From a phage: 64,000 nt of DNA. Shown in pieces: positions 1-64,000 of the stretch. The notes below the pieces were generated by a model. That model was not told the origin of the DNA and made no database searches. It saw nothing but the letters and a program-made list of their open reading frames with translations. A program made the position numbers and the translations under genes. The DNA is taken from the sequence record PX092659.1; one strand, given 5' to 3'. Positions within the stretch are counted from its first letter, which is position 1, and every line of letters begins with the position of its first letter.

Positions 1-1279
1 CGTTGTTACGATATACTGCCATACGTCCAGAAGCCTGTCTTAGTCCAGTGCCACCTTTCATAATTAGATCTACAACAATAGGGTCGAGTTTACCCTCGAC
101 AATACGTTGAACACGGCCTGCAAGCTGTTCAATGAGAGATTCATTATTAATGAGGCTTCCCATTATTAAACAAGATAGCTCATTAAGGGAAATACCTTCA
201 GAGAAGATACTTTGAGCTGCTGCAAGTACACAAGGGCCACCTTTTGCTATATCTTCCTGAATTTTTAACCGATCATCAAGTGGGGTTGCGCCAATAATCT
301 CATAGGTTGTGACGCCTCGCTGAGATAGTGCTTCTAGTACTGTTTGGATTAACTCTGTTCTATCACTTACAATGAGTACTTTATGTCCCATATTCACATA
401 TAAATGTGCTAGGTTTATAATAGTCTCTCGATATTCATGGTGATTATATACATCGTTAGCACGTAATGCCCATGGTACGTTTTGGTTCCCTGATAACTCA
501 ACAGGTACGGAGTATCTATGGATTGTAGGTGCAACAGTATTATTAACCGGTGGGCTAAAGATCTTATATCCAAAGAAATCTTTGAACATAACTTGTAGAC
601 CATCTTTACGTTTTAATGTTCCAGATAGCCCAATCTTATAGCGAGCACATGATATTTCTAGGAAGTTAGTGAAAGTTGTAGCCACACAATGGTGAACTTC
701 ATCAACTATAACAGTACCGAATACTTTAGAAAGATTATTCGCATGTTTATTCACTGTTTGAATATTACTGACCACAATTGGTGGATCAATATTGTATTTT
801 CCAGAACCTATGATACCAGGTTCAAACCCAAACCATTTACGAACTTCTGCTGCCCACATTTCACGAATGGATGTATTCGTACAGATTACCAAAGTTTTCT
901 GGCCAAATTTATACGCAAGTGCAAGGGCTAGGATAGTTTTACCAAATCCAGGCTTACCATTAATAATACAGGTATCATCACACTCTTCATATATTGGGAG
1001 CTGGTCTTCTTCACGCAGTTTGAACTTAGGTTTTGGTATATCTACCGGAGCTAATGTGCGTTTATCTACTAATTCGTATTTTACTCCTTTAGCATCTAAT
1101 AAATCTAGACGCGTGATAGGAATCCACTTAATCTCTTTGGCAACAACACCACTATTCTTATACATAATAGGGTATTTACTAGTCATTGTCTCAATGTGAT
1201 AAGTGGTTTGCTTACTACAATAATCCCAAAGTTCATCATCGGGCTTGAAATAGGCTTTATTAGATATAACAACCTTCAT
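1..1279 (-). CDS. SF2 DEAD/DEAH-box helicase, partial (C-terminus lies beyond window start)
   Basis: Absent from ORF track because it runs off the edge. Minus-strand translation from ATG at 1279 shows Walker A GKPGFGKT, motif II DEVHH and motif VI-like QLAGRVQR. Start overlaps upstream stop (ATGA). Confidence 0.75.
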   Translation of the reverse strand, partial: MKVVISNKAYFKPDDELWDYCSKQTTYHIETMTSKYPIMYKNSGVVAKEIKWIPITRLDLLDAKGVKYELVDKRTLAPVDIPKPKFKLREEDQLPIYEECDDTCIINGKPGFGKTILALALAYKFGQKTLVICTNTSIREMWAAEVRKWFGFEPGIIGSGKYNIDPPIVVSNIQTVNKHANNLSKVFGTVIVDEVHHCVATTFTNFLEISCARYKIGLSGTLKRKDGLQVMFKDFFGYKIFSPPVNNTVAPTIHRYSVPVELSGNQNVPWALRANDVYNHHEYRETIINLAHLYVNMGHKVLIVSDRTELIQTVLEALSQRGVTTYEIIGATPLDDRLKIQEDIAKGGPCVLAAAQSIFSEGISLNELSCLIMGSLINNESLIEQLAGRVQRIVEGKLDPIVVDLIMKGGTGLRQASGRMAVYRNN

Positions 1280-1773
1280 AATTTTATTCTAAGTCTAGGA
1301 ATTTCAGGCTCCTCTTGATGGACTTGATAAATAACAGGGCTATTATTTACCAGAATATAGCTTATATAAGCTGGAACATAGGATAATACAAATGGATATG
1401 GAACTTTAGCTACATAGCATTGGTATTTTCCGTTATAAATTCTAGCTGAATGCAAAACTTTAGAGGTGACAACATCATAGAACGTAGTTTTCTTCCAGTT
1501 AATAAGATTTCCATCAGAATCTATAAATTGGCTACGCTTTGACCCAACTAATTGAGACAACATTGATATTCTACCTCTAATAGGATAGAGCTTGTATGGT
1601 AATTCTTTCCGTTTCTCAAATAGAATAAGTCTACGTTGAGAAAAAGTGCCAGGCAACTTCCTGTTATCTAGCACATATTTATTATACCTTGTTATAATTA
1701 CGGAATAATCACCTTCTTGCTCAATTGATACAAACGCCCGTAAAGCATATACGGGCAATTTGAAATCAAGCAC
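1276..1773 (-). CDS. hypothetical protein
   Basis: 165-aa track ORF, co-oriented and overlapping stop/start with helicase and polymerase genes. Confidence 0.55.
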   Translation of the reverse strand: MLDFKLPVYALRAFVSIEQEGDYSVIITRYNKYVLDNRKLPGTFSQRRLILFEKRKELPYKLYPIRGRISMLSQLVGSKRSQFIDSDGNLINWKKTTFYDVVTSKVLHSARIYNGKYQCYVAKVPYPFVLSYVPAYISYILVNNSPVIYQVHQEEPEIPRLRIKL

Positions 1774-4333
1774 CGAGAATCCTTCTCACGTTATCCAAAT
1801 CTTTACATACAGCAATAAACTTATCATCCTTGTATTTGCTATGATCTGGATGCTCTTTATCCATTGCAGCTAGTTTCTTATACTCGAATTCTGCATCAAG
1901 TAATACACCCTTGACATAACGAGTATATTCATCATCATCAATACAAGCGATTGATGGATGCTGCTTCTTCATCTTACCACAAGAGTAGTCACGAGAACCT
2001 CCAGCTTCAGAATCAGAATCAATACCAATCGGACAACCAGGAATACTGATACCGCGGTCTTTCTGAATATTACGAATCAGGATTTCATTGTATTGGTCGA
2101 TCAAATCCTCACGAACAATAGCAACTACGGAGTCGTGAACCAGCATAACAATCTTCATCTCTTGTTCTAGGCCAAGAGAAATGATCTCATTATCTGCATC
2201 TACAGCACCTAAAAGGAGGCTATCAGAGGAAGCAGACTGAATGATTGCGTTAAATCCAGAACGAATTTCTTCACCCTGAACACCACGGTCTTCGGAGTGG
2301 ATATTGTGCAGACGACGCTTACGACCAAAGTGACTATAGATAAATCCATGATTCTTGATCTGATCGTGGCACTTATCAATCCAACGCTTAAGCTGCGGGA
2401 ACTGACCGAAGTAAGTTTCGATATACTCTTTAGCATCTGCAACCGTACATTCTACAAACGGTTCGCCTGTCTTAGCAGCCTGTTCCAGAAGAGCTTCGTT
2501 AACAGAATGAGCTACTTTAGCTGGGCCAGAACCATACAAAATACCGAAGGTAATTGCCTTAGCAGCCTGACGCAGAGCTGGGAATAACTTTTTAACATCA
2601 CGAGGTTCACATTGCAATTTAAATACCATGTGGGCGATGTTAGAGTGGAAGTCGGGGTATTTATCAGGTTCATTTCTCATGTTGATAAATACCTGTTGCA
2701 TATTTCTATCACCAGATAGAACAGCAGCATAATAAACTTCCGCAGTTGTTAAGTCCCATGCGATTACACGATACCCGGGAGGAGCTACTACACAACCCTT
2801 GATAATAGATTCATCACGAGGTAACTGTTGCAGGTTCAGTTTACCAGAAGAACTCAGACGACCAGAAGTAGTCATATGTTCATGGAAACCAGTACGAATG
2901 CAACCATCAGCATCAATGCTCAGAAGAATCTTCTCAACGTAAGTAGAGATTAGCTTAGTCAGCTTACGAATCTCTAGTAGAGTCTTAGCAATTGGATGCT
3001 GTGTAGACAGTTCGTTCAGAGCTTCTGCATCTGTAGAGTCTGCTCCAGTATCCGTCAATTTACCTGTTGGAGTTAAGCCAACATAATCAAACAGAAGAAC
3101 ACGTAGCTGCTTAACAGAGTTTGGGTTAAACGCTTCGTTCTGATCTTTCTCTAGCTGAACGACTTCTGGATAAGTATACAGCTTTTCACGAGCTTTATTC
3201 AGATTATGAGTTAACTGGTACTGAGCTTCTTTTAAACGATCAATAGAAATAGGTACACCACGATCCTCAACACGCTGGAGAAATACACAACCAGGCATTA
3301 GAACATCATAATACAGACTGCAAAGTTTTTCATTCTTCTCAATTTTTGGTAAGAAGAAATTGTGCAAACGTATGGTGGCATCGGTATCTTTTGCAGCGTA
3401 AGGCCACATAATATCAAACGGAATTAAATCATATGTGAAATCTTCTTTCTTGATTTTATGTGCTTTGCAGTAATCATCTTTGAACTTATCTAGTTCAAAG
3501 TCATAGTCACCCATATCTGTATACTTCATTGCTAGAGATTTCAAGCCATGAGTACCACGACGCTCATCTAGAACATAATGCTGCAACATAGTATCATGGA
3601 GCCTGCGTTCTTTATGTGCTTTATCAAAAGTAAGTCCCAGATGGTACTTATAAAAGTGCATATCAAACTTCAAGTTGTGAAAAACAATAGTGTGGTTTTC
3701 ACTATCCAGAATTTTCTGGAGATAATATACTGCAACCTCTGTGAGACAATCAGAATCGATATATACACCCTGGTACTCTTGGTGAGATATAGAAACACCA
3801 AGCAGATAACCATCTCGACAGTATAGTGCTGAGGTTTCGGAGTCGAATGCGACAGGTCCGATAACCATATTATACACCATCTTGATATATTCTTCCGCCT
3901 CGTCAGGGTCAGTAATAGGACGGTAATCACCAGCTTTTGCAATCTTCTCACGACCATTGATAATATCGTGGATATTCTCTACTGTTGCATCGAAAACTGG
4001 TTTCATTTCAGGCTTAAAGTGTAACTGGGCTGGGCTGATACTCGCAATCCAGTTAGCATATCCATTATACTCTACACGTTTACCAGTATAGTCACCAATG
4101 CCTTTCTTACCTGCGAAATACAGGAAAGGTTCAGCACCTACTAGTATAACAAAATCATAATCATTCGGGTCAAATGGGTTTTCCGGGGTCCCGATAGTAA
4201 TATGTTTTTTGAGCAAACGACCGGACAACTTCTCGTTACACATATGGAATACATCAACTTCCTCGCCGTATAGCTGGAAATGTTTATCGTAACGAGTGTT
4301 GTTTAGAGCTTTATCAACTACTGCGATTTTCAA
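1766..4333 (-). CDS. DNA polymerase, family A (Pol I-like) with 3'-5' exonuclease domain
   Basis: 855 aa; exo motifs FDSETSALY and YAAKDTD; polymerase motif B RQAAKAITFGILYG; motif C MLVHDS. Confidence 0.9.
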   Translation of the reverse strand: MKIAVVDKALNNTRYDKHFQLYGEEVDVFHMCNEKLSGRLLKKHITIGTPENPFDPNDYDFVILVGAEPFLYFAGKKGIGDYTGKRVEYNGYANWIASISPAQLHFKPEMKPVFDATVENIHDIINGREKIAKAGDYRPITDPDEAEEYIKMVYNMVIGPVAFDSETSALYCRDGYLLGVSISHQEYQGVYIDSDCLTEVAVYYLQKILDSENHTIVFHNLKFDMHFYKYHLGLTFDKAHKERRLHDTMLQHYVLDERRGTHGLKSLAMKYTDMGDYDFELDKFKDDYCKAHKIKKEDFTYDLIPFDIMWPYAAKDTDATIRLHNFFLPKIEKNEKLCSLYYDVLMPGCVFLQRVEDRGVPISIDRLKEAQYQLTHNLNKAREKLYTYPEVVQLEKDQNEAFNPNSVKQLRVLLFDYVGLTPTGKLTDTGADSTDAEALNELSTQHPIAKTLLEIRKLTKLISTYVEKILLSIDADGCIRTGFHEHMTTSGRLSSSGKLNLQQLPRDESIIKGCVVAPPGYRVIAWDLTTAEVYYAAVLSGDRNMQQVFINMRNEPDKYPDFHSNIAHMVFKLQCEPRDVKKLFPALRQAAKAITFGILYGSGPAKVAHSVNEALLEQAAKTGEPFVECTVADAKEYIETYFGQFPQLKRWIDKCHDQIKNHGFIYSHFGRKRRLHNIHSEDRGVQGEEIRSGFNAIIQSASSDSLLLGAVDADNEIISLGLEQEMKIVMLVHDSVVAIVREDLIDQYNEILIRNIQKDRGISIPGCPIGIDSDSEAGGSRDYSCGKMKKQHPSIACIDDDEYTRYVKGVLLDAEFEYKKLAAMDKEHPDHSKYKDDKFIAVCKDLDNVRRILGA

Positions 4334-4395
4334 ATTTAATCTCCTCTTGGTAAGTAAGTATAACTTCAGTGTTTCTTCTCTAACTTACCAATATA

Positions 4396-5286
4396 TTATA
4401 CCAAATCTTTGAGCGATTCAGCAACTAAAATTTCAATACGTTTTGCTAACATATCAATTTCATCTTTGTTTAAATCACCTGGGTCTTTACCTTCAGGCAG
4501 AAGAAAGTTAGCCACTACAGGCGTTAAACGCGTTTTTGTACGAATTAGCTTGGCCAACGCTTGTGCAGCTTTATTACCAGAAGCATCATTATCTAGTAAG
4601 ATAACAACAACTTTTACACCAGCAATAATATAAGGACTGAACTTATCTGCAATGTTATCCGAGGTAAACTGATGTGTACCAAAGCAGCAAGAAGCATAGT
4701 CTATACCATTATCCTCTAGGTTCAGCATATCAAAGATACCTTCAACTAGAATAAGAACTGGAGTATTATATCGTACAGGGAAAATCGGTGGTGAAACTTG
4801 TTTTGGTTTTACTAAGTATTTAGGAGGGGCAGAACTGTTTATAGAACGACCCAAAAATAGGATATTGCGTCCAACAGCATCTGTGATTGGGAATACAATT
4901 CTGCCTTCCCAATTTTCTTGGTGTTGGAAAGCAAAATATTTCTTCAAGGTCTTAGAACTTATACCTCGGAAATCACCTTCGAAAAGAAAGGCAGATTCTG
5001 GGATTGCAAGATTCGTAGATCCATTTCTAATTTCAGAAATTTTTTTACGTACTTGGGATAGTCTTGGAGATTGTCTATATTGAGTTTCATTAAAATAATG
5101 ATAAATACTAGGTATACCTTTGCCAAAACCGCAACTCAAACAGTGCATAATCCCGGTTTCAGGATCAATACGCAAACTTGGGTGTTTATCGTCATGATCT
5201 GGATTCAGGCAGCATATAAGAATATCTCCTCCAGTATCTTTATACTCAATTCCTTTCAGATCAAGTAGTTCTGTTATTCTACTCAT
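4396..5286 (-). CDS. DNA primase (zinc-binding plus TOPRIM)
   Basis: 296 aa; N-terminal Cys-rich zinc motif (CCLNPDH...HCLSCG); TOPRIM-like acidic motifs EGIFDM and LLDND. Confidence 0.7.
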   Translation of the reverse strand: MSRITELLDLKGIEYKDTGGDILICCLNPDHDDKHPSLRIDPETGIMHCLSCGFGKGIPSIYHYFNETQYRQSPRLSQVRKKISEIRNGSTNLAIPESAFLFEGDFRGISSKTLKKYFAFQHQENWEGRIVFPITDAVGRNILFLGRSINSSAPPKYLVKPKQVSPPIFPVRYNTPVLILVEGIFDMLNLEDNGIDYASCCFGTHQFTSDNIADKFSPYIIAGVKVVVILLDNDASGNKAAQALAKLIRTKTRLTPVVANFLLPEGKDPGDLNKDEIDMLAKRIEILVAESLKDLV

Positions 5287-5816
5287 GCGTTTAGCTCCTC
5301 TAATGCAGGATAATTAGACGGGTCGAATATTTCTTGAATAGCGTTTTCCCCATGGAACTGTAGTCGTAGCTTATTAATCTTATCTATTGCTGATTCTAAA
5401 TTCTGGTACTCAAAATATCCACCGAATACTTTCTTTTTATTGGTATCTCTTAGTTGAACTTGCCATTTTTGCCTTTGTTTATTCCAACTAACTCCTATAT
5501 ACCCTGATTTACTTTTAGCTGCTTTATTCCTACTATTCTCTTGGTGAGAAGAATCTTTAAGATTAACCCAACGATTATCACTTCGTATACGGTTTATATG
5601 GTCTACCTCTTCAGGTAAATAACCTTCCATATAGAGAAAAGCTAGTTGATGAGCATAGTAAGGCTTTCCATCTACCCATATACATATATAATCATCTTTT
5701 CTTAAAGAACCAGCTATACTACCAGCTCTTTGATTGCCTCTAGATACTTTTCTAGTAAACTCCCCAGTTCCTGGGGAGTAATCAAATAACTCTTTTAGCC
5801 TTTCCTGTGTTATCAT
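5283..5816 (-). CDS. HNH homing endonuclease (paralog family)
   Basis: 177 aa; N-terminus MITQERLKELFDY shared with other copies; HNH-like region AHQLAFLYMEG...VDHINRIRSDNRWVNL. Confidence 0.7.
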   Translation of the reverse strand: MITQERLKELFDYSPGTGEFTRKVSRGNQRAGSIAGSLRKDDYICIWVDGKPYYAHQLAFLYMEGYLPEEVDHINRIRSDNRWVNLKDSSHQENSRNKAAKSKSGYIGVSWNKQRQKWQVQLRDTNKKKVFGGYFEYQNLESAIDKINKLRLQFHGENAIQEIFDPSNYPALEELNA

Positions 5817-7279
5817 ATATCGCTGGCCTGTTCACCTGTTGAATTTTCAGCTTTGTCTTTCTTAGCACGTTTAGGTTGAGCCGGCTTATCCTTCTCAATA
5901 GGGATAACGAACTCAGCTTCCATTTGAGATATATCTTCCATTGCTAGGTTGGTAGTGTTATCCATTCGCAGAGTTTCCCAGTTCATTTTAGGCATAAACT
6001 TCACGCTATCAGAAGAACGAGTCTTAACGAAGTCAAACATAATAGCACCTTGACCATTATCAGCTTTTGCAGCATTAAGATTAGCAGCCATGTCTGCGGA
6101 ATCAAGAATCCCCTTTGACATACGTGTTCTACCATCCTGATCGATCTGGTAAGGAGCTACACCAGCCACGTTATGTTTCTGGCAGATAGATTTGAAAGAC
6201 GAGCTAACAACCATCTGTTCTTTCCAGTCATACATATCAATGGTTTTAGAATCTGGAAGTCGGGTTTGGTTAATATAGTCCAGTAAAGCTACTGTAACTT
6301 TATCACCATATCTAGCAACTAATTTATTTAACTCTACATCAACTGTTGTAATGGACAGTTCAGGGTCATAAACGATAATCATAGGAGTATGTAGTTCATA
6401 CCCCTCTATTAGTTTACTCTCCATATCGTAGAAATCACTCATCTTAGCCATTGTGTACTGTTTAACAAAGTTATCGAAAAGCTCTTCACCACCATTAAAC
6501 ATTCTAGCTCTAGTTCTGGCTAATCTCAACAGAGCTGCACCTTCTAGAGTATTATTACGCATTGCTAGTGCTGATACACCAGCTAACATGGCTAGATTAC
6601 GTCTAAATACTTCATGTTCTTTCATCTCAATTGAGAAGTATGGAGCAATATCTCCATTCAAATATTGCTGAACCTGTATGTTTGAACAGATAATGGATTT
6701 ACCAGTACCACGCCAACCACCAAGCAGTAACGTTTCTGTGCGAGCTAAACCAATTTGAGCGTCGAACTCATTACAAATACCAAGAGCGATTAAGTTCAGT
6801 TTGGTATCTTCTTCTCTCTGGAAAATACGCATGTTATCTGCGTTGAATACTTTTCCAGTATTCGTTACTTTCTCTTCTAATTTTAAGTGAAGGGAGGCAA
6901 CTCGGTTGAGAATTTCTCCCTGATCCAGCATTGTTAAATCTTGAAGCACGTCTGTTTCTAGAAGCTTCAGGAATAAATCCTGTGTATATTCGGCCTCTAG
7001 GACTTCAAGTGCCTGTTCCATGCTCACTTCTGGAATTTGAGTGTTAGCTAAGACGACTAGAGCTTGAGAAAGGCGGGCGTTCCTATTAGCTTCAAGCATA
7101 AGTGCGTCAATGGACGGCATTGTGTTATATTTTTTATAATAATTCTGGACGGCTTGGTAAATTGAGGAGAAAGCGTCATTAAAATGATCTTTATGCAGTT
7201 TTGAGAATGTTTCCAATGCTATTTGCTTCTGTTCGGAAGCTAGAAGCATCTTCAACACTACAGCTTGCACGTTAAACAT
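5813..7279 (-). CDS. P-loop NTPase, probable replicative helicase-like protein
   Basis: 488 aa; Walker A-like GGWRGTGKS; sits between primase and ligase genes; start ATGA-overlaps upstream HNH stop. Confidence 0.5.
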   Translation of the reverse strand: MFNVQAVVLKMLLASEQKQIALETFSKLHKDHFNDAFSSIYQAVQNYYKKYNTMPSIDALMLEANRNARLSQALVVLANTQIPEVSMEQALEVLEAEYTQDLFLKLLETDVLQDLTMLDQGEILNRVASLHLKLEEKVTNTGKVFNADNMRIFQREEDTKLNLIALGICNEFDAQIGLARTETLLLGGWRGTGKSIICSNIQVQQYLNGDIAPYFSIEMKEHEVFRRNLAMLAGVSALAMRNNTLEGAALLRLARTRARMFNGGEELFDNFVKQYTMAKMSDFYDMESKLIEGYELHTPMIIVYDPELSITTVDVELNKLVARYGDKVTVALLDYINQTRLPDSKTIDMYDWKEQMVVSSSFKSICQKHNVAGVAPYQIDQDGRTRMSKGILDSADMAANLNAAKADNGQGAIMFDFVKTRSSDSVKFMPKMNWETLRMDNTTNLAMEDISQMEAEFVIPIEKDKPAQPKRAKKDKAENSTGEQASDI

Positions 7280-7853
7280 TATCTAGCAGCTCCTCTGTAA
7301 AGTTATCCGCTATATTCTGCGGTTTAACCCTCTCTATATCTAGAGCATCTAGAGCTGCGAAATCTCCATACAGGGCTAAAAGCAGCTTATCTCTATACCA
7401 CAGAGCTTCTCCTAGAGTTTTTAGGGTTTTTCTAAATACTTTGGAGTTTTTAGATATGGTTACTTTAAATGTGTTATTTTTTGTTACTTCTATATTACGA
7501 ATGCCTAGCTTGTTACCTATAAAGCTATTAGCGGAATTTTGAGAGGAAGTAACTTCACGTAAGTTATTCCAAGTATTATCAGTTTTAATTCTATTTTTAT
7601 GATCTACCTTGTCAGGAATTTCTCCTTCCATGTATAGAAAGGCCCACCTATGCGCTCCCATAGATTTTTGTATACCTGACTCTAAGGTTATCTTTATATA
7701 AATGTAGCCCGATGAATGCATATAGCCTGCAGGTTTGTTAGCGTGCTTAGCATTGAACGCAGGATTATTTTCTCTAGGTAGCCAGTAAAAATTTCCAGTA
7801 TCAGGCTCATATCTTAATAATGTTTTAAGATACTGCTGGGTAATCTCCCCCAT
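7272..7853 (-). CDS. HNH homing endonuclease (paralog family)
   Basis: 193 aa; HNH-like region AHRWAFLYMEGEIPDKVDHKNRIKTDNTWNNL. Confidence 0.65.
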   Translation of the reverse strand: MGEITQQYLKTLLRYEPDTGNFYWLPRENNPAFNAKHANKPAGYMHSSGYIYIKITLESGIQKSMGAHRWAFLYMEGEIPDKVDHKNRIKTDNTWNNLREVTSSQNSANSFIGNKLGIRNIEVTKNNTFKVTISKNSKVFRKTLKTLGEALWYRDKLLLALYGDFAALDALDIERVKPQNIADNFTEELLDNV

Positions 7854-7869
7854 TATGTAGCCTTCTAAT

Positions 7870-7897
7870 ATACAAGAAAGGAGAACCGAAGTTCTCC
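7870..7897 (-). terminator. rho-independent terminator (minus strand)
   Basis: Stem GGAGAAC / GTTCTCC with 4-nt loop, followed on the minus strand by TTTCTTGT; lies downstream of CDS 7913-8680. Confidence 0.6.
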
Positions 7898-7912
7898 TTA
7901 TCTGCCTTCTAA

Positions 7913-8680
7913 TTATTCAGCAGCCGCAGCTTTTGCATCCAGTTTAGCACGCTTAGCGGCACCATCATAGTCCTTAGCAACCAGACCACGACGGGACAGC
8001 ATAGATTTAACACCACGCTCAGACTTACCAGTTTTCTCAGCGATCTCAGCAACAGTCATGTTAACCAGATCCAGACCTTCTAACAGATCTTCACGAGTTT
8101 TAGCACTTGAAGTTTCCTGTACCGGCATAGCCGCAATACGACCTTCACGGAGCAGGCTCAGAGCTTTACCACGGATCTGCTTAATATTGCGACCGAAGTG
8201 AGCAGCGATAGCTTCAATAGTAGCACCAGCAACAACCTGATTAACAAAGTCAGTTTCTTCATCCGGAGTGAAGGAACGAACAGCAGCAGCTTTTTCAGTT
8301 GGTTTAACAGAAGCGGTCATTTCCAGACTCAGGATCTTACCCTGTACCTGTTTAGCACCAAACTGACCACCAGCTACAGCAGCAGCGATTTCAGCATAAG
8401 TATACTGACCAGCATGAGCGTTCAGGAAATCAACCAGTTCAGCTTCCTGCTCAGGAGTCCACGGGGATTTCTGTACTTCGTTAGCTTTCTGTACTTCGAA
8501 ACCTTCTTTACGCAGCTTAGAGCCAACAGAGCGAGCGGTAACGTCTTTGCCAGTTTCAGCAGCCAGTTCAGCAGCGATAGCCGCTACTTGTTCTTGAGAG
8601 ATTACAGCAACACCCAGAGCAGTGGCTTTTGCTTTCAGAGACTCGGTTACACCTTCTACGTTCCAGTTCAGTTTAGACAT
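7913..8680 (-). CDS. hypothetical Ala/Lys-rich protein with internal repeats (possible DNA-binding early protein)
   Basis: 255 aa; three internal repeats of the form AEIA...G...K; position next to the ligase resembles the D5-type gene of T5-like phages. Confidence 0.45.
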   Translation of the reverse strand: MSKLNWNVEGVTESLKAKATALGVAVISQEQVAAIAAELAAETGKDVTARSVGSKLRKEGFEVQKANEVQKSPWTPEQEAELVDFLNAHAGQYTYAEIAAAVAGGQFGAKQVQGKILSLEMTASVKPTEKAAAVRSFTPDEETDFVNQVVAGATIEAIAAHFGRNIKQIRGKALSLLREGRIAAMPVQETSSAKTREDLLEGLDLVNMTVAEIAEKTGKSERGVKSMLSRRGLVAKDYDGAAKRAKLDAKAAAAE

Positions 8681-9455
8681 TATTATTTTTCTCCAATAGT
8701 TCTTTAATCGACAGGATTTCTATCCCATTCGTTTCGGCTTTCTTATAAGATGAGGAAGAACGCTTCGATTCATCCTCACAGATTAGGTATTTGACGTCTT
8801 TGGTAACGGATTTCTTAACCGTATATCCTAGACCTTCTAAATAGTTTGTTGCATCCGTTCTATTTGCAAAATCTTGCAAAGATCCGGTAATACATACCGT
8901 TATTCCGTTTGGTTGGGCTACTAGACCATCAGTGATGATGACCTCAGCTTTAGCACCTTTAATACCGGTTGTGAATTTCCATGGTAATTCGATAACATCC
9001 TTGCCTTGTGGGGAATTTAGCCAGGCTTTATAATTTTCTCCAGCTTTGCCATCAGCTCTCACATCATGGAAGCTAGTGCAATTTTGGGATAATTTCTTTG
9101 CTGCAACCTCTCCAATTAGAGGGATTCCTAAAGAACCGAGAACTGAACCAAAGTCAATGTCTCCGCGAACTTTAGTATTTAATTCGCTAATTAACTTAGC
9201 GGCAACCTTGCTACCCACGGCTCTAACCAAATCTTCTTCGGTTAGGTAAAATAGTTCTGAAATCTTCGTCAGCTCCAGCTTCTCAATAGTTTTTGGGCCA
9301 AAGCCCTTTAACTTCATTTTTGTACAGAAGTTCTCAATTAACTTACTTGACTGCGCTGGACAGTTGGACTTATTCCTACAGAATAATTGTCCGTTGACAA
9401 GATCTAGCTTAGAACCACAAGAGGGACATTGTGTTGGAATTTCGATTTTCATCAA
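8673..9455 (-). CDS. ligB: NAD-dependent DNA ligase, C-terminal subunit (zinc finger / HhH / BRCT)
   Basis: 260 aa; Cys4 zinc finger CPSCGS...CRNKSNC; HhH-like and BRCT-like C-terminus (VCITGSL); complements the adenylation-domain ORF at 9655-10626. Confidence 0.75.
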   Translation of the reverse strand: MMKIEIPTQCPSCGSKLDLVNGQLFCRNKSNCPAQSSKLIENFCTKMKLKGFGPKTIEKLELTKISELFYLTEEDLVRAVGSKVAAKLISELNTKVRGDIDFGSVLGSLGIPLIGEVAAKKLSQNCTSFHDVRADGKAGENYKAWLNSPQGKDVIELPWKFTTGIKGAKAEVIITDGLVAQPNGITVCITGSLQDFANRTDATNYLEGLGYTVKKSVTKDVKYLICEDESKRSSSSYKKAETNGIEILSIKELLEKNNNV

Positions 9456-9482
9456 ATTTCTTCCTTATCAATTTATATAAAT

Positions 9483-9511
9483 ATTATAGCAAGTATTTAA
9501 GCATTTAGCAA
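9483..9511 (-). promoter_or_regulatory. sigma70-type early promoter (minus): TTGCTA-N17-TATAAT
   Basis: Reverse complement reads TTGCTA, 17-nt spacer, TATAAT; member of the repeated cassette. Confidence 0.65.
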
Positions 9512-9575
9512 CTACAATTTTAACTAACTTTGCTCACCCTCGCCATAACTTTCTATCCCTCAACTGAATGATAAT

Positions 9576-9604
9576 AGTATATACCTAAGCGGCGAAAATG
9601 TCAA
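9576..9604 (-). promoter_or_regulatory. second promoter class (minus): TTGACATTTTCGC-type
   Basis: Reverse complement reads TTGACA ttttcgccgcttaggta TATACT; shares a 13-nt identity TTGACATTTTCGC with the promoter at 39953-39981. Confidence 0.55.
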
Positions 9605-9654
9605 TAACCACTTTATAATTCCGATATGGTAGATGGGTAGCAAAGGGTTATGTA

Positions 9655-10626
9655 TTAATCATATACTCGCTCTACTATGCACGGGATTACACCACCAGCA
9701 CGAATCACTCGAATCTGGCAACCGATCTCTAGATCGAGAGAGTTAATATAATCAACGTTATTAAGAGTCGCTTTAACAATTGTAGCATCATCAATAATTA
9801 CCGGTTCGAAATAACCAACTGGAGTTACTTTACCAGAAGCCCCTACCTGCCACTCAACTTTAGTAAGAGTTGTAATCTCGCCTTCTTCATCCTCTTTAAC
9901 AGCAAATGCTCCACGAGGGAATTTATTAGTCCAGCCTTCACGGAAGAATTTGTTGTTGTCATTAATACGAACAACTTTACCGTCCGTCGGAATCCATTTA
10001 AAGAAGGAACGCACATTAACAACTGTTAAGAAGTTCTCATTCTCTAGCCAAAGCATATCTTTTAAGTATGCTTCTGTAATACCTACAGATTCAGCAGAAC
10101 ACTGGATACCATAAGCAACAAAGATTAAACCACCTTCCCCGATACGTTGTACGAAATCATCACTATCTTTGAGGTTAATAGCACCAGAGGCAAAGTTACG
10201 TTTATTTTCTACTTCTTTTGTAATTAGAACTTCACCAGTGATTTGAGTTGGTACTTTTTGGGAAATCTTTTTAGGGATATTCAGCAGTCTTACGTTGCTT
10301 GTGACATCATTCCCTAGAATACCATTACCACGAGTTAGTGCTTGAACAAATTCGCCATTAATATATAGTAGAGAAATCGCACAACCATCTAACTTGTCAG
10401 TTTCTACCTGACCTAATGGGTTAAATGGGGGTTTATCTCCACGATTATAATAAACTTTCTGTAAAGAATACATACGATACAGATGTGGAATATCGCCCTT
10501 AGGCCCGATCTCTTCTTCTAACGGAAATCTTTTAATCAGACGATCATATTCTTCGTCAGAGATTAAAGACATTCCCTGGTAATATGCTTCTTGACAGCGT
10601 TTAATAAATTCTTTTACATTGGTCAT
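9655..10626 (-). CDS. ligA: NAD-dependent DNA ligase, N-terminal adenylation/OB subunit
   Basis: 323 aa; adenylation lysine motif KLDG (ETDKLDGCAISL); separated from the C-terminal half by a 199-bp promoter-containing spacer. Confidence 0.75.
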   Translation of the reverse strand: MTNVKEFIKRCQEAYYQGMSLISDEEYDRLIKRFPLEEEIGPKGDIPHLYRMYSLQKVYYNRGDKPPFNPLGQVETDKLDGCAISLLYINGEFVQALTRGNGILGNDVTSNVRLLNIPKKISQKVPTQITGEVLITKEVENKRNFASGAINLKDSDDFVQRIGEGGLIFVAYGIQCSAESVGITEAYLKDMLWLENENFLTVVNVRSFFKWIPTDGKVVRINDNNKFFREGWTNKFPRGAFAVKEDEEGEITTLTKVEWQVGASGKVTPVGYFEPVIIDDATIVKATLNNVDYINSLDLEIGCQIRVIRAGGVIPCIVERVYD

Positions 10627-10657
10627 TTATTTATATCTCTCATTAATTTATATAAAT

Positions 10658-10686
10658 ATTATATAACAAAACTGAGTTGAAAGCAA
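10658..10686 (-). promoter_or_regulatory. sigma70-type early promoter (minus): TTGCTT-N17-TATAAT
   Basis: Reverse complement gives TTGCTT, 17 nt, TATAAT upstream of ligA. Confidence 0.65.
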
Positions 10687-10692
10687 ATACAT

Positions 10693-11004
10693 TTATTCTT
10701 TTTCCGCCAGGCGTTTAGCTTCTTTTTCTACTTCTAATAAAACCTCACTATTAGATAATATTTTAGTAAATGCCTTAAATAAATGAGATGTTGTTTCTAG
10801 AGTGTATGGCATACTGAATCCACTTTTTGTTGGAAACCATTCACCTTCTATATCTTGGAGCCAGTACCTAATTCCTAAGTATAGATTCCCCCTAAACTCA
10901 GATACAGTTAGCCTAACCTGTTGGCCATCTTCTCTTTCCCAGATAACTATGGACTGATCATCTACATGTCCAACATAATCCTGATTTACATTATCTCCCG
11001 ACAT
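10693..11004 (-). CDS. hypothetical protein
   Basis: 103-aa track ORF, co-oriented; overlaps downstream gene start. Confidence 0.5.
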   Translation of the reverse strand: MSGDNVNQDYVGHVDDQSIVIWEREDGQQVRLTVSEFRGNLYLGIRYWLQDIEGEWFPTKSGFSMPYTLETTSHLFKAFTKILSNSEVLLEVEKEAKRLAEKE

Positions 11005-11651
11005 TTTATTGCTCCCTGACTTAGGAGATATTCCTCTGCCTCCTCTGGTTGAATATTAAAAAACTCAGTAGAACCATCAAATATTGATTCTGTAAATATC
11101 TGTGTAGTACTAAAAAATCTATGAGCTTTATTTTCTAGATTATACGCTGACTCATCATAAGAGTATACTCCATATATACTCAAGTCCTCCAGATTAGAAT
11201 CTTTTTTGATCTCTAAAAGTCTTCTATCTGGACTTTTAGATGTTCCTATTTTTGTGCCTAGTTGTGGGCTATAAAATACGTATAAATAGCTAGTAGATTT
11301 ACACATAGGGCATGATCTACCAGCATTTTTAACTTTATCTACACTACTAGTCCACGTGTGTCCGTGGGTGCACTCAAATATTGCCGGACTTTGGGAATTT
11401 ATATAGGAGGATATAAGTTTTATACCTTTAGTACTTAACTGTTGATTTATGACCTCTACAGTTAGTTTAGCTTTGCCACTACAATAAGGGCAGCCACTAC
11501 CTTTCCGTATATTACTTAAATATCCCTTCCATTGATGACCTTTTGAACACTCAAATATAGCGGGTGTTCTTATATTAGCCCATTCACTCACTATATGAAA
11601 ACCTAGTGGCTCTAACTCTTTATTTATTTGCTCTTCTGTTAATTTTTTCAC
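10986..11651 (-). CDS. Zn-ribbon repeat protein with C-terminal T5orf172-like (GIY-YIG superfamily) domain
   Basis: 221 aa; repeated CxxC zinc-ribbon units (GSGCPYCSGK, GRSCPMCKS) then YVFYSPQLGTKIGTSKSPDRRLLEIK; paralog of 22845-23708. Confidence 0.55.
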   Translation of the reverse strand: MKKLTEEQINKELEPLGFHIVSEWANIRTPAIFECSKGHQWKGYLSNIRKGSGCPYCSGKAKLTVEVINQQLSTKGIKLISSYINSQSPAIFECTHGHTWTSSVDKVKNAGRSCPMCKSTSYLYVFYSPQLGTKIGTSKSPDRRLLEIKKDSNLEDLSIYGVYSYDESAYNLENKAHRFFSTTQIFTESIFDGSTEFFNIQPEEAEEYLLSQGAIKCREIM

Positions 11652-11663
11652 TATAATTTACAT

Positions 11664-11689
11664 ATGACAAAGGAGAGCCGAAGCTCTCC
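11664..11689 (-). terminator. rho-independent terminator (minus strand, possibly bidirectional)
   Basis: Stem GGAGAGC / GCTCTCC with CGAA loop; T-run on both sides. Confidence 0.6.
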
Positions 11690-11698
11690 TTTTCTTTA

Positions 11699-11989
11699 TT
11701 ATTTTTTGCCTACTGGCGTAGCTCTATCAAGTTCACTAGACAATGAAGTGACACGTTTCACCTTATTTACAGGAATAAATCGGAAGCTATCATTAGTGCG
11801 ACTAAACACTAGAATTTCGTCATCTTTTGGTTGACGGATACGCTCCTGAGCAAAACGTTTACTTAGGTACTTATCAGTAAAATCCATAGTGCCCTGTAAA
11901 TAGGTAGTGCCCTTTTGACGGAGCTTTTCGTAATGAAGATAAAATTCATTATGAGCTTCACATGCGGAGATAATTTCTTGCTTAGTCAT
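11699..11989 (-). CDS. hypothetical protein
   Basis: 96-aa track ORF, co-oriented. Confidence 0.5.
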   Translation of the reverse strand: MTKQEIISACEAHNEFYLHYEKLRQKGTTYLQGTMDFTDKYLSKRFAQERIRQPKDDEILVFSRTNDSFRFIPVNKVKRVTSLSSELDRATPVGKK

Positions 11990-12004
11990 TTTTAATCCCC
12001 CTTA

Positions 12005-12415
12005 TTACTTAGTGATAGCTCGGATTGCTTCTGCCAGATGAGCAGCCGCTTTACCGGTCAGTTTGTCGATAATTGCATCATCCAGAAAATCTGGTGCTAA
12101 GCCAGCATCAGAGAACGCTGAACGAAGATCAGCATGAGCTTGGGCTTTGGAGGTACGAGAGCCACCGGAAGCTTTTTCTCCAGTAGATGCACTAGATTTA
12201 GAAGTAGAACCAGCAGCTTTCTTGATATACAAACCTGCTTTAGTCAGTTTCATACGAAAACCGTTCGGAGTTACACCATTTTCCTGGGCAATTTCACTAA
12301 CAATTTCCATGCTAACGCCCGGACGTTCATCCTCTGGGAATTGCTCCATACGAGCAACGTATTCGGAAGACATTTTTTCGAACAGTTCATCAGTCCACTG
12401 AGTTGGAGTAGTCAT
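12005..12415 (-). CDS. hypothetical protein
   Basis: 136-aa track ORF; promoter cassette at 12473-12501 just upstream. Confidence 0.5.
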   Translation of the reverse strand: MTTPTQWTDELFEKMSSEYVARMEQFPEDERPGVSMEIVSEIAQENGVTPNGFRMKLTKAGLYIKKAAGSTSKSSASTGEKASGGSRTSKAQAHADLRSAFSDAGLAPDFLDDAIIDKLTGKAAAHLAEAIRAITK

Positions 12416-12472
12416 ATTTTATATTTCCTTAATTAAGAATTAAACAGAATAGTTCTTTCAAACTATGAGAAT

Positions 12473-12501
12473 ATTATATCAAGAATTATAGGATTAAGCA
12501 A
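12473..12501 (-). promoter_or_regulatory. sigma70-type early promoter (minus): TTGCTT-N17-TATAAT
   Basis: Reverse complement gives TTGCTT, 17 nt, TATAAT. Confidence 0.6.
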
Positions 12502-12518
12502 CTGAAATTTTTAAGTAG

Positions 12519-12794
12519 TTACTCCACTAGGCCAACAGCGAGCATATCATCAATGCTGGCAACCTCCCAATCGTCCGCAATAGCTTCGCATACTGTTAAT
12601 GAAACAACCTCGCTATATGGATAGTTACCGGCTACCCAGGTATGCTGAGTAGCTACATCCGAGTCAGCATCTAAAGTTAGTAACACTAAGCCGTTATTAT
12701 CGTTATCCCAGCTTCTGCGATATAGTGTTTTTACTTCCCCATCTTTAAGTAAATCAGTTAGTTTACTCACGGCGTTTTCCTTTTTCTTTATCAA
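12519..12794 (-). CDS. hypothetical protein
   Basis: 91-aa track ORF, co-oriented. Confidence 0.45.
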   Translation of the reverse strand: MIKKKENAVSKLTDLLKDGEVKTLYRRSWDNDNNGLVLLTLDADSDVATQHTWVAGNYPYSEVVSLTVCEAIADDWEVASIDDMLAVGLVE

Positions 12795-13467
12795 GTTTCA
12801 AGGCAGCCTTAACAGCTTCGTTAATCAGTGTGATAACTTCTTCCCGGGACCATTTGTACCCCAGAGACTTTACATCAACCCCTAACTTTTCCAGATGTTT
12901 AACAGAAGCCAGCTCGTAATTCATATAATGAACGTTCTGTTGTTTGCCTTCCGATAGTAACCAGACTCGATAACAACCAACAGGATTATCCATTGCTTTT
13001 TTGATTTCACCGATACACTGGTATCCAGGAACCCAAACTAGTTCTCCAACTTCAAATTCTTCTGCTACAGCATCATCAGGAATAATTGGAGGATTCAATG
13101 GATCTACAATATCGTTCAAACGAAGTAGAGCACCATATCGTTCCAGAACAGATTTAACCATTGCTACAGAGCGATAATTACGATCGGCAATCTCTTCAAA
13201 AGAATCGCCAGATAGATACTGTTCAATAACGTTGGCCAACTCAATACCTTCAATGAGTGTACCACGTTTCTTTTTCTTCATCTCAGCAACTTGAATCTGG
13301 CGGTCTTGCCATTCTTCAATCATCCTTTCCATAGTTGGGTTGGATGATACACCGAGCATTTCACATGCTGCTTTCTTAGTACCACCGTTCTCCAGATGCT
13401 CTATAACTTTTTTAAAGACTTCATCCGGGATTTCATGGATATGTTTTTTTCTGCGAGAACCAGCCAT
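12763..13467 (-). CDS. hypothetical protein, possible HTH DNA-binding protein
   Basis: 234 aa; basic N-terminus followed by a helix-turn-helix-like segment (TKKAACEMLGVSSNPTMERM); promoter cassette immediately upstream. Confidence 0.5.
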   Translation of the reverse strand: MAGSRRKKHIHEIPDEVFKKVIEHLENGGTKKAACEMLGVSSNPTMERMIEEWQDRQIQVAEMKKKKRGTLIEGIELANVIEQYLSGDSFEEIADRNYRSVAMVKSVLERYGALLRLNDIVDPLNPPIIPDDAVAEEFEVGELVWVPGYQCIGEIKKAMDNPVGCYRVWLLSEGKQQNVHYMNYELASVKHLEKLGVDVKSLGYKWSREEVITLINEAVKAALKLDKEKGKRRE

Positions 13468-13498
13468 ATTTAAACTCCTCTCTCAAATTTATGAATCT

Positions 13499-13527
13499 AT
13501 TATACAGAAAATTTTTCCTGAAAGCAA
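13499..13527 (-). promoter_or_regulatory. sigma70-type early promoter (minus): TTGCTT-N17-TATAAT
   Basis: Reverse complement gives TTGCTT, 17 nt, TATAAT, then cataaatttgagagagg before the ATG. Confidence 0.65.
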
Positions 13528-13535
13528 ATAAATTT

Positions 13536-13877
13536 TTACGATTCCTTGAGTAAAGAAGAAAGTTCAGCATATACTTTATCTAACTCAAACCCTATGCGAA
13601 GAGATACGTTAGTCCTCCGTTGTTTAAGTAACCACTCGGATATGTTAGGGATACCAGCTAATCTATGTGGTACCACCCTACATAGCTTTTCCGAAGTGTC
13701 ATAAACAGGAACTTTACGTTCTTTTACTGGGAACTTCCTTGTTTCCCATTTCTTATTCTTCACTGTCATATCTCTCCGAGGGATTAAATTCACCAAACAG
13801 CTCTTTAACTCCCCTAAGGTATAGCTGATGGGCTTCTTCCGGGGTATCTCGTCTACCAAAAATATGTTGCTTTCCAT
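13536..13877 (-). CDS. hypothetical protein (uncertain; overlaps HNH gene by about 125 nt)
   Basis: 113-aa track ORF in a different frame from the 3' end of 13753-14283; may start later or be spurious. Confidence 0.3.
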   Translation of the reverse strand: MESNIFLVDEIPRKKPISYTLGELKSCLVNLIPRRDMTVKNKKWETRKFPVKERKVPVYDTSEKLCRVVPHRLAGIPNISEWLLKQRRTNVSLRIGFELDKVYAELSSLLKES

Positions 13878-14283
13878 CGCAGTAAGCGTAGGCCATATAC
13901 CTATTACCTCGTTTTACAACTCCAGTGAATCCGGTAGAATTAGTAGAACACTTCTTATTCTTCCCATTTTCGGAATAGGTAGCCTTACGTAAATTATCCC
14001 ACAAGTTGTTTAAACTATCGCCGTCTTTATGGTCAATAGTTTTACCCCCAGGATCTTCACCTGTCTTTATAAACCAGATTATTCTATGGGCTAAGTAAGC
14101 TGTCCGCTCCCCATTTATCGTAAACTCTAGCTGTCTCCCAGTTTTCATTTTGGAGCCCGCTACCTTTCCCTTCCTTGGGCCAGATAACCAAATTAAGTCC
14201 CCAGTACTTTCGTCATACCTAAGCTTTTCTAGGATAAATGCCATAGGAGGCATTGGTTTATGCATTTTCATTAGTTGCTCCAA
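13753..14283 (-). CDS. HNH homing endonuclease (paralog family)
   Basis: 176 aa; AHRIIWFIKTGEDPGGKTIDHKDGDSLNNLWDNL HNH-like motif. Confidence 0.65.
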   Translation of the reverse strand: MEQLMKMHKPMPPMAFILEKLRYDESTGDLIWLSGPRKGKVAGSKMKTGRQLEFTINGERTAYLAHRIIWFIKTGEDPGGKTIDHKDGDSLNNLWDNLRKATYSENGKNKKCSTNSTGFTGVVKRGNRYMAYAYCDGKQHIFGRRDTPEEAHQLYLRGVKELFGEFNPSERYDSEE

Positions 14284-17044
14284 GTTCGGACAGTACTTCT
14301 TCTGCCATAGCCTTCTCTTCCTCTGTCATGAATTTGAAAGGAATTGGCATACACTCGATTTTACAATAGGTTCTGTACCAGTCTACGATATTCTCCGTGT
14401 TCATATCTTTACCAATACCCATCATACCAAGATACATTCTAGCATATTTTGGGTTAGCACTCTGACCTGTTTTAAGGAAGAAGTCCTTCTTCTTACCTTT
14501 CAGAGCCTCTATGAATGGTTTAATGGTCACATTTGAACACTTCTTAATATCTTCCCAGAACATCTCGTGCATCTTATGGAAGAATGCAGCTCGATCATTC
14601 GGTTTATCTTTGATATATTGTTCAACATGCTCAACTGTTACATCTTTAATAGACTCGAGATGATAATAGCGAACAAGAAGTAGCTTAGCTTCATATGCAT
14701 CCGCATGGCGCGGAGCACAATAATCAGGAGTTGAGTGCAGAATAGCTTTGATTCGCTCCTCTGTGTACTCTTTACCAGCACCTTCAATAGTTCCCCAGCT
14801 TTCACTGAAAATATCAATAGTTGCACCCTGATCAAGCAAGTAATAACGTAAAGTACTAGTATAGTTCCTAGATTCTAATTCCCTGCGACGTGCGTATAAT
14901 TGCTGTGCTAACTCCAGCCAACCTTCATCAATATTATATTGTTCAGAACCTGCGGAGAATCCACTCGTAGATTTATCAATAAAATAATAGATATTTTGAG
15001 CACCACGGTCGCGCCTGATTGCTTGGAAACGCATGTTTGGCGCTTGATTACTAGTTCTAGTAATAACGAATACGTTATCAAAATAGTTGAAGTCAACACC
15101 ACTCGTTACGGATGGACTACATAATAAGCAATCAATTTGTTGATCAATTAGCTCATTAGTTGTGTAATCCAGAATACGTCTAATATCTACATCAGACGTA
15201 GAGTTTGAGTGGATTTCCTTAACTAACGCACCCGTATTACGACGCAACGCCATGCCCTTCTCATTCAGTTCATCTGGCCCACAGTCAGATACTAGGATAG
15301 ATTTCTCACCCATCTCCAGGGAAGTCTGAAGTGCAACCCAAATACTAGACTCATCAGGGAACTCATAAGCATGAGCTTTTGATAGCATTTTACGGTGGTG
15401 ATTGTAAAATGCAACCGGTTTATCAAACTCAATCAAAGAACCATATGCTTCAATTGTTTCTGCACTAATATCCCCATCAGATAATATAATGATTTTTGCA
15501 GTTGCAAGAATATCCCGAAGAACCTGAATACATTCACGACGTTGTTTAACAACCGGGGCGAATAATAGGTCATTCATTACAGCGTCACATTCATCGATAA
15601 AGATTGCATCGATTTGACCAATAAAACTCTTGAACTTATGTAAAGAGTGAATAGTTGTGGACATACGGTCAATAGCGCCACGCTTAAAATTAAGCATATC
15701 TACAGACTTATCATATTGTCCTGCACTAAATTTCTTAGCATTTGAAGATACCAGTGCTCGAGTATTGGTAATTGCTAAGAAATTACCTTTAATAACTCCT
15801 GAATCTAACCAACGAACAACAGCCGTTGTTTTACCCGTGCCTAGGCTTGCTTTTACAAAAGTCATATAGCCTTCTGGTGGTACAGTATTTAATTTCAAGA
15901 AGTTGTCGGTCTCTAGTGAGTTAGTCTCTAGTTTTTTAAGTGGAATACCTTTTAAAACATCAGGTATATCACGTTTAGAATTATTCACAAAGGCTTTTAA
16001 CGCCTGCTTACGACCGTTATTAAAGTAATCTTGAATATTACGACTATTATCTTTAGTTGCAATATACTCAGATAAAGCTGGGCGGATCTCCTTCTCTAGC
16101 CAGCCAAAATCTACACCATCCTCTAGTGCTCGGTGATAGAGTTTAGGAATAATACGTAGATATACACCATCCTCAGCTTCTTCTAACTCGCTGATGGTTT
16201 CTTCTACTTTATCAGAGGCAGCTTTTTTACCCTTAATTTGGTCTAGTAAAGAGTAGAACTCTTCCTTAAACTCACCTCTAGTTGTTTCATAGTCAACTAG
16301 ATTATTAGGTAAATTTACTTTTGAGCCTTTAACAAATACCAGACGTGAAGCACCCTCCGCTTTAAACGGATCTACTATACCATCAGTGAATAAAGGATCT
16401 GCAAAGTAATGGAGCTGTACGGAAGAGTAATAAGCTAAGTCGGCAATATCAAAGCCATACTTTTGTCTACTACTTTCGTTGATAGATGTAAATAAGAATT
16501 TGATTTGACCCTGAGTTACTTTAACATTAGATTCTAGTATTAAGTGCATTCGGATACCTGGTTTTAGCCCAGCCGAAGACGATGCATGAGCGATAAACCC
16601 TGCATCAAGAGGAAACATATCCTCACTAATACTATTTAACATTCTAATAATATGTCGAGCCATGCCAACAAGATCAAACTTGTTACAACCACCTGTATCT
16701 ACAATACCATCCACGTCCATTGCAATTATATGACTTGGGTTAGATACATTAAAGTTGCCCTTCTTACGTCGCACATTATTTTTAGGTGCAAGACATCGAC
16801 CTCGTACCGCAACGATATGAGGGTCAGACGTTAAACGTCTCATAAGAGGAAGCATTTCTACTAGGGTTTGAGGATCAACTTCATCAATTACATCAAACTT
16901 GAAGGGCATTGAAGCTGGTTTACCTTCAGGATGCTTTGAGGAAAATCTTTTAGCAAAAAGATAGTCTTCTGCTTTAACTTCTCGCCAATTGCCTGTGGCT
17001 AAATCGCGATGAAATCCTGCATGACCTTGTAGGATTGAAAACAC
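14258..17044 (-). CDS. large P-loop NTPase, replication-associated (origin-binding / helicase-like)
   Basis: Track ORF starts at TTG 17122; GTG at 17044 preceded by AGGAG is the more likely start. Walker A KASLGTGKTT and Walker B-like IFIDECD. Confidence 0.55.
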   Translation of the reverse strand: MFSILQGHAGFHRDLATGNWREVKAEDYLFAKRFSSKHPEGKPASMPFKFDVIDEVDPQTLVEMLPLMRRLTSDPHIVAVRGRCLAPKNNVRRKKGNFNVSNPSHIIAMDVDGIVDTGGCNKFDLVGMARHIIRMLNSISEDMFPLDAGFIAHASSSAGLKPGIRMHLILESNVKVTQGQIKFLFTSINESSRQKYGFDIADLAYYSSVQLHYFADPLFTDGIVDPFKAEGASRLVFVKGSKVNLPNNLVDYETTRGEFKEEFYSLLDQIKGKKAASDKVEETISELEEAEDGVYLRIIPKLYHRALEDGVDFGWLEKEIRPALSEYIATKDNSRNIQDYFNNGRKQALKAFVNNSKRDIPDVLKGIPLKKLETNSLETDNFLKLNTVPPEGYMTFVKASLGTGKTTAVVRWLDSGVIKGNFLAITNTRALVSSNAKKFSAGQYDKSVDMLNFKRGAIDRMSTTIHSLHKFKSFIGQIDAIFIDECDAVMNDLLFAPVVKQRRECIQVLRDILATAKIIILSDGDISAETIEAYGSLIEFDKPVAFYNHHRKMLSKAHAYEFPDESSIWVALQTSLEMGEKSILVSDCGPDELNEKGMALRRNTGALVKEIHSNSTSDVDIRRILDYTTNELIDQQIDCLLCSPSVTSGVDFNYFDNVFVITRTSNQAPNMRFQAIRRDRGAQNIYYFIDKSTSGFSAGSEQYNIDEGWLELAQQLYARRRELESRNYTSTLRYYLLDQGATIDIFSESWGTIEGAGKEYTEERIKAILHSTPDYCAPRHADAYEAKLLLVRYYHLESIKDVTVEHVEQYIKDKPNDRAAFFHKMHEMFWEDIKKCSNVTIKPFIEALKGKKKDFFLKTGQSANPKYARMYLGMMGIGKDMNTENIVDWYRTYCKIECMPIPFKFMTEEEKAMAEEVLSELGATNENA

Positions 17045-17643
17045 AACAATACTCCTGTGTTGGAAATGGAATAAGTTTTCTTTAGGACTATTCAGAAAGA
17101 ATAGAACAACTGTTACTGTCAATTTCTCAACAAATTAATTGCAAATACTGAAGTGGGGTGGCAACTTCCACTTTCACGCTGCGCTGCTGCCTCATTATAC
17201 CGCACAAATCCTTGAGGATGGCCGCTAAGCCAGATTTGCTCACCTAATGCTTCATATACTAGCTCATACTAGATGCAATATAACTTACAGAATCACGTCT
17301 CGGTAGTTTTTCACTCCTCCCATCTCACTTCACAACCACCTCATACTAGGTTGCTTCGAGGCCTTACCAGGGTTCCTATGGGACGCAGATCGCTAAGTAT
17401 TCTATTAACTATTTGCTTAAAAACTAACACGTAACAGTTAAAACAACCCTTAATGGGGCAGCCTAACTGTTCCGTATCGCGGATTGTAAACAAGAAAAAA
17501 CTTTTTCGTAAAGCTCTAGCAACGTACCTTATGCAGCTATTTACGGGTCATCGATTCCTCTCGCCGTAAATCTCTTGTCAGCTTCACTAAGAAAAATTAG
17601 TAAAAGATCAATTTTTACTAATGTCTCTCAATTCAATATAAAT

Positions 17644-17672
17644 ATTATAGCAAGATTTTGAGCATCATGCAA
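17644..17672 (-). promoter_or_regulatory. sigma70-type early promoter (minus): TTGCAT-N17-TATAAT
   Basis: Reverse complement gives TTGCAT, 17 nt, TATAAT; would start a roughly 600-nt untranslated leader before CDS 14258-17044. Confidence 0.55.
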
Positions 17673-17707
17673 GTAGATTTTTAAAGAGAATGCTATCAGT
17701 GTCTTTG

Positions 17708-17740
17708 AGCACAGAGAAAACCGAGCCAAAATGACTCGGT
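17708..17740 (-). terminator. rho-independent terminator (minus strand)
   Basis: Stem ACCGAG / CTCGGT followed on the minus strand by TTTTCTCTGTG; directly downstream of CDS 17749-17943. Confidence 0.6.
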
Positions 17741-17748
17741 TATACGGA

Positions 17749-17943
17749 TTAATCATAAAAAAGACCACGAATAGTATTAGCAAATTTAAGTATAATAGCG
17801 CGGTTTGAGCTACTTAACTTTTTAATATCGAAAGTGGGATCAGTCAAATATCTCGCCATAAATTTTACTTGTTTAGCTGAAAGTTGACCCTTATTCCACT
17901 TTTTAATTTTACCATAACATACCCAATATTCTTTATTCATCAT
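17749..17943 (-). CDS. hypothetical protein
   Basis: 64-aa track ORF. Confidence 0.4.
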   Translation of the reverse strand: MMNKEYWVCYGKIKKWNKGQLSAKQVKFMARYLTDPTFDIKKLSSSNRAIILKFANTIRGLFYD

Positions 17944-18325
17944 TTAGTCCCGGAACATAGATCCCAACACGATTTAATTGTTCTTTAGCTTCTTTGAGAA
18001 TATCTGGAGTGTACTCCCAAATATCATCTTCCACCTGTAAAAGATGTGGCGAACAACCGTCATCAGGCACACGACATATGGCCAAACCACGTGGATGGAA
18101 CAAAGAGAAATTTAGGGCAACAATCAAGCCCATAGCAGACAATTCATTCCAATCCAATTCCCATTCCCTGGCATATCCAGACAGGAAAATGCCAATGCAT
18201 GGATCATCTATTTGCTGCTCCGGAAAAGTGAAGGAGGCTTGTCTTACCCCCAACCAACGTTGTAGCAGCTTCTCCGCACGCTTCACCAAACTAGGATCAA
18301 TCTGACGCCAGTATACTTGTTCCAT
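17933..18325 (-). CDS. hypothetical protein (paralog of 18335-18763)
   Basis: 130 aa; shares motifs with the neighbour (PCIGI.L, W.ELD.N/EL..MGL..ALN..LF.P, C-terminal GIYVPGL). Confidence 0.5.
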   Translation of the reverse strand: MEQVYWRQIDPSLVKRAEKLLQRWLGVRQASFTFPEQQIDDPCIGIFLSGYAREWELDWNELSAMGLIVALNFSLFHPRGLAICRVPDDGCSPHLLQVEDDIWEYTPDILKEAKEQLNRVGIYVPGLNDE

Positions 18326-18334
18326 TATGCCTCC

Positions 18335-18763
18335 TTAGGCAGTTAAACCCGGAATTTGATAACCAAAACGGCGAAGTTTTTGGATACCATCATTTACTTC
18401 TTCCGGTGAGTAAGACCAACCATAACGTTCATTAACCTGAAAACCAGGAGATTCACTAGTTTTATAGTTAACAACGAGGCGATGCTTAGCAGGCATAAAC
18501 AGCTTATAGTTTAACGCAAAAACTAAGCCCATTTCATCTAACTCTTTCCAGCCGACAATTTCTTCAAGACCATCCTCTACCTGCACAATTAAACCAATAC
18601 AGGGAGCCTCATCAATATCATCTTTAAAAGCAAAGGAGATTTCGTTATTCTCACACCATATTTTCAAAGAGTTAATAGCCTCATTATACAGGCTAGCTGG
18701 GAGAGTACGCCAAAAGTTAACCAAAATTGGGTTAGCTTCTTTAGAGAGTACATTATTGAACAT
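18335..18763 (-). CDS. hypothetical protein (paralog of 17933-18325)
   Basis: 142 aa; APCIGLIVQVEDG, WKELDEMGLVFALNYKLFMP, C-terminal GYQIPGL. Confidence 0.5.
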   Translation of the reverse strand: MFNNVLSKEANPILVNFWRTLPASLYNEAINSLKIWCENNEISFAFKDDIDEAPCIGLIVQVEDGLEEIVGWKELDEMGLVFALNYKLFMPAKHRLVVNYKTSESPGFQVNERYGWSYSPEEVNDGIQKLRRFGYQIPGLTA

Positions 18764-18765
18764 AT

Positions 18766-19272
18766 TTACACCTTAAATTGTTGTAAGGATTTACACATTT
18801 CAAGATCTGGGCTAAATTCTAGCATATAGCTAACAGCTTTTAAATCTTGAAGATTTATCCCAGTCCTACCGTTGACTATAACTGTTGGATACTGATACAT
18901 CATAGCACCCGCATCATCAAGTACACACCAATGTTTGAGCTTATACTTTTCAACGAAACGAAGAACAGAATTACCCCTAGATAATCCACCTCCAGTAAAA
19001 TCCGTTGTACCAAGAAAACGATCGATAAGACCTAATCTGGTCATAATCTGAACGTTCTCCATCTCATTTCTAACAGAGAACCAAGATGATACTCCAACAA
19101 TCATTATCGGAGAAGGACGAATAAAGTCCTGAAAAGCCTTGAGAAGCGGTTTGAAAACCCAGTCACTTCCAAAGAAAATCTTTTCATCATCAGGTGCATG
19201 ATGGTGGGAGATGCTCGAATTGAGCACCCCATCAATGTCTAGAAAAATAATCGGAGTATTACTTATTTCCAC
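18766..19272 (-). CDS. HAD-superfamily hydrolase-like protein
   Basis: 168 aa; N-terminal HAD motif I FLDIDGVLN and later VLDDAG. Confidence 0.5.
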   Translation of the reverse strand: MEISNTPIIFLDIDGVLNSSISHHHAPDDEKIFFGSDWVFKPLLKAFQDFIRPSPIMIVGVSSWFSVRNEMENVQIMTRLGLIDRFLGTTDFTGGGLSRGNSVLRFVEKYKLKHWCVLDDAGAMMYQYPTVIVNGRTGINLQDLKAVSYMLEFSPDLEMCKSLQQFKV

Positions 19273-19441
19273 TTTTGTCCCTTTCTAAGAACGTATCATA
19301 CTCAACCGTATCAACATATATGACACCATAGTCATCGGATTTATAGTCCATTTCCCACAGCTCACAGCGATAGCACCAACTACCGTCCGCCCATACAAAT
19401 ATATCATCAGGGTGTGCATACACAGATTTAATTATGGACAT
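19259..19441 (-). CDS. hypothetical protein
   Basis: 60-aa track ORF. Confidence 0.4.
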   Translation of the reverse strand: MSIIKSVYAHPDDIFVWADGSWCYRCELWEMDYKSDDYGVIYVDTVEYDTFLERDKSGNK

Positions 19442-20255
19442 ATTTGTTCCCCGGCATATAAGGCCTACCCTCTAGATGAGCTTCTACACGAGCAATAAAA
19501 TCAGGGTCACTGAAGGCATCTACAGCCCCTTTACCCCAGTAAGGGATACCGCGTTCTTCCAACTGGTACATCTCACTACGAGTCATGCCTTGATAGCCAG
19601 GTTCCGCTGCTAGGGCATTATCATAGTAGTTAACAACCATTAGCTTGGCAGCAGTAAGGTTAAGAATAGGAAATAATTCCCAGTAGAAGTTAATTACTTG
19701 GTTAGAGCAACCAACCACAATGATCATATCTTGACTGGTAATACCATCAAAAACATTGTACATTTCTGTATATGCTGGAGCATGCTCACCAAAGAAGATG
19801 ACATTAGGTTTAACCCATTTATAGTCATCTGGGTCAATAGAGTTATACCCAACATCAATAATTCGTTTATTACTACTATTGTAGCTATCAGCTACAACAA
19901 CCTCCTTTAAGTATCCATGAATGTGGAGAATATCATTATGGGGAACACCAGCACGCTCAATAAGGTCATCAACGTTAGTAGTCAAATTTACTACTTGACC
20001 TGGGTATTGTTTATACCACTCACCAATACGAAGATGCGCAAGGTTAGGTTCAACAGTTTTTAGCTCTTCACGACGCTTGTTGTAAAACATATGGGTTTTA
20101 TGATAAAAATTACCACGAAAGGCATGAATATTACATACTTCTTCTAGATCATAATCATCCCACAATGCTTTACCACTAGCAGTATCAGTACGAAAGGCTC
20201 GTACACCACTTTCAACGCTCAAACCCGCACCGCTAATAATAATTAATCTACGCAT
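19428..20255 (-). CDS. Sir2-family (sirtuin-like) NAD-dependent protein
   Basis: 275 aa; sirtuin motifs GAGLSVESGVRAFR, TTNVDDLIERAG, catalytic-His region LHIHGYL; no Cys4 zinc module seen. Confidence 0.65.
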   Translation of the reverse strand: MRRLIIISGAGLSVESGVRAFRTDTASGKALWDDYDLEEVCNIHAFRGNFYHKTHMFYNKRREELKTVEPNLAHLRIGEWYKQYPGQVVNLTTNVDDLIERAGVPHNDILHIHGYLKEVVVADSYNSSNKRIIDVGYNSIDPDDYKWVKPNVIFFGEHAPAYTEMYNVFDGITSQDMIIVVGCSNQVINFYWELFPILNLTAAKLMVVNYYDNALAAEPGYQGMTRSEMYQLEERGIPYWGKGAVDAFSDPDFIARVEAHLEGRPYMPGNKYVHN

Positions 20256-20469
20256 TTTTCACCTGTTCTCTGAAGTTTTGCCCAATACTGTCTAATAGCT
20301 CAGCTAATTCTTTATTGCCTTTCTCCATTAAGGTATTAGCAATAACTTCTAGCATAGTAGCGCAGGATTCAACACCATCCTTATAGCCAGTTTCCCAGTG
20401 CTGCATTAATGCGTTTTCCAAAGCGGCGTTTAAACCCTTATCTGGTAGTATCGGCTTCAAGAATGCCAT
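20248..20469 (-). CDS. hypothetical protein
   Basis: 73-aa track ORF. Confidence 0.45.
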   Translation of the reverse strand: MAFLKPILPDKGLNAALENALMQHWETGYKDGVESCATMLEVIANTLMEKGNKELAELLDSIGQNFREQVKNA

Positions 20470-20641
20470 AAAGTTTCTCCTCTAATTCCATAACACGATT
20501 TTCATAAGAGGCACGCAACTTTTCAATTGCCAGTGCACGCACCGTAACCTCATTAGAATTAATAGCTAATTGGGCCAGATCTTCTGTTTCCATACGTCCG
20601 TTGTAAATTAAGCGATATTTAAGATGTTTTACGTTTTTCAT
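20438..20641 (-). CDS. hypothetical protein
   Basis: 67-aa track ORF. Confidence 0.45.
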   Translation of the reverse strand: MKNVKHLKYRLIYNGRMETEDLAQLAINSNEVTVRALAIEKLRASYENRVMELEEKLYGILEADTTR

Positions 20642-20650
20642 TCTTGTTCC

Positions 20651-20932
20651 TTAGTTCTGTACTGTAAATTCATTCTTATCACAGTGAGCATAATAATACC
20701 CATACATACGATAAATCTTCACAGCCTTAGTAGACCCCTTCGATTCTTCGTAATCAATCCAGAGCCACTTGTCTTTACCTACATAATGTACCCGAAACTT
20801 CTTAACTTTCTTATCATTCCATGTTGCAACAACACGACGATAATCAAATCCGCCCAACCAATCCAGAGCTTTACGTTCTTCACTAGGCTCTCCAAGATGG
20901 GAGACATCTACTTTAGGAAGCAACTCGCTCAT
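20651..20932 (-). CDS. hypothetical protein
   Basis: 93-aa track ORF; promoter cassette immediately upstream. Confidence 0.5.
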   Translation of the reverse strand: MSELLPKVDVSHLGEPSEERKALDWLGGFDYRRVVATWNDKKVKKFRVHYVGKDKWLWIDYEESKGSTKAVKIYRMYGYYYAHCDKNEFTVQN

Positions 20933-20960
20933 AACTTTCTCCTCTCAAATTTATAAATCT

Positions 20961-20989
20961 ATTATATATAAATTTTTGGCTGAAAGCAA
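20961..20989 (-). promoter_or_regulatory. sigma70-type early promoter (minus): TTGCTT-N17-TATAAT
   Basis: Reverse complement gives TTGCTT, 17 nt, TATAAT. Confidence 0.65.
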
Positions 20990-21031
20990 ATAAAATAAAA
21001 GCCAGGTCGACTAGCAACCCGGCTGATTAGC

Positions 21032-22858
21032 TTACTTAAGATTTAAGTGTTTTACTCTACCAAGAACTTCTTTTTGTTTCCCAGAATTGAAAGGCCTACT
21101 GCCAGGAGATCCCAGGTACCCGCAAACCCTACGTGTAACCTCTATTTCTTCAGACCCACAACTCGGACATACAAACCCACGTTCAGAGGCAACAGATTCA
21201 CCCATATACCCACAGTTGAAGCACTCATCAATTGGTATATTAACACCAATATAATGGCTACATTCTAGCCCCTTATCCACCACATACTCAAGAGCTTTGT
21301 GGAACTTTTTCATTTGAGGTAGTTCCACAAATGATATATTACCACCATTAGCTATTTTGGTAAAATGAGCCTCGTACTCAAATTTAGTATCTGGAGCTAC
21401 CTTCTCTCTTACGTCCAAATGGTGACTATTAGTAAGATAGCCTTTGTCTGTTAACCAAGAATACTCTGGGAATCTACGTTCTAGTAATTTATTAAAACGA
21501 TTACATAGAGACTCACTAGGAGTAGCATACAAGCTAAACCCAAGATTAGTCTCATTAGCTTTAACTTCGCAACGATTTTTTAGGTGAGTGAGAACTTCCT
21601 CTGTAAATTCAATACAGTCCCTATGGGTCTGTGGTAAACTAAACATTATTTGGCACATCTCATAGACCCCAATATACCCAAGAGATACAGAGGATCTACC
21701 CTCAAAAATAGGCCATACATATTCTTCCCCTTCTAAACGTGCACCAAACCCACCGTGCATATAAAGAATAGGGGCTTGTTTAGCCTTAACTTTCTTCAGT
21801 CTGTTTAAGAAGAAGTCATGCGCTTCAAAAGCCTCATCCACATATTTGTCTAGAATACCCCAGAAATCTTCAAAAACTCCATCTGCCTCAGCAGCAACCA
21901 TAGGTAGATTGATAGACACAACACCTAAATTATTACGTCCTGCAATTTCTCCAGAGGGGATAGCAGATAAAAAACTACGACAACCCATAGGGGCTTTAAA
22001 ATCACCAGTAACAGCTACAACTCTCTCGTAACTTAAATAGTCTGGATACATACGAGTAGCAGAACACTCAAGTGCTAGCTGTTTTATATCATAGTTAGGA
22101 TCACCTGGGTTTTTATTTAACCCTTCTTTAACTGAGAATACTAGTTTAGGGAAGATAGGGGTTGACTCAGCAGCACCTAAACCTTTAATGCGATTTTGGA
22201 GGATGGCTTTCTGAATCATCCTTTCCTCCCACTCCTGCCCTAATCCAAAGCCAAGCGTAACAAAAGGGGTCTGCCCATTAGAGTTAAATAATGAATTAGT
22301 TTCATACTCTAGAGCTTGGAATGCATCATAACACTCTTTTTCAGTAAGCTCAGTAGCATACACAGCAGCTTTTCTTTCATCCTTGAGCCAACGTAGCCCA
22401 CGACCCAGATGTTTATTGTAAGACTTTCTGACATACGGGGCTAGAACCTCGTCGATACGATCAATAGAGGTGCCACCATACTGAGCACCAGATACTTGGG
22501 CAATAATCTGAGCAGTGATTGCACATGCAGTAGTTATGGATTTAGGAGTTTCAATATTTGCATTACCAATTTTAGTACCATTCTTCAGCATGCCACCAAG
22601 GTCTACTAAGCAACAGTTAGTGTACCCCTGCGCCCTGTAATCCATATCATGAATGTGTATCTTACCTAGATTATGTGCGTCTAATAGATGTTTGGGTAAT
22701 TCCTGCGATACTAAATACTTGTTGATTTCTCCGGCTAATAAGTCTCTTTGAGTATGGAACATCTCACTAGGCTTATTAGCATTATTATGTTGTAAGTCCT
22801 TGTCAGCAGTTAGAGTGAGCAGGCCTTTGCAATTCTCAATTAATTCATTCTCTGTCAT
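21032..22858 (-). CDS. nrdD: anaerobic ribonucleoside-triphosphate reductase (class III RNR)
   Basis: 608 aa; C-terminal Cys4 zinc ribbon (CFNCGY...CPSCGS) and glycyl-radical motif RRVCGYLGS. Confidence 0.8.
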   Translation of the reverse strand: MTENELIENCKGLLTLTADKDLQHNNANKPSEMFHTQRDLLAGEINKYLVSQELPKHLLDAHNLGKIHIHDMDYRAQGYTNCCLVDLGGMLKNGTKIGNANIETPKSITTACAITAQIIAQVSGAQYGGTSIDRIDEVLAPYVRKSYNKHLGRGLRWLKDERKAAVYATELTEKECYDAFQALEYETNSLFNSNGQTPFVTLGFGLGQEWEERMIQKAILQNRIKGLGAAESTPIFPKLVFSVKEGLNKNPGDPNYDIKQLALECSATRMYPDYLSYERVVAVTGDFKAPMGCRSFLSAIPSGEIAGRNNLGVVSINLPMVAAEADGVFEDFWGILDKYVDEAFEAHDFFLNRLKKVKAKQAPILYMHGGFGARLEGEEYVWPIFEGRSSVSLGYIGVYEMCQIMFSLPQTHRDCIEFTEEVLTHLKNRCEVKANETNLGFSLYATPSESLCNRFNKLLERRFPEYSWLTDKGYLTNSHHLDVREKVAPDTKFEYEAHFTKIANGGNISFVELPQMKKFHKALEYVVDKGLECSHYIGVNIPIDECFNCGYMGESVASERGFVCPSCGSEEIEVTRRVCGYLGSPGSRPFNSGKQKEVLGRVKHLNLK

Positions 22859-23708
22859 TGATTATTTCCTCGATAAACTTTATAGCTACTTTTGGTTCAA
22901 TATTGAAGAATTCCGTAGCGCCATCAAAATCTTTGTAATGGCAATTCTGTTCTTTAAAGTAGTTATGAGCTAATTTTTCGATTCGAACTGCACTACTATA
23001 TTCGCCAATTTCAAATACTTTAAGTATTTCCAAATCAATAAGGTGGCCACTAGATTTAATATGTAGAAGCCTACGCTCTGGATTGTTAGACCTACCTATT
23101 TTAACTCCATGTGTGGGGCTATGCATAACATATATCTTAGTACTTTCTAAATCTCTATAGCTACAGTAAGGACAACCGTTCCCTCTTAATACAGATCCTG
23201 GAGTAGCTCCCCACCTATGCCCTGCGCCACAGAGAAAGGTAGTCTTAGTATTCGCATTAACATATTCACCTACTATTCTGATATTTCTGGCAGTAAGACG
23301 ATCATTTATAACACTAATACTAAGTTTCTGCTTATTAATAGCACAAGACGGACAGCCACTCCCCCTATTAATTATGCTATTAAGCGTAGTAGTCCACTCA
23401 TGACCACAAATACACCTAAATTTAGTGTTTATATCAACACTATTTTTATATCCCCCCAACAATGTAATACCTCTGTCCTGTAATACAGAACTAATTTTAT
23501 CAATATCTAGTTTACGGCTATTAGTAGAGCAAGTAGGACAATTGGTCTTTCCATTCCTAATAGCGTCAAATTTAGCTGTCCATTGATGGCCATATTCACA
23601 CTGATACGTATGCCTATACCTAGAATTTTGATACGGCTTATCCACCATAGTAAAACCACGCTCGGCTAGGCATTTATCTACTTCTTCTTGGGTTAATTTT
23701 TTCGGCAT
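22845..23708 (-). CDS. Zn-ribbon repeat protein with C-terminal T5orf172-like (GIY-YIG superfamily) domain
   Basis: Track ORF runs to 23765 but overlaps the promoter; ATG at 23708 (MPKKLTQEEV) with GGAGAAGAG upstream is the likelier start. Repeated CxxC units, then IYVMHSPTHGVKIGRSNNPERRLLHIK. Confidence 0.55.
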   Translation of the reverse strand: MPKKLTQEEVDKCLAERGFTMVDKPYQNSRYRHTYQCEYGHQWTAKFDAIRNGKTNCPTCSTNSRKLDIDKISSVLQDRGITLLGGYKNSVDINTKFRCICGHEWTTTLNSIINRGSGCPSCAINKQKLSISVINDRLTARNIRIVGEYVNANTKTTFLCGAGHRWGATPGSVLRGNGCPYCSYRDLESTKIYVMHSPTHGVKIGRSNNPERRLLHIKSSGHLIDLEILKVFEIGEYSSAVRIEKLAHNYFKEQNCHYKDFDGATEFFNIEPKVAIKFIEEIINDRE

Positions 23709-23736
23709 TACTCTTCTCCATAGAATTTTTACATTT

Positions 23737-23765
23737 ATTATACTAAACATTATCCACCATGTCAA
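23737..23765 (-). promoter_or_regulatory. sigma70 promoter (minus): TTGACA-N17-TATAAT, leftward arm of divergent region
   Basis: Reverse complement gives TTGACA tggtggataatgtttag TATAAT. Confidence 0.6.
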
Positions 23766-23902
23766 TTAAAATTTTCTTTCGCCATCTAATACTGTAATAT
23801 TTCGCGTATAAATAGTTGAGTATCTAGTATCACACATCCCACGTTAAAAGCAAGCAAATTTTTTATTTAAATGCAATATCATAGGCTTATTTAAAATTGT
23901 AG

Positions 23903-23931
23903 TTGCTTTTTACTGTATATATTGGTATAAT
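23903..23931 (+). promoter_or_regulatory. sigma70-type early promoter (plus): TTGCTT-N17-TATAAT, rightward arm of divergent region
   Basis: TTGCTT, 17 nt, TATAAT; upstream of phoH. Confidence 0.6.
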
Positions 23932-24004
23932 ATATTTGTAAGTTGATAAACAAGATCTTTTTGTTGATCCTCTGTTAGCGAAGTACACTATAGGAGTGTT
24001 ATTT

Positions 24005-24757
24005 ATGGGAAAAGCACGTCAAAAAAGAGAGAACCGCAACGGTTCAAGAAAGCGTGGCAACAAATATGAGAATAACGTAATTCAGGCGGATTTTTCTAAT
24101 GATTACGCTAACCCAGTTGCTAAATCCCTAGTAGGTAAAAACCGCGAGCAAAAATCATATATCAATATGATCAAGAACAACACAGTGACTGTGGGTATTG
24201 GTGAGCCGGGTACAGGTAAAACCTTTATTCCGTCTGTTCTTGCAGCTCAGGAACTCGTAGACATTCACTCAGATATTGAGCAAGTGATCCTCGTACGTCC
24301 TAATGAACCTCTAGGTAAGTCTCTTGGTATGCTTCCTGGTGATCTAGCGGAAAAGCTAGAGCCTTGGTTGGAGCCAATAGCTGATGGTATGAAATGGGCC
24401 ATCGGCGATCATGCGTATAAAGGATATGTCGAACGTCAGAAAATTAAATTTTTGGCTGTCGAACATGCTCGTGGCAGAACTTTCAACAACTCCTATGTAA
24501 TTGTCGATGAAGCTCAGAATATTTCCGTTGAGGCAATGATTTGTCTCCTAACTCGTGTAGGACAAGACTGCCGTTTAATTATCTGCGGAGATATAGCTCA
24601 GAAAGACATTAAAGGTGACTCAGGTCTAGCACTCCTTATGGAAGTCTATGAGAAATACGAAAATGCCCCATTCTCAATGATCGAATTGATTGATAACGTT
24701 CGTTCTGTCGAGTCTAAAGCATTCTATGATATTTTTAAAGACATGGGGAAGGTGTAA
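24005..24757 (+). CDS. phoH: PhoH-like ATPase
   Basis: Track ORF from GTG 23996; ATG 24005 after TAGGAG is likelier. Walker A GEPGTGKTF, Walker B VIVDEAQN. Confidence 0.8.
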   Translation: MGKARQKRENRNGSRKRGNKYENNVIQADFSNDYANPVAKSLVGKNREQKSYINMIKNNTVTVGIGEPGTGKTFIPSVLAAQELVDIHSDIEQVILVRPNEPLGKSLGMLPGDLAEKLEPWLEPIADGMKWAIGDHAYKGYVERQKIKFLAVEHARGRTFNNSYVIVDEAQNISVEAMICLLTRVGQDCRLIICGDIAQKDIKGDSGLALLMEVYEKYENAPFSMIELIDNVRSVESKAFYDIFKDMGKV

Positions 24758-24758
24758 T

Positions 24759-24980
24759 ATGGGAAACGTCGTTCATCTGAGCCGTAAAACTAAAATACAT
24801 CGTACTTCACTGAGTGCTGCTAATATTATTACACGTAAAGAAGGAGAAGAAAGTCCTAAGACAACCCTAGCGTGGAAAATTGTAACCTCAAACCCAAATA
24901 AACCCTTCAATTATAACGAGCTGAGCACCTCCATAGATATTCTATTAAAAGAAGTAGCTAGAGCTAAAGTAATTGAATAA
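24759..24980 (+). CDS. hypothetical protein
   Basis: ATG 24759 follows the phoH stop directly; the track ORF's N-terminal extension overlaps phoH. Confidence 0.45.
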   Translation: MGNVVHLSRKTKIHRTSLSAANIITRKEGEESPKTTLAWKIVTSNPNKPFNYNELSTSIDILLKEVARAKVIE

Positions 24981-25122
24981 GCTAAAAAGCTAGACTGGTA
25001 ATATACAGGGCCTGGGTATGAAAATACTCGGGCCTTTTCTATCAGAAAATTTTATTTGCCTAATGACCAATAATAATGTAGAATATTCCTTAAATCCTGA
25101 TAACTATAAAAAGGAAAGCCAA

Positions 25123-27453
25123 ATGAGCCATCGCATTGAAAAAGTAATTAAACGTGACGGTACTGTAGAAGACTTTGCTCCTGAAAAACTCAATGGTTGG
25201 GCAGAGTATGGTTGCAAAACAGTTGATGTAAGTTGGTCAGCCATTACTATGGCTGCTCAAAAAACTCTACCTAAAGGGGTTGTAGATTCCGACACTCTGA
25301 TGGACGCATTAATTAAAGCTGCTGAAAGTCTTATCAAAGATAACCCAGCATACGATGTGCCAGCAAAGGAATTACGTCTTGCGCAAATGCGTAAGCGCCT
25401 TTATGACTCTTTCGAACCACCTTCTCTACGTTTCTTCCATGACCATATGGTTAGCGTAGGTGCATGGGAAGACATGAGTGCATGGATTACCGATGAGCAA
25501 TTTGAAGCTCTGAATCAGGTTATCGATCATGATCGTGACCGTCTTTTTACTAGTGGTGGACTGAAACAGTTCTTTGATAAGTATTCCCGTCGTAACATAG
25601 CCACTGGTGAAATTTATGAAACCCCGCAGTTTGCCTACATGGGTATGGCAATGGCGATGTTATCTCAACCTAACTGGACAATTCTAGATGCAATCGACCT
25701 CTACAACGCAATGTCGCTCCACAAAATCAACGTTCCTACGCCGCCACTGGTTGGTCTGCGCTCTAGTGACCGTGGATTTGCTAGTTGCTGCCTCGTGGAT
25801 TCCACTGACACGTTGGATTCAATCGACACCGCCGAGCACATCGTCTTCAAAATGGTCGCAGCCAGAGCGGGAATCGGGTATCATCTTGAAAGCCGATCAA
25901 TTGCTGATCCGGTGCGAAATGGGGCATTCCCGCATTCCGGAAAACTGCCATATTATAGACACATTGACCGCTCAGTAAAGGCCAATACTCAGCAAACTCG
26001 TGGGGGTTCTGCCACAGTGTCTTATCCATACTTCGACCCTGAAATCATTCAATTGATGCAGGTTAAGCAACAACGTGCTACAGATGAGAATAAAATCGAT
26101 AAGATGGATTATTCTCTGAGCTTCAACAATCTTTTGTTAAAACGTTATCTGAAAAATGAAGATATTACGCTAATGTCATACTTCTATGCTCCAGAAGTTC
26201 ATGAAGCGTTTTATAGTGATGACGAGGCTAAATTTGAAGAAATCTACGTGGCAGCGGAGAAACGTGTGGCATCTCTTACAAAGATCGACCACGAAGGAAA
26301 AACAGTTCCTGCAGCTCCTAAAGTCTCTGCAAAAGAAATCCTAGATACTTGGCTACGTATCCGAATGGAAACAGGACGTATGTATGCTCATCACATCGGG
26401 GAATCTAATCGTCACGGTAACTTCCTTGATCCGATCCGTATGACAAACCTTTGTGTTGAGATTACTCAGCCTACGCGCCCGTTCCATCATATCACAGAAC
26501 TGTATAAGACAAAAGAGCAGCTTGATCAAATGAAGCCGGAGGATATTGGTGAAGTATCTCTGTGTAACTTAGGTGGTGTTGTACTTGGGCGCATGGAATC
26601 TCTGGCTGAGTGGGAAAAAACTTGCTACATCCTTCTGAAATTCGTTGATACAATTATCGAAATTCAGGATTATCCGTTCCCAACTATGGAATATACGGCT
26701 AAGAAACGTCGTAATGTTGGTATTGGTCTAATGAACGCAGCAGGTGCAATGGCAGCAGAAGGTCTGGCTTATGAAGGTATTGAAGCCCGTAACTGGATTC
26801 ACCGTGAGGCTGAAAAACTGTCTTACTTCCTGCATAAAGCCTCTGTACGCCTAGCTAGAGAACAGGGCGCATGTGAGTGGTTTGATCGTACTAAACCATC
26901 TAAAGGAATTCTGGTAATCGACACGTACAAGAAAACTGTTGATGAACTGGTATCCGTAGGTCTAGAAATGGATTGGGAGTCTCTGCGTGCAGATATTCTG
27001 AAATACGGTATGCGTAACTCTGTTCTGACTGCTCAGATGCCGGGGGAAAGTTCCTCTGTTCTGTTAGGTGTTACTAACTCTATCGAACCGCCTCGTAAGA
27101 TTGTATCTATCAAGGGTAGTGCAGTAAATAAAGTAATTGCAATTGCTCCAGGTGCAACCGATTGGGAAACGTTAATGAGCTATAAATTGGCTTATGATGT
27201 AGATCGTATCGAGTGGATCAAATGGGTAGCAACTATGCAGAAATTCTTCAGTCAGTCTATCAGTACGAATATGTACTATGACTACACTAAGTTTGAGAAT
27301 GAAATCATTCCTGGCCCAGTAGTAGTTCGTGATTTCATGACTGCTGTTAAGTATGGGTGGAAAACTTGGTATTATGCTAACTTCAATACCGCAAATGGTG
27401 GAGGTGCTGGAGAAGAAGCAGCCGGTTGTGCATCAGGTGGTTGTACTATTTAA
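25123..27453 (+). CDS. nrdA: ribonucleoside-diphosphate reductase alpha subunit (class Ia)
   Basis: Track ORF from 25018; ATG 25123 (MSHRIEKVIKRDGTVEDF = ATP-cone) after AAAGGAAAG is likelier. Catalytic motifs NLCVEI and C-terminal Cys pair GCASGGC. Confidence 0.85.
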   Translation: MSHRIEKVIKRDGTVEDFAPEKLNGWAEYGCKTVDVSWSAITMAAQKTLPKGVVDSDTLMDALIKAAESLIKDNPAYDVPAKELRLAQMRKRLYDSFEPPSLRFFHDHMVSVGAWEDMSAWITDEQFEALNQVIDHDRDRLFTSGGLKQFFDKYSRRNIATGEIYETPQFAYMGMAMAMLSQPNWTILDAIDLYNAMSLHKINVPTPPLVGLRSSDRGFASCCLVDSTDTLDSIDTAEHIVFKMVAARAGIGYHLESRSIADPVRNGAFPHSGKLPYYRHIDRSVKANTQQTRGGSATVSYPYFDPEIIQLMQVKQQRATDENKIDKMDYSLSFNNLLLKRYLKNEDITLMSYFYAPEVHEAFYSDDEAKFEEIYVAAEKRVASLTKIDHEGKTVPAAPKVSAKEILDTWLRIRMETGRMYAHHIGESNRHGNFLDPIRMTNLCVEITQPTRPFHHITELYKTKEQLDQMKPEDIGEVSLCNLGGVVLGRMESLAEWEKTCYILLKFVDTIIEIQDYPFPTMEYTAKKRRNVGIGLMNAAGAMAAEGLAYEGIEARNWIHREAEKLSYFLHKASVRLAREQGACEWFDRTKPSKGILVIDTYKKTVDELVSVGLEMDWESLRADILKYGMRNSVLTAQMPGESSSVLLGVTNSIEPPRKIVSIKGSAVNKVIAIAPGATDWETLMSYKLAYDVDRIEWIKWVATMQKFFSQSISTNMYYDYTKFENEIIPGPVVVRDFMTAVKYGWKTWYYANFNTANGGGAGEEAAGCASGGCTI

Positions 27454-27462
27454 TAAAAACAA

Positions 27463-27489
27463 GGAGATCTTCGGGTCTCCTTTTTCTTT
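27463..27489 (+). terminator. rho-independent terminator
   Basis: GGAGATC ttcg GGTCTCC followed by TTTTTCTTT, downstream of nrdA. Confidence 0.65.
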
Positions 27490-27499
27490 GAAATTTTAC

Positions 27500-27528
27500 T
27501 TGCTAATCGCTACCAGATTTGCTATAAT
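27500..27528 (+). promoter_or_regulatory. sigma70-type early promoter: TTGCTA-N17-TATAAT
   Basis: Cassette match upstream of the HNH gene at 27555. Confidence 0.6.
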
Positions 27529-27554
27529 ATCTCCATTAGTTAAGGAGATTAGTT

Positions 27555-28070
27555 TTGATAACACAAGATGAATTAAAAAGGATTCTGGAGTATAATCCAG
27601 ATGAAGGAACATTTACTTGGTTAAATAACCAAGAAGTACACAATAAAGTAAGAGGATTACCTGCTGGCTGTTTAAAACCACACTCAGTAGACCCTAACCG
27701 AAAAGACTTAGTGATACAAATCAAGGGCAAGAAGTACCCTGCACAAAATATTGCCTTCCTGTACATGACAGGAAACTTACCTAAAGTTATGGTTGACCAT
27801 ATAGATGGAGATTCACTAAACTATAAGTGGACTAATCTAAGAGAAGCAGACTGGCAATTAAATAGTCAAAATAGAAAAACCAGTAAAAACAATATATTGG
27901 GTACTAAGAATATTCGGAAGAAAGGGTCTGGATTTCAAGTTAGAAAATCCATTAACGGAAAAGAATATGTGAAAACTCTTCCAACTCTAGAAGAGGCAAT
28001 AGAGTATCGAGATTCTTTAATCCTCTCTATAACCAAAGATCCAACACTACTTAGAAACACAGATAAATAG
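27555..28070 (+). CDS. HNH homing endonuclease (paralog family), free-standing between nrdA and nrdB
   Basis: 171 aa; TTG start after AAGGAG; MITQDELKRILEYNPDEGTF N-terminus and IAFLYMTGNLPKVMVDHIDGDSLNYKWTNL HNH region. Confidence 0.65.
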   Translation: MITQDELKRILEYNPDEGTFTWLNNQEVHNKVRGLPAGCLKPHSVDPNRKDLVIQIKGKKYPAQNIAFLYMTGNLPKVMVDHIDGDSLNYKWTNLREADWQLNSQNRKTSKNNILGTKNIRKKGSGFQVRKSINGKEYVKTLPTLEEAIEYRDSLILSITKDPTLLRNTDK

Positions 28071-28078
28071 GAGAACTA

Positions 28079-29224
28079 ATGACAACTTTACTTAACTTAA
28101 ACTGGGATCATACCAATAAAGATCTATTTCTCGGTGATTCTCTTGGTATTGCAGATTATGTACGAGTAGCCCATCCAGAGCTGGAAAGGCTGGCGTTATT
28201 AGCTCGCTCTCAATTTTGGACTGAAACTGAAATCAGTCTGGAAGCAGATAAGAAACAATGGCCTAATCTCCCACGAGAAATTCAGGAAATTACACTCCTG
28301 AACTTAGCATGGCAGACTCAAACTGATTCCTTTATCAGTCGTGCCCCTGAAGCAGCTATTATGCCACTTGTAAGTCGTCCAGAATTGGAAGGTATGCTCA
28401 AACAGTGGAGCTATTTTGAAGACTTGCATAGTCGTGCTTATAGCAATATTATTCGTAATGTGCTGACTGATCCAGCAGAATTTATTGATTCTGTAACCAA
28501 AAACCAAGAAGCATTCGCGCGCATCGCTGATTCTGTTGAACTATTCGATGAACTGTACCAGTTAGGTCAGTATTTCATCGCAGTACGCGATCATCGTGGC
28601 GACAATACATACCCAGAAACGGAGTTTCCTGAAGTTAAACGTGAAACTCAGGCTAAACTATTAGATGCTTACTTTGCTATCTATGGTCTGGAAGCAATGC
28701 AGTTTTACGCATCCTTTGCATGTACCTTTGCATTAGCAGAGAACGATATTCTGCAAGGTATTGCTAAAAATCTGCAATTAATCGCTAAAGATGAAGCTCT
28801 GCACACTCAGATGTCCAAAGCAATCATCCAGATTATGTTCCAGCAGTTTGACAAAGACCTAGTAGATGAAGCAGTGGCTAAAGCACCAGCACAGCTCCTG
28901 AAAACCCTGAAAACTGAAATTGAATGGGGTCATTTCATTTTCAAAGGTCGTAGTCTGATTGGCTTGAATGCAGAACTTCTAGAAGAATATCTGTACTTTG
29001 TGGGGCGTAATGCATTTATGCACATCGGTGTAGAATGGCCTAGTCATTTACCAGTAATCACCAAAAACCCTATTCCGTGGATTATGAACTGGTTGGATAC
29101 TACTTCTCTACAGCCTGCTCCACAAGAAATTCAGATTGGTGCAGCCTACCGTGTAGGTCAGGTAACTGAGACCTCTACTGATACTCTGAAAGATCTGGGT
29201 AATGAATTTGGAGATTTCTTATGA
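28079..29224 (+). CDS. nrdB: ribonucleoside-diphosphate reductase beta subunit
   Basis: 381 aa; ferritin-like diiron/radical regions (FYASFACTFALAEN, KDEALHTQ). Confidence 0.8.
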   Translation: MTTLLNLNWDHTNKDLFLGDSLGIADYVRVAHPELERLALLARSQFWTETEISLEADKKQWPNLPREIQEITLLNLAWQTQTDSFISRAPEAAIMPLVSRPELEGMLKQWSYFEDLHSRAYSNIIRNVLTDPAEFIDSVTKNQEAFARIADSVELFDELYQLGQYFIAVRDHRGDNTYPETEFPEVKRETQAKLLDAYFAIYGLEAMQFYASFACTFALAENDILQGIAKNLQLIAKDEALHTQMSKAIIQIMFQQFDKDLVDEAVAKAPAQLLKTLKTEIEWGHFIFKGRSLIGLNAELLEEYLYFVGRNAFMHIGVEWPSHLPVITKNPIPWIMNWLDTTSLQPAPQEIQIGAAYRVGQVTETSTDTLKDLGNEFGDFL

Positions 29225-29754
29225 TTACAGCAATGTATGCAGTTGGGCCGAATGGGGAGTTCGGCCTCCGAGGTAAACTTCCCTGGGGTTCCTTCAAAGA
29301 AGAACTAGATGCTTTCTATTCTCAACTGGACGTGTTGAATCCAGATAACATCATCATTGGTGCGGGTACTTATTTAGCTCTTCCATACGCCGTTAGAGAA
29401 CGTATGATTGGAGCTTCTGACCTATTTATTCGTGCTGATCGTCCACTGCCAGACGATATTACACATGATATTTACACTCCAATTTCTAAGATTGGGGATG
29501 CTTTACCTACATTTCTGAAAGATCAGCAGACAGTAGTTCTAGGTGGGGCTAACCTTCTTCTAGAAATGTATATTCATGGACATATTGAAAGTGCTTTTGT
29601 ATCTACAATCTTTAGTGATCAAAAACTAGAGGCAGATACACACCTAGATAGTATGATACTGGATTATAACTATGAATCCACTCGATTAGTCTATGCAGTT
29701 GGCGCAAACAGTGATAACAGCCTGCGATTTGTACAGGAATTGGTTACTTATTAA
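29221..29754 (+). CDS. frd: dihydrofolate reductase
   Basis: 177 aa; N-terminal DHFR signature MYAVGPNGEFGLRGKLPW; overlaps nrdB stop and abuts thyA. Confidence 0.7.
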   Translation: MITAMYAVGPNGEFGLRGKLPWGSFKEELDAFYSQLDVLNPDNIIIGAGTYLALPYAVRERMIGASDLFIRADRPLPDDITHDIYTPISKIGDALPTFLKDQQTVVLGGANLLLEMYIHGHIESAFVSTIFSDQKLEADTHLDSMILDYNYESTRLVYAVGANSDNSLRFVQELVTY

Positions 29755-30593
29755 TGCAACAATACTTAAAAATTTTGACAGATGTAATTTTACTAGGTGA
29801 ACCCCGTAATGACCGTACAGGAACAGGCACAGTTTCAATTTTTGATTCTTACGCTAAATTCGATCTACGTGACGGGTTTCCTGCTGTCACTACCAAACGT
29901 CTAGCTTGGAAATCAGTAGTAGGAGAACTTTTATGGTTCTTGTCTGGTTCTACAAATCTTCATGATCTACGTGTATTCACATTTGGTCGTGACGAAGGAC
30001 AGTGGACCATCTGGACTCCAAATTATGAAGACCAAGCTATAAGTATGGGTTATGATAAGGGTAATCTAGGACCAGTATATGGTAAACAGTGGCGTAACTT
30101 TGGTGGGCGAGATCAGATTCTAGAACTCATTGAGGGACTCAAAAATAACCCGCATGGCCGTAGACACCTAGTATCTGCATGGAACGTAGCTGAACTGGAC
30201 AAGATGGCATTACCACCATGTCACTATGGTTTCCAATGTTACATAAGTAATGATGGATACTTAGATCTTAAATGGACACAACGCTCTGTGGATTGTTTCC
30301 TCGGTTTACCTTTCAATATTGCTAGTTATGCTTTATTAACGCATATATTAGCAAAACTGACAGGATTAAAACCTCGTTATCTTATCTTTAGTGGCGGTGA
30401 TACTCATATCTATAATGACCACATGGAACAGGTAGAAGAACAGGTAAAACGTAAACCTCGTCCTTTACCGACTCTAGTAATGCCAGAATTTGTAGATCTT
30501 TACGACTTACTAGAAAATAATACGGCAGCTTGGTCATTCCATTTAGAGGGGTACGATCCTCATCCAGCTCTTAAAGCTAAAATGTCCTCTTAA
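29754..30593 (+). CDS. thyA: thymidylate synthase
   Basis: 279 aa; active-site LPPCHYGFQ; folate-binding region KRLAWKSVVGELLWFLSGST. Confidence 0.9.
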   Translation: MQQYLKILTDVILLGEPRNDRTGTGTVSIFDSYAKFDLRDGFPAVTTKRLAWKSVVGELLWFLSGSTNLHDLRVFTFGRDEGQWTIWTPNYEDQAISMGYDKGNLGPVYGKQWRNFGGRDQILELIEGLKNNPHGRRHLVSAWNVAELDKMALPPCHYGFQCYISNDGYLDLKWTQRSVDCFLGLPFNIASYALLTHILAKLTGLKPRYLIFSGGDTHIYNDHMEQVEEQVKRKPRPLPTLVMPEFVDLYDLLENNTAAWSFHLEGYDPHPALKAKMSS

Positions 30594-30598
30594 ATTAA

Positions 30599-30622
30599 AT
30601 AGCCCTTCGGGGCTATTATATT
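30599..30622 (+). terminator. rho-independent terminator
   Basis: AGCCC ttcg GGGCT followed by an A/T-rich run (attatattt), after thyA. Confidence 0.5.
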
Positions 30623-30632
30623 TAAATTTCAT

Positions 30633-30661
30633 TTGCTTATTTAGTGAAATTTAAATATAAT
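30633..30661 (+). promoter_or_regulatory. sigma70-type early promoter: TTGCTT-N17-TATAAT
   Basis: Cassette match. Confidence 0.6.
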
Positions 30662-30686
30662 ATATTTTATAAATTGGAGGTATACA

Positions 30687-30968
30687 ATGATTTCAGCCAA
30701 AGAAGCCCAAGAACTTGCAGGATTAACAGAAGTACCCGCATTTCTAAAGTTTATAGAAGAAAAGATTGTAGAAGCTGCTAAGTCTGGAAATACAGAAGTA
30801 ATTATTCGAGATAATCCTTACGCTAGGTGGCTATATAATCCTAGAGAAATGCCAGGAGCCGCTAAATCGGTACTAAAAACCTTATCGGATAAGGGGTATC
30901 ATCACTCACAATACTACCGAGAAGCCGCCTTTGTAGACATGGGTCTTAAAATTAGTTGGGGGGTATAA
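30687..30968 (+). CDS. hypothetical protein
   Basis: 93-aa track ORF; GGAGG RBS upstream. Confidence 0.5.
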   Translation: MISAKEAQELAGLTEVPAFLKFIEEKIVEAAKSGNTEVIIRDNPYARWLYNPREMPGAAKSVLKTLSDKGYHHSQYYREAAFVDMGLKISWGV

Positions 30969-31444
30969 TGTCGGTTTTCCACATTTACACAGATGGTGCT
31001 TGTAAGTCTAATCCGGGTCCAGGTGCTTGGGGTTTTATTGTCTATGATGATAACGACGATCGTTTAGGTTCTAAATCTGGTTATAATCCTAAAACTACAA
31101 ATAATGAGATGGAACTCACAGCTATTGTAGAAGCTCTACGTTGGTCTGTTAAAAAAGATAATAGACCAATTGCTATCTATACTGACTCTGCTTATTGCAA
31201 AAATGGTATGGAAAGTTGGATGTTTTCTTGGCAAAGGAAAGGCTGGAAGAAAGCAGATGGTGAAGTTCCTCTTAATCTAGAACTTTGGCAGGAAGCATTT
31301 AAATTAACACAGCAGTATATCAACTTTCATAATACTAACCCTACTTTTATTAAGGTTAAAGGACATTCTGGTATTAGTGGTAATGAAGCTGTAGACGCCT
31401 TATGTAACACAGTTATTACTGAAGCTGAAATGGCTGAGATGTAA
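30968..31444 (+). CDS. rnhA: ribonuclease H
   Basis: ATG 30968 overlaps upstream stop (TAATG); RNase HI catalytic regions IYTDGACK, NNEMELTAI, IYTDSAY, GHSGISGNEAVD. Confidence 0.8.
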   Translation: MSVFHIYTDGACKSNPGPGAWGFIVYDDNDDRLGSKSGYNPKTTNNEMELTAIVEALRWSVKKDNRPIAIYTDSAYCKNGMESWMFSWQRKGWKKADGEVPLNLELWQEAFKLTQQYINFHNTNPTFIKVKGHSGISGNEAVDALCNTVITEAEMAEM

Positions 31445-31464
31445 TAAATAAATTAAAAATTCTC

Positions 31465-31493
31465 TTGCTTAAAGCCCTCTAATTTAGTATAAT
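31465..31493 (+). promoter_or_regulatory. sigma70-type early promoter: TTGCTT-N17-TATAAT
   Basis: Cassette match. Confidence 0.6.
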
Positions 31494-31520
31494 ATTCGTA
31501 TTGAAAGTGAGGAGGGCTTT

Positions 31521-31799
31521 ATGCGGATTTATAACTTAAATTCATTAGGATTTAAACCATTGAGAAAACGTGCACAATCACCTCGTCAAATAAGAAAGGC
31601 TAATATTGGTGAGCCAGAAACACGTCTTCCACCTCCTCCAGAACAACGTTTAGTTTATCTGGATGAAGAATTAGCCGAACGCGAAAGAAAAGCTCAAGAA
31701 GAGATTGAGCGTAAGAAAATGTGTACTGCTCCAGCATATAATAAAGGAGCGTATCAATATGTTTCCGATGCAGAACAAGCCAAGATGGTTGGTAGATAA
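31521..31799 (+). CDS. hypothetical protein
   Basis: 92-aa track ORF after GAGGAGGG RBS. Confidence 0.5.
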   Translation: MRIYNLNSLGFKPLRKRAQSPRQIRKANIGEPETRLPPPPEQRLVYLDEELAERERKAQEEIERKKMCTAPAYNKGAYQYVSDAEQAKMVGR

Positions 31800-31815
31800 T
31801 TTTTAAAAAATTCAT

Positions 31816-31844
31816 TTGCTAAACGCTTCAAATTCTTGTATAAT
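31816..31844 (+). promoter_or_regulatory. sigma70-type early promoter: TTGCTA-N17-TATAAT
   Basis: Consensus-like cassette copy (aaaaattcaTTTGCTAaacgcttcaaattcttgTATAATatacttcataaattga). Confidence 0.7.
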
Positions 31845-31882
31845 ATACTTCATAAATTGATAAACAAAAAGGAAAACAAATA

Positions 31883-32398
31883 ATGGCTAAGCAGAAAAAC
31901 GCAAAAACTCAAGCAGCTACTACAGTTAAAACTTTCCCGCAGACTGAGGCTAACCGCAAAGCTCGTCTGGAACGCCACCTGCGCAAGCACCCTACTGATG
32001 CTCAAGCTGCACAGGCACTGAATCGTCCGGCTCCGATTCGTCAAAAGCCGAAGGCTAAGAACGCTACTCGTTCTGTAGCCCGCCTTGTGACCTATGTACA
32101 AGGTTATGGTCACAAATCTGTCCCAGTAACACTGAGTTTCAATGCTGGAGCAGAATTGTTCCCTCGTAATGGCATGGCCATGAAAGATTACGAGAAAGCA
32201 GTTAACCAGAAACGCAAACCAACGGCAGATGTACTGCGTGATGCTCGTGGACAGTTTGGTTCTGTTAAGCCAAATATCTTCGGTGTAGAGTATAGCAAAG
32301 ATAACGTTCGTGCTCTGTGTTACGGTGTAGGCATTAAGTTCACGGGTGATTCTGCTCGTAAATCTGCTAAACCAGCTCGTAAACGTAAAGCGAAGTAA
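31883..32398 (+). CDS. hypothetical basic (Lys/Arg/Ala-rich) protein
   Basis: 171 aa; promoter and AAAGGAAAACAAATAATG RBS upstream; antisense track ORF 31850-32425 rejected. Confidence 0.55.
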   Translation: MAKQKNAKTQAATTVKTFPQTEANRKARLERHLRKHPTDAQAAQALNRPAPIRQKPKAKNATRSVARLVTYVQGYGHKSVPVTLSFNAGAELFPRNGMAMKDYEKAVNQKRKPTADVLRDARGQFGSVKPNIFGVEYSKDNVRALCYGVGIKFTGDSARKSAKPARKRKAK

Positions 32399-32405
32399 TA
32401 GATAA

Positions 32406-32430
32406 GAGGGGCTTTCGCCCCTCATATTTT
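32406..32430 (+). terminator. rho-independent terminator
   Basis: GAGGGGC tttc GCCCCTC followed by ATATTTT. Confidence 0.65.
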
Positions 32431-32439
32431 GGAGAAACT

Positions 32440-32676
32440 ATGCGTAATTTTGTAGCAAAGAATGATTTTAACCGTGCTAGCACCCATAAGTCAGCTAGGG
32501 ATTATACACGACTTTCTAGTCATGAGGTAATGGATGCCTGTTATGAAGAGCTGGAAGGTAGCTGGAATGAATGGCCCGACTTCTCTATGGAAGAAAACTG
32601 GGATGTCAGTGAGGATATGCTTCCTGGTTTTAAAGACCCCAAGAAGTGGGAGTCTATTAAAGAGACAGCTCTTTAA
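32440..32676 (+). CDS. hypothetical protein
   Basis: 78-aa track ORF after GGAGAAACT RBS. Confidence 0.5.
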   Translation: MRNFVAKNDFNRASTHKSARDYTRLSSHEVMDACYEELEGSWNEWPDFSMEENWDVSEDMLPGFKDPKKWESIKETAL

Positions 32677-32704
32677 TAGTTTTCTACACAATAAAGGATA
32701 AGTT

Positions 32705-33406
32705 ATGAAAGTAAAACCATTTGGTATGCTAGATATTGAATCTCTAGGAACTCCAGGAGATTGTGGTACTACTCATATCGCAATGCCTTCTTTCGCTTTT
32801 GTGGCTATGCATGGGATTGACAAAGACCCTGACTTAGTATTTGTTACTTTGGATGTGCAGGATCAGCTTAATTCTGGTGCCAAAGTTACAGCATCTACTC
32901 TAGCATTCTGGATGGATCAAGCTAAAAATAGCCCGTCTGCTATTCACATTATGGAAGCTATGAAGGAACGTAATCCAAAACTGATTGCCTTCCAGAATGG
33001 TAAACATCATTGCACTAATAAATTAGGCTCAAACTATGCTGCCTTCTCTATGGCACAAAATATTATGGAGTTGGCTCTAGGCGAAAATGCTTTGTATTAT
33101 GGCAATGGCCCAGAGTTTGATATGACTATCTACTCTGCAAACACGTTCCATGCTGGAACCAATGAAGAGGTAGTTCCGTGGAAATTCTGGAATTTGGGTA
33201 ATGTTCGATCTCTTCGTAATCTCTGGATGCAAGCTGGATACAGTTATAAGGCTCTAGAGACCGAAGCTATTAGCTGGGCAATAGCTAAAATGGAGAAGAT
33301 GGACACCATTCGTTATGGGATCTATCCGGTTAAGCACGACCCAGCATTCGATGCCCTAGTTGAGAGCTATTGTGTTGCAGCTATGATCGAAAAAATGAAA
33401 ATTTGA
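32705..33406 (+). CDS. DnaQ-like 3'-5' exonuclease (DEDDh), DexA-like
   Basis: 233 aa; exo motif I LDIESLG; C-terminal H-x4-D motif (KHDPAFDAL). Confidence 0.5.
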   Translation: MKVKPFGMLDIESLGTPGDCGTTHIAMPSFAFVAMHGIDKDPDLVFVTLDVQDQLNSGAKVTASTLAFWMDQAKNSPSAIHIMEAMKERNPKLIAFQNGKHHCTNKLGSNYAAFSMAQNIMELALGENALYYGNGPEFDMTIYSANTFHAGTNEEVVPWKFWNLGNVRSLRNLWMQAGYSYKALETEAISWAIAKMEKMDTIRYGIYPVKHDPAFDALVESYCVAAMIEKMKI

Positions 33407-33407
33407 T

Positions 33408-33436
33408 TTGCTTCCGGCTCCAAAATTCTGTATAAT
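33408..33436 (+). promoter_or_regulatory. sigma70-type early promoter: TTGCTT-N17-TATAAT
   Basis: Cassette match. Confidence 0.6.
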
Positions 33437-33476
33437 ATATTCATAAATTTGAGAAAACAATAAAAGGAAAACAAAT

Positions 33477-33659
33477 ATGCCAGTATCTAAAAATGTTCGT
33501 AAAAACGGTAAGAAAGCTACTCGTAATCTGGGTATCCGTCGTATGGCTGAACGTCAATCAGGTATCCAGAAAATCTTTGATCTGCTAAATCGTGCTAATC
33601 CTAAAATTGGTAACAGTAATGATACTGTTCTGCGCACTCTGCTGGCAATTGGTCTGTAA
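33477..33659 (+). CDS. hypothetical small basic protein
   Basis: 60-aa track ORF after AAAAGGAAAACAAAT RBS. Confidence 0.45.
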   Translation: MPVSKNVRKNGKKATRNLGIRRMAERQSGIQKIFDLLNRANPKIGNSNDTVLRTLLAIGL

Positions 33660-33712
33660 TAGACCAAATTTAAACAAATTCAAATCTCAAACTTCATATA
33701 AGGAAGCAAATA

Positions 33713-34351
33713 ATGACTACTCGTATCTCTAAAACTCGCGCTCTGGCAACTATCAAATCTCTGGAAGCTAAAATCCGTAAAGCTACTGAACAACAGCTTC
33801 TGATCGCTGTTGGTGAAGGTAAGGATAAAAATAAGGTTGTAGTTGGCGCTGCAATCGAAGTAGACGATCTGTCTGCTCGTATTAAGGCAGATTTCCAATC
33901 TCTCCTGGATATGATGTCCCAGCGTGATCGTATCAAAGCTGCTCTTATTAAGAGCAATGCGGAAACAGTGGTTGAGATTGGTTCTCGTAAGATGACTGTT
34001 GCGGAAGCAATTGAAGCTAAGCGTTCTATGGAGCTTAAAGCCCAACTGCTGGCTAACATGCGTAAGCAGTTCCATGCCGCTACGGTTAAGTTTAATACGC
34101 AGAAAGCACAGTTTGATGCTAAATATGAGCGTTTGCAGGATAGCATGGCTACCCGCGATAAGAAAACTTCCGAAGATGAAGTTAAAATGCAGCTCAACCT
34201 GCTGGAACTCAAGAATACTCCATTCTTGATTGATCCGCTGGAACTGGAAAAGCTGATTAAGCAGCACGACGAGGAATATCAGGACTTTGCAACAAATGTT
34301 GACTTTGTTCTGTCCGAGTCTAACGCCTCTACCTTCATTGAAGTAGAGTAA
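33713..34351 (+). CDS. hypothetical protein (coiled-coil-rich)
   Basis: 212 aa; AAGGAAGCAAATAATG RBS; co-oriented; two antisense track ORFs rejected. Confidence 0.5.
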   Translation: MTTRISKTRALATIKSLEAKIRKATEQQLLIAVGEGKDKNKVVVGAAIEVDDLSARIKADFQSLLDMMSQRDRIKAALIKSNAETVVEIGSRKMTVAEAIEAKRSMELKAQLLANMRKQFHAATVKFNTQKAQFDAKYERLQDSMATRDKKTSEDEVKMQLNLLELKNTPFLIDPLELEKLIKQHDEEYQDFATNVDFVLSESNASTFIEVE

Positions 34352-34734
34352 TAATTTAAAAGCTAGTAAATCGGTAGACGAAAGCCCAAGCATCTTACCT
34401 CGCAGCAGCGGTTGAAATACGAGGTTAAATAAGACCGCTGACCATACTATAAAGTATAATCTATTGGAGATTATGTTTATTACACCAGCCTCTTAAGCTG
34501 ACACGTAAGAACAAAGCGTCGTTGATATTACCGACACAACTTCAAAGATCAACATTTAAGTATGAAAGCTGAAAAGTTTAAAGAACTCAAACTTCTAAAC
34601 TTCTAAAGCTAAAAGATGCAAAGTATTCGTTGATGATTCAAACCCTAGATCAAAGGTACATGGCTCGTAAGATATGGCCTGTGGCGCCTCTAGGCTGTTT
34701 ATCGGTTTACTAGTTTCACAATTTAAAAATGTAT

Positions 34735-34763
34735 TTGCTAATTTACTAAGTTATCTGTATAAT
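34735..34763 (+). promoter_or_regulatory. sigma70-type early promoter: TTGCTA-N17-TATAAT
   Basis: Cassette match. Confidence 0.6.
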
Positions 34764-34793
34764 ATATTTTTAAATTGATGAAACGAGGCTATT

Positions 34794-35111
34794 ATGACTT
34801 TTCATATTTTGATTGATGATGTGCGTAATCTTCACGGAATGGACATTATCATTCGAACCCCAGAAGCCGCTGTAGAGTTTCTGAATAAAACTGATACCAC
34901 AGGCCATTTCGTTTATATGGATAATGACTTGGCTGTAGATGGTATGGAAGGTTATCAAATTCTCCGTTTACTCTTAGAATTTGGGCAGAGACCAAAGAAA
35001 GTGGTACTAGTAACCTCGAACCCAGTAGCTAAGCAAAATATGCGCAATGATTTGCTTGACTTAGGGTATAAAGAAAATCCCAATCGTGTTGAATATGATT
35101 GGCAGGAGTAA
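34794..35111 (+). CDS. hypothetical protein
   Basis: 105-aa track ORF. Confidence 0.5.
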   Translation: MTFHILIDDVRNLHGMDIIIRTPEAAVEFLNKTDTTGHFVYMDNDLAVDGMEGYQILRLLLEFGQRPKKVVLVTSNPVAKQNMRNDLLDLGYKENPNRVEYDWQE

Positions 35112-35116
35112 AAAGA

Positions 35117-35566
35117 ATGAAGGCAGCTTTGCTTTTAGTAGCTGCCCTTACCTTCAGCTTTAGTAGTCAGGCATCGCACGATGCAAAAGAAATAGATTGC
35201 ATTGCTAAAAATATCTATTTCGAAAGTCGTGGTGAGGGCATAAAGGGAATGACGGCGATTGCACATGTTACTAAAAACCGTGTAAACTCCGGTAAATTCC
35301 CAGATTCCTACTGTAAAGTAGTATATCAGTCTAACCAGTTCTCTTGGGTATCTAAGAAACCAAAAGTTGATAAAACTGATGAGGCTTGGCAAACCGCTAA
35401 GAATTTAGCTAGAGTGATATACTACGTTGATTTACCACAAGATCCTACATATGGAGCACTATACTTCCATAGTGGTAAAGATAAACCTTACTGGACAAAG
35501 AAGTTTAAGAAAACAACTAAGATTAAGGGACATACGTTTTATAAACCTGTTGTCACTAAAACTTAA
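35117..35566 (+). CDS. secreted cell-wall hydrolase (SleB-like)
   Basis: Start moved to ATG 35117 so that the signal peptide MKAALLLVAALTFSFSSQA is N-terminal; hydrolase-like region NIYFESRGEGIKGMTAIAHVTKNR. Confidence 0.55.
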   Translation: MKAALLLVAALTFSFSSQASHDAKEIDCIAKNIYFESRGEGIKGMTAIAHVTKNRVNSGKFPDSYCKVVYQSNQFSWVSKKPKVDKTDEAWQTAKNLARVIYYVDLPQDPTYGALYFHSGKDKPYWTKKFKKTTKIKGHTFYKPVVTKT

Positions 35567-35576
35567 AAAAATTTAC

Positions 35577-35605
35577 TTGCTTAGCTACTTAAATTTCTGT
35601 ATAAT
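35577..35605 (+). promoter_or_regulatory. sigma70-type early promoter: TTGCTT-N17-TATAAT
   Basis: Cassette match. Confidence 0.6.
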
Positions 35606-35636
35606 ACTTTCATAAATTAATGAGAGGAAGCGAAAT

Positions 35637-35807
35637 ATGAAATCAGTTGTAATTATTGGTGTTAACACTCGCGGTATTCGTACTACGAAAACTGTTAAAA
35701 CTTCTAACATTGCTGAAATCACTACGAACCCTAAAAAGTTTGATTTCGCCAAAGTCTCAGCAGTTATGACAGAACAATCTTTTAACCAAGCATTGGGGAT
35801 GAAATAA
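35637..35807 (+). CDS. hypothetical small protein (56 aa, below track cutoff)
   Basis: ATG after GAGAGGAAGCGAAAT RBS; stop overlaps next start (TAATG). Confidence 0.4.
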   Translation: MKSVVIIGVNTRGIRTTKTVKTSNIAEITTNPKKFDFAKVSAVMTEQSFNQALGMK

Positions 35808-36265
35808 TGGGTGAAAATATTCTAATGACCCTTCGTGGACTGCTTAGTCTAGCACGTACTCACGGTGATAAGGAACGGGCACTTAATCTTCAGACCATGA
35901 TTGGTGATCTGCAACGTATTGATAAAGACATTGTTACTCGAACCGAGTTCGTAGCCTATCTGAAAGCTCAGATTAAGGCTCTAGAAAATGCAAAACAACG
36001 CGCTATTAAAGTTGGTACGGAAGTTCCTACCGATGTAGACTATGAGCAACTGCTTTATTCCATGCTGCAAGAGTATCAGCCAAGTCAACTTACTGAAACT
36101 GAAATTCGTGAGTATTTTGCAGAACTGGTTAAATTAAACCCAGGTATTACCAAAGCTCTATTAATGAAAACCATTAAGGCAGAATTTCCTGGACGTTATG
36201 ACGGTAAAACAACTGCTTTGATTGCTAGTGAATTTTTTAAAAATTCATTTGCTAAATGCTTATAA
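35807..36265 (+). CDS. hypothetical protein
   Basis: 152-aa track ORF. Confidence 0.5.
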   Translation: MGENILMTLRGLLSLARTHGDKERALNLQTMIGDLQRIDKDIVTRTEFVAYLKAQIKALENAKQRAIKVGTEVPTDVDYEQLLYSMLQEYQPSQLTETEIREYFAELVKLNPGITKALLMKTIKAEFPGRYDGKTTALIASEFFKNSFAKCL

Positions 36266-36277
36266 ATTCTGTATAAT
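36249..36277 (+). promoter_or_regulatory. sigma70-type early promoter: TTGCTA-N17-TATAAT, reads into an 810-nt ORF-free region
   Basis: Cassette match; no ORF of 60 aa or more and no convincing RBS-led small ORF until tRNA-Arg at 37090. Confidence 0.6.
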
Positions 36278-37046
36278 ATATTCATAAATTAGGGAACAGC
36301 GAGCCGATTACGCTGAACTTGTCTTAATGTAAGATGCGTCGAGCACTAAGATTCGTTGAATAGAGTCGGTGGGTTAGTTGTAAAACTAGTACACAGGGGG
36401 CGGCAATCCCGGTTAGTGGCTAGAACGTGTAAAATGAGGCGTCTGAAACCTCTCCCCTAAACTCTTCTCTAATTTATAAATAGTGGGGTGTGGAAATCAC
36501 TTATGTAGTAGCACTGCCGTCCTAGTATAATTGGTATTATCAAGCCGTAACTGGTGGAAGATGTAGGTTCGAATCTTACGGTCGGTAAGAACTGGATAAC
36601 TGATGCTTTTAACGTAAAAGCTTCCGAGGTTAGTTGCGCACTGCCTAAACCACGCGGTAGTTGGTTCCAGGCTAACCAACCAGTCTGCTGAATAGTTTTA
36701 TTACGATTTAACTATGTCCAGACTAAAGAAGAACTTTAGAAGGTATTCTAGGATAGTGAAGTTCTTTCTCCATATCGGAGTAGTTTTTCAAGCTATCCAC
36801 AAAGTGGGAAATGCTGACATGAGAGATGTCACTAATGGTGCACAATAGCACAGGTAATTCGCGATAACTCCTGTTGAGTAGCAGCAAAAGGCGGGAAGTC
36901 ATGACCCCAAGCCTAACCGAGTCCTCAATATACCGCAGGACATAACCACTAAGTCACCCTGACTTAAACTGGAAAATAATAGACGTTACTGTATTTTGTC
37001 TTGAAATACTTAATGAGTGAGACTTATGACTCTCCCGGTATCGTCT

Positions 37047-37084
37047 GTATTTTTAAGAGTTTTTACGAGAGTTCTTAAAAATAC
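37047..37084 (+). repeat. perfect 12-bp inverted repeat (GTATTTTTAAGA ... TCTTAAAAATAC) with 14-nt loop
   Basis: Read directly from sequence; sits 5 nt upstream of tRNA-Arg. Confidence 0.7.
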
Positions 37085-37089
37085 TTAAA

Positions 37090-37164
37090 CGGGGTGTAGT
37101 CTAAGGGAGAGGCAGGAGTCTTCTAAATTCCTTTATGCAGGTTCGAATCCTGTCACCTCGGCCA
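37090..37164 (+). tRNA. tRNA-Arg (anticodon TCT)
   Basis: Manual cloverleaf: acceptor CGGGGTG/CACCTCG, anticodon loop CTTCTAA, T-arm GCAGG-TTCGAAT-CCTGT, CCA encoded. Confidence 0.7.
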
Positions 37165-37198
37165 ATTTTATTAACTGTAACTAAAACAAAGGAAATAT

Positions 37199-38146
37199 AT
37201 GTTTAATACTAAAAATATGAAAGAACTGACTTCTGAGCAGAAAGTAATTCGTACTATTAAACGTTGGGGTATTGGTGCTGTAGTTGGTTTAGCAGGCTTG
37301 ATTCTAGCCTTTAATTCATATACTATTGTTTCTGATGGTACGGTTAAAACTCAAACATTTCTGGGTAAAGTAGATCCTAACCCAGTATTACCAGGTTTCC
37401 ATCTTGTAAACCCCTTTGCATCTTTCGACACTTTTAGTACAAAAGATATTGCTGTAAAATTAGATAAACTTCAAGTTCCTAGTCAGGATAAATTTAAATC
37501 CACTGTTGACCTGACTGTTATGTTGCAGTTTGATGGTTCTAAGGCACCGATTAACCGTATTAATGCGGGTACTCAGGATCAAGCGTTAGACAAATATGTA
37601 ACTGAAAAATTACTGTCTACTATTCGTGAGTTTGGTAAGTCTGTACCTAAAGCACAAGATTTGTTTGATGCTAAAATTCAGGCTCAATTGCAAACTGCAA
37701 TTCAACAGGAAGTTGAAGAGTATGCACGCCCATATGGTTATACAGTTAAGCAGGTATTCCTTCAGGATATTACTTTGCCACCGGTAATCATGGAACAGGT
37801 ACAGAATACCAAAGTTCGTGAAGAACAGGTTAATGCTGCTAAAGCTGAATTAGCTCGTGTTGAACAGGAAGCACAGCAAAAAGTTAAACAAGCAGAAGCA
37901 GATCGCGAAGCTCGTAATAACCAAGCTATTGCCAATGAGCGTGACGCAGATGCCAAACTGTACGCAGCTAAGAAAGAAGCTGAAGCTAACGCCGCGTTGC
38001 AACGTACCATTACTCCTGAGATGATTCGCTGGAAGCAACTGGAAGTTGAAATGATTCGTGCTCAGAAATACCAAGGTGGTGTACCGCAGACTGTGGTTGG
38101 CACTGGCTATGATGGCCAAATGATTATGGATATGCGTAATAAATAA
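37199..38146 (+). CDS. SPFH/band-7 (prohibitin/HflC-like) membrane protein
   Basis: 315 aa; N-terminal TM helix (IGAVVGLAGLILAF), SPFH-like core, C-terminal Ala/Glu/Gln-rich coiled coil. Confidence 0.7.
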   Translation: MFNTKNMKELTSEQKVIRTIKRWGIGAVVGLAGLILAFNSYTIVSDGTVKTQTFLGKVDPNPVLPGFHLVNPFASFDTFSTKDIAVKLDKLQVPSQDKFKSTVDLTVMLQFDGSKAPINRINAGTQDQALDKYVTEKLLSTIREFGKSVPKAQDLFDAKIQAQLQTAIQQEVEEYARPYGYTVKQVFLQDITLPPVIMEQVQNTKVREEQVNAAKAELARVEQEAQQKVKQAEADREARNNQAIANERDADAKLYAAKKEAEANAALQRTITPEMIRWKQLEVEMIRAQKYQGGVPQTVVGTGYDGQMIMDMRNK

Positions 38147-38170
38147 TACCCGCATGTAACATCTGAAATA

Positions 38171-38205
38171 AGCCCTGCGTTTCCTGGAGAGCGCAGGGCT
38201 TTTCT
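38171..38205 (+). terminator. rho-independent terminator
   Basis: AGCCCTGCG ... CGCAGGGCT stem followed by TTTTCTG. Confidence 0.75.
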
Positions 38206-38221
38206 GTATTTAAGATAAAAG

Positions 38222-38256
38222 AAAAGCCCCTAAGTCTTTCGACTAGGGGCTTTATT
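38222..38256. terminator. bidirectional rho-independent terminator
   Basis: GCCCCTAAGTC tttc GACTAGGGGC with T-runs on both strands; ends the plus-strand SPFH unit and the minus-strand pair 38471-39901. Confidence 0.7.
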
Positions 38257-38470
38257 GTTTGGTTCTTTAGAACCATATACTCTTGTTACAGCAACCACCC
38301 ATACGGGAGGCCAATCTTGACTGAAAATCTACTCTAGGGGGCAGGATAAGAGTAGGCTTAAAGGCAAACGGATTGAACGCCGGTATTTGTGTAAACATTG
38401 CTGGAGAGCAACAACGTGCTACAGGCATTGGGCAGCACGAAATAGATTTTCTGCAACACATAATTTCTCC

Positions 38471-38887
38471 TTAGGAGTTATTACCACCATTTTGAGCTTT
38501 TGCAACTTGGCTTTGGCAGAAGCTATTAAACTTACCCATAAGTGATACAAGCTGTTTCCCATCCTCTGTCTTTGCGAAGTCTTCGAAAAGGGCTAGTACT
38601 GCCTGTCCTTCCGCAGAAACCTGCGGTTGTTGGGTTTGTTGCTGAACTTGCTGCTGAGGCACCTGTTGCTGCATTTGTTGAGGCATTTGCGACTGCCCGC
38701 TCATTTGCTGCATCATTTGCATAGGACTCACACTTCCAGGGTTTTGCTGGAGTTGTTGCTGCATCTGTTGCGCTTCTGCTAAACGCTGTTGCAATTGTTG
38801 TAAGTAGGGGTTATCCAGACCCGGAATGGGCTGCTGGGAGCCCATACTTTGATTAAGTCCGTTATTTACAAAACCATATTTACTCAT
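38471..38887 (-). CDS. hypothetical Gln-rich low-complexity protein
   Basis: 138 aa; about 35 percent Gln (QQLQQRLAEAQQMQQQLQQ...); part of the inverted two-gene module. Confidence 0.5.
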   Translation of the reverse strand: MSKYGFVNNGLNQSMGSQQPIPGLDNPYLQQLQQRLAEAQQMQQQLQQNPGSVSPMQMMQQMSGQSQMPQQMQQQVPQQQVQQQTQQPQVSAEGQAVLALFEDFAKTEDGKQLVSLMGKFNSFCQSQVAKAQNGGNNS

Positions 38888-38908
38888 AATGGGCTCCTCC
38901 CCTTAATA

Positions 38909-39901
38909 TTAAGCCGGCAGTTTAGCCTGCAGACCAGCCAGAGTCTGAGTGATAGCACCAAGACTTACAGCGATTTGATTAATTACCTGACCGTTAGCAC
39001 CGTTACCCGCAGCGATTGCTTCACGTAGGCGACATGCATCTAACTCATCCTGAATACGAGCAGTAGTTACACCAGCGATAGCAGTCTGAAGTTCACAGCA
39101 ACATTCAGCGATCTGACGTTCCAGAGAGTTCTGGTTAGCACACATCTGAGCCTGAACAGCGGCAAACTGGTTATTAGTTTGTAAAGTCTGCTGGAAAGCG
39201 ATCTGTGCAGAATCAAACTTATCTTGTGCACGAGCTATCTGATTAGCTGCGAAAGATTGATCAATCTGGCGAGAAAGATCGAACTGACCCTGAATAACGT
39301 TGCGAGTTTCCTGACAGATCTGATTAGACAGATTAGCACCTGTACCATAGATCGTAGTTAGTACAGACTGAGTATCACGGCTCTGGTTTTGGGATGTCTG
39401 GCTAAACCCATTGTTAACTGCGCTTAAAACAGCTCCAGTACCCTGGTTAGCTTCTGTACGAGTAGTGTTAATAGCTGCTAGAATACTAGCGGTATCTTGG
39501 TTCTGAAGTACTGCATCAACTGCGGTACCATCACCAACTACACCACGTCCACCGAATCCACCGAAACCACCGAATCCGCCTGTTAATAGAGCACCGATTA
39601 GGATAGCTCCGAATAGTCCCATACCTTCACCACCGAAAGCACCTGCGTTTGCTGGGTAACCACCCAGTAGGCCAGGGAAGCCACTAGTAAATACGTTTAC
39701 TGGTTCTTGCATTTTATGTTTTCCATATTTATGACAATGTTCATCGTCATCTTCTTCATCATCGTGTTCACGATGTTTTTCTTCGTAGGCTCTGACCTTC
39801 TCCCACTTTTTCTTATCTGATTCCTCGTGACGGTGCAGTTCTGCTGCAACGCTAGCGACGGTCTCAGGACTCTTAGCTACTTCTTCTGTCATTTTTGACA
39901 C
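38909..39901 (-). CDS. hypothetical membrane protein with glycine-zipper TM segment and Gln/Asn/Cys-rich C-terminal domain
   Basis: 330 aa; acidic/His-rich N-terminus, Gly-zipper TM (GLFGAILIGALLTGGFGGFGGFGG), Q/N/T-rich C-terminal half with Cys clusters (AECCCELQ); AGGAGGTG RBS. Confidence 0.55.
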   Translation of the reverse strand: MSKMTEEVAKSPETVASVAAELHRHEESDKKKWEKVRAYEEKHREHDDEEDDDEHCHKYGKHKMQEPVNVFTSGFPGLLGGYPANAGAFGGEGMGLFGAILIGALLTGGFGGFGGFGGRGVVGDGTAVDAVLQNQDTASILAAINTTRTEANQGTGAVLSAVNNGFSQTSQNQSRDTQSVLTTIYGTGANLSNQICQETRNVIQGQFDLSRQIDQSFAANQIARAQDKFDSAQIAFQQTLQTNNQFAAVQAQMCANQNSLERQIAECCCELQTAIAGVTTARIQDELDACRLREAIAAGNGANGQVINQIAVSLGAITQTLAGLQAKLPA

Positions 39902-39952
39902 CTCCTAGTATATAGAAAATGTGTGTCTCTTTGATCACTCATCCATAACATA

Positions 39953-39981
39953 TACTTTACACTACCCCAGCGAAAATGTCA
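39953..39981 (-). promoter_or_regulatory. second promoter class (minus): TTGACATTTTCGC-type
   Basis: Reverse complement reads TTGACA ttttcgctggggtagtg TAAAGT; shares the 13-nt TTGACATTTTCGC with 9576-9604. Confidence 0.55.
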
Positions 39982-40098
39982 AGGGGTCTTTAAAAATTGC
40001 CCCTGAATTTTTAGTGGGGTCACAAATTTTGGTCCTCACCATTTATCTGCTATCCTTAAGTGCCCTATGATTTTCCTCTAAAAAGTTAAAAAATTTGA

Positions 40099-40127
40099 TT
40101 GCTTGAATGCTAAATTCTCTGTATAAT
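40099..40127 (+). promoter_or_regulatory. sigma70-type early promoter: TTGCTT-N17-TATAAT
   Basis: Cassette match. Confidence 0.6.
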
Positions 40128-40157
40128 ATATCTATAAATTTGAAAGAGGAACCAAAT

Positions 40158-40676
40158 ATGAATGTTGATGAGCTAACACAGCACCTCTTATCTAGAGGAT
40201 TTGATACAGATAAATATCATTGCTGGTTAAGTCCGGAAGGATGGCTAACAGTCCCGTTGTATGACTTCTCTGGGATGTTGAGGGGCTATCAAACTTATAA
40301 TCCTTCTGCTCCAAAAGGTCATGGTAAGTGCCCCTTTGAAGCTAAATACTTTACTTATTCTACTACCCAGTGTGTATGGGGACTAGAAACTCTCAATGGA
40401 GATGAAAAAGTAGTATTGATTGCTGAATCTGTATTTAAGGCAGTTGCGTTACATAATGCTGGTTATCCAGCCCTAGCAATGTTGGGTTCTTCTCCAGGAA
40501 AAGCGTTATTAAAGCAACTGAAATTACTACCTTTTAAATTGGTAGCTGTCGGAGATAATGATCCTGCGGGTGAAAAATTTGCTAGAAAATTAAACGGCTT
40601 TGTTTCTCCCGTAGATGTGGATGAGATGTCTACCGAAAACTTGAAAAATTTTCTTGCTATGAAGCTAAATTTCTAA
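40158..40676 (+). CDS. small TOPRIM-domain-like protein
   Basis: ATG 40158 after GAAAGAGGAAC RBS (track ORF extends to 40107); TOPRIM-like Glu (LIAESVFK) and DxD (AVGDNDPAG). Confidence 0.45.
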   Translation: MNVDELTQHLLSRGFDTDKYHCWLSPEGWLTVPLYDFSGMLRGYQTYNPSAPKGHGKCPFEAKYFTYSTTQCVWGLETLNGDEKVVLIAESVFKAVALHNAGYPALAMLGSSPGKALLKQLKLLPFKLVAVGDNDPAGEKFARKLNGFVSPVDVDEMSTENLKNFLAMKLNF

Positions 40677-40682
40677 TATAAT
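40654..40682 (+). promoter_or_regulatory. sigma70-type early promoter: TTGCTA-N17-TATAAT (inside 3' end of previous ORF)
   Basis: Cassette match; would drive the tRNA-Ser/tRNA-Met pair. Confidence 0.55.
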
Positions 40683-40697
40683 ATATCTTATAAATTC

Positions 40698-40786
40698 GGA
40701 AGAATAGCATAACGGTATTGCAGCAGATTGCTAATCTGTCGGCTTGAAATATAGCCTTGTGGGTTCGATTCCCACTTCTTCCGCCA
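40698..40786 (+). tRNA. tRNA-Ser (anticodon GCT), class II
   Basis: Acceptor GGAAGAA/TTCTTCC, anticodon loop TTGCTAA, long variable arm, T-arm GTGGG-TTCGATT-CCCAC, G73-CCA. Confidence 0.75.
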
Positions 40787-40792
40787 AACATA

Positions 40793-40867
40793 GGGTCGGT
40801 AGCTTAAAGTTAAAGCGGTGGCCTCATAAGCTAACGAGTAGGAGTTAGATTCTCCTCCGACCCACCA
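40793..40867 (+). tRNA. tRNA with CAT anticodon (Met, fMet or Ile2 type)
   Basis: Perfect acceptor GGGTCGG/CCGACCC, D-stem GCTT/AAGC, anticodon loop CTCATAA, T-arm AGGAG-TTAGATT-CTCCT. Confidence 0.7.
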
Positions 40868-40881
40868 ATTAGGTACTGCGT

Positions 40882-41283
40882 ATGGAAAAGGTTGAATTTG
40901 AGTACTTTGGAGTTATTTTAATTGTACACTTAAATGGTACAATAGAAACTAAAGATAGAATAATAACACAACGAAATCAATATGGCGAGTATACTAGAAC
41001 TATAAAAGGAAAGGTACTGTCTCCACGTTGCAATGGTAAATCTGGGTATTTTCAGGTGAAGATTTGCAATAAGGGATTAGGTAAAAATGAGTATGTGCAC
41101 AGACTCGTATGGATGGCTTTCAACGGTGAAATACCGGAAGGCTATGAAATAGAGCACAAAGATGATGATAAGTCTAATAATGCTTTACCTAACCTAGAAT
41201 TATTCACAAGAAAGCAGAATATGGACAAAGTCTTAAATAAGATGACTAGAGATTCTCTAGGTCGTTTTGAAAAACTTAACTAG
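40882..41283 (+). CDS. HNH homing endonuclease (divergent copy) inside tRNA cluster
   Basis: 133 aa; HRLVWMAFNGEIPEGYEIEHKDDDKSNNALPNLELFTRKQN. Confidence 0.6.
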   Translation: MEKVEFEYFGVILIVHLNGTIETKDRIITQRNQYGEYTRTIKGKVLSPRCNGKSGYFQVKICNKGLGKNEYVHRLVWMAFNGEIPEGYEIEHKDDDKSNNALPNLELFTRKQNMDKVLNKMTRDSLGRFEKLN

Positions 41284-41291
41284 GAGACTAT

Positions 41292-41477
41292 ATGTCTAAG
41301 TTTCAAGAACTCAAGCAAGAGCTAGAAGAATGTGCCTGCCCTGAGTGTAGAGGAATTGGTGAAAGTTCTGATGCAGAAGCAGGAGATACTTTTTGCAATA
41401 TCTGGGTTTGCCCAACTTGCAATGGTACAGGTATTAATCCTAACTGCGGTATTTCCCTAGATATTGAGCGAGGATAA
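41292..41477 (+). CDS. hypothetical small Cys-rich protein (two CxxC pairs)
   Basis: 61 aa; CACPECRG ... CPTCNG. Confidence 0.45.
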   Translation: MSKFQELKQELEECACPECRGIGESSDAEAGDTFCNIWVCPTCNGTGINPNCGISLDIERG

Positions 41478-41578
41478 TACCTGTGAAACTAAAAGATTAT
41501 TATATTGGTTGGTTTGTGGGACTAGTAGTAGTATTTTCACTAGGCTATAATATGTATCAACTAATAAACTGATTACAT

Positions 41579-41655
41579 GGGGGTGTAATCGAATTGGCAT
41601 AGGTACTGGACTTAAAATTCAGGTTTTGTGGGTTCGAATCCCACCACCCCTACCA
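41579..41655 (+). tRNA. tRNA with TAA anticodon (Leu-type anticodon) but short variable arm
   Basis: Acceptor GGGGGTG/CACCCCT, anticodon stem CTGGA/TTCAG with loop CTTAAAA, 5-nt variable region, T-arm GTGGG-TTCGAAT-CCCAC, A73-CCA. Confidence 0.6.
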
Positions 41656-41830
41656 AATTAAGGAAATAAGATGTATAGACATCCACCTCCGCCAACACGT
41701 CGTTCCAGAGAAGTTATCCTCATGGAGTTGACTAAAAACTTCAAGGCAACTCTTGAAGATAGAGATTTAGGCACGGATGAAGACATTGATTTTATTTGTA
41801 GACTATTAAAGATGAAACTGGAGAAACAAC

Positions 41831-42037
41831 ATGGCTAATCCTGAAATTACCGCACAACGTTTCATGCTTAAAGGCATGATTGCTGAAGCAGGTATGACTC
41901 AAGAGGTTGCAGACTTTCATAAGCAATTTCTTGATATTATAACTCTAGCTAAAGAGACTGGAGAAAAAGAACACGGAGCAGCAATTATGGCTATATCTCT
42001 TATTAGTCTAGACTTGGCTGAAGAATCTGGAGTTTAG
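41831..42037 (+). CDS. hypothetical protein
   Basis: 68-aa track ORF; a 56-aa ORF at about 41671-41841 precedes it. Confidence 0.45.
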   Translation: MANPEITAQRFMLKGMIAEAGMTQEVADFHKQFLDIITLAKETGEKEHGAAIMAISLISLDLAEESGV

Positions 42038-42067
42038 CTCCTCCAAACAGAATTTTTAAAAATGTAC

Positions 42068-42097
42068 TTGCCTTTTGCTTTAAATTTCTGATATAAT
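42068..42097 (+). promoter_or_regulatory. sigma70-type promoter (TTGCCT-N18-TATAAT)
   Basis: Cassette-like with 18-nt spacer. Confidence 0.45.
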
Positions 42098-42127
42098 AGT
42101 TATATAAATTGATGAAGGAGTTAACGA

Positions 42128-42403
42128 ATGCAAAATCGTGTTATAGCAGCTGGTATTGAAAGTGCAATCTGTAAATCCTGGGAAGGCTGGGAAGGTGAGA
42201 TTGAATGGCTTTATTTCTATGATGTAGAACTTCTGCCGGAAGTTAAAGCTAAATGTGTTGAAGCTGGCATGGCTCCAGATGCAAAAGCTGATATTGATAT
42301 TTCAATGTCTGAACTTAAAGGTCGTGTAATTACTGTTAGTGATGAGGGCGAAGAAGTCTTCGAACTTCCATTCTCCTTAATTGTCACTCCTAAGTTCGAC
42401 TAA
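42128..42403 (+). CDS. hypothetical protein
   Basis: 91-aa track ORF after GAAGGAG RBS. Confidence 0.5.
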   Translation: MQNRVIAAGIESAICKSWEGWEGEIEWLYFYDVELLPEVKAKCVEAGMAPDAKADIDISMSELKGRVITVSDEGEEVFELPFSLIVTPKFD

Positions 42404-42439
42404 CTAATACAGCACTGAGCAAGTTCTTTAAAATTTGAC

Positions 42440-42468
42440 TTGCTCAGTGCTATAAAACTTGATATAAT
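42440..42468 (+). promoter_or_regulatory. sigma70-type early promoter: TTGCTC-N17-TATAAT
   Basis: Cassette match; drives the RNA-only unit 42496-42938. Confidence 0.55.
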
Positions 42469-42495
42469 AGTTATCTAATTTGGAAAGTTCTTTTT

Positions 42496-42589
42496 AAGGT
42501 AGTTCCTACTTTAGTAGAGTAAATTTTTGGCAGATGGCCCCACCATTTTACCGATAACTCCTAGTCAGTGCGGCAACACTGGCTACCTT
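42496..42589 (+). ncRNA. candidate tRNA-sized structured RNA (non-canonical, no consensus T-loop)
   Basis: Terminal 7-bp helix AAGGTAG/CTACCTT encloses three hairpins (CTAC-ttta-GTAG; ATGG-cccca-CCAT; CAGTG-cggcaa-CACTG); lies between promoter and tRNA-Tyr. Confidence 0.3.
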
Positions 42590-42600
42590 AAAGAGAATTT

Positions 42601-42687
42601 GGGCGTTTATTCCGTAAGTGGTAGCGGAGGGGATTGTAAATCCCTGGTCATTGCGACTCGAGTGGTTCGACTCCATTAACGCCCACC
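42601..42687 (+). tRNA. tRNA-Tyr (anticodon GTA), class II
   Basis: Acceptor GGGCGTT/AACGCCC, anticodon loop TTGTAAA, long variable arm, A73-CCA. Confidence 0.75.
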
Positions 42688-42695
42688 AAATTTAA

Positions 42696-42772
42696 GTCCT
42701 GTTAGACAAACGGGTAAAGTCACTACCCTTTCAAGGTAGGATTTGCGGGTTCGATCCCCGCACAGGACGCCA
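42696..42772 (+). tRNA. tRNA-Glu (anticodon TTC)
   Basis: Acceptor GTCCTGT/ACAGGAC, anticodon stem CTACC/GGTAG with loop CTTTCAA, T-arm GCGGG-TTCGATC-CCCGC. Confidence 0.8.
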
Positions 42773-42780
42773 ATTTCTGC

Positions 42781-42857
42781 ATTCCTAGAGTGTTACTGGA
42801 CAGCATGTCGGTCTCCAAAACCGTACGGTCTAGGTTCGAGTCCTAGTAGGTTTGCCA
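42781..42857 (+). tRNA. tRNA-Trp (anticodon CCA), two U-U mismatches in acceptor stem
   Basis: Anticodon loop CTCCAAA on stem CGGT/ACCG; T-arm CTAGG-TTCGAGT-CCTAG; acceptor ATTCCTA/TAGGTTT pairs at 5 of 7 positions. Confidence 0.55.
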
Positions 42858-42863
42858 AAATTT

Positions 42864-42938
42864 GCACCTTTAGCTGAGATGGATTAGCGCTTGCCTGAAG
42901 AGCTTGAGAGGTTCGTTCGATACGAACAGGGTGCACCA
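42864..42938 (+). tRNA. tRNA-Phe (anticodon GAA)
   Basis: Acceptor GCACCTT/AGGGTGC, D-stem GCTG/TAGC, anticodon loop CTGAAGA, T-arm GTTCG-TTCGATA-CGAAC. Confidence 0.65.
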
Positions 42939-42955
42939 AATTGAAGGAGCTGCTG

Positions 42956-43228
42956 ATGCATCCTGAAAACTTCTTTATTTACTGCGCGGATAAGTCGCTG
43001 AAACGTAGAATTAACAAAGTCTATCATTATCGTGCTAGTCAACAGCCTTATGTATATGCTTTTGACGGTGATCACATTCCACTAGAACAATTATCTTGTG
43101 ATTACATGATATTGAAGAACTTTGACGAGACGAAGATCTCAAGCGTTCATAATCGACAGAATCCCTTAACGTGGAAATATAAGAAGAAAAAGAAAGGCAT
43201 CAAATTCTTAAAAAATGTAGTTGCTTAG
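42956..43228 (+). CDS. hypothetical protein
   Basis: ATG 42956 after GAAGGAG (track ORF starts at TTG 42941). Confidence 0.45.
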   Translation: MHPENFFIYCADKSLKRRINKVYHYRASQQPYVYAFDGDHIPLEQLSCDYMILKNFDETKISSVHNRQNPLTWKYKKKKKGIKFLKNVVA

Positions 43229-43249
43229 TTTCTAAAAGTTCTGTATAAT
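43221..43249 (+). promoter_or_regulatory. sigma70-type early promoter: TTGCTT-N17-TATAAT (within 3' end of previous ORF)
   Basis: Cassette match. Confidence 0.55.
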
Positions 43250-43297
43250 AATTACATAAATTGAACTGGAGAAGCAACATGACAGAACAAGATAAAC

Positions 43298-43373
43298 CGA
43301 CCGTTGGCTGAATGGCTTAGGCGAAGGATTGCAAATCCTTTTTATGTGAGTTCAAATCTCATGCGGTCGTCCA
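43298..43373 (+). tRNA. tRNA-Cys (anticodon GCA)
   Basis: Acceptor CGACCGT/GCGGTCG, anticodon stem AAGGA/TCCTT with loop TTGCAAA, T-arm GTGAG-TTCAAAT-CTCAT. Confidence 0.7.
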
Positions 43374-43380
43374 AATTTTA

Positions 43381-43463
43381 GGGTCGTTAGCCAAGCGGTT
43401 TGGCGGCGGATTGTTAATCCGTGTCGAAAGACAACGTAGGTTCGAATCCTACACGGCCCGCCA
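43381..43463 (+). tRNA. class II-shaped tRNA with GTT (Asn-type) anticodon and G73
   Basis: Acceptor GGGTCGT/ACGGCCC, D-stem GCCA/TGGC, anticodon stem GCGGA/TCCGT with loop TTGTTAA, 13-nt variable arm with GTC/GAC stem, T-arm GTAGG-TTCGAAT-CCTAC. Confidence 0.55.
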
Positions 43464-43565
43464 AATTCTGTGTAGAGTTAAGTAAACCGGTAGCCAACCA
43501 GCTATCATTGCTGACATCGAATTCAGCCACAGATACCATTTTCATTAATAACTGAGGAAACAAGC

Positions 43566-43751
43566 ATGTCCAAGAATGTAATTGCGCAGCTAGAAGTTCA
43601 TCGTGATAGCACTATTAACAATATTGAAGTTGAAAAGAAATACATCGAAGAACTTAAACACGATATACTAGTAAGTCTCAATCGTCTTAATGTACGAAAA
43701 GAGTTTCTTAAAGAACTTAATGCAGCTATTGAAAAACTCAAAGCTGAGTAA
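43566..43751 (+). CDS. hypothetical protein
   Basis: 61-aa track ORF after GAGGAAACAAGC RBS. Confidence 0.45.
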   Translation: MSKNVIAQLEVHRDSTINNIEVEKKYIEELKHDILVSLNRLNVRKEFLKELNAAIEKLKAE

Positions 43752-43760
43752 ATGAATTAT

Positions 43761-43837
43761 GCGACCGGGGCTGGCTTGGTAATGGTACTCCCCTGTCACG
43801 GGAGAGAATGTGGGTTCGAATCCCATCGGTCGCGCCA
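43761..43837 (+). tRNA. tRNA-Asp (anticodon GTC)
   Basis: Acceptor GCGACCG/CGGTCGC, anticodon stem CTCCC/GGGAG with loop CTGTCAC, T-arm TGGG-TTCGAAT-CCCA. Confidence 0.8.
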
Positions 43838-44013
43838 AATAAGGTAGGTTAGCTATGGAATGTAGGGAGTTTACTCCAGAAGAGATAGAGCAGATAAAAG
43901 AATCTGCTATGAAAAATGCTAGAATATCTCTGTCACTGGAAGGTATCATTATTAGTGATGTAAACTTTGAAAAAATCAAAGCCATAGCTGATGAACTGGA
44001 AAAGTAATTTAAT

Positions 44014-44089
44014 ACATCCATAGCTCAATGGTTAGAGCTACCGCCTCTTAAGCGGAGGGTTCTAGGTTCAAGTCCTAGTGGGTGTACCA
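44014..44089 (+). tRNA. tRNA-Lys (anticodon CTT)
   Basis: Acceptor ACATCCA/TGGGTGT, D-arm GCTCAATGGTTAGAGC, anticodon loop CTCTTAA, T-arm CTAGG-TTCAAGT-CCTAG. Confidence 0.65.
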
Positions 44090-44114
44090 AATTAATTTAG
44101 TATGAGAATATACT

Positions 44115-44462
44115 ATGCGTAATGCTAAAGAAGAGCTGTTACTCGCCTTAAAAAATACCAATTCTAAAGTTAAGTGTATTAAAATAGAATTTGGGTATTA
44201 TGGGGACAAAAAAGTCTGGGTATTACCTTTAGGTTATACAGAAGAAGACATTGAGGGGTTTCTTAATAACCTAGACTTTGAATATGATTCTGGATACGGT
44301 GGACAATTACTTTATGGTAATGTATGGTTTGCCGATGGAACTTGGCTAGAACGTGGGGAATATGATGGTGCTGAGTGGTGGGAATACAAGGCTACACCAG
44401 CAATCCCAGAGGAATGCCGAACAATTAATGGTGAAGTAGATAATACTTTACGGTTAAACTAA
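44115..44462 (+). CDS. hypothetical protein
   Basis: 115-aa track ORF. Confidence 0.5.
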   Translation: MRNAKEELLLALKNTNSKVKCIKIEFGYYGDKKVWVLPLGYTEEDIEGFLNNLDFEYDSGYGGQLLYGNVWFADGTWLERGEYDGAEWWEYKATPAIPEECRTINGEVDNTLRLN

Positions 44463-44855
44463 TAAAATTTCAGTGCAGAACACGGAGCTAGCAATTCGGA
44501 AGTGCTGACTCATGATAAGCTGCCTATGTACTTGCAAAGCGGTCGTGTCCAAGACTCGGACTCTTGCACTGAAAACAATCAAACATTCTAGCGTGGTTGA
44601 TGGGGAAACCAGCTTGGCTAGGGCAGAAGCTCGTTCGATTCGAGTGAAAGAATGGTTCTCGTAAGTCCGCACAAGTGATAGCAGGTTCGAGTCCTGTCTA
44701 GAATGATACTATAAAGTTTACTTATTGAGTAGGTTCCGATAGATCGGCGGGTCTATTCTGGCAGTTAAGAGAGGTCTCGCAAACTTCTTTGTCAGCCGTG
44801 GGGTTGGTAGCCTCCAGGTGGCCTACACAATAAGTAAATTTATTAAAAATTCATT

Positions 44856-44884
44856 TGCTATTTCGCTTAATTCTCGGTATAATA
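44856..44884 (+). promoter_or_regulatory. sigma70-type early promoter: TTGCTA-N17-TATAAT
   Basis: Cassette match (coordinates here may be off by 1 nt). Confidence 0.55.
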
Positions 44885-44915
44885 TATCTTATAAAGTGTT
44901 GAGAAGGAAAGCAAA

Positions 44916-45113
44916 ATGAAAAAAGTTTTACTGCTGTCTGTATTCCTACTTACTGGTTGTTTTAAACTTGACTCAACCATTAATAAAGAGTATGAATTTG
45001 CTAAAAATTTCTGTGGCGGAGAGAGTAATATAAAGAATTTCTACATATATAGTACAATTCCTAGTACCGTTTATTGTGTAGACGGACGAATTATTAATAT
45101 TCCTCCACAATAA
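44916..45113 (+). CDS. small lipoprotein (signal peptide with lipobox LLTGC)
   Basis: 65 aa; MKKVLLLSVFLLTGC then mature Cys; AAGGAAAGC RBS. Confidence 0.55.
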   Translation: MKKVLLLSVFLLTGCFKLDSTINKEYEFAKNFCGGESNIKNFYIYSTIPSTVYCVDGRIINIPPQ

Positions 45114-45122
45114 AAGAATTAA

Positions 45123-45198
45123 CAGTGCGTAGCGCAGTTGGTAGCGTGGGAGCCTTGGATGCTTCGGGTCGCAGGTTCGAGTCCTGCCGCACTGACCA
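45123..45198 (+). tRNA. tRNA-Pro (anticodon TGG)
   Basis: Acceptor CAGTGCG/CGCACTG, D-arm GCGCAGTTGGTAGCGT, anticodon stem GGAGC/GCTTC with loop CTTGGAT, T-arm GCAGG-TTCGAGT-CCTGC. Confidence 0.75.
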
Positions 45199-45204
45199 AA
45201 CAAT

Positions 45205-45282
45205 TGCGGGTTAGATCTCTGGTAGAGATCGCTAGTCTCATAAGCTAGAAAGAGGTAGGTTCGATTCCTGCACCCGCTTCCA
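45205..45282 (+). tRNA. tRNA with CAT anticodon (Met/Ile2 type), 1-72 mismatch
   Basis: Anticodon stem CTAGT/GCTAG with loop CTCATAA; T-arm GTAGG-TTCGATT-CCTGC; acceptor TGCGGGT/ACCCGCT has a U-U at position 1-72. Confidence 0.6.
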
Positions 45283-45471
45283 TTTTAATAGAGGGTTTCG
45301 AAATGAAAGTATTTCGATTAGTAGTAAGTGACAAACGTTTAGGTAAGAATACCTCAAAATCCTTACTTGCTCATTATGGAAAAGATGAGAAAGAAGTAAT
45401 GGCGGAGTTTGGGATTAATCACCCTTACTTGAAAGTTCACTCTATTAAAGAAGTATATAATGGTTACTAAT

Positions 45472-45550
45472 AGATCGCTAGCTCAATAGGTTTAGTAGCA
45501 TCCGACTTTTAATCGGAAGGTTCTGGGTTCGAGTCCCAGGCGATCTACCA
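45472..45550 (+). tRNA. tRNA-Lys (anticodon TTT)
   Basis: Perfect acceptor AGATCGC/GCGATCT, anticodon stem TCCGA/TCGGA with loop CTTTTAA, T-arm CTGGG-TTCGAGT-CCCAG. Confidence 0.8.
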
Positions 45551-45568
45551 ATTTCAAGAAAAACGCAG

Positions 45569-45597
45569 TTGCTTAATGCGTAATTTCTTGTTACAAT
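45569..45597 (+). promoter_or_regulatory. sigma70-type early promoter: TTGCTT-N17-TACAAT
   Basis: Cassette variant; followed by about 235 nt of ORF-free leader before tRNA-Ala. Confidence 0.55.
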
Positions 45598-45835
45598 ATT
45601 TATATAAATTGATGAGGAGAAATCCTCGTCATAGTTCACTAAGGTATTAGCTCGACCTAGGACTGGCTGCCAAAAAGCACGATCCCTACGATTCGGGAGA
45701 AGTTCTAGATTAGTCCACTAGATTCAGCGGCAACTGAATAGTGTATCGGGTTTGCGAGATGACGCGGTTCCTTCCGCTCGAAGCGAAGGTGCTGTAGTTA
45801 CGCCGAGCTAATAGCCTTAGTAAACTAAAGAATTT

Positions 45836-45910
45836 GGGCGAATAGTGTCAGCGGGAGCACACCAGACTTGCAATCTGGTAGGGAGGGTTCGAGTCCCTCT
45901 TTGTCCACCA
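45836..45910 (+). tRNA. tRNA-Ala (anticodon TGC)
   Basis: Acceptor GGGCGAA/TTTGTCC with G3-U70 wobble (Ala identity pair), anticodon stem CCAGA/TCTGG with loop CTTGCAA, T-arm GAGGG-TTCGAGT-CCCTC. Confidence 0.8.
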
Positions 45911-45915
45911 AATAC

Positions 45916-45992
45916 GCGTGATTGATGGAATTGGCATACATACCGTCCTTAGAAGTCGGGTTTTGAGGGTTCGAATCCCTTGTCACGCACCA
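45916..45992 (+). tRNA. tRNA with TAG anticodon (Leu-type anticodon) but short variable arm
   Basis: Acceptor GCGTGAT/GTCACGC, anticodon loop CTTAGAA on stem CCGTC/GTCGG (one mismatch), 5-nt variable region, T-arm GAGGG-TTCGAAT-CCCTT, A73. Confidence 0.55.
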
Positions 45993-46104
45993 AATTTGAT
46001 GGTCAGAGTAAATTAAACCTACTATCTCGGTTGAGCTGTTTTAATGGGTTCGAATCCCAGCGAGGCGTAACTGCCTGGCGTGATAGAGGCATCATCTTAT
46101 TACT

Positions 46105-46195
46105 GGAAGAGCAAATCGAATTGGCGACGAAAACCGCTTGGAAAGTGGCTGACTGGTAAAACGGCTTGAGAGTTCAAATCTCTCCTCTTCCGCCA
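46105..46195 (+). tRNA. tRNA-Ser (anticodon GGA), class II
   Basis: Acceptor GGAAGAG/CTCTTCC, anticodon loop TTGGAAA on 4-bp stem, long variable arm, T-arm GAGAG-TTCAAAT-CTCTC, G73-CCA. Confidence 0.6.
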
Positions 46196-46214
46196 AACAC
46201 TTGAGGTAATAATA

Positions 46215-46562
46215 ATGTTAGCAAAAGATAAAGCTCTAGAGTTTTTAGCATCTTTAGATGAAGATAAGATTATAGATGCTGCTGAAAAAGCTGGAATGCC
46301 CGATTTAACATATCTGGAACGTGCTATTATTGCTCGTGATAAACTACAGAAAGAGTTTGCTATTGCCCAGGAGGAGTTTTATACTCGCTATAACGCTCTT
46401 ACTAAGCAAATTGAAAATGAGTGTTCCCATACTTGGGGAGTAACAGAAAACCTAGGTAATGATCACGATGGCTGGTCTAAAGTAAAAATTACCTACTATC
46501 ATCGTAGGACTTGTAAAATTTGTGGAAAAGTAGAAGATTTCACTAGTACGAGTGACTATTAG
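46215..46562 (+). CDS. hypothetical protein
   Basis: 115-aa track ORF after GAGGTAATAATA RBS. Confidence 0.5.
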   Translation: MLAKDKALEFLASLDEDKIIDAAEKAGMPDLTYLERAIIARDKLQKEFAIAQEEFYTRYNALTKQIENECSHTWGVTENLGNDHDGWSKVKITYYHRRTCKICGKVEDFTSTSDY

Positions 46563-46575
46563 TATAATAAATACT

Positions 46576-46665
46576 AGAAGATAGGACGTAGTGGTACGTA
46601 ACTGGTCTTGAAAACCAGCCCGCTGTAGCGATACGGTGATGGTTCGACTCCATTATCTTCTGCCA
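46576..46665 (+). tRNA. tRNA-Ser (anticodon TGA), class II
   Basis: Acceptor AGAAGAT/ATCTTCT, anticodon stem CTGGT/ACCAG with loop CTTGAAA, long variable arm, T-arm GATGG-TTCGACT-CCATT, G73-CCA. Confidence 0.75.
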
Positions 46666-47228
46666 ATTAACTATAAGGAAGTCTTATGAGCAAAACAGTT
46701 ACTGTAACAATGAAGGACGGTAAAAAATTTAAAGCATGTCTTCATGAAACAGATAAGGGGTGGATGGCTTATTTGCCACACCTAGATTCCACCGGGTACG
46801 GAATGACCCAACGTGAAGCTATTGTTGATGCTTTAAATGAGGCTTCTGCTGGTTTATAAAAAATTCTTGAAGTATGCCGGAATCGGTAGACGGGGCTGCC
46901 TAAAAGGTTTATAGGGAACATCCACTCCCTGCAACATACCTCATAAAGCGGCTGAGATAAATGGTCTATCTCGTGAAGGTTCAAGTCCTTCTGCTTCTTG
47001 ATACATCTATGGCTCAAAGTGTAACGGTGCTATTTGATGCTCTTGGTAAGACTTCCCCGACATGCGTTCGGGAGTAAGCTGCTAAGACTAGAGTAGAAGA
47101 GTTTCTGAGAGCCGCCACAATTGAAAATTCGTACTCGTCTTGAGCTGCGTGCAATAGGAGATAACTTGATTAGTATTCTAGAACATGCTAATTGAGGATG
47201 GTTTCGCTAACCCTGCGAGTTTTCAATT

Positions 47229-47305
47229 GTGGCTATATCATAATTGGTTAATGATCCTGATTGTGAATCAGGCCTATGTGGATTCGAATTCCACTAGCCA
47301 CCCCA
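47229..47305 (+). tRNA. tRNA-His (anticodon GTG)
   Basis: Acceptor GTGGCTA/TAGCCAC, C73, anticodon stem CCTGA/TCAGG with loop TTGTGAA, T-arm GTGGA-TTCGAAT-TCCAC. Confidence 0.8.
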
Positions 47306-47330
47306 AATTAACTTAAATAGGAAATAAAAT

Positions 47331-47528
47331 ATGGCTGATTTCTGCAAACAATGCTCCATTGATATGTGGGGCAGAGATACTGGTGATCTTTCTGGTTTGA
47401 TTACAGAAGCTGAGGTCAAAGAAGGTTATGGTGCAGTTGTGATTTGCGAAGGATGCGGAGTTATTCGAGTAGATCATGAAGGCAAACGTTTAAAAGAACC
47501 GGAAAACTTAGGAGAAACAAATGAGTAA
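47331..47528 (+). CDS. hypothetical small Cys-containing protein
   Basis: 65-aa track ORF; CKQC ... CEGCG. Confidence 0.45.
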   Translation: MADFCKQCSIDMWGRDTGDLSGLITEAEVKEGYGAVVICEGCGVIRVDHEGKRLKEPENLGETNE

Positions 47529-47757
47529 TGCTTTAATTAGTGAAATTATGTTAACACGTCTTGCAGAACTGCAAACTCTTCGAGATGAATCTCAGAATAA
47601 CTTAGCCTATCATAAACAGATGGTAGATACTCTTACTACTCGTATTGAAACTTACGAGCGTGATATTGCAGCATTACAGGCTCTTTTCTCAGTATCAGCA
47701 CCAGATACTTTAGAGCAGCCTGTTGTATCTCAGCCAGTAGAAACAGCATCTAGTTAA
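47521..47757 (+). CDS. hypothetical protein
   Basis: 78-aa track ORF, start overlaps upstream stop. Confidence 0.45.
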   Translation: MSNALISEIMLTRLAELQTLRDESQNNLAYHKQMVDTLTTRIETYERDIAALQALFSVSAPDTLEQPVVSQPVETASS

Positions 47758-47766
47758 TAGCATTTT

Positions 47767-47842
47767 TGGAGTGTAGATCAATTGGCAGATCGTCGGCCTC
47801 TGACTCCGAAGGTTCCTGGTTCGATCCCAGGCACTCCAGCCA
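47767..47842 (+). tRNA. tRNA-Gln (anticodon CTG)
   Basis: Acceptor TGGAGTG/CACTCCA, D-stem GATC/GATC, anticodon loop CTCTGAC, T-arm CCTGG-TTCGATC-CCAGG. Confidence 0.75.
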
Positions 47843-47848
47843 AATAAT

Positions 47849-47924
47849 TGGAGAGTAGTGTAACGGTTAGCACAACGGCCTTTGACTCCGTTAATGGTAG
47901 GTTCGATTCCTCCTTCTCCAGCCA
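47849..47924 (+). tRNA. tRNA-Gln (anticodon TTG)
   Basis: Acceptor TGGAGAG/TTCTCCA, anticodon loop CTTTGAC; near-duplicate of the adjacent Gln(CTG) gene. Confidence 0.7.
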
Positions 47925-47932
47925 AGTAATAA

Positions 47933-48008
47933 GCGGTTAAGCACACGGGTTGTGTCGCAGGCCTTCCAAGCCTCGCTGAGTAGGGTTCGATTCCCTCTAG
48001 CCGCTCCA
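47933..48008 (+). tRNA. tRNA-Gly (anticodon TCC)
   Basis: Acceptor GCGGTTA/TAGCCGC, anticodon stem AGGC/GCCT with loop CTTCCAA, T-arm AGGG-TTCGATT-CCCT. Confidence 0.65.
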
Positions 48009-48024
48009 ACTTTAAGGAAACGTT

Positions 48025-48276
48025 ATGCACGTTTTTGAGTTTCGTAATAAAAGTACCGATAAACGAGTTATTGTTATTGGAGAAACATACCGAGCATACG
48101 AACAAACTGACGGCTCTGTCATCCTGAATGATGAGAAAGGAGGTTTTAGCTTTTATCCAGAAGAACCTTATGAAGAGTTTCGAAAACAATTTAACCTAGA
48201 CTGGAGAAAGCATTTAAACACTGTTGCTTCATCTGTAGTATTGCCAACTACCAGTACTGTACTATCTAATGGCTGA
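48025..48276 (+). CDS. hypothetical protein
   Basis: 83-aa track ORF; a 52-aa ORF follows at about 48271-48432. Confidence 0.45.
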   Translation: MHVFEFRNKSTDKRVIVIGETYRAYEQTDGSVILNDEKGGFSFYPEEPYEEFRKQFNLDWRKHLNTVASSVVLPTTSTVLSNG

Positions 48277-48443
48277 TAACCTAAAAGTCAAGATCGACAA
48301 ACAAAAGAAACGTGTAGAAGTAGAGATTGGTGAAGAACGTGTAGCCTTCACCTTTGAATTCCTACAACAAATGGCAATGGTAGTTATGACTGATAAGTCT
48401 CCTGTTATTGAAAAAGAAATCCCGTTGAAATAACGGGATCATC

Positions 48444-48518
48444 GCTCCTAAAGCATTGCTGGCGATGCAGTTGCCTTGTAAGCATCTGAACCGGGTTCGA
48501 TTCCTGGTGGGAGCACCA
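48444..48518 (+). tRNA. tRNA-Thr (anticodon TGT)
   Basis: Acceptor GCTCCTA/TGGGAGC, D-arm GCATTGCTGGCGATGC, anticodon loop CTTGTAA, T-arm CCGGG-TTCGATT-CCTGG. Confidence 0.75.
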
Positions 48519-48533
48519 AATTTAAAAATTCAT

Positions 48534-48562
48534 TTGCTTTCTCTCTTATTTATTGTTATAAT
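48534..48562 (+). promoter_or_regulatory. sigma70-type early promoter: TTGCTT-N17-TATAAT
   Basis: Cassette match. Confidence 0.6.
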
Positions 48563-48592
48563 ATTTATATAAATTAATGAGAGGGAAACCAA

Positions 48593-48883
48593 ATGAAACG
48601 TTATCTTTCTGTTGTGTTCCAAACTGGTGGTCAACGCTATACCTATGAATTTCCTAGCTCTTGGAAGATCAAAGAAGGTGATCAAGTAGTAGTGTTAACA
48701 CCGCGAGATGGATATAAAGTAGTAACGGTTAAACAAGTATTCCCAAAAGATCATGAACCAGCTAAAGGCATTCGCTATAAGATGATTCATGGTGTGGTTC
48801 GTCAAGTACCACGAACTGAGGTAGAAGTAGATAAGACTGGAGAAGCTAAATTCCGTTATACTTCTTACCTAGATAGTGTGTGA
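48593..48883 (+). CDS. hypothetical protein
   Basis: 96-aa track ORF after GAGAGGGAAACC RBS. Confidence 0.5.
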   Translation: MKRYLSVVFQTGGQRYTYEFPSSWKIKEGDQVVVLTPRDGYKVVTVKQVFPKDHEPAKGIRYKMIHGVVRQVPRTEVEVDKTGEAKFRYTSYLDSV

Positions 48884-48898
48884 TGTAAATATTTTAAT

Positions 48899-48975
48899 GC
48901 TTCGGTAGCTTAGCGATCTAAAGCACTCGGCTGATAACCGAGAGATCGGGGGTTTAAATCCCTCCCGGAGTACCA
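48899..48975 (+). tRNA. tRNA-Ile (anticodon GAT)
   Basis: Acceptor GCTTCGG/CCGGAGT, D-stem GCTT/AAGC, perfect anticodon stem CTCGG/CCGAG with loop CTGATAA, T-arm GGGGG-TTTAAAT-CCCTC. Confidence 0.75.
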
Positions 48976-49071
48976 AATTTAGGAATTAAGACTATGCGTC
49001 CAGGAAAGTTTAAAAAAGCTAGTTGGTCTAAAGAGTATAAAGAATACTTACTTAGTCTAATAAAACATAAT

Positions 49072-49147
49072 AGTTAGTTGGCAGAGTGGTTATGCACCTC
49101 CTTCATACGGAGCGACTACAGTGGTTCAAATCCACTACTAACTACCA
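49072..49147 (+). tRNA. tRNA with CAT anticodon (Met/fMet/Ile2 type)
   Basis: Perfect acceptor AGTTAGT/ACTAACT, anticodon stem CTCC/GGAG with loop TTCATAC, T-arm AGTGG-TTCAAAT-CCACT. Confidence 0.7.
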
Positions 49148-49170
49148 AATTCTAACATCGGGGAGATCTA

Positions 49171-49539
49171 ATGAAAGCATATCAAAACCTTAAATCTGGC
49201 GTAATTAACCTTGTTCATGAAAATCAGATTATTCAGCTATACTCCGACAACGGTGAACTTAAACAGAAAGTTCTAGTTGAAGATCTAGAAGGTATCACAC
49301 CACAATTCGATCCTGAATCCTTCCGTGAAGTTAAGGTGGAAGTCGCCCCTCAAATCGAAGGTGGTCAGCACCTAAATGTCAATGTATTAAGCCGTGATCA
49401 GCTTTTGGATGCACAGAAACATCCTGAAAAATATCCTCAGTTGACCATCCGTGTCTCTGGCTACGCTGTTCGATTTAATGCACTGACTCGTGAACAACAG
49501 AACGACGTTATTAGTCGTACATTTACTCAGGCGATGTAA
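49171..49539 (+). CDS. autonomous glycyl-radical cofactor-like protein (GrcA/YfiD-like)
   Basis: 122 aa; C-terminal glycyl-radical signature [19 protein letters not shown], the PFL/GrcA-type motif rather than the NrdD-type. Confidence 0.65.
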
Positions 49540-49620
49540 TGGGGTTTGGGTACGATTTCTCCGAACTACGTGGGGTAGTCGAGCAAACTCCATTTATCTC
49601 CCAAGTTTTAGGAGAAATGT

Positions 49621-49935
49621 GTGGATCGAGCATTAAGACGCCATCACCGGCAACGTGTGAAGAACAACCGCAGGAAGTATTGGACAGTCTTCCCACATGA
49701 AGAAAGCCCTAAGCGGTTAGGTATTATCACTACTACTCCTTGCATCTGTTCTTGTTGGATGTGTGGGAACCCTCGCAAATACTATAAGAATAGTAAAGCA
49801 GGCATGAAAATTTCGGAGATTAGGAAAATGGAAGCAATGATTATGGGCATCTCAAATGATGAATTTGATGACTTTGTAGGATTCGGAGAAGGAATCAGCT
49901 CAGGCTGTTTCGAAGATGAGCGCCCCGATCTGTAA
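49621..49935 (+). CDS. hypothetical basic Cys-rich protein (GTG start, uncertain)
   Basis: 104 aa; CICSCWMCGNPRKY; no cassette promoter directly upstream; terminator downstream. Confidence 0.35.
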   Translation: MDRALRRHHRQRVKNNRRKYWTVFPHEESPKRLGIITTTPCICSCWMCGNPRKYYKNSKAGMKISEIRKMEAMIMGISNDEFDDFVGFGEGISSGCFEDERPDL

Positions 49936-49944
49936 TTAATAATA

Positions 49945-49980
49945 AACCCCAGCTATTGAATAAGTAGTCTGGGGTTTTTC
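49945..49980 (+). terminator. rho-independent terminator
   Basis: ACCCCAG ... CTGGGGT stem followed by TTTTC. Confidence 0.7.
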
Positions 49981-50056
49981 TGTATAAAGGTACATAATAT
50001 ATGTATAACAAAATTCATCCACATTAGGTTAATTTAAAAGACTTAATGGAGGTAAT

Positions 50057-50404
50057 ATGAGCCGTACTTATCGTAAACAATCTGGTGATCAGTGGTGGAA
50101 GTCTAAAGAACAATTCTCTCAAGAATATTCTTTCTTCAAAGAAAATGGCTACTGGATTCGTGTTATTTATGCTAAATCCTGGGATGATATAAAACAGGAA
50201 ATGAAGGAAGCAACCATTCGTAATGAGAAAAAGGATGGTTATAACTGGAATTCTATTAGTAAGAATGTTAAGTGGCATTCTAATAAAATGGTTCGTCAAG
50301 GGAATCGTCAAGAACTCCACCGCGTGATGAAAGATCCAGAAAATTACGACTATAATCGCGATCATGACATGCGTAAGCGTGGATTATGGTGGTGCTATGA
50401 CTAA
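50057..50404 (+). CDS. hypothetical Trp-rich protein
   Basis: 115-aa track ORF after GGAGGTAATATG; antisense track ORF 50024-50365 rejected. Confidence 0.5.
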   Translation: MSRTYRKQSGDQWWKSKEQFSQEYSFFKENGYWIRVIYAKSWDDIKQEMKEATIRNEKKDGYNWNSISKNVKWHSNKMVRQGNRQELHRVMKDPENYDYNRDHDMRKRGLWWCYD

Positions 50405-50421
50405 ATTCTGAAATAATTCAT

Positions 50422-50450
50422 TTGCTAAACCTCTCTTTTCTTGCTATAAT
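50422..50450 (+). promoter_or_regulatory. sigma70-type early promoter: TTGCTA-N17-TATAAT
   Basis: Cassette match. Confidence 0.6.
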
Positions 50451-50480
50451 ATATTTATAAATTGATGAGAGAGGTTTGAA

Positions 50481-50762
50481 ATGAAAACTCGTCTAGACTG
50501 TGCTGTTCATGTTCTTGAACACGATGTTGTGGGAACCTGTATGTCTTACCATGAAGCAGGTCGTTTAATTAAAGAACGTGTGGCAGATGTGTGCGGATTG
50601 AAGATTGCTGCTGAGGAAGCTGATGATCTTTTAGGTCAAGCACTAGAGAAAACCGAAATGTTTCTCTGCGATTCTTGTTCTTGGTGGTGTGAAGCTCACG
50701 AACGTTCTTTCAACGATTATGATGTATGTCGTGATTGTAGTGGGGAGGATGAAGATGAATAA
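50481..50762 (+). CDS. hypothetical Cys-rich protein with acidic C-terminal tail
   Basis: 93 aa; CDSCSWWCEAHE ... CRDCSGEDEDE. Confidence 0.5.
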   Translation: MKTRLDCAVHVLEHDVVGTCMSYHEAGRLIKERVADVCGLKIAAEEADDLLGQALEKTEMFLCDSCSWWCEAHERSFNDYDVCRDCSGEDEDE

Positions 50763-51054
50763 GTTTATTATTGCACTGATGATCTCCGCAGTTAGTTTCG
50801 GTTCTTTGGCATCTACCAAAGTTTCTATGAAAAATGGTAATGTTAAAGTCCAACAGAACGGCATTATTACCGAGTATGGTAAAGTTCGTGATGTTAGGGA
50901 ACGTAATGGTAAAGTAGAAATATATACTAATAAAAACTTCTCTACTCCAGCCGTTACTATTAGCAAACGCGGTGAAATAACCACTCAACGTACTAATAGC
51001 TCCAGTTCTTTTACTTGTCGTTATGATTGCGACTTTGAAGGTGAAGATGAATAA
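50755..51054 (+). CDS. hypothetical secreted protein (signal peptide)
   Basis: ATG 50755 gives MNKFIIALMISAVSFGSLAST signal peptide; ends CDFEGEDE. Confidence 0.5.
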   Translation: MNKFIIALMISAVSFGSLASTKVSMKNGNVKVQQNGIITEYGKVRDVRERNGKVEIYTNKNFSTPAVTISKRGEITTQRTNSSSSFTCRYDCDFEGEDE

Positions 51055-51466
51055 TTTAGACCCTAGAATTAAATTTGCAATTACAGAAATCCAAGATCAA
51101 ATTGACGAGGACTTCACCGTTTGGTCAAGGTCTGGTAATGGGGAATACTGCCAGCTTTACAGCATGAAAATGGGTATCTCAATTGAGCTTAATATCAACT
51201 CTGAAGGTAGAGTAGAAGCCCAACCCATGTTCAGTGTTCCAGGCTTCTCTGGGTTTGTTGCGGGTATGAAATTATGCCTACCAAATAACCATCTTCATCG
51301 AGTTATTTGTCAGCTAGAGACTATTAAGCATTTCTTGCCAGAAGATAATATCAATGACTACTACCATGAAGTCGTAGCAGCTCATATGATGAGAGAATGT
51401 AAACGTCGGAGAGAAGAACGTGAAAAGACTAAACATCAACAGCACAGTGCAGATTCCAGCAACTAA
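51047..51466 (+). CDS. hypothetical protein
   Basis: ATG 51047 (MNNLDPRIKF) overlapping previous stop. Confidence 0.45.
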   Translation: MNNLDPRIKFAITEIQDQIDEDFTVWSRSGNGEYCQLYSMKMGISIELNINSEGRVEAQPMFSVPGFSGFVAGMKLCLPNNHLHRVICQLETIKHFLPEDNINDYYHEVVAAHMMRECKRRREEREKTKHQQHSADSSN

Positions 51467-51716
51467 GGATGTTTTAACATTCCTACGTAGTGAGAATACC
51501 CAGTTTTGGCATGACTATATTCAGGAAAATAAAAATAATCCAGACATAGTTGCTTTTGCCAAAAAACGTATTGGGGAATATAAAGATCCAGAGATTAAAG
51601 ATGGGATGATTACTATGCAGTTATGGATAGCTATGAAAACCTTTGGACCTACTATGAGTTTAGGATTTACTCCACTGTTTACTGATATTCTAATTAATGA
51701 AAGGGATCTGAAATGA
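51420..51716 (+). CDS. hypothetical protein (start uncertain)
   Basis: 98-aa track ORF overlapping the previous ORF by 47 nt. Confidence 0.4.
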   Translation: MKRLNINSTVQIPATKDVLTFLRSENTQFWHDYIQENKNNPDIVAFAKKRIGEYKDPEIKDGMITMQLWIAMKTFGPTMSLGFTPLFTDILINERDLK

Positions 51717-51997
51717 TTATCTCCCCATTTGCTCTTTGGTTCGTCATTGGATCTATAGTTGCTATTTATAGCCTGGTTGATGATCTGTATATTTCTAAGA
51801 ATAAAGATGTAATATTATACGTTATACATAAAACACGTCCACTAGATCTAGCACCTCTTGATGATACAACACTATTAAGATGTGGTATGTCTGTGATATT
51901 TATTATGGATATTCTGCTAGGACCAGCATCTGTATTTTTCTATTACCGAAAAACTCGTAATATGAAAAAATTTAAAGCAGAAATGCAGAATAATTAA
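51713..51997 (+). CDS. hypothetical membrane protein
   Basis: 94 aa; two hydrophobic helices (ALWFVIGSIVAIYSLV; MSVIFIMDILLGPASVFFYY). Confidence 0.45.
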   Translation: MIISPFALWFVIGSIVAIYSLVDDLYISKNKDVILYVIHKTRPLDLAPLDDTTLLRCGMSVIFIMDILLGPASVFFYYRKTRNMKKFKAEMQNN

Positions 51998-52107
51998 AGA
52001 ACTCGCGTAGGACCGAGTTGCGTCACCTGCAACTGTTACGGATAAGGGAGTCGTGCCCCTTAGTGCGGTAAGTGGTGAGTTGGTCGCTGACCTTAACTGG
52101 AGATTAT

Positions 52108-52452
52108 ATGACTATAGTACTAATTCTTGTTACCACTTGGTTTTTAATCGGCGCTGGGTATGCAGTAGCTATACTTAGACACTTAGATGAATATTCTGCT
52201 GAATGGTTCATTAAACACCTTCGTATAGACAACAAGGAGCACGAGTTTGAAAACGAAAAACAAAGAAAAGCAGTTGAAGAAATGACAGGCGAAGAATGCT
52301 TATTCTATATGCGTGCAATAGGATTCTTAGGATTATTTAGTGCTGGCCCACTAGGTTTTACCATAGCTCCTTATAAAGAAACAGTAGACGATATTAAGTT
52401 ATGGAGAAATGCAGGGGTACTGCACAAAGCTAGAAAAACTAATATTACATAA
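52108..52452 (+). CDS. hypothetical membrane protein
   Basis: ATG 52108 (MTIVLILVTTWFLIGAGYAVAIL) after CTGGAGAT; track ORF extends to 52072. Confidence 0.45.
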   Translation: MTIVLILVTTWFLIGAGYAVAILRHLDEYSAEWFIKHLRIDNKEHEFENEKQRKAVEEMTGEECLFYMRAIGFLGLFSAGPLGFTIAPYKETVDDIKLWRNAGVLHKARKTNIT

Positions 52453-52496
52453 GATTGACACTAAGTCAGCTTACTAGCAAAAGCAAATAATGACAA

Positions 52497-52531
52497 AGCC
52501 CAGCCTGCAAAGTTGCGACTGGGCTATTTTT
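52497..52531 (+). terminator. rho-independent terminator
   Basis: AGCCCAG ... CTGGGCT stem with 15-nt loop, followed by ATTTTT. Confidence 0.6.
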
Positions 52532-52546
52532 ATAATAAAATTTTAG

Positions 52547-52575
52547 TTGCTTAGATGCCCAAACTTTTGTATAAT
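52547..52575 (+). promoter_or_regulatory. sigma70-type early promoter: TTGCTT-N17-TATAAT
   Basis: Cassette match. Confidence 0.6.
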
Positions 52576-52606
52576 ATGTTTATAGATTGAGGCAAGAGGA
52601 TTAAAT

Positions 52607-53305
52607 ATGAGGATTATTTCTAAGTTCGCCGATGTTTATGATTTGCAGAACAGTTTGTTCGACCCAGATCGTGTTTGGGAACGTAAAACTGAAGAGTTGC
52701 TGGTTAAAGTAACCGATGATGCAGAAAAGAACATTGTGCATACTCGCCAGGTATTTCGTGATGGCTCGCTATCTTTTCGTGGTGATTTCGAATATTTTGT
52801 AAACCCACTATTTGTTGCAGGTGAAGTTTACTGGTTGCACGAGCTGTACTGCTGGCATCCGGCATTTAGCTTCAAAACGTTCAACCTCGACACTATGTTC
52901 GATAAAATGGAAGAGATGGGATTGCATGCCCGCTCTTACTTAATGGATAAGAGTCGTGGAGATGTTCGTGAAACAATGCGTGATTTGCTCATTGAAGCAA
53001 AACCTAAAGCAGAACGTATCTTGTCCGAACTGCGTGTACCGATTGCATATGTGAAAGGTATTAAAAAGAACGATAATGATGATGTTCGTAACTTCGTGAT
53101 TCAGACTAACATTCGTTTCCATCAGTCAGGTATTCCGTGGCAGGAAATTGAAAGTAACTTATATCGTTTACACCAGATGATCGAGCAATATATCTGGGGC
53201 GTGTTAGGAACCGGTGAGCCTGATATGATTACCACTTCCGATAAGGATCGCTTAACCGCACATGGATTTGATACTGTTACTTCTTTTAGGAATATGAAAA
53301 GATGA
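52607..53305 (+). CDS. hypothetical protein
   Basis: 232-aa track ORF after CAAGAGGATTAAAT RBS. Confidence 0.5.
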   Translation: MRIISKFADVYDLQNSLFDPDRVWERKTEELLVKVTDDAEKNIVHTRQVFRDGSLSFRGDFEYFVNPLFVAGEVYWLHELYCWHPAFSFKTFNLDTMFDKMEEMGLHARSYLMDKSRGDVRETMRDLLIEAKPKAERILSELRVPIAYVKGIKKNDNDDVRNFVIQTNIRFHQSGIPWQEIESNLYRLHQMIEQYIWGVLGTGEPDMITTSDKDRLTAHGFDTVTSFRNMKR

Positions 53306-53799
53306 TCAGTAAGGAAGAGCTAAGAAGAATGTTCGATTACCAAGAAGATGGTAATCTTATCTGGAAACCCAGGGAAGGGGACGAACATTTTAATAAGATA
53401 TTCGCCGGAACAGTAGCAGGATCTAGACAAAGTACAGGGCATAGAGTAGTTGAACTATATAATGGTTCCATAGCTATAGGGGCACATAGATTAATCTATG
53501 CATGGCATACTGGAGAATGGCCTGAAATAGTTGATCACAAGGATAAAGACCCAACTAATGATAGATTTGAGAATCTAAGACCTGCTACAAGATCTGATAA
53601 TGCTTGTAACCAAAAAGTAAGAAGCGATAACCATTTAGGCGTTAAAAATATCCATAGAAAAACAAATGGGACTTACCAAGTAAGAATTACCAAACACGGT
53701 AAGCAAGTTTCGAAAACACTTAAGAGTTTGGAAGAGGCTATAAAATGGCGGGATACCAAACTCAAAGAACTCCACGGTGAGTTTGCGAGTACAGGCTAA
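53302..53799 (+). CDS. HNH homing endonuclease (paralog family)
   Basis: 165 aa; MISKEELRRMFDYQEDGNLIWKP and AHRLIYAWHTGEWPEIVDHKDKDPTNDRFENL. Confidence 0.65.
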   Translation: MISKEELRRMFDYQEDGNLIWKPREGDEHFNKIFAGTVAGSRQSTGHRVVELYNGSIAIGAHRLIYAWHTGEWPEIVDHKDKDPTNDRFENLRPATRSDNACNQKVRSDNHLGVKNIHRKTNGTYQVRITKHGKQVSKTLKSLEEAIKWRDTKLKELHGEFASTG

Positions 53800-54242
53800 T
53801 GCGGAAATGGTTTGTAGACTTAGTTTGGAATAACAAGATATACATCCTGGGAGCAGGTCTAGCGATAGGCATCGGGTTCGGTGCTTATCACTTAGTAGAT
53901 AAAGTGGAGACTTTAGCAGGAGATCTTGCGGTAGCTACTAAAAAGATTTCTTCTCTAGAAACCTCCCTTAATAAGGTGAAAGCTGAAAGCGAACTTCGTG
54001 AGACTAGAATGAATCAGTATTTCACGATGAATAATATTTCTCAAGCAGACTTAGATAAGAAAATTGGTCAGCTTGATAAGGCACTTAGCCGCCAAGATAT
54101 TATAGCTGCAAAGCCCGGATTGGTAACATTAATTGCTAAAAAGCAGAGTAAAGAGTTCGAGGAAAGATTAGCGTGTTTAACTGGAAACTTGGAATACTGC
54201 TCGCAGCCGCAATCACAATCACAGGCTGTGCACAAGAAATAG
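53799..54242 (+). CDS. TM plus coiled-coil protein (i-spanin-like candidate)
   Basis: 147 aa; N-terminal TM helix (IYILGAGLAIGIGFGAY) then coiled-coil-like periplasmic region; 3' end overlapped out of frame by a lipoprotein ORF. Confidence 0.4.
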   Translation: MRKWFVDLVWNNKIYILGAGLAIGIGFGAYHLVDKVETLAGDLAVATKKISSLETSLNKVKAESELRETRMNQYFTMNNISQADLDKKIGQLDKALSRQDIIAAKPGLVTLIAKKQSKEFEERLACLTGNLEYCSQPQSQSQAVHKK

Positions 54243-54526
54243 AGTCAGAACCCACACACGAGCTACCAACAGCTCATGTAGACTGGCCTAAAGGACTTCA
54301 ACCTTGTAGCTTTGACTTTAAGTTTGAAAAGAAATTAGCTACAAATGGAGAAGATGGCGTAGTAGTTGTTGTACCATATAAAGATTGGAATGCAAAAGCA
54401 AAATGTGAGGAAGCAGTTTACTCTTACATTTCACGACTGACTGGTATGGTTTGCTTCTATCGTCAAGATTTACAAGAAAAACGTTGCTTAGTTTACTATC
54501 CACCCATTACAAATAGGAAAGATTAA
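54173..54526 (+). CDS. lipoprotein (lipobox ITGC); possible o-spanin-like partner, atypically long
   Basis: 117 aa; MFNWKLGILLAAAITITGC signal/lipobox; start embedded in the 3' end of the preceding ORF. Confidence 0.45.
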   Translation: MFNWKLGILLAAAITITGCAQEIESEPTHELPTAHVDWPKGLQPCSFDFKFEKKLATNGEDGVVVVVPYKDWNAKAKCEEAVYSYISRLTGMVCFYRQDLQEKRCLVYYPPITNRKD

Positions 54527-55278
54527 TGTCAGTATTAGTCGGTTTACATGGTGAAGCTGGTTCGGGAAAAGATACCGTTGCAAAATTAATTATCGATTGG
54601 TGTAATGACACGTATCCAACGTGTTTATCCCGTCGTTACCGTTTTGCTAAGCCCGTTTATGAACTTGCATCCGTAATCCTCGGTGTAACTCCAGAGTTTC
54701 TAGGAGAGCGCAGAGGAAAAGAGATTGACCAATGGTTTACGGTCACACAATCTCAATTGGAGCGAGCCAGAGATGTGTGGTTTAAGTACGGTATCGATAA
54801 GTTTGAAGACTTCTCGTACGTTTGGCCTATTTTTGAGGAAAAATATCTTAATCCTCAACAACTTATCTCAGAGAATAAAGAAGACGGACTTTATAGTTTA
54901 TTTATTTCTCCGAGAAAAATGTTACAGCTCATAGGGACAGAGCTAGGAAGGCAGCTGGTGCATGAACGCATTTGGCTCATAATTCTGGAGCAATCCATCG
55001 CTAAAGACGACCCAGATGTCGCCGTAATAACAGATGTTAGATTCCCCAATGAAGGAGAGTTACTCAGAGAAACAAACCATTTAGATATGGATTCTTTGAT
55101 AGTAAATGTAGTACCCGCTGAGCAGAAGTTCACTATTAAATCAGATCATCCATCTGAAAGTGGTATTCCTGCAAAATATATTACTCACGAATTAGTTAAT
55201 AAATTCGATGGTATCAATAACCTTAAACTAGAAGTTTATAACTTCTGTGACTTAGAGCTAGAACCACTAGTTGGATAA
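54526..55278 (+). CDS. deoxynucleoside monophosphate kinase-like P-loop kinase
   Basis: 250 aa; N-terminal P-loop LVGLHGEAGSGKDT. Confidence 0.6.
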   Translation: MSVLVGLHGEAGSGKDTVAKLIIDWCNDTYPTCLSRRYRFAKPVYELASVILGVTPEFLGERRGKEIDQWFTVTQSQLERARDVWFKYGIDKFEDFSYVWPIFEEKYLNPQQLISENKEDGLYSLFISPRKMLQLIGTELGRQLVHERIWLIILEQSIAKDDPDVAVITDVRFPNEGELLRETNHLDMDSLIVNVVPAEQKFTIKSDHPSESGIPAKYITHELVNKFDGINNLKLEVYNFCDLELEPLVG

Positions 55279-55290
55279 TCAAGGATCGCT

Positions 55291-55890
55291 ATGACTAATA
55301 AAAAAGAAGAAAAGACTAACCTGTTTCACTCCATTCGCCAATCTAATGAGTATACCTTTTTCTTTGATGAAGAATTAGGCCCGCCGGATGAATACCGTGA
55401 TTTATCAATGGTACTTATGCAGGCAAATGAGGACGACGAAATTAATCTGATGATTAATGGCCCTGGTGGTTATGTTGATACTGCTGCACAGTTATCTAAC
55501 TTAATTGCTAATTGCCGTGGAACAGTTATAGGACACCTGATTGGTCCTAGTGCTTCTGCTTACTGCACAATTTTCCTATCCTGTCATGGATGGGTAGTAC
55601 ATCCACATGCTACGCTAATGGGACACACGTTCTCTGGCGGATTCTGTGAGAAGGGTCAAGAAATCAAGAAAGCCTATGAATCTTACAACAAGTTCGTAGA
55701 AGATATGATGCTAGATGTCTACTATCCGTTCTTCTCAATAGACGAAATCGACGAGATGGTAAAAGACAACAAAAATATCTATCTAGATAGCAAAGAAATC
55801 CATAAGCGTATTGAAATCTTGGCAAAATATCGATCTGAGCAATATAATAAAGCCCAGTTACCTCAATCCGAGGAGCATAACGAAGAGTAA
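55291..55890 (+). CDS. ClpP-like serine protease (S14-like)
   Basis: 199 aa; ClpP-like regions INLMINGPGGYV, GPSASAYCTIFL and conserved His (HPHATLMGH). Confidence 0.5.
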   Translation: MTNKKEEKTNLFHSIRQSNEYTFFFDEELGPPDEYRDLSMVLMQANEDDEINLMINGPGGYVDTAAQLSNLIANCRGTVIGHLIGPSASAYCTIFLSCHGWVVHPHATLMGHTFSGGFCEKGQEIKKAYESYNKFVEDMMLDVYYPFFSIDEIDEMVKDNKNIYLDSKEIHKRIEILAKYRSEQYNKAQLPQSEEHNEE

Positions 55891-55900
55891 GTAATTTTAA

Positions 55901-55930
55901 GCCAGGGTTTAACGACCCTGGCTTTTCTTT
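55901..55930 (+). terminator. rho-independent terminator
   Basis: GCCAGGG tttaacga CCCTGGC followed by TTTTCTTTT. Confidence 0.7.
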
Positions 55931-56046
55931 TATCTAAAATTCTTCTTGACAACGACAAAATTTTATGCTCCAGAAGTGATCTTTAAAAACACATTGTAAT
56001 TTTCCTCCAAAATTAGTATAATGGTACTGGTTAGAGGAGGTTACAA

Positions 56047-56703
56047 TTGGAAAAGTTCTTACAATTATTAACGGTACTGCTCCAAGAAGCGAAAGATCCA
56101 GCATCGCTTCTTAAACGTCTGCTAACTATCTTAGTTGCTGTCATTATTTTCTTATTTGTTAGTAATACTAGTGAGGTGATGTCGTTCTTAAAGACTTTCT
56201 CCACGTCTGCGGTTCTACAGGATGTTCAAACTCAAAGGATAAGTAATTTTCCTAACGTAGCTAGAGAAAAGAGCATGGTGCTTTTTTCCCAAACGGGTGC
56301 GGATGCTGTTTTTGTAGTCAAGTATAAACCCGATGCCATTAATGATTATTCTAACATTATTGCATGGGAAAGCAATGCGCAATTAGATAGGGCTGACTTG
56401 GCCGATAAAGCGGTAAATAAGACGTCTGAGCTATATAGACGTCACTTAGACGGCTTTAACTACGCATCGGATTTAAGTGTAAAAGTAAATAAATACATGG
56501 GGTTAAATATACCTGCGTTTAAGAACGTTACTTTTAATTACATATACACTTGTCCGTACTTCAATCTAAACAATATCTATGCTGGATATATTGGTATTGC
56601 TTGGAAAGATAATCCTGTAGATGCAGCCGATTCTGAGAAATTTAACGAGTATTTAACAAAGCTCTGTTCCCCACAACAGAGATCTTTAGGTAGATCAATA
56701 TGA
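56047..56703 (+). CDS. holin-like membrane protein (TTG start)
   Basis: 218 aa; TTG start 6 nt after GAGGAGG; N-terminal TM helix LLTILVAVIIFLFV; immediately upstream of and overlapping the endolysin. Confidence 0.55.
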   Translation: MEKFLQLLTVLLQEAKDPASLLKRLLTILVAVIIFLFVSNTSEVMSFLKTFSTSAVLQDVQTQRISNFPNVAREKSMVLFSQTGADAVFVVKYKPDAINDYSNIIAWESNAQLDRADLADKAVNKTSELYRRHLDGFNYASDLSVKVNKYMGLNIPAFKNVTFNYIYTCPYFNLNNIYAGYIGIAWKDNPVDAADSEKFNEYLTKLCSPQQRSLGRSI

Positions 56704-57113
56704 GTTTTAAATTTGGTAAAAATAGCGAAAAACAATTAGCTACCGTTAAGCCAGAGCTACAAAAAGTAGCTCGTAGAGCTTTAGAATTATCTCCTTATGA
56801 TTTCACGATCGTACAGGGTATTCGTACAGTAGCACAAAGTGCCCAGAATATTGCTAATGGTACTTCATTCTTAAAAGATCCTAGTAAAAGCAAGCATATT
56901 ACTGGGGATGCTCTTGATTTTGCTCCATACATTAATGGTAAGATTGATTGGAATGATTTAGAAGCATTTTGGGCAGTTAAAAAGGCTTTTGAACAAGCAG
57001 GTAAAGAACTAGGCATTAAACTTCGTTTTGGTGCTGATTGGAATGCTTCTGGAGACTATCACGATGAAATAAAACGTGGTACCTATGATGGCGGTCATGT
57101 CGAACTAGTTTAA
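56700..57113 (+). CDS. endolysin, L-alanyl-D-glutamate peptidase type (M15/LAS-like)
   Basis: 137 aa; zinc-binding motifs HITGDALDF and DGGHVEL; ATGA overlap with holin stop. Confidence 0.75.
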   Translation: MSFKFGKNSEKQLATVKPELQKVARRALELSPYDFTIVQGIRTVAQSAQNIANGTSFLKDPSKSKHITGDALDFAPYINGKIDWNDLEAFWAVKKAFEQAGKELGIKLRFGADWNASGDYHDEIKRGTYDGGHVELV

Positions 57114-57124
57114 TTAATAACTTA

Positions 57125-57147
57125 GGCGGGAGTATTCCCGCCTTTTT
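57125..57147 (+). terminator. rho-independent terminator
   Basis: GGCGGGA gtat TCCCGCC followed by TTTTT. Confidence 0.75.
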
Positions 57148-57190
57148 AGGCAAAGGGGGCTTTAATAATTTTTGAAGATAGGAGAAAGCC

Positions 57191-57607
57191 ATGTTTGCAG
57201 AACTATTCACTATGATGCTGCTAGGTATCTGGAAAATAAGTCTAGTAGTATTCGTTTTAATGATAGTCTTTACTATCATTGCATTAACTACCAGAAATAG
57301 CTTATTAATAAAGGTTATTCACGGACTAGAGTATATAATTATGGGTTCATTCGGCGTTTGTAAATGCAATTGCCATAGAGATACGAAATATTGTTGGTTA
57401 TGGATGGAACTAGAGAATCCCATATCCATAGCTTTGGCTGTTTCATTCGGTATGATTCTTATGGCCCTTACTCTAGCATTAATACCTTTGATGTTAGCTG
57501 GGGGAGTTACAGCGTATTTCACCCTTTTCTCCCCGATACTTATGTACTCAATTTACCCAATAACTATGTATCTAGTTAGGAAAAGATTTATACATGTAGT
57601 AGATTAA
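57191..57607 (+). CDS. hypothetical polytopic membrane protein
   Basis: 138 aa; several hydrophobic helices; GGAG RBS. Confidence 0.45.
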   Translation: MFAELFTMMLLGIWKISLVVFVLMIVFTIIALTTRNSLLIKVIHGLEYIIMGSFGVCKCNCHRDTKYCWLWMELENPISIALAVSFGMILMALTLALIPLMLAGGVTAYFTLFSPILMYSIYPITMYLVRKRFIHVVD

Positions 57608-57620
57608 GATAAAAAAGTAG

Positions 57621-57649
57621 TTGACTTTTAGCCCTAGTTATTATATAAT
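57621..57649 (+). promoter_or_regulatory. sigma70-type promoter: TTGACT-N17-TATAAT
   Basis: TTGACT, 17 nt, TATAAT then catAAATTagt cassette tail. Confidence 0.6.
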
Positions 57650-57682
57650 ATATACATAAATTAGTTAAGAGAGGTATATATT

Positions 57683-58114
57683 ATGTCTGATCGTTTCTAT
57701 ACTCAAATGGCGGAACATTTTCGTATACCACATTACGAGCTAAACATTGCACTCCGTGATCATGACTCTCCTGAGTACAAAAAGCTCGAAAAGAAAGCGG
57801 AAAAATCTATTGATACAAAGGTAGGTGCATCTATGTCTAAGGGCAAAAAGTTAACTCGTCTTGATCTTAATAAAATTTTAACTGAACTTTTGGGTACTGA
57901 TATTGAAGGTGCTAAATTACCACTTCTTGTACTAGAGACTATGATTAAAAAGGTCAAAAATAAAGAATATAAGAAGGTAGAAGTCCCGGAAGGCAGATTA
58001 AAGGCTCCTTATCAGGAAGCATTAACTGAGTGTTTGGGTGTAAATCTTGATCTGAGCACCGCAACCGTAAAAACTATGAAAAACTTCTTAGAGGCCATTA
58101 ATAACTATGAGTAA
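57683..58114 (+). CDS. hypothetical protein
   Basis: 143-aa track ORF after GAGAGGTATAT RBS. Confidence 0.5.
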   Translation: MSDRFYTQMAEHFRIPHYELNIALRDHDSPEYKKLEKKAEKSIDTKVGASMSKGKKLTRLDLNKILTELLGTDIEGAKLPLLVLETMIKKVKNKEYKKVEVPEGRLKAPYQEALTECLGVNLDLSTATVKTMKNFLEAINNYE

Positions 58115-58397
58115 ATTAGTATATCTATTAAAAGGTTCCACCTGTAACCCGTGTAAACTTTTCGAGCCAGTATTTGATAAAGTAGTCAATGACTATAATT
58201 TGGAAGTCCATAAAGAGACTGATAATACAGAATTAATGCAGAAATTTGGTGTACGCCAAGTTCCTGTAGTAGTTCTAGCGGATCGCTTACCTAATGGTCG
58301 AGTAGAAGCTAATCATATTTTGATTGGACGTCAGCTTCGTAAAGAAACTATGCACGAAGCTATTAAAAACTTCCTGGAGGATAATCCAGAAGATTAA
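58107..58397 (+). CDS. thioredoxin/glutaredoxin-like redox protein
   Basis: 96 aa; CxxC motif (STCNPCKLFEP) in a thioredoxin-fold-sized protein; follows the lysis genes, while nrdA/nrdB lie 30 kb upstream. Confidence 0.55.
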   Translation: MSKLVYLLKGSTCNPCKLFEPVFDKVVNDYNLEVHKETDNTELMQKFGVRQVPVVVLADRLPNGRVEANHILIGRQLRKETMHEAIKNFLEDNPED

Positions 58398-58403
58398 TAA
58401 ACC

Positions 58404-58436
58404 AAGCCTGATCTTAGCGGATCAGGCTTTTATTTT
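58404..58436 (+). terminator. rho-independent terminator
   Basis: AGCCTGATC ttagcg GATCAGGCT followed by TTTATTTT. Confidence 0.75.
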
Positions 58437-58438
58437 AC

Positions 58439-58467
58439 TTGCTTTTTGCTAAAAATTTTGGTATAAT
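58439..58467 (+). promoter_or_regulatory. sigma70-type early promoter: TTGCTT-N17-TATAAT
   Basis: Cassette match directly after the terminator. Confidence 0.6.
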
Positions 58468-58557
58468 ACTTATATAAATTGATGAGAAGGCTATCTTCGT
58501 ATGGGTTCTAGTCATACTAAGGGCTATCTACGCACTACAAGAAATAGGAGTATTCCA

Positions 58558-58935
58558 ATGAACTATGCATATCTTATTATTAATAATAACGTAGTTTGTG
58601 GTACTCGCGCTGTTGAGATGGGTATTACAGAAGAAAAGTATAAGTCACTTCCAGAAAAGGAACAACAATATTATGTTGAAGAAGCTGCTTGGGAGTATGC
58701 TGAGGTTTATCCCGAAGAACGTGAAGATCGTCTTACTCTTGTTGTGTCTCTGGGTTTGGTTGGCTGTGATACCGAAGTTGATACAGACCTAGAGACTTTA
58801 GAGGAGTGGGAAGAGTTAGATATTTCAGCTAAAAACTCCTTAATCCGTGAAGCCTTTTGGGAAGCTGTAGATTGCCATGTAGTATTTGAGCCTAATGATG
58901 AAGAGGCTGAAAAACATACTAACCATTGGAGATAA
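58558..58935 (+). CDS. hypothetical acidic protein
   Basis: ATG 58558 (MNYAYLIINN) after AGGAG; track ORF extends to 58501. Confidence 0.45.
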   Translation: MNYAYLIINNNVVCGTRAVEMGITEEKYKSLPEKEQQYYVEEAAWEYAEVYPEEREDRLTLVVSLGLVGCDTEVDTDLETLEEWEELDISAKNSLIREAFWEAVDCHVVFEPNDEEAEKHTNHWR

Positions 58936-58939
58936 TTAA

Positions 58940-59185
58940 ATGTTAGCGGAACAAGCAAAACGTTTAGCTAGAATAAATAGAGCCGCGTCCCTTAAGAGCC
59001 GAAAGAAAACGTATAGATGGGTTAAGCGAAGGATAGTATCTTCTGTCGAGATTGGAGGTTCTTTTGTACAGCTTAATCGTGACGAAATTAGTTATGAAGC
59101 TATAAAAGCCCTCTATAAAGATGGTTATACTCTAAAACTATCAAATAATTATGGTACAACTATTTTAAATGTTATTTGGGAATAA
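58940..59185 (+). CDS. hypothetical protein
   Basis: 81-aa track ORF. Confidence 0.45.
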   Translation: MLAEQAKRLARINRAASLKSRKKTYRWVKRRIVSSVEIGGSFVQLNRDEISYEAIKALYKDGYTLKLSNNYGTTILNVIWE

Positions 59186-59187
59186 TT

Positions 59188-60051
59188 ATGAAAAAAGAAT
59201 TTAATGTGCATAAAACACTAGTAGTACCTGATGATGTTAACTTATTCTTTGTTGGTGATATTCATGGATGCAACGATTTACTAGAAGATGCATTACAATT
59301 AGCTGGCTATAACGGCAAGAAAGACTGCGTTGTATGCGTTGGGGATTTAATTGATCGAGGCACGCAGAACCTACAAGTTTTAGCCAAATTCCTGTATAAT
59401 CCACGCTTTATCAGTGTCCGTGGTAATCATGACCAATTTATGATTGTGGGAGATTGGGCTAACTGGATGTATAACGGTGGTATGTGGGCCATGAATGAAC
59501 TAGATGCAGATACCATTAAAAATATTGCTGAAGACATGGCTGAAAAAATGCCAGTATTTCTGACTGTATTGCATCGTGGTAAAAAGTATGGTGTTGTTCA
59601 TGGTGGTGTACCTTTTACGTACAAAGAATGCGGTAACGAAGTAGAAACCCCAGTATGGGATAGCCTTATTGCACAAGTAGAAGCAGCTAAGGAAGATCCA
59701 CATGACCATCCTGGATACCATGTTGAGCCATACTTATGGGATCGAGATGTAATCCAAGAAATAGGTTTTCACTTAGCTAAAAATGGTGAAGAACACTCAC
59801 ATTTCCAGCGTTATGCAGGGTTTAAAGAGAAATACATGGTAGAAGTACCTCCGGTTAATGGAGTAGACTTTGTATTTCATGGGCATACCGGAGTACCTTA
59901 CCCGATTTTATACCAGAACCGTGTTTACCTAGATACCGGCGGTGTTTTCAACGGGCAGTTGACGGTTGCGCAGGTTAACGATGAAACTGGCAAAATCACC
60001 ACATTTACCACAGACAAAAATGATAGCTGCGGTGTACAGAGGATCCTTTAA
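59188..60051 (+). CDS. Ser/Thr protein phosphatase-like metallophosphoesterase
   Basis: ATG 59188 (MKKEFNVHK); calcineurin-like motifs GDIHGC, GDLIDRG, GNHD, HGG. Confidence 0.7.
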   Translation: MKKEFNVHKTLVVPDDVNLFFVGDIHGCNDLLEDALQLAGYNGKKDCVVCVGDLIDRGTQNLQVLAKFLYNPRFISVRGNHDQFMIVGDWANWMYNGGMWAMNELDADTIKNIAEDMAEKMPVFLTVLHRGKKYGVVHGGVPFTYKECGNEVETPVWDSLIAQVEAAKEDPHDHPGYHVEPYLWDRDVIQEIGFHLAKNGEEHSHFQRYAGFKEKYMVEVPPVNGVDFVFHGHTGVPYPILYQNRVYLDTGGVFNGQLTVAQVNDETGKITTFTTDKNDSCGVQRIL

Positions 60052-60338
60052 TGAATGATAGAATGAAAGAAGTACAAGAAGAATTACGAGCAATGCGTAT
60101 TGATGCCCTTCGTTGGAGGGCATTAGTTAATGCTTTCGTCAAAGGAGACACCGGAGTAATATATTCTGGAATAGCAGTCAATTTTTGTTTTAATTCTCCT
60201 GCTGAAATAGAGATAGAAACAAGGCTTACTACCTACCTTAATGAGGTAGACCTTAAGGAAGGAGAGACTCCCGAGGAGTTTAAAACTAGAGTATTAACTA
60301 CCTGGGTTGATAACTTAATACAAAAAAGGAGTAAGTGA
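60051..60338 (+). CDS. hypothetical protein
   Basis: 95-aa track ORF, start overlapping previous stop. Confidence 0.45.
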   Translation: MNDRMKEVQEELRAMRIDALRWRALVNAFVKGDTGVIYSGIAVNFCFNSPAEIEIETRLTTYLNEVDLKEGETPEEFKTRVLTTWVDNLIQKRSK

Positions 60339-60928
60339 TGAAGGTTAAATTCTGGTCAGACTTGCACTTAGACCACCCTGGAGCACTACGTTTCCGTCCG
60401 TGGTTTAAGAACATGAAAGAGCACGATGAGTATATTCTAGATACTTTGTCCAAGCATATTGGTAAACGAACAAAACTTATTTTGCTAGGAGATATTGCAG
60501 TAGGTCGTGAAGGTCTGGACAAATTAAAGTCGGTTATCCACAATGTCCCTAATCAACTCATTATGGGTAATCATGATGCGGAGCGTCAAGGACTGAGTAT
60601 TAGGGACTTAGCGGAAGTTTATGATGATATTCAGGCTCTAGGTAAACAGACTGGAGGTGGCAAAAAGTTTTGGCTATCTCACTGCCCTTTGCATCCCAAT
60701 GAACTTCGTGGTAAACTAAATATTCACGGACACGTACATACTACTTCTTTACGTGATCCACGTTATATTAATGTCTCATTTGAAATGAGTAAAATTCCAA
60801 TTCCGCTAGAGGATATTGTATCTGGTAAGTTTACTAGCTATGATAGGGTAGTTAATTGTACTACCGGCGAGGTATTACAAATAGGAGAAGACGTAGCTGC
60901 TGTATTACGTGGTGATATAAATGTCTAA
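60335..60928 (+). CDS. metallophosphoesterase (calcineurin-like), second copy
   Basis: 197 aa; LLGDIAVGR, GNHD and HGHVH motifs. Confidence 0.65.
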   Translation: MMKVKFWSDLHLDHPGALRFRPWFKNMKEHDEYILDTLSKHIGKRTKLILLGDIAVGREGLDKLKSVIHNVPNQLIMGNHDAERQGLSIRDLAEVYDDIQALGKQTGGGKKFWLSHCPLHPNELRGKLNIHGHVHTTSLRDPRYINVSFEMSKIPIPLEDIVSGKFTSYDRVVNCTTGEVLQIGEDVAAVLRGDINV

Positions 60929-61036
60929 GTATATAGCTGAGGCTATTATTAAACGAATCATACAAGCGATAGCAATACTTATAATTATTTGTATTGCTAT
61001 TGGCACAGGATTAGGCATTTTAACTAAAAGTTTTAT

Positions 61037-61065
61037 TTGCTAAAATGCTTAAGTTTCTGTATAAT
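61037..61065 (+). promoter_or_regulatory. sigma70-type early promoter: TTGCTA-N17-TATAAT
   Basis: Cassette match. Confidence 0.6.
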
Positions 61066-61095
61066 TACTTTATAAATTGATGAGAAGGAATCAAA

Positions 61096-61527
61096 ATGAA
61101 CAAAGTTGATAAAGCTCTAGTTTTCGCAGCAGCAGATAAGTTTGAACAAGTTAAGGCAACTTTCCGAACCTTGTTCCAGTCTTACGTTCAGGATAAGTCT
61201 AATCCTATTTCTGAACGCTTGATGGTTTGGGAGTGTCATGCTTGCAATGCCCTGCTAATTGCTGATTACCGTAGTGATATAGATAAAGATCTTTGTGAAA
61301 TCCTTATCCCCGAGGAAGCAGAACGTTATCAGTTAATCTCTTTCCAAGATTTGGCGGAGCATATCATTCCTGATGATCTTTGGGACAAATATTACGGTGA
61401 TCCTGAAGATGAAGGAATGACTCCAGAAGCCTGTATTGAGCTGATCTGCAAAGATCATCCTGAAATTGCAGAGAAATTTGAAAAAGTTTTTGCTTCTGAG
61501 TTCTCCGGCGTTGTTAACGATTGGTAA
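61096..61527 (+). CDS. hypothetical protein
   Basis: 143-aa track ORF after GAGAAGGAATCAAA RBS. Confidence 0.5.
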   Translation: MNKVDKALVFAAADKFEQVKATFRTLFQSYVQDKSNPISERLMVWECHACNALLIADYRSDIDKDLCEILIPEEAERYQLISFQDLAEHIIPDDLWDKYYGDPEDEGMTPEACIELICKDHPEIAEKFEKVFASEFSGVVNDW

Positions 61528-61544
61528 GTAATTAAAAAATTCAG

Positions 61545-61573
61545 TTGCTTTAAGCCTTAAAATTCTGTATAAT
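61545..61573 (+). promoter_or_regulatory. sigma70-type early promoter: TTGCTT-N17-TATAAT
   Basis: Cassette match. Confidence 0.6.
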
Positions 61574-61605
61574 AAGTTCATAAATTAATGAGAGAGGAAA
61601 TTCTA

Positions 61606-61884
61606 ATGGAAAACATGACTAAAGACTTCGACGCCTCTAACCTTACCAAGACTGAAATGGCCAATGTATTAGCAATTCTCCTCGACATGCAAGGATTTGA
61701 GGGGCAACTGATGAAAATGTCTATTCCGGCGATGAAGAAGATGTATGATTCTCTTAACAAGAACGCTATGGCCTTTAACTTAGCAAAACAAGAGGCACGC
61801 TTTGCTAAGGAGCATCAAGCAGTGGCAGAACGCCGAGCAGCTAGCTTTGAGCGTGAAGTCAAGCAATTAAAGAAAAAATGCTAA
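61606..61884 (+). CDS. hypothetical protein
   Basis: ATG 61606 (MENMTKDF) after GAGAGG; track ORF extends to 61588. Confidence 0.4.
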   Translation: MENMTKDFDASNLTKTEMANVLAILLDMQGFEGQLMKMSIPAMKKMYDSLNKNAMAFNLAKQEARFAKEHQAVAERRAASFEREVKQLKKKC

Positions 61885-62414
61885 CACAAGAAAGATTAAA
61901 AGAGTTATTTGAATACCGCCCGGAAACGGGCGAGTTTATAAGGAAAGTCAGTAGAGGACGAGGTAAAGCAGGTAGTATTGCTGGTAGTCCTGATAAGGAT
62001 GGTTATATATTTATTGGGATAAATAGAAGAAGATATGCAGCCCATAGGTTAGCCTTTTTGTACATGGAGGGGTATATTCCAAATCTAGTACACCACTTAA
62101 ATAATATAAGAAAAGATAATAGATGGTGTAATTTAAAAGATTGTACGTCCCAAGAAAATAATCGTAGCAAAATCGCTCAATCTAATTCGGGGTACTTAGG
62201 AGTTACCTGGAAAAAAGATCGACAACAATGGAGAGTCCAGGCCAGAAGCGCCGAAAGCATTACAGTACACGGAGGCTACTTTAGGTATCTAGATTTAGAG
62301 TTGGCAGTTCAAAGAGCTAATGAACTACGTTTAGAACTACATGGGCCTAATGCTGTTATAGAAACTTTTGATCATACAAAACCCTTACCTACTTTAGAGG
62401 ACTTAAATAAATGA
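61878..62414 (+). CDS. HNH homing endonuclease (paralog family)
   Basis: 178 aa; MLTQERLKELFEYRPETGEFIRKV and AHRLAFLYMEGYIPNLVHHLNNIRKDNRWCNL; closest paralog of 5283-5816. Confidence 0.7.
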   Translation: MLTQERLKELFEYRPETGEFIRKVSRGRGKAGSIAGSPDKDGYIFIGINRRRYAAHRLAFLYMEGYIPNLVHHLNNIRKDNRWCNLKDCTSQENNRSKIAQSNSGYLGVTWKKDRQQWRVQARSAESITVHGGYFRYLDLELAVQRANELRLELHGPNAVIETFDHTKPLPTLEDLNK

Positions 62415-62692
62415 TTACAGAAATTCTCATTGGATTGCTAGTGCTTATGACACTAGCAGCGATTGGTGGGATTATTGGTATTGTAAGCATACGAAAAAAT
62501 ATGGAGGGTATGATTATTACTAATAGTGGACTTCACTGTCGTTTGATAGAACAAGAACAAGATATTGAACTAGCACAGAGACGCTCAGATATTCTAAAAG
62601 AAAAACTAAACAATATTGAAGCAATAGCTGGAAATACCAAATTACCTGCCAAAGTAATGCGTGCACAGATAATCACGGAGATTAAAAAATGA
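62411..62692 (+). CDS. hypothetical membrane protein
   Basis: 93 aa; N-terminal TM helix (ILIGLLVLMTLAAIGGIIGIV). Confidence 0.45.
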   Translation: MITEILIGLLVLMTLAAIGGIIGIVSIRKNMEGMIITNSGLHCRLIEQEQDIELAQRRSDILKEKLNNIEAIAGNTKLPAKVMRAQIITEIKK

Positions 62693-62934
62693 TGATGTTT
62701 ATTCTAGCATTTTATTTGATTGTGGTAGGGGTTCTAGTTACTAAGTACCATACATGGGCACCAAAGAATGTAGGTAAGGTAGCACTGTTTGTTATCCCAG
62801 TTCCACTTATTATACTTTCTATGCTACTGGTGATGTTAATAGGTAAAGTAACAAAAACAGATGTTAAGCGCATTGCTGACGAATTGCAACAGTCCTGTGA
62901 TATGGTTGAGGATATTCTTAAAGATGAAGCTTAA
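62689..62934 (+). CDS. hypothetical membrane protein
   Basis: 81 aa; two TM helices. Confidence 0.45.
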   Translation: MMMFILAFYLIVVGVLVTKYHTWAPKNVGKVALFVIPVPLIILSMLLVMLIGKVTKTDVKRIADELQQSCDMVEDILKDEA

Positions 62935-63250
62935 TTTTAATGAATTAAATACCTTACATGAGATATTACAGTTTGTGAATAATAATATTAGTATTCCAGA
63001 TGATACACTAGAAGTTCTCAGGGTAATCGAGAAAAAGGTAGGAATTGAAATTGAGGACTCTTGGAAACCACTTTCTGTATTAACACCTCTTAATATGAAA
63101 GTGATAGTTAAAAATATCGATACTGGTGAAGAATGTAAGATGATTCGTAAAGAACTAGCTGATAGTTATTCACCAAAGTCTGTAGTAATGTATCATGATG
63201 ACACACCTAAGATCCTACAGACAGCTAATTACGTATGGCGTCTCCCATGA
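62924..63250 (+). CDS. hypothetical protein
   Basis: ATG 62924 (MKLNFNELNT) overlapping previous stop; track ORF extends to 62861. Confidence 0.45.
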   Translation: MKLNFNELNTLHEILQFVNNNISIPDDTLEVLRVIEKKVGIEIEDSWKPLSVLTPLNMKVIVKNIDTGEECKMIRKELADSYSPKSVVMYHDDTPKILQTANYVWRLP

Positions 63251-63349
63251 TTGATTTAGTACCAATTACTGCGGGGCTACTGGCACTATTAGTGCTCGCA
63301 GTTTTTATTATTGTGGAGCAGGCCAAAGTAATAAGGAGACTTAAAAACA

Positions 63350-63550
63350 ATGATAAAACGTCTTGTTTATCAGGCACCAAAGATTGTAACTGAGTATTTT
63401 GTATTACTGCCTCAGATTGTATTTCTAACAGCATTATTTAATATACTTTTTCGACATCTAGGAATAACGGAAAATATTTTCTACACTTCTGAACTACTTC
63501 CTTTTATGTACGAAGGCATCCTCGTGGCAATTAACGGAGTTCGTAAATGA
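63350..63550 (+). CDS. hypothetical small membrane protein
   Basis: 66-aa track ORF; a 47-aa TM ORF at about 63247-63390 overlaps it, so the gene model is unresolved. Confidence 0.35.
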   Translation: MIKRLVYQAPKIVTEYFVLLPQIVFLTALFNILFRHLGITENIFYTSELLPFMYEGILVAINGVRK

Positions 63551-64000
63551 CAGCACTACAACAACTACAGAATTACTGGTTTGATAACCAATTTAACGAT
63601 CTCTTTATCCAGTTATTTGTCGAAACGAACGGACGCTTCAACTACCGATTCTTTAATAAGTTTCACGAAACAAAATTCTCGCATACAGAAATTAATGCAG
63701 CGATCCAAGACCTAACTGGTTCTAAAGTAATTCAGTATCGTGAAGTAGACTTCACACCGGATTGCTTTGGGTTTAAATTGTTTAAGAAAGCGTATAAATT
63801 TGGTAAGTTTGAAGATGCTCGTCAATGGGTTTACGATTTCTGGTACAACACTGATATTGTTCCTAGTCGTGTACTGATTCTTAACTGGATTGCTAAACAA
63901 CATCCACCTAAAGCTCAATCGTCCTTCTTACCAACAGACACAGGAAACCTTTACCATGACAGAAAAGAAAAATCCATTGCTGGAGCAGATGAAGGAATGG
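63547..64000 (+). CDS. hypothetical protein, partial (continues beyond window end)
   Basis: Open frame from ATG 63547 (MTALQQLQNYWFDNQF...) with no stop before 64000; not in track because it runs off the edge. Confidence 0.45.
   Translation, partial: MTALQQLQNYWFDNQFNDLFIQLFVETNGRFNYRFFNKFHETKFSHTEINAAIQDLTGSKVIQYREVDFTPDCFGFKLFKKAYKFGKFEDARQWVYDFWYNTDIVPSRVLILNWIAKQHPPKAQSSFLPTDTGNLYHDRKEKSIAGADEGM

What the first reader, a model, noticed from the sequence alone, without database searches (positions are those of the whole stretch)
46860..47228. 370-nt ORF-free region upstream of tRNA-His with multiple hairpins
No ORF of 60 aa or more; contains a T-arm-like GAAGG-TTCAAGT-CCTTC (about 46977-46993), hairpins GAGATA/TATCTC and CCCGA-catgcgt-TCGGG, but no complete tRNA. 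It may be a processed precursor segment or ncRNA.
Basis: seen in the sequence. Interest (0 to 1): 0.35.

Follow-up and report, generated by a model that had tools for sequence, protein, structure and literature searches.

The report
Known phage T5 stable RNA genes
The "empty" 370 bases upstream of tRNA-His are three small stable RNA genes (rna1, rnaI, rnaIII) already annotated in bacteriophage T5; their job is still unknown, but comparison across related phages shows that one is a tRNA look-alike with a conserved extra arm and another is a swappable insert held in a conserved 20-base-pair stem.

Summary
The window is a T5-like phage (98.9% to Escherichia phage fp01). Interval 46860-47228 matches three genes annotated in the T5 RefSeq, BF23 and phage 5 records:
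- rna1, "tRNA-like stable RNA", 46866-47010
- rnaI, 47011-47117
- rnaIII, 47122-47227, directly followed by tRNA-His

The existence of these genes is therefore already known. Their function is listed as unknown.

New comparative points:
1. **RNA1** is a complete class-II cloverleaf. Its anticodon loop is replaced by a 48-nt two-helix extension capped by an invariant ACAUCCAC loop. Covariation is strong: 95% of cells paired, 14 of 36 pairs compensatory, across 30 variants from three genera. The apparent "anticodon" is not conserved, so it is a tRNA mimic and not a decoder.
2. **RNA I** is a rod with tRNA-type ends (G1, 3' GCCA). Its interior exists in two unrelated versions.
3. **RNA III** is exchangeable cargo, with at least five unrelated versions. 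All are enclosed by a 19-21 bp duplex that pairs RNA I's 3' GCCAC with the first five bases of tRNA-His. The annotated ends leave a 2-nt 3' overhang, which suggests RNase III excision (inferred).

The block lies inside a viable T5 deletion. Interest is low to moderate.

The parts
46866..47010 (+). rna1 homologue (RNA1, 'tRNA-like stable RNA with unknown functions')
   Evidence: 97.9% identity over 145 nt to the annotated rna1 of phage 5. The same feature is annotated in T5 RefSeq and BF23.
46868..46999 (+). tRNA-like core of RNA1. Acceptor stem 46868-46874/46992-46998 (first pair U.U), discriminator U at 46999, no CCA encoded. D arm 46877-46893. Anticodon stem 46895-46899/46948-46952. Long variable arm 46954-46972. 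T arm 46975-46991.
   Evidence: ARAGORN -i. The MFE structure is this cloverleaf. Covariation on 30 distinct sequences: 95.1% of cells paired against 40-50% for slid controls, 14 of 36 pairs compensatory.
46900..46947 (+). 48-nt extension that replaces the anticodon loop. A-rich internal loop; helix 46905-46908/46938-46941; helix 46912-46917/46926-46931; apical loop ACAUCCAC at 46918-46925, invariant except for one A/G difference in the T5 RefSeq copy.
   Evidence: Helix 4 has 2 of 4 pairs and helix 5 has 4 of 6 pairs with compensatory changes. Columns 49-56 and 58-60 are invariant in Tequinta-, Epseptima- and Sugarlandvirus.
47011..47117 (+). rnaI homologue (RNA I, 107 nt). Rod-like fold with a 5' GGCUC / 3' GAGCC terminal stem and a single-stranded 3' G-CCA.
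   Evidence: 93.5% identity to the annotated rnaI. Fold. The termini are constant while the interior is swapped in Sepoy/phiR2-01-type phages.
47118..47121 (+). 4-nt spacer CAAU between the encoded CCA of RNA I and the 5' end of RNA III
   Evidence: Gap between the annotated features.
47122..47227 (+). rnaIII homologue (RNA III, 106 nt). 13-bp terminal stem, a 12-bp hairpin and two smaller arms, with a 2-nt 3' overhang.
   Evidence: 98.1% identity to the annotated rnaIII of phage 5 and 100% to T5. Fold z = -2.90.
47114..47133 (+). 5' arm of the 20-bp precursor duplex (GCCACAAUUGAAAAUUCGUA). It includes the discriminator and CCA of RNA I.
   Evidence: Inverted repeat I1/I4. 20 contiguous pairs in the MFE structure of the precursor. 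The duplex is kept at 19-21 bp around five unrelated cargos, with 9 of 20 pairs compensatory.
47214..47233 (+). 3' arm of the precursor duplex (UGCGAGUUUUCAAUUGUGGC). It includes the first five bases of tRNA-His.
   Evidence: Same as for the 5' arm.
47228..47305 (+). tRNA-His(GUG) with encoded CCA. The curated records start it at U-1 (47228); ARAGORN and Rfam start it at G+1 (47229).

Best explanation
**Shown**
- The interval holds three small-RNA genes of the T5-type tRNA cluster: rna1, rnaI and rnaIII. They sit head to tail between a 57-aa ORF and tRNA-His.
- RNA1 is a class-II (long variable arm, Leu-like) tRNA scaffold. Its 7-nt anticodon loop is replaced by a 48-nt two-helix extension supported by covariation and capped by an invariant ACAUCCAC loop.
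- No anticodon is conserved in RNA1, no CCA is encoded, the first acceptor pair is U.U and the discriminator is U.
- RNA I is a rod whose ends look like a tRNA acceptor end (G+1, U-1 leader, 3' G-CCA).
- RNA III lies inside a 20-bp duplex that pairs the 3' GCCAC of RNA I with the 5' GUGGC of tRNA-His.
- Related phages carry at least five unrelated RNA III bodies and two unrelated RNA I interiors. The termini and the 19-21 bp duplex are kept in all of them.

**Inferred**
- All three RNAs are cut out of one polycistronic precursor by host tRNA-processing enzymes.
- RNase P makes the 5' end of RNA I. Exonucleases trim RNA I back to its CCA.
- A staggered, RNase III-type cut in the duplex frees RNA III with a 2-nt 3' overhang. 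The same cut sets or exposes the 5' end of tRNA-His.
- RNA III is therefore mainly the stable by-product of a processing module.
- RNA1 is a non-decoding tRNA mimic. It most likely works by occupying or recruiting a tRNA-binding factor and presenting its invariant loop, for example as a decoy for a tRNA-directed host enzyme.
- The confidence value covers identity, anatomy and processing taken together. Taken alone, the trans-acting role of RNA1 is about 0.25-0.3.
For: **Identity**
- annotated misc_RNA features in NC_005859.1, NC_042564.1, AJ604531.1 and NC_047749.1.

**RNA1 structure**
- ARAGORN -i finds the cloverleaf, and the MFE structure is that cloverleaf.
- 95.1% of cells are paired against 40-50% for slid controls. 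14 of 36 pairs are compensatory, with 0 of 500 shuffles as high. RNAalifold finds 13 compensatory pairs.
- The anticodon call is inconsistent across variants: Phe-aaa at two different sites, Leu-taa and Val-aac.
- RNA1 occurs without RNA I, RNA III or tRNA-His next to it in Klebsiella Sugarlandvirus phages.
- It is found in 493 phage records and in no bacterial genome.

**RNA I**
- The termini are constant and the interior is swapped.

**Duplex**
-.
- 97.9% of cells paired and 9 of 20 pairs compensatory across five cargo types.
- The annotated ends of RNA III (47122 pairs with 47225; the RNA ends at 47227) give a 2-nt 3' overhang.

**Conservation and coding**
- RNA III type A is 96-100% conserved, like tRNA-His. 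The flanking ORFs are 85-95% conserved.
- No ORF in the interval is conserved.

**Analogue**
- T4 rnaC and rnaD sit in the T4 tRNA cluster, and rnaC also folds as a tRNA-like RNA with a long arm.
Against: - Ends come from GenBank features whose experimental basis I could not read; the 1980s papers are not in the library.
- RNase III, RNase P and exonuclease involvement is inferred from geometry only. An RNase E cut 1-4 nt after the CCA plus RNase P at tRNA-His could give nearly the same ends.
- The 96-100% conservation of RNA III type A is more than a pure by-product needs.
- RNA I has only one compensatory pair.
- The arms used were selected because they pair, so that count is biased upward.
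- T5 strain 123, which lacks 29191-32442, forms plaques. That range covers rna1, rnaI and rnaIII at 30284-30644 of NC_005859.1, assuming the paper's numbering is close to that record.
- The cloned fragments of that deletion other than the tRNA-Lys fragment did not rescue infection against PARIS (PMC11464382).
- No function has therefore been seen in laboratory conditions, and no partner of the ACAUCCAC loop was found.
Confidence: 0.6

Rival explanations
1. RNA I and RNA III (and perhaps RNA1) have no trans-acting function. They would be decayed tRNA genes and spacers of the tRNA operon that accumulate only because they are compactly folded and have tRNA-like ends.
For: - The RNA III body and the RNA I interior are swapped for unrelated sequences in related phages. 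One phage (L141) has only a 42-nt hairpin in place of RNA III.
- The block lies in a non-essential deletion.
- Some phages lack RNA1 (DT571/2), RNA I or RNA III.
- T4 RNAC and RNAD still have no known role after decades (PMC3014915).
Against: - RNA1 keeps all seven helices through compensatory changes and an invariant 8-nt loop across three genera. A pseudogene would not do this.
- RNA III type A is as conserved as tRNA-His and more conserved than the neighbouring ORFs.
- The duplex length is held at 19-21 bp in five cargo types.
Confidence: 0.25
2. RNA1 is a genuine intron-containing tRNA (Leu-UAA in T5-type phages). The ~40-nt insert would be removed to give a decoding tRNA.
For: - ARAGORN -i calls it a tRNA with a 40-41-nt intron. 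JLBYU40 annotates it as tRNA-Leu(taa).
- In T5-type variants the 3' side of the insert reads CUUAAAA next to the anticodon stem.
- T5 has no other annotated tRNA-Leu(UAA), whereas this window has one at 41579-41655.
Against: - The called anticodon and the 'intron' position change between clades: aaa on the 5' side, aaa on the 3' side, taa, and aac. In this window no 7-nt loop with U33 remains on the 3' side.
- The insert is far too short for a group I intron, and Rfam finds none.
- The two internal loops are not a bulge-helix-bulge motif.
- The insert is itself under structural selection with an invariant loop.
- Discriminator U and the U1.U72 mismatch do not fit Leu identity (A73, from general knowledge). 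No CCA is encoded.
Confidence: 0.06
3. The inverted repeat around RNA III is a DNA-level feature rather than an RNA processing signal. It could be the terminal inverted repeats of a small mobile cassette, or a recombination or homing-endonuclease hotspot.
For: - Cargo is swapped between constant flanks, which carry the palindrome CAATTG in both arms.
- The T5 tRNA region is full of HNH homing endonuclease genes: hegA to hegD in T5 and hegB in phage 5.
- Inverted DNA repeats also stay complementary.
Against: - The arms include functional RNA ends (the CCA of RNA I and +1 to +5 of tRNA-His).
- G.U pairs are tolerated. That fits RNA pairing and not DNA pairing.
- The helix length, not the sequence, is what is conserved.
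- The annotated RNA ends fall inside the duplex with a 2-nt stagger.
Confidence: 0.08
4. The interval encodes small proteins, as many automatic annotations claim ('hypothetical protein').
For: - CDSs are annotated over the interval in several records.
- Mechanical ORFs of 38-82 aa exist.
Against: - The ORFs differ in strand, frame and length between homologues and are absent in some.
- The substitutions are compensatory for RNA helices.
- The curated records call these features RNAs.
Confidence: 0.02

Closest known systems
Bacteriophage T5 / BF23 / phage 5 genes rna1, rnaI, rnaIII (T5s03, T5s02, T5s01 in NC_005859.1)
   Same: Same genes. Identity to the phage 5 features is 93-98%; against T5 itself it is 86% (RNA1 core) to 100% (RNA III). 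Order and neighbours are the same: ORF trn2.14 - rna1 - rnaI - rnaIII - tRNA-His.
   Different: Allelic differences only. This window carries the 'fp01/phage 5' type of RNA1, whose anticodon-side loops differ from T5's.
Bacteriophage T4 species 1 and species 2 RNAs (rnaC 139 nt, rnaD 119 nt)
   Same: - Small stable RNAs of unknown function inside a phage tRNA cluster, next to a tRNA (PMC3014915, PMC9697503).
- rnaC folds with a T arm, a long second arm and a much extended 'anticodon' arm, like RNA1.
- From memory only, not checked here: T4 species 1 RNA is a classical in vitro RNase III substrate (Paddock et al. 1976).
   Different: No sequence similarity. The phage family differs (Straboviridae, not Demerecviridae). 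The order relative to the tRNA differs.
T5 RNA2 (T5s06, 'tRNA-like stable RNA'; window 44584-44706)
   Same: A second tRNA-like RNA in the same cluster, with an insertion of about 48 nt in the anticodon arm (ARAGORN -i).
   Different: The scaffold is different (short variable arm). The insert is unrelated; its hairpin loop reads UUCGAUU, not ACAUCCAC.
Canonical bacterial tRNA-Leu (class II tRNA, Rfam RF00005)
   Same: Acceptor, D, variable and T arms are present, with U8, A14, G18G19, A21 and GGUUCAAGUCC in place. The D loop GGAAUCGGUAGAC resembles E. coli tRNA-Leu (that resemblance is from memory).
   Different: There is no 7-nt anticodon loop and no conserved anticodon. The first pair is U1.U72, the discriminator is U and no CCA is encoded. 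The Rfam score of 25.2 is below the gathering score of 29.
RNase III processing stems of rRNA operons and phage T7 early transcripts
   Same: A helix of about 20 bp formed by sequences flanking an excised RNA. The annotated ends are staggered by 2 nt.
   Different: Cleavage was not demonstrated here. The excised RNA is a small variable cargo, and one arm is part of a tRNA acceptor strand.

Membership tests
T5-type stable RNA genes rna1 / rnaI / rnaIII | Sequence homology to the annotated features | tested here: met
   97.9%, 93.5% and 98.1% identity over full length to AJ604531.1 features; 86-100% to T5.
T5-type stable RNA genes rna1 / rnaI / rnaIII | Synteny: between ORF trn2.14 and tRNA-His, in the order rna1-rnaI-rnaIII | tested here: met
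T5-type stable RNA genes rna1 / rnaI / rnaIII | Accumulation as stable RNAs in infected cells | not testable with these tools
   Stated only in the GenBank product names. The primary papers are not in the library.
Canonical tRNA (RF00005) | Cloverleaf with acceptor, D, anticodon and T arms | tested here: met
Canonical tRNA (RF00005) | 7-nt anticodon loop with U33 and a conserved anticodon | tested here: not met
   A 48-nt structured insert replaces it. Anticodon calls differ between variants.
Canonical tRNA (RF00005) | Rfam gathering score | tested here: not met
   25.2 bits against a gathering score of 29; not listed at gathering threshold.
Intron-containing bacterial tRNA (group I intron in the anticodon loop) | Group I intron core (P3-P8, usually more than 200 nt) | tested here: not met
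   The insert is 40-48 nt. There is no Rfam intron match at E<=10.
Archaeal/eukaryal-type tRNA intron | Bulge-helix-bulge motif at 37/38 and a consistent mature anticodon | tested here: not met
   Internal loops lie on both strands (5+6 and 3+6 nt). The 'intron' position shifts between clades.
tmRNA | tRNA-like domain plus tag reading frame | tested here: not met
   ARAGORN -m finds none. The only Rfam tmRNA matches in the scanned stretch are two 15-17-nt matches at about 10 bits, at 46045-46059 and 46168-46184; both lie upstream of the interval.
T4 rnaC / rnaD | Sequence homology | tested here: not met
   Only 7-nt chance matches.
T4 rnaC / rnaD | Small stable tRNA-like RNA within a phage tRNA cluster | tested here: met
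   This is a likeness in kind, not in descent.
RNase III substrate | About two turns of uninterrupted duplex | tested here: met
   20 bp here. In the other four cargo types the helices span 19-21 bp; two of them (L141, L137) are interrupted by a 1x1 internal loop.
RNase III substrate | Cleavage giving 2-nt 3' overhangs, dependent on rnc | not testable with these tools
   The annotated ends fit the geometry. No cleavage data are available.

The most novel reading that the evidence does not exclude
RNA1 would belong to a class of phage-encoded tRNA mimics in which the anticodon loop is replaced by a structured arm. T5 RNA2 would be another member, and T4 rnaC a likely analogue. In this reading RNA1 acts in trans: it is taken up by tRNA-handling proteins through its tRNA body, and its invariant ACAUCCAC loop traps, blocks or redirects a host factor. 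A tRNA-cleaving defence nuclease or a tRNA-modifying or tRNA-charging enzyme would be candidates. This would extend the 'phage tRNAs as counter-defence' idea shown for T5 tRNA-Lys against PARIS to non-decoding RNAs.

A second, narrower novel reading concerns the conserved duplex. It may let RNase III rather than RNase P set the 5' end of tRNA-His. That would leave the U-1 residue that the curated records include. RNase P would not be expected to keep it opposite C73.
Probability: 0.2. Interest if true: 0.75.

Novelty: already known. Interest (0 to 1): 0.3.

Why it matters
As a discovery it does not matter much. These genes have been in the T5, BF23 and phage 5 records for about twenty years, and by my recollection the RNAs were seen in the 1980s.

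It matters in three smaller ways:
1. Most of the ~500 T5-like genomes in GenBank leave this interval blank, call RNA1 a tRNA-Leu or tRNA-Ser, or place spurious 'hypothetical protein' CDSs on it. None of the three RNAs has an Rfam family.
2. The function of tRNA-cluster stable RNAs in T5 and T4 is an old open question. The comparative anatomy found here gives concrete mutational targets: the invariant loop, the covarying extension, the exchangeable cargo and the fixed-length duplex.
3. Phage tRNAs are now known to counter tRNA-cleaving defences, so a conserved non-decoding tRNA mimic is a reasonable candidate for the same arms race.

Tried and rejected
- **Rfam.** A scan at E<=10 over 45900-48100 and at gathering threshold over 36500-49500 gave only tRNA matches, with no family for any of the three RNAs.
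- **tmRNA.** The ARAGORN search found none.
- **Partner for the RNA1 loop.** The complement AGUGGAUGUUC has no match in the 64-kb window beyond chance: 22 matches against 15.4 +/- 4.1 expected. The GGAUG in RNA III varies to GGAAG in other phages, so I rejected an RNA1-RNA III kissing contact.
- **Similarity to T4 rnaC/rnaD.** None.
- **Wider distribution.**
  - One IMG/VR scan was wasted on a gap range that was too short. A generic T-arm pattern brought in mostly unrelated loci.
  - The corrected pattern found only T5-like contigs in IMG/VR and metagenomes. It found nothing in 185,579 bacterial and archaeal genomes.
- **Literature.** Five searches found no paper in the library that discusses T5 RNA I, RNA III or RNA1. 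Only T4 RNAC/RNAD statements and the T5 deletion-mutant data were found.
- **Coding potential.** Rejected.
- **Covariation in RNA I.** Too little variation to test the structure: one compensatory pair.
- **Not used.** I did not use the protein-search or structure-prediction tools, because nothing in the interval looks coding.
Full report
**What the window is.** The 721 bases around the finding match T5-like phages (Demerecviridae). The best match is 98.9% to Escherichia phage fp01, and 696 phage records match in all. The finding lies in the large tRNA gene cluster: ARAGORN finds 24 tRNAs between 37090 and 49147, and tRNA-His(GUG) starts right after the interval at 47229.

**The interval is already annotated.**
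- Three curated GenBank records from the group that studied the T5 tRNA region carry three misc_RNA features exactly here.
  - The records are AJ604531.1 (phage 5), NC_042564.1 (BF23) and the T5 RefSeq NC_005859.1. A fourth record, NC_047749.1 (DT571/2), carries rnaI and rnaIII but has no rna1.
  - The features are rna1 ("tRNA-like stable RNA with unknown functions"), rnaI and rnaIII ("stable RNA with unknown functions"). tRNA-His follows immediately.
- BLAST of the phage 5 features onto the window gives these coordinates:

| Feature | Window coordinates | Identity |
|---|---|---|
| RNA1 | 46866-47010 | 97.9% |
| RNA I | 47011-47117 | 93.5% |
| RNA III | 47122-47227 | 98.1% |
| tRNA-His | 47228-47305 | 100% |

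- T5 RefSeq lists eight such stable RNAs in the cluster, T5s01 to T5s08.
- Most other T5-like genomes leave the interval blank, call RNA1 a tRNA-Leu, or place "hypothetical protein" CDSs on it.
- None of the three RNAs has an Rfam family.

**Check of the observation.**
- The interval plus tRNA-His folds much better than shuffles, with z = -3.98 and 0 of 100 shuffles as good.
- "No ORF of 60 aa or more" is not strictly true. A minus-strand 82-aa TTG ORF (46769-47017) overlaps the interval. ORFs here change frame, strand and length between homologues and are absent in the Klebsiella phages. Nothing here is coding.
- "No complete tRNA" is wrong. See RNA1 below.

**RNA1.**
- *Fold.*
  - ARAGORN with intron search reports a complete tRNA at 46868-46999 with a 41-nt insertion in the anticodon loop.
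  - Rfam's tRNA model aligns end to end at 25.2 bits, below the threshold of 29.
  - The unconstrained MFE fold is this cloverleaf.
- *Alignment.* I collected 30 distinct RNA1 sequences (alignment A1). They come from Tequintavirus, Epseptimavirus and the Klebsiella-infecting Sugarlandvirus, drawn from GenBank and IMG/VR.
- *Covariation*. I wrote the structure as acceptor, D, anticodon stem, two extra helices, variable arm and T arm.
  - 95.1% of cells form standard pairs, against 40-50% when partners are slid by 1-3 columns.
  - 14 of 36 pairs show compensatory changes, and 0 of 500 column shuffles reach the observed values.
  - RNAalifold independently recovers the same helices, except that it draws an alternative D pairing.
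- *Tertiary landmarks.* U8, A14, G18G19, A21 and the T loop GGUUCAAGUCC are at canonical positions. The long variable arm makes it a class-II scaffold. The D loop GGAAUCGGUAGAC resembles tRNA-Leu (that resemblance is from my memory of E. coli tRNA-Leu).
- *The extension.* In place of the anticodon loop there are 48 nt (46900-46947), arranged as follows:
  - an A-rich internal loop;
  - a 4-bp helix with 2 compensatory pairs (AGGU/ACCU becomes GAGU/ACUC in L150);
  - a second internal loop;
  - a 5-6-bp helix with 4 compensatory pairs (for example AGGGA/UCCCU, CUAGGA/UCCUAG, GCAGA/UCUGC);
  - an 8-nt loop ACAUCCAC. With its closing GA/UC it is invariant, apart from one A/G difference in the T5 RefSeq copy.
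- *Not a decoder.*
  - The apparent anticodon is not conserved. ARAGORN calls Phe-aaa on the 5' side, Phe-aaa on the 3' side, Leu-taa or Val-aac, depending on the clade.
  - The first acceptor pair is a conserved U.U mismatch.
  - The discriminator is U, and no CCA is encoded.
- *Independent module.* In Sugarlandvirus RNA1 stands without RNA I, RNA III or tRNA-His beside it.
- *Distribution.* RNA1 occurs in 493 phage records. A specific pattern finds only T5-like contigs in IMG/VR and metagenomes, and nothing in 185,579 bacterial and archaeal genomes.
- *Conclusion.* RNA1 is a tRNA-derived mimic that does not decode and is under structural selection. It is neither a pseudogene nor an ordinary intron-containing tRNA.

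**RNA I.**
- The 107-nt RNA starts GGCUC and ends GAGCC-G-CCA. That is a 5-bp terminal stem followed by a discriminator and an encoded CCA, with U at -1. These are the features RNase P and the 3' trimming exonucleases use (general knowledge).
- The rest folds as an irregular rod topped by CCCGA-CAUGCGU-UCGGG.
- Variation is small. Only one pair is compensatory, so the interior structure is compatible with the data but not proven.
- Epseptimavirus-type phages (Sepoy, phiR2-01, L144, L156) keep the first 20 nt and about the last 23 nt (with one or two substitutions) but carry an unrelated interior of about 57 nt.

**RNA III and the duplex.**
- *Fold.* RNA III (type A, 106 nt) folds with a 13-bp terminal stem, a 12-bp hairpin and two small arms, z = -2.90.
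- *Precursor helix.*
  - In the precursor the terminal stem extends to 20 contiguous pairs: 47114-47133 with 47214-47233.
  - This pairs the discriminator, the CCA and the next base of RNA I (GCCAC) with the first five bases of tRNA-His (GUGGC).
- *Cargo variants*. Related phages carry at least five unrelated bodies at this position:
  - A, 106 nt;
  - B, about 63 nt, in S147 and phiR2-01;
  - C, in L166;
  - D, a bare 42-nt hairpin, in L141;
  - E, in L137.
- *Duplex conservation.*
  - Each body is enclosed by a duplex of 19-21 bp. The outer 11-12 bp are constant. The inner 8-10 bp differ in sequence but stay complementary.
  - On an alignment of the arms, 97.9% of cells pair and 9 of 20 pairs are compensatory. 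The arms were picked by a helix search, so this count is biased upward.
- *Overhang.* With the annotated ends, U47122 pairs with A47225 and the RNA ends at 47227. That leaves a 2-nt 3' overhang on both products, which is the signature of RNase III. This is an inference; no cleavage data were available.
- *Conserved element.* What is conserved is therefore a fixed-length stem between RNA I and tRNA-His. The cargo is exchangeable.
- *Unexplained.* Type A cargo is 96-100% identical among phages whose flanking ORFs are 85-95% identical. A pure by-product model does not explain this.

**Likely mechanism.** Shown: the anatomy and conservation described above. Inferred:
- The block is transcribed with its neighbours. 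The nearest annotated promoter upstream is P13b, at 45549-45614 in the window. A promoter-like site lies at 46539-46568.
- RNase P cuts at 47010/47011.
- An RNase III-type staggered cut at 47121/47122 and 47227/47228 frees RNA III.
- Exonucleases remove CAAU to expose the CCA of RNA I.
- The residual 6-bp pairing melts, so that tRNA-His can fold.
- The curated records start tRNA-His at U-1 (47228), and C73 cannot pair with U-1. It is therefore possible that the duplex exists to leave an extra 5' nucleotide, which RNase P would not be expected to keep. The feature boundaries for other tRNAs in those records are also longer than ARAGORN's, so this is weak evidence.
- An alternative route is an RNase E cut just after the CCA plus an RNase P cut at tRNA-His.

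**Function.**
- A viable T5 mutant (T5 123) lacks 29191-32442. That range contains rna1, rnaI and rnaIII at 30284-30644 of NC_005859.1, assuming similar numbering.
- Of the three cloned pieces of that deletion, only the one carrying tRNA-Lys rescued infection against PARIS (PMC11464382).
- The three RNAs are therefore dispensable in the laboratory and are not the PARIS suppressor.
- My best guess for RNA1 is a trans-acting tRNA mimic (decoy or adaptor) that uses its invariant loop, at about 0.25-0.3. For RNA III it is a processing module whose cargo may be neutral.
- I found no target for the loop: its complement is not enriched in the window. A candidate GGAUG in RNA III is not conserved.

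**Comparison with known systems.**
- The genes are members of the T5 rna1/rnaI/rnaIII set by homology and synteny.
- The closest analogues elsewhere are T4 RNAC and RNAD (species 1 and 2 RNAs).
  - They sit in the T4 tRNA cluster next to tRNA-Arg.
  - Their roles are also unknown (PMC3014915), and they are detected late in infection (PMC9697503).
  - rnaC folds as a tRNA-like RNA with a greatly extended arm, z = -4.57.
  - They share no sequence with the T5 RNAs.
- T5 RNA2 (window 44584-44706) is a second tRNA-like RNA with an insertion of about 48 nt in its anticodon arm.
- RNA1 fails the tests for a canonical tRNA (no anticodon loop; below the Rfam threshold), for group I or bulge-helix-bulge intron tRNAs, and for tmRNA.

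**Verdict.**
- The feature is already known and annotated in the type phage.
- The comparative details appear not to be recorded in the annotations or in the searchable literature. These are the covarying anticodon-arm extension with an invariant loop, and the exchangeable cargo within a fixed 20-bp stem that includes the 5' end of tRNA-His. They make an old question testable.
- Novelty: already known. Interest: 0.3.

Noticed in passing
window 46105-46195, 47933-48008, 36516-36587: Default ARAGORN misses tRNA-Ser(GGA) and tRNA-Gly(UCC). Both are found at a relaxed threshold and are 100% identical to annotated phage 5 tRNAs. Rfam also reports a weak tRNA (30.7 bits) at 36516-36587 that is absent from the ARAGORN list.
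   Followed up: partly
window 44584-44706: Homologue of T5 RNA2 ('tRNA-like stable RNA'). ARAGORN -i reads the T5 RNA2 copy (96.7% identical to this window stretch) as a tRNA with a 48-nt insertion in the anticodon arm. It is a second tRNA mimic of the same build as RNA1, with an unrelated insert whose hairpin loop reads UUCGAUU.
   Followed up: partly
window 45645-45816, 44729-44829, 43466-43538: Homologues of T5 RNA2H (172 nt, closed by a 15-nt terminal stem), RNA IV (inside inverted repeat 44714-44733/44822-44841) and RNA3 ('putative tRNA-like RNA'). All are annotated as function unknown in T5.
   Followed up: partly
window 42485-42502 / 42583-42600: An 18-nt inverted repeat (89% complementary, 80 nt between the arms) whose second arm ends exactly at position -1 of tRNA-Tyr (42601). 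It is another stem-closed element directly upstream of a tRNA. It is not annotated in T5, where this is the gap between promoter P14a and tRNA-Tyr.
   Followed up: no
window 45916-45992 and 41579-41655: tRNA-Leu(UAG) and tRNA-Leu(UAA) are only 77 nt long, with a short variable region. That is unusual for bacterial-type tRNA-Leu. T5 itself has no annotated tRNA-Leu(UAA).
   Followed up: no
L006, L132, L144, L156 (RNA I type B); L007, L132, L144 (RNA III type B); L166 (C); L141 (D); L137 (E): Cassette-like replacement of the interiors of RNA I and RNA III by unrelated sequences between constant ends. This suggests recombination at the conserved termini, in a region rich in HNH homing endonuclease genes.
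   Followed up: partly
window 46686-46859: The 57-aa ORF just upstream of RNA1 (ORF trn 2.14) is labelled 'HicB family protein' in one record (vB_EcoD-Elw). It is missing upstream of RNA1 in Epseptimavirus-type phages.
   Followed up: no
window 47228: Position -1 of tRNA-His is U in every homologue. E. coli tRNA-His has an encoded G-1 opposite C73 (general knowledge). The curated T5, BF23 and phage 5 records start the tRNA at this U.
   Followed up: partly
L151, L154: Two phages have A instead of G at the discriminator of RNA I (GAGAGCC-A-CCA). This removes the outermost pair of the precursor duplex.
   Followed up: no

What the first reader, a model, noticed from the sequence alone, without database searches (positions are those of the whole stretch)
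49171..49539. Stand-alone glycyl-radical spare-part protein (GrcA/YfiD-like)
A 122-aa protein ending in RVSGYAVRF, the pyruvate formate-lyase/GrcA-type glycyl-radical motif; the phage NrdD instead carries RVCGYLG. A GrcA-like protein can replace the oxygen-cleaved C-terminus of host PFL, so the phage may sustain host anaerobic metabolism, or repair a glycyl-radical enzyme, during infection.
Basis: partly seen in the sequence, partly recalled or inferred. Interest (0 to 1): 0.55.

Follow-up and report, generated by a model that had tools for sequence, protein, structure and literature searches.

The report
Phage T5 GrcA-like glycyl-radical spare part
This is the T5-family copy of a small "spare part" protein that can replace the oxygen-broken end of the host's pyruvate formate-lyase; the gene is real and conserved, but it has been annotated in T5 for years and its T4 counterpart was tested in 2001, so it is ordinary.

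Summary
Window 49171-49539 (+) is a 122-aa ORF. Residues 61-122 are a pyruvate-formate-lyase-type glycyl-radical domain (Pfam Gly_radical, E 3.6e-18). That domain is 48/62 identical to E. coli GrcA, 49/62 to PflB and 51/62 to TdcE.

One detail is wrong. RVSGYAVRF lies at residues 94-102, and 20 residues follow it. The contrast with the phage NrdD (RVCGYLG, 21032-22858 minus strand) is correct.

The window is a T5-like phage (Tequintavirus). The gene is the orthologue of T5.056 (96% identical), which the T5 record annotates from its glycine-radical domain. Records of close relatives (95.9-99.2% identical) name it "autonomous glycyl radical cofactor". An identical protein is already in NCBI. The region is in about 455 phage records. 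It evolves under strong purifying selection (dN/dS 0.01-0.18).

The T4 homologue vs.6 (Y06I) was shown in 2001 to be activated by PFL activase and to restore oxygen-cleaved PFL.

The T5-clade N-terminal half differs. It has no detectable similarity to bacterial GrcA and keeps the protein below NCBIfam's GrcA cut-off. No PflA- or NrdG-type activase is encoded, so the phage must rely on host PflA. Function in T5-like phages has not been tested.

The parts
49171..49539 (+). GrcA-like gene (orthologue of T5.056), 122 aa plus stop codon
   Evidence: ORF list and sequence. 96% identical to T5.056. An identical protein, P0001, is in NCBI. PHROG 1209 matches over the full length, E 7.9e-48. dN/dS is 0.01-0.18 among six T5-like orthologues.
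49171..49350 (+). N-terminal half (residues 1-60), specific to the T5 clade
   Evidence: An HMM of bacterial GrcA N-halves aligns only 7 residues (E 0.011 for a single comparison). An HMM of other phage-type N-halves gives E 3.4e-5 over residues 33-58. BLASTP against the T4 vs.6 N-half finds nothing. The half is under purifying selection, dN/dS 0.01-0.25. AlphaFold2 predicts beta strands at pLDDT of about 55-76.
49351..49536 (+). Glycyl-radical domain (residues 61-122), PFL/GrcA type
   Evidence: Pfam PF01228 covers residues 62-103. Identity is 48/62 to GrcA, 49/62 to PflB and 51/62 to TdcE. The top Foldseek hit is the YfiD NMR structure 6OWR, followed by the PFL C-terminus.
49450..49476 (+). 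RVSGYAVRF motif; the radical glycine G97 is at 49459-49461
   Evidence: Motif scan. R94 to N103 are invariant in all 34 aligned homologues.
49160..49165 (+). Shine-Dalgarno-like GGGGAG, 5 nt before the ATG
   Evidence: Read directly from the sequence. Salmonella phage Seabear's record annotates a ribosome-binding site at a similar distance (5 nt) upstream of its orthologue.
48534..48562 (+). Probable early promoter, equivalent to T5 P11 (TTGCTT, 17-nt spacer, TATAAT)
   Evidence: The window is about 94% identical across the stretch that the T5 record annotates as promoter P11. Transcription from here is an inference. The consensus scan missed the site because the -35 hexamer matches only 3 of 6 positions.
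48593..48883 (+). First ORF of the inferred transcription unit (T5.058 homologue, 96 aa, function unknown)
48899..49147 (+). tRNA-Ile (48899-48975) and tRNA-Met (49072-49147), between the promoter and the gene
   Evidence: ARAGORN. T5 has the same order.
49621..49935 (+). Downstream ORF in the same unit (T5.055 homologue, 104 aa, contains CICSCWMC, function unknown)
49944..49979 (+). Rho-independent terminator (AAACCCCAG ... CTGGGGTTTTT)
   Evidence: The hairpin and T-run are identical to the stretch annotated as a terminator after T5.055 in the T5 record. The scan missed it because its loop is 16 nt.

Best explanation
[quoted passage not shown] It is probably transcribed early, from the T5 P11-type promoter, together with tRNA genes. 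This timing is an inference from the conserved promoter and terminator. The proposed mechanism has three steps, all inferred from the E. coli YfiD and T4 Y06I work rather than shown for this protein. First, when oxygen cleaves host pyruvate formate-lyase (PflB, possibly also TdcE) at its radical glycine, the phage protein binds the damaged enzyme. Second, host PFL activase (PflA) installs a radical on G97. [quoted passage not shown] The phage encodes neither a PFL body nor an activase, so both must come from the host. The likely benefit rests on general knowledge of T5 biology, namely that T5 degrades host DNA so the cell can no longer make new PflB or GrcA. A phage-encoded 14-kDa spare part would then keep fermentative energy and acetyl-CoA supply running in microaerobic or fluctuating-oxygen habitats such as the gut.
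For: Domain identity and family hits: Pfam Gly_radical. The best NCBIfam hits are GrcA, GrcA3 and GrcA2, then PFL. The PDB search returns YfiD and PflB. The domain is 48-51 of 62 identical to GrcA, PflB and TdcE, with RVSGYAV, the [10 protein letters not shown] strand and [19 protein letters not shown] all identical. The fold model matches 6OWR and the PFL C-terminus. RVSGYAV is the PFL-AE substrate peptide. T4 Y06I and YfiD are validated spare parts. T4 vs.6 is a phage homologue found by tblastn and aligned over its full length, and its record annotates it as GrcA. It is a real, selected gene: the region is in 455 records, and about 436 records carry a copy at least 80% identical in protein. 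Escherichia and Salmonella record counts for the region (132, 274) match those for the DNA polymerase region (131, 270). dN/dS is 0.01-0.18. GC3 is phage-like in both halves. No PFL body and no PflA or NrdG homologue were found in the window or in the complete 108-kb relative FFH1.
Against: No experiment exists for any T5-clade protein, and literature searches found none. The protein scores 121.6 bits against NCBIfam's GrcA cut-off of 170. Its N-terminal 60 residues show no significant similarity to the bacterial GrcA N-half. In YfiD that half is needed for binding cleaved PFL and for efficient radical installation (PMC8683613). Binding to PflB could therefore differ. The structure model is of modest confidence (pLDDT 68.5).
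Confidence: 0.8

Rival explanations
1. The protein is a decoy or inhibitor. It binds host PflA or PflB through the conserved radical domain but, because of its divergent N-terminal half, blocks fermentative pyruvate cleavage or redirects it (for example, it titrates PflA) rather than repairing it.
For: The N-terminal half is unrelated in sequence to that of bacterial GrcA, and the protein falls below the GrcA equivalog cut-off. In YfiD the N-half governs binding and activation.
Against: Every residue of the radical loop and the flanking strand and helices that would be needed for catalysis is conserved, under very strong purifying selection (C-half dN/dS mostly below 0.1). A mere binder would not need an intact G97 context. 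T4 Y06I also has a diverged N-half and restores activity.
Confidence: 0.07
2. The protein is a spare part for a glycyl-radical enzyme other than PflB. The main candidate is host TdcE (2-ketobutyrate formate-lyase); the phage's own NrdD is another.
For: The 25 residues from Y98 to the C-terminus are closest to TdcE, and overall identity is 51/62 to TdcE against 49/62 to PflB. tblastn gives 83.6% identity to TdcE and 79.0% to PflB. The phage carries an oxygen-sensitive NrdD.
Against: The TdcE-PflB difference is only 2 residues. TdcE and PflB are close paralogues served by the same activase, so this is a nuance of the main explanation rather than a true alternative. For NrdD, BLASTP finds no alignment between the radical domains, and the NrdD C-terminus has a CxxC...CxxC zinc site that this protein lacks.
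Confidence: 0.08
3. The gene is a functionless remnant of captured host pflB, tdcE or grcA 3' sequence.
For: It matches only the 3' end of host genes.
Against: The ORF is intact in hundreds of genomes, has dN/dS far below 1 in both halves and a conserved ribosome-binding site. Nucleotide identity to the host genes is only 71-75%, and GC3 is phage-like, so it is not a recent capture.
Confidence: 0.02

Closest known systems
Phage T5 gene T5.056 (YP_006884.1) and its orthologues in Tequintavirus and Epseptimavirus
   Same: It has the same gene, the same position directly after the last tRNA-Met of the tRNA cluster, and the same flanking promoter and terminator. It is 96% identical in protein. An identical protein is deposited from Salmonella phage Kenya-K16.
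   Different: Nothing substantive differs. Some relatives (FFH1, T5_ev219) carry an extra 195-nt ORF between the tRNA-Met and the gene. Deposited names vary and are often wrong, for example pyruvate formate-lyase, 2-ketobutyrate formate-lyase and acetyltransferase-like.
Phage T4 Y06I (gene vs.6), an experimentally validated autonomous glycyl-radical cofactor
   Same: It is a stand-alone phage protein of about 120 aa with the same PFL-type radical domain (48/62 identical). The first five residues, MKAYQ, are shared, and the length and layout are similar.
   Different: The N-terminal halves are not alignable by BLASTP. The T4 C-terminal 185 nt is nearly identical to E. coli grcA DNA, a recent host-derived conversion, whereas the T5-clade gene is 71-75% identical to all host paralogues and has phage-like GC3. 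The genomic context also differs: a tRNA cluster here, the regB-denV region in T4.
E. coli GrcA (YfiD), NCBIfam TIGR04365, PDB 6OWR
   Same: The radical domain is about 77% identical (48/62), it has the same RVSGYAV glycine loop and the same [10 protein letters not shown] strand that duplicates PFL beta-10, and the size is similar.
   Different: It is below the family's curated cut-off (121.6 against 170 bits). The N-terminal 50-60 residues are not detectably homologous. It is encoded by a virulent phage and expressed from a phage early-type promoter.
C-terminal glycyl-radical domain of PflB and TdcE (formate C-acetyltransferase)
   Same: The last 61-62 residues are 79-84% identical.
   Different: It lacks the catalytic barrel of about 700 residues that carries Cys418 and Cys419, so it cannot be a formate-lyase by itself.

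Membership tests
Autonomous glycyl-radical cofactor GrcA/YfiD (TIGR04365, IPR011140) | Small stand-alone protein (about 120-130 aa) with no PFL catalytic barrel | tested here: met
   The ORF is 122 aa and is bounded by a tRNA gene and the next ORF. PflB and TdcE align only over their last 61-62 residues.
Autonomous glycyl-radical cofactor GrcA/YfiD (TIGR04365, IPR011140) | C-terminal PFL-type glycyl-radical domain with the RVSGYAV loop and the preceding [10 protein letters not shown] strand | tested here: met
   Pfam PF01228 E 3.6e-18. All of these residues are identical to GrcA and PflB. The model matches 6OWR.
Autonomous glycyl-radical cofactor GrcA/YfiD (TIGR04365, IPR011140) | Score at or above the curated equivalog cut-off (170 bits) | tested here: not met
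   The score is 121.6 bits, and only residues 50-122 align. By this strict criterion it is a GrcA-like protein rather than an equivalog.
Autonomous glycyl-radical cofactor GrcA/YfiD (TIGR04365, IPR011140) | N-terminal region of about 60 residues homologous to that of GrcA (needed in YfiD for binding cleaved PFL) | tested here: not met
   An HMM of bacterial N-halves gives E 0.011 for a single comparison and aligns 7 residues. Other phage-type N-halves match the same HMM at 1e-6 to 5e-11. Homology can be argued only through intermediates (E 3.4e-5 to the phage-type N-half HMM).
Autonomous glycyl-radical cofactor GrcA/YfiD (TIGR04365, IPR011140) | Radical installed on the glycine by PFL activase (PflA) | not testable with these tools
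   Only the identical substrate motif can be shown. No phage-encoded activase was found.
Autonomous glycyl-radical cofactor GrcA/YfiD (TIGR04365, IPR011140) | Restores activity to oxygen-cleaved PFL | not testable with these tools
   This has been shown only for YfiD and T4 Y06I.
PHROG 1209 (phage GrcA-like proteins, listed as function unknown) | Full-length profile match | tested here: met
   E 7.9e-48, residues 1-122 against profile positions 1-121 of 121.
Pyruvate formate-lyase / formate C-acetyltransferase (the name given in many GenBank records) | Catalytic barrel of about 750 aa with the Cys418/Cys419 active site | tested here: not met
   TIGR01255 scores 85.8 bits against a cut-off of 994, and only profile positions 683-744 match.
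Class III ribonucleotide reductase radical domain (NrdD) | RVCGY loop preceded by a CxxC...CxxC zinc site, with similarity to the NrdD C-terminus | tested here: not met
   BLASTP finds no alignment to the phage's own NrdD in this region, and the protein has no cysteines there.

The most novel reading that the evidence does not exclude
The clade-specific, selectively constrained N-terminal half may give the T5-family protein a different recognition logic from GrcA and Y06I. It might dock onto TdcE or onto undamaged or differently damaged PflB, or become radicalised without needing cleaved PFL. The phage would then actively rewire host pyruvate metabolism rather than merely repair it. It might also act together with the co-transcribed 104-aa CxxxCxxC protein.
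Probability: 0.1. Interest if true: 0.5.

Novelty: already known. Interest (0 to 1): 0.15.

Why it matters
Virulent enterobacterial phages of several lineages carry a metabolic helper that keeps an oxygen-sensitive host fermentation enzyme working: T5-like, T4-like and jumbo phages. That fits life in the gut, where oxygen fluctuates. The concept was established for T4 in 2001, and the T5 gene has been recognised through its glycine-radical domain in the T5 reference record. This window therefore adds no new kind of biology. Two things remain open: an in vivo phenotype for any phage GrcA, and the role of the diverged N-terminal half.

Tried and rejected
1. The sigma-70 and terminator consensus scan around the gene found no promoter upstream and no terminator downstream. 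Comparison with the annotated T5 record then showed a conserved P11 promoter and terminator that the scan's thresholds miss.

2. BLASTP of the N-terminal 60 residues against the T4 vs.6 N-half gave no alignment. HMM tests gave only weak signals. I therefore do not claim direct homology of the N-half to GrcA.

3. I searched for a phage-encoded activase with tblastn of E. coli PflA and NrdG and a CxxxCxxC scan, in the window and in the complete FFH1 genome. Nothing turned up except a 104-aa ORF, which is too small to be a radical-SAM enzyme. Collection-wide tblastn with PflA and NrdG listed no enterobacterial T5-like phage among the rows shown. That is not exhaustive.

4. I tested the idea that the 104-aa CxxxCxxC neighbour is a general partner of phage GrcA. 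It is confined to T5-likes and a few jumbo phages, and the listed rows include no T4-like phage. I rejected it as a general partner.

5. Literature searches for glycyl radical or formate-lyase combined with T5, T5-like or Tequintavirus returned no papers.

6. A recent capture from the host is rejected. Nucleotide identity to grcA, pflB and tdcE is 71-75% and GC3 is phage-like. T4 vs.6 is different in this respect.

Full report
**Observation.** Window 49171-49539 (+) is an ATG-to-TAA ORF of 122 aa. RVSGYAVRF occupies residues 94-102 (nt 49450-49476), and the radical glycine is G97. A six-frame scan for R[IV][SCT]GY finds only this site and RVCGYLG near the C-terminus of the phage NrdD. NrdD lies at 21032-22858 on the minus strand and is 608 aa.

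**What the window is.** The window carries 24 tRNA genes between 37 and 49 kb. It matches T5-like phages of Escherichia and Salmonella at 95-97.5% identity. It is collinear with most of the Tequintavirus FFH1 genome. The gene starts 23 nt after the last tRNA-Met of the cluster.

**What the protein is.**
- Pfam Gly_radical matches at E 3.6e-18, 66.5 bits against a cut-off of 22.2.
- The best NCBIfam models are GrcA (TIGR04365, 121.6 bits), GrcA3 and GrcA2, then PFL. None reaches its curated cut-off, and only residues 50-122 align to GrcA.
- Against solved structures, the best hits are YfiD (6OWR, E 1.2e-30) and E. coli PFL residues 698-759 (E 5e-27).
- I fetched E. coli K-12 grcA, pflB and tdcE. 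The last 62 residues are 48/62 identical to GrcA, 49/62 to PflB, 51/62 to TdcE and 48/62 to T4 vs.6.
- In 34 aligned homologues, the block E63-G64-G65, H67, L68 and the whole stretch from Y88 to N103 ([16 protein letters not shown]) are invariant.
- An AlphaFold2 model (pLDDT 68.5) shows a low-confidence segment (residues 59-71), a helix, a beta hairpin with G97 at its tip, and a final helix. Its top Foldseek hits are 6OWR and then the PFL C-terminus.
- tblastn with full-length PflB or TdcE matches only their last 61-62 residues, in the window and in FFH1. The phage therefore has the radical domain but no PFL body.

**Is it a real gene?** Yes.
- The region is in 455 phage records.
- tblastn finds 1585 records in all. 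About 436 of them are at least 80% identical; these are the T5-likes.
- Escherichia and Salmonella record counts for this region (132, 274) equal those for the DNA polymerase region (131, 270). The gene is thus essentially universal in enterobacterial T5-likes.
- Among six orthologues, Nei-Gojobori dN/dS is 0.01-0.18 over the full length, 0.01-0.25 in the N-half, and mostly below 0.1 in the C-half.
- A GGGGAG Shine-Dalgarno sequence lies 5 nt upstream of the ATG.

**Already known.** The gene is the orthologue of T5.056 (96% identical). The T5 reference record annotates T5.056 as [quoted passage not shown]. To my knowledge IPR001150 is the glycine-radical domain entry. An identical protein is in NCBI from Salmonella phage Kenya-K16, named formate-lyase. 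Relatives 95.9-99.2% identical are annotated "autonomous glycyl radical cofactor", and T5_ev219 calls it GrcA.

The T4 homologue vs.6 is annotated GrcA in NC_000866. It is Y06I, which Wagner et al. (2001, PMID 11444864) showed, together with YfiD, to be radicalised by PFL activase and to reconstitute oxygen-cleaved PFL. PMC8683613 states that these two are the only validated spare-part proteins. Homologues also occur in jumbo phages such as K64-1, SE_PL and fHe-Yen9-03. I found no paper that discusses the T5-clade gene.

**Mechanism.** The YfiD model comes from PMC8683613.
1. Oxygen cleaves PFL at G734.
2. Unactivated YfiD binds cleaved PFL. Binding depends on PFL residues 696-733 and on YfiD residues 1-60.
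3. The YfiD glycine loop is then presented to PflA and radicalised.
4. The loop flips into the PFL active site and passes the radical to C419.

The window protein keeps every element of the radical domain. This includes RVSGYAV, the peptide crystallised in PflA (3CB8).

Neither the window nor the complete relative FFH1 encodes any PflA- or NrdG-like protein. Activation must therefore use host PflA, and the phage NrdD presumably uses host NrdG.

My explanation for why T5 carries the gene is an inference from general T5 biology. T5 destroys host DNA early, so neither PflB nor host GrcA can be resynthesised. A small phage-encoded spare part would then preserve fermentative acetyl-CoA and ATP supply when oxygen fluctuates.

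**Transcription context.** The T5 record annotates promoter P11 upstream of T5.058 and a rho-independent terminator after T5.055. The promoter stretch is about 94% identical in the window and the terminator hairpin is identical. The promoter is TTGCTT, 17-nt spacer, TATAAT at 48534-48562. The terminator hairpin is at 49944-49979. The inferred unit therefore runs, in order:
- a 96-aa ORF;
- tRNA-Ile;
- tRNA-Met;
- the GrcA-like gene;
- a 104-aa ORF.

**What differs from GrcA.** The N-terminal half is clade-specific.
- An HMM of bacterial GrcA N-halves aligns only 7 residues of it (E 0.011 for one comparison).
- The same HMM recognises most of the other phage-type N-halves in the alignment (mainly jumbo-phage and metagenomic sequences) at 1e-6 to 5e-11.
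- An HMM of those phage N-halves matches the T5 clade at E 3.4e-5.
- BLASTP against the T4 vs.6 N-half finds nothing.

Because the N-half matters for binding and activation in YfiD, this is the main uncertainty. It is also the reason the protein fails the NCBIfam equivalog cut-off.

**Evolutionary origin.** The T5-clade gene is 71-75% identical in DNA to the 3' ends of grcA, pflB and tdcE. Its GC3 is phage-like in both halves (32% and 36%). It is therefore an old resident of the phage, and no donor can be identified.

**Rivals.**
- Decoy or inhibitor (0.07). This is disfavoured by the complete conservation of the catalytic loop and by the T4 precedent.
- Spare part for TdcE or NrdD (0.08). TdcE is a plausible additional target, since the tail after the glycine is closest to TdcE. 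NrdD is not, because there is no domain similarity.
- Non-functional remnant (0.02). This is refuted by the selection analysis.

**Verdict.** It is already known: T5.056 is annotated in the T5 reference record from its glycine-radical domain, close relatives are annotated as GrcA, and the T4 counterpart was characterised biochemically in 2001. Interest is low. The remaining value lies in the untested in vivo role and in the divergent N-terminal half.

Noticed in passing
L002:5558-5920 (phage T4 vs.6, minus strand) compared with L003:4067-4450 (E. coli grcA): T4 vs.6 (Y06I) is a mosaic. Its last 185 nt or so differ from E. coli K-12 grcA at only 4 internal positions, with a sharp boundary at the start of the radical domain. 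GC3 jumps from 19% in the N-half to 40% in the C-half. This suggests a recent gene conversion from host grcA. The T5-clade gene shows nothing like it.
   Followed up: partly
window 49621-49935 (+): A 104-aa ORF (T5.055 homologue, phrog_4499, no Pfam hit) lies in the same inferred transcription unit, directly after the GrcA-like gene. It has a very basic N-terminus and the motif CICSCWMCGNPRK (CxxxCxxC). It is the only ORF of at least 90 aa with that motif in the window and in the complete FFH1 genome. It is too small to be a radical-SAM activase. It is confined to T5-likes and a few jumbo phages. Its function is unknown.
   Followed up: partly
window 49539-49700 (+): The ATG of a 53-aa ORF overlaps the GrcA-like stop codon (ATGTAATGG). 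It matches phrog_31464 (E 3.7e-35) and is annotated in phage TrudiGerster. It overlaps the 104-aa ORF by 80 nt in another frame, so at least one of the two gene models or start sites may be wrong.
   Followed up: no
window 20638-23803 (NrdD 21032-22858 minus strand; ORF 22845-23765 minus strand): The phage encodes an anaerobic ribonucleotide reductase, NrdD, but no NrdG activase, either here or in the complete relative FFH1. This NrdD region has no local blastn match (E <= 1e-50) to FFH1's NrdD region, although both flanks are 92-97% identical. A 306-aa ORF with repeated CxxC zinc-ribbon-like units overlaps the NrdD start and may be a homing-endonuclease-like insertion.
   Followed up: partly
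window 49148-49170, compared with L011:27710-27983 (FFH1) and L001:4749-5022 (T5_ev219): FFH1, T5_ev219 and many other relatives carry an insertion of about 250 nt with a 195-nt ORF between the tRNA-Met and the GrcA-like gene. The window, T5 itself and NBEco001 lack it.
   Followed up: no
GenBank records of T5-like phages: The 122-aa protein is deposited under many misleading names: pyruvate formate-lyase, 2-ketobutyrate formate-lyase, formate acetyltransferase, acetyltransferase-like protein, and ribonucleotide reductase subunit for a 67-aa fragment. PHROG 1209 lists the family as function unknown.
   Followed up: yes
window 37090-49147 (+): There are 24 tRNA genes interspersed with small ORFs of unknown function (for example DUF7293 at 48269-48433; DUF7295 at 50057-50404 lies just downstream of the cluster), all on the plus strand, as in the T5 tRNA region.
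   Followed up: no
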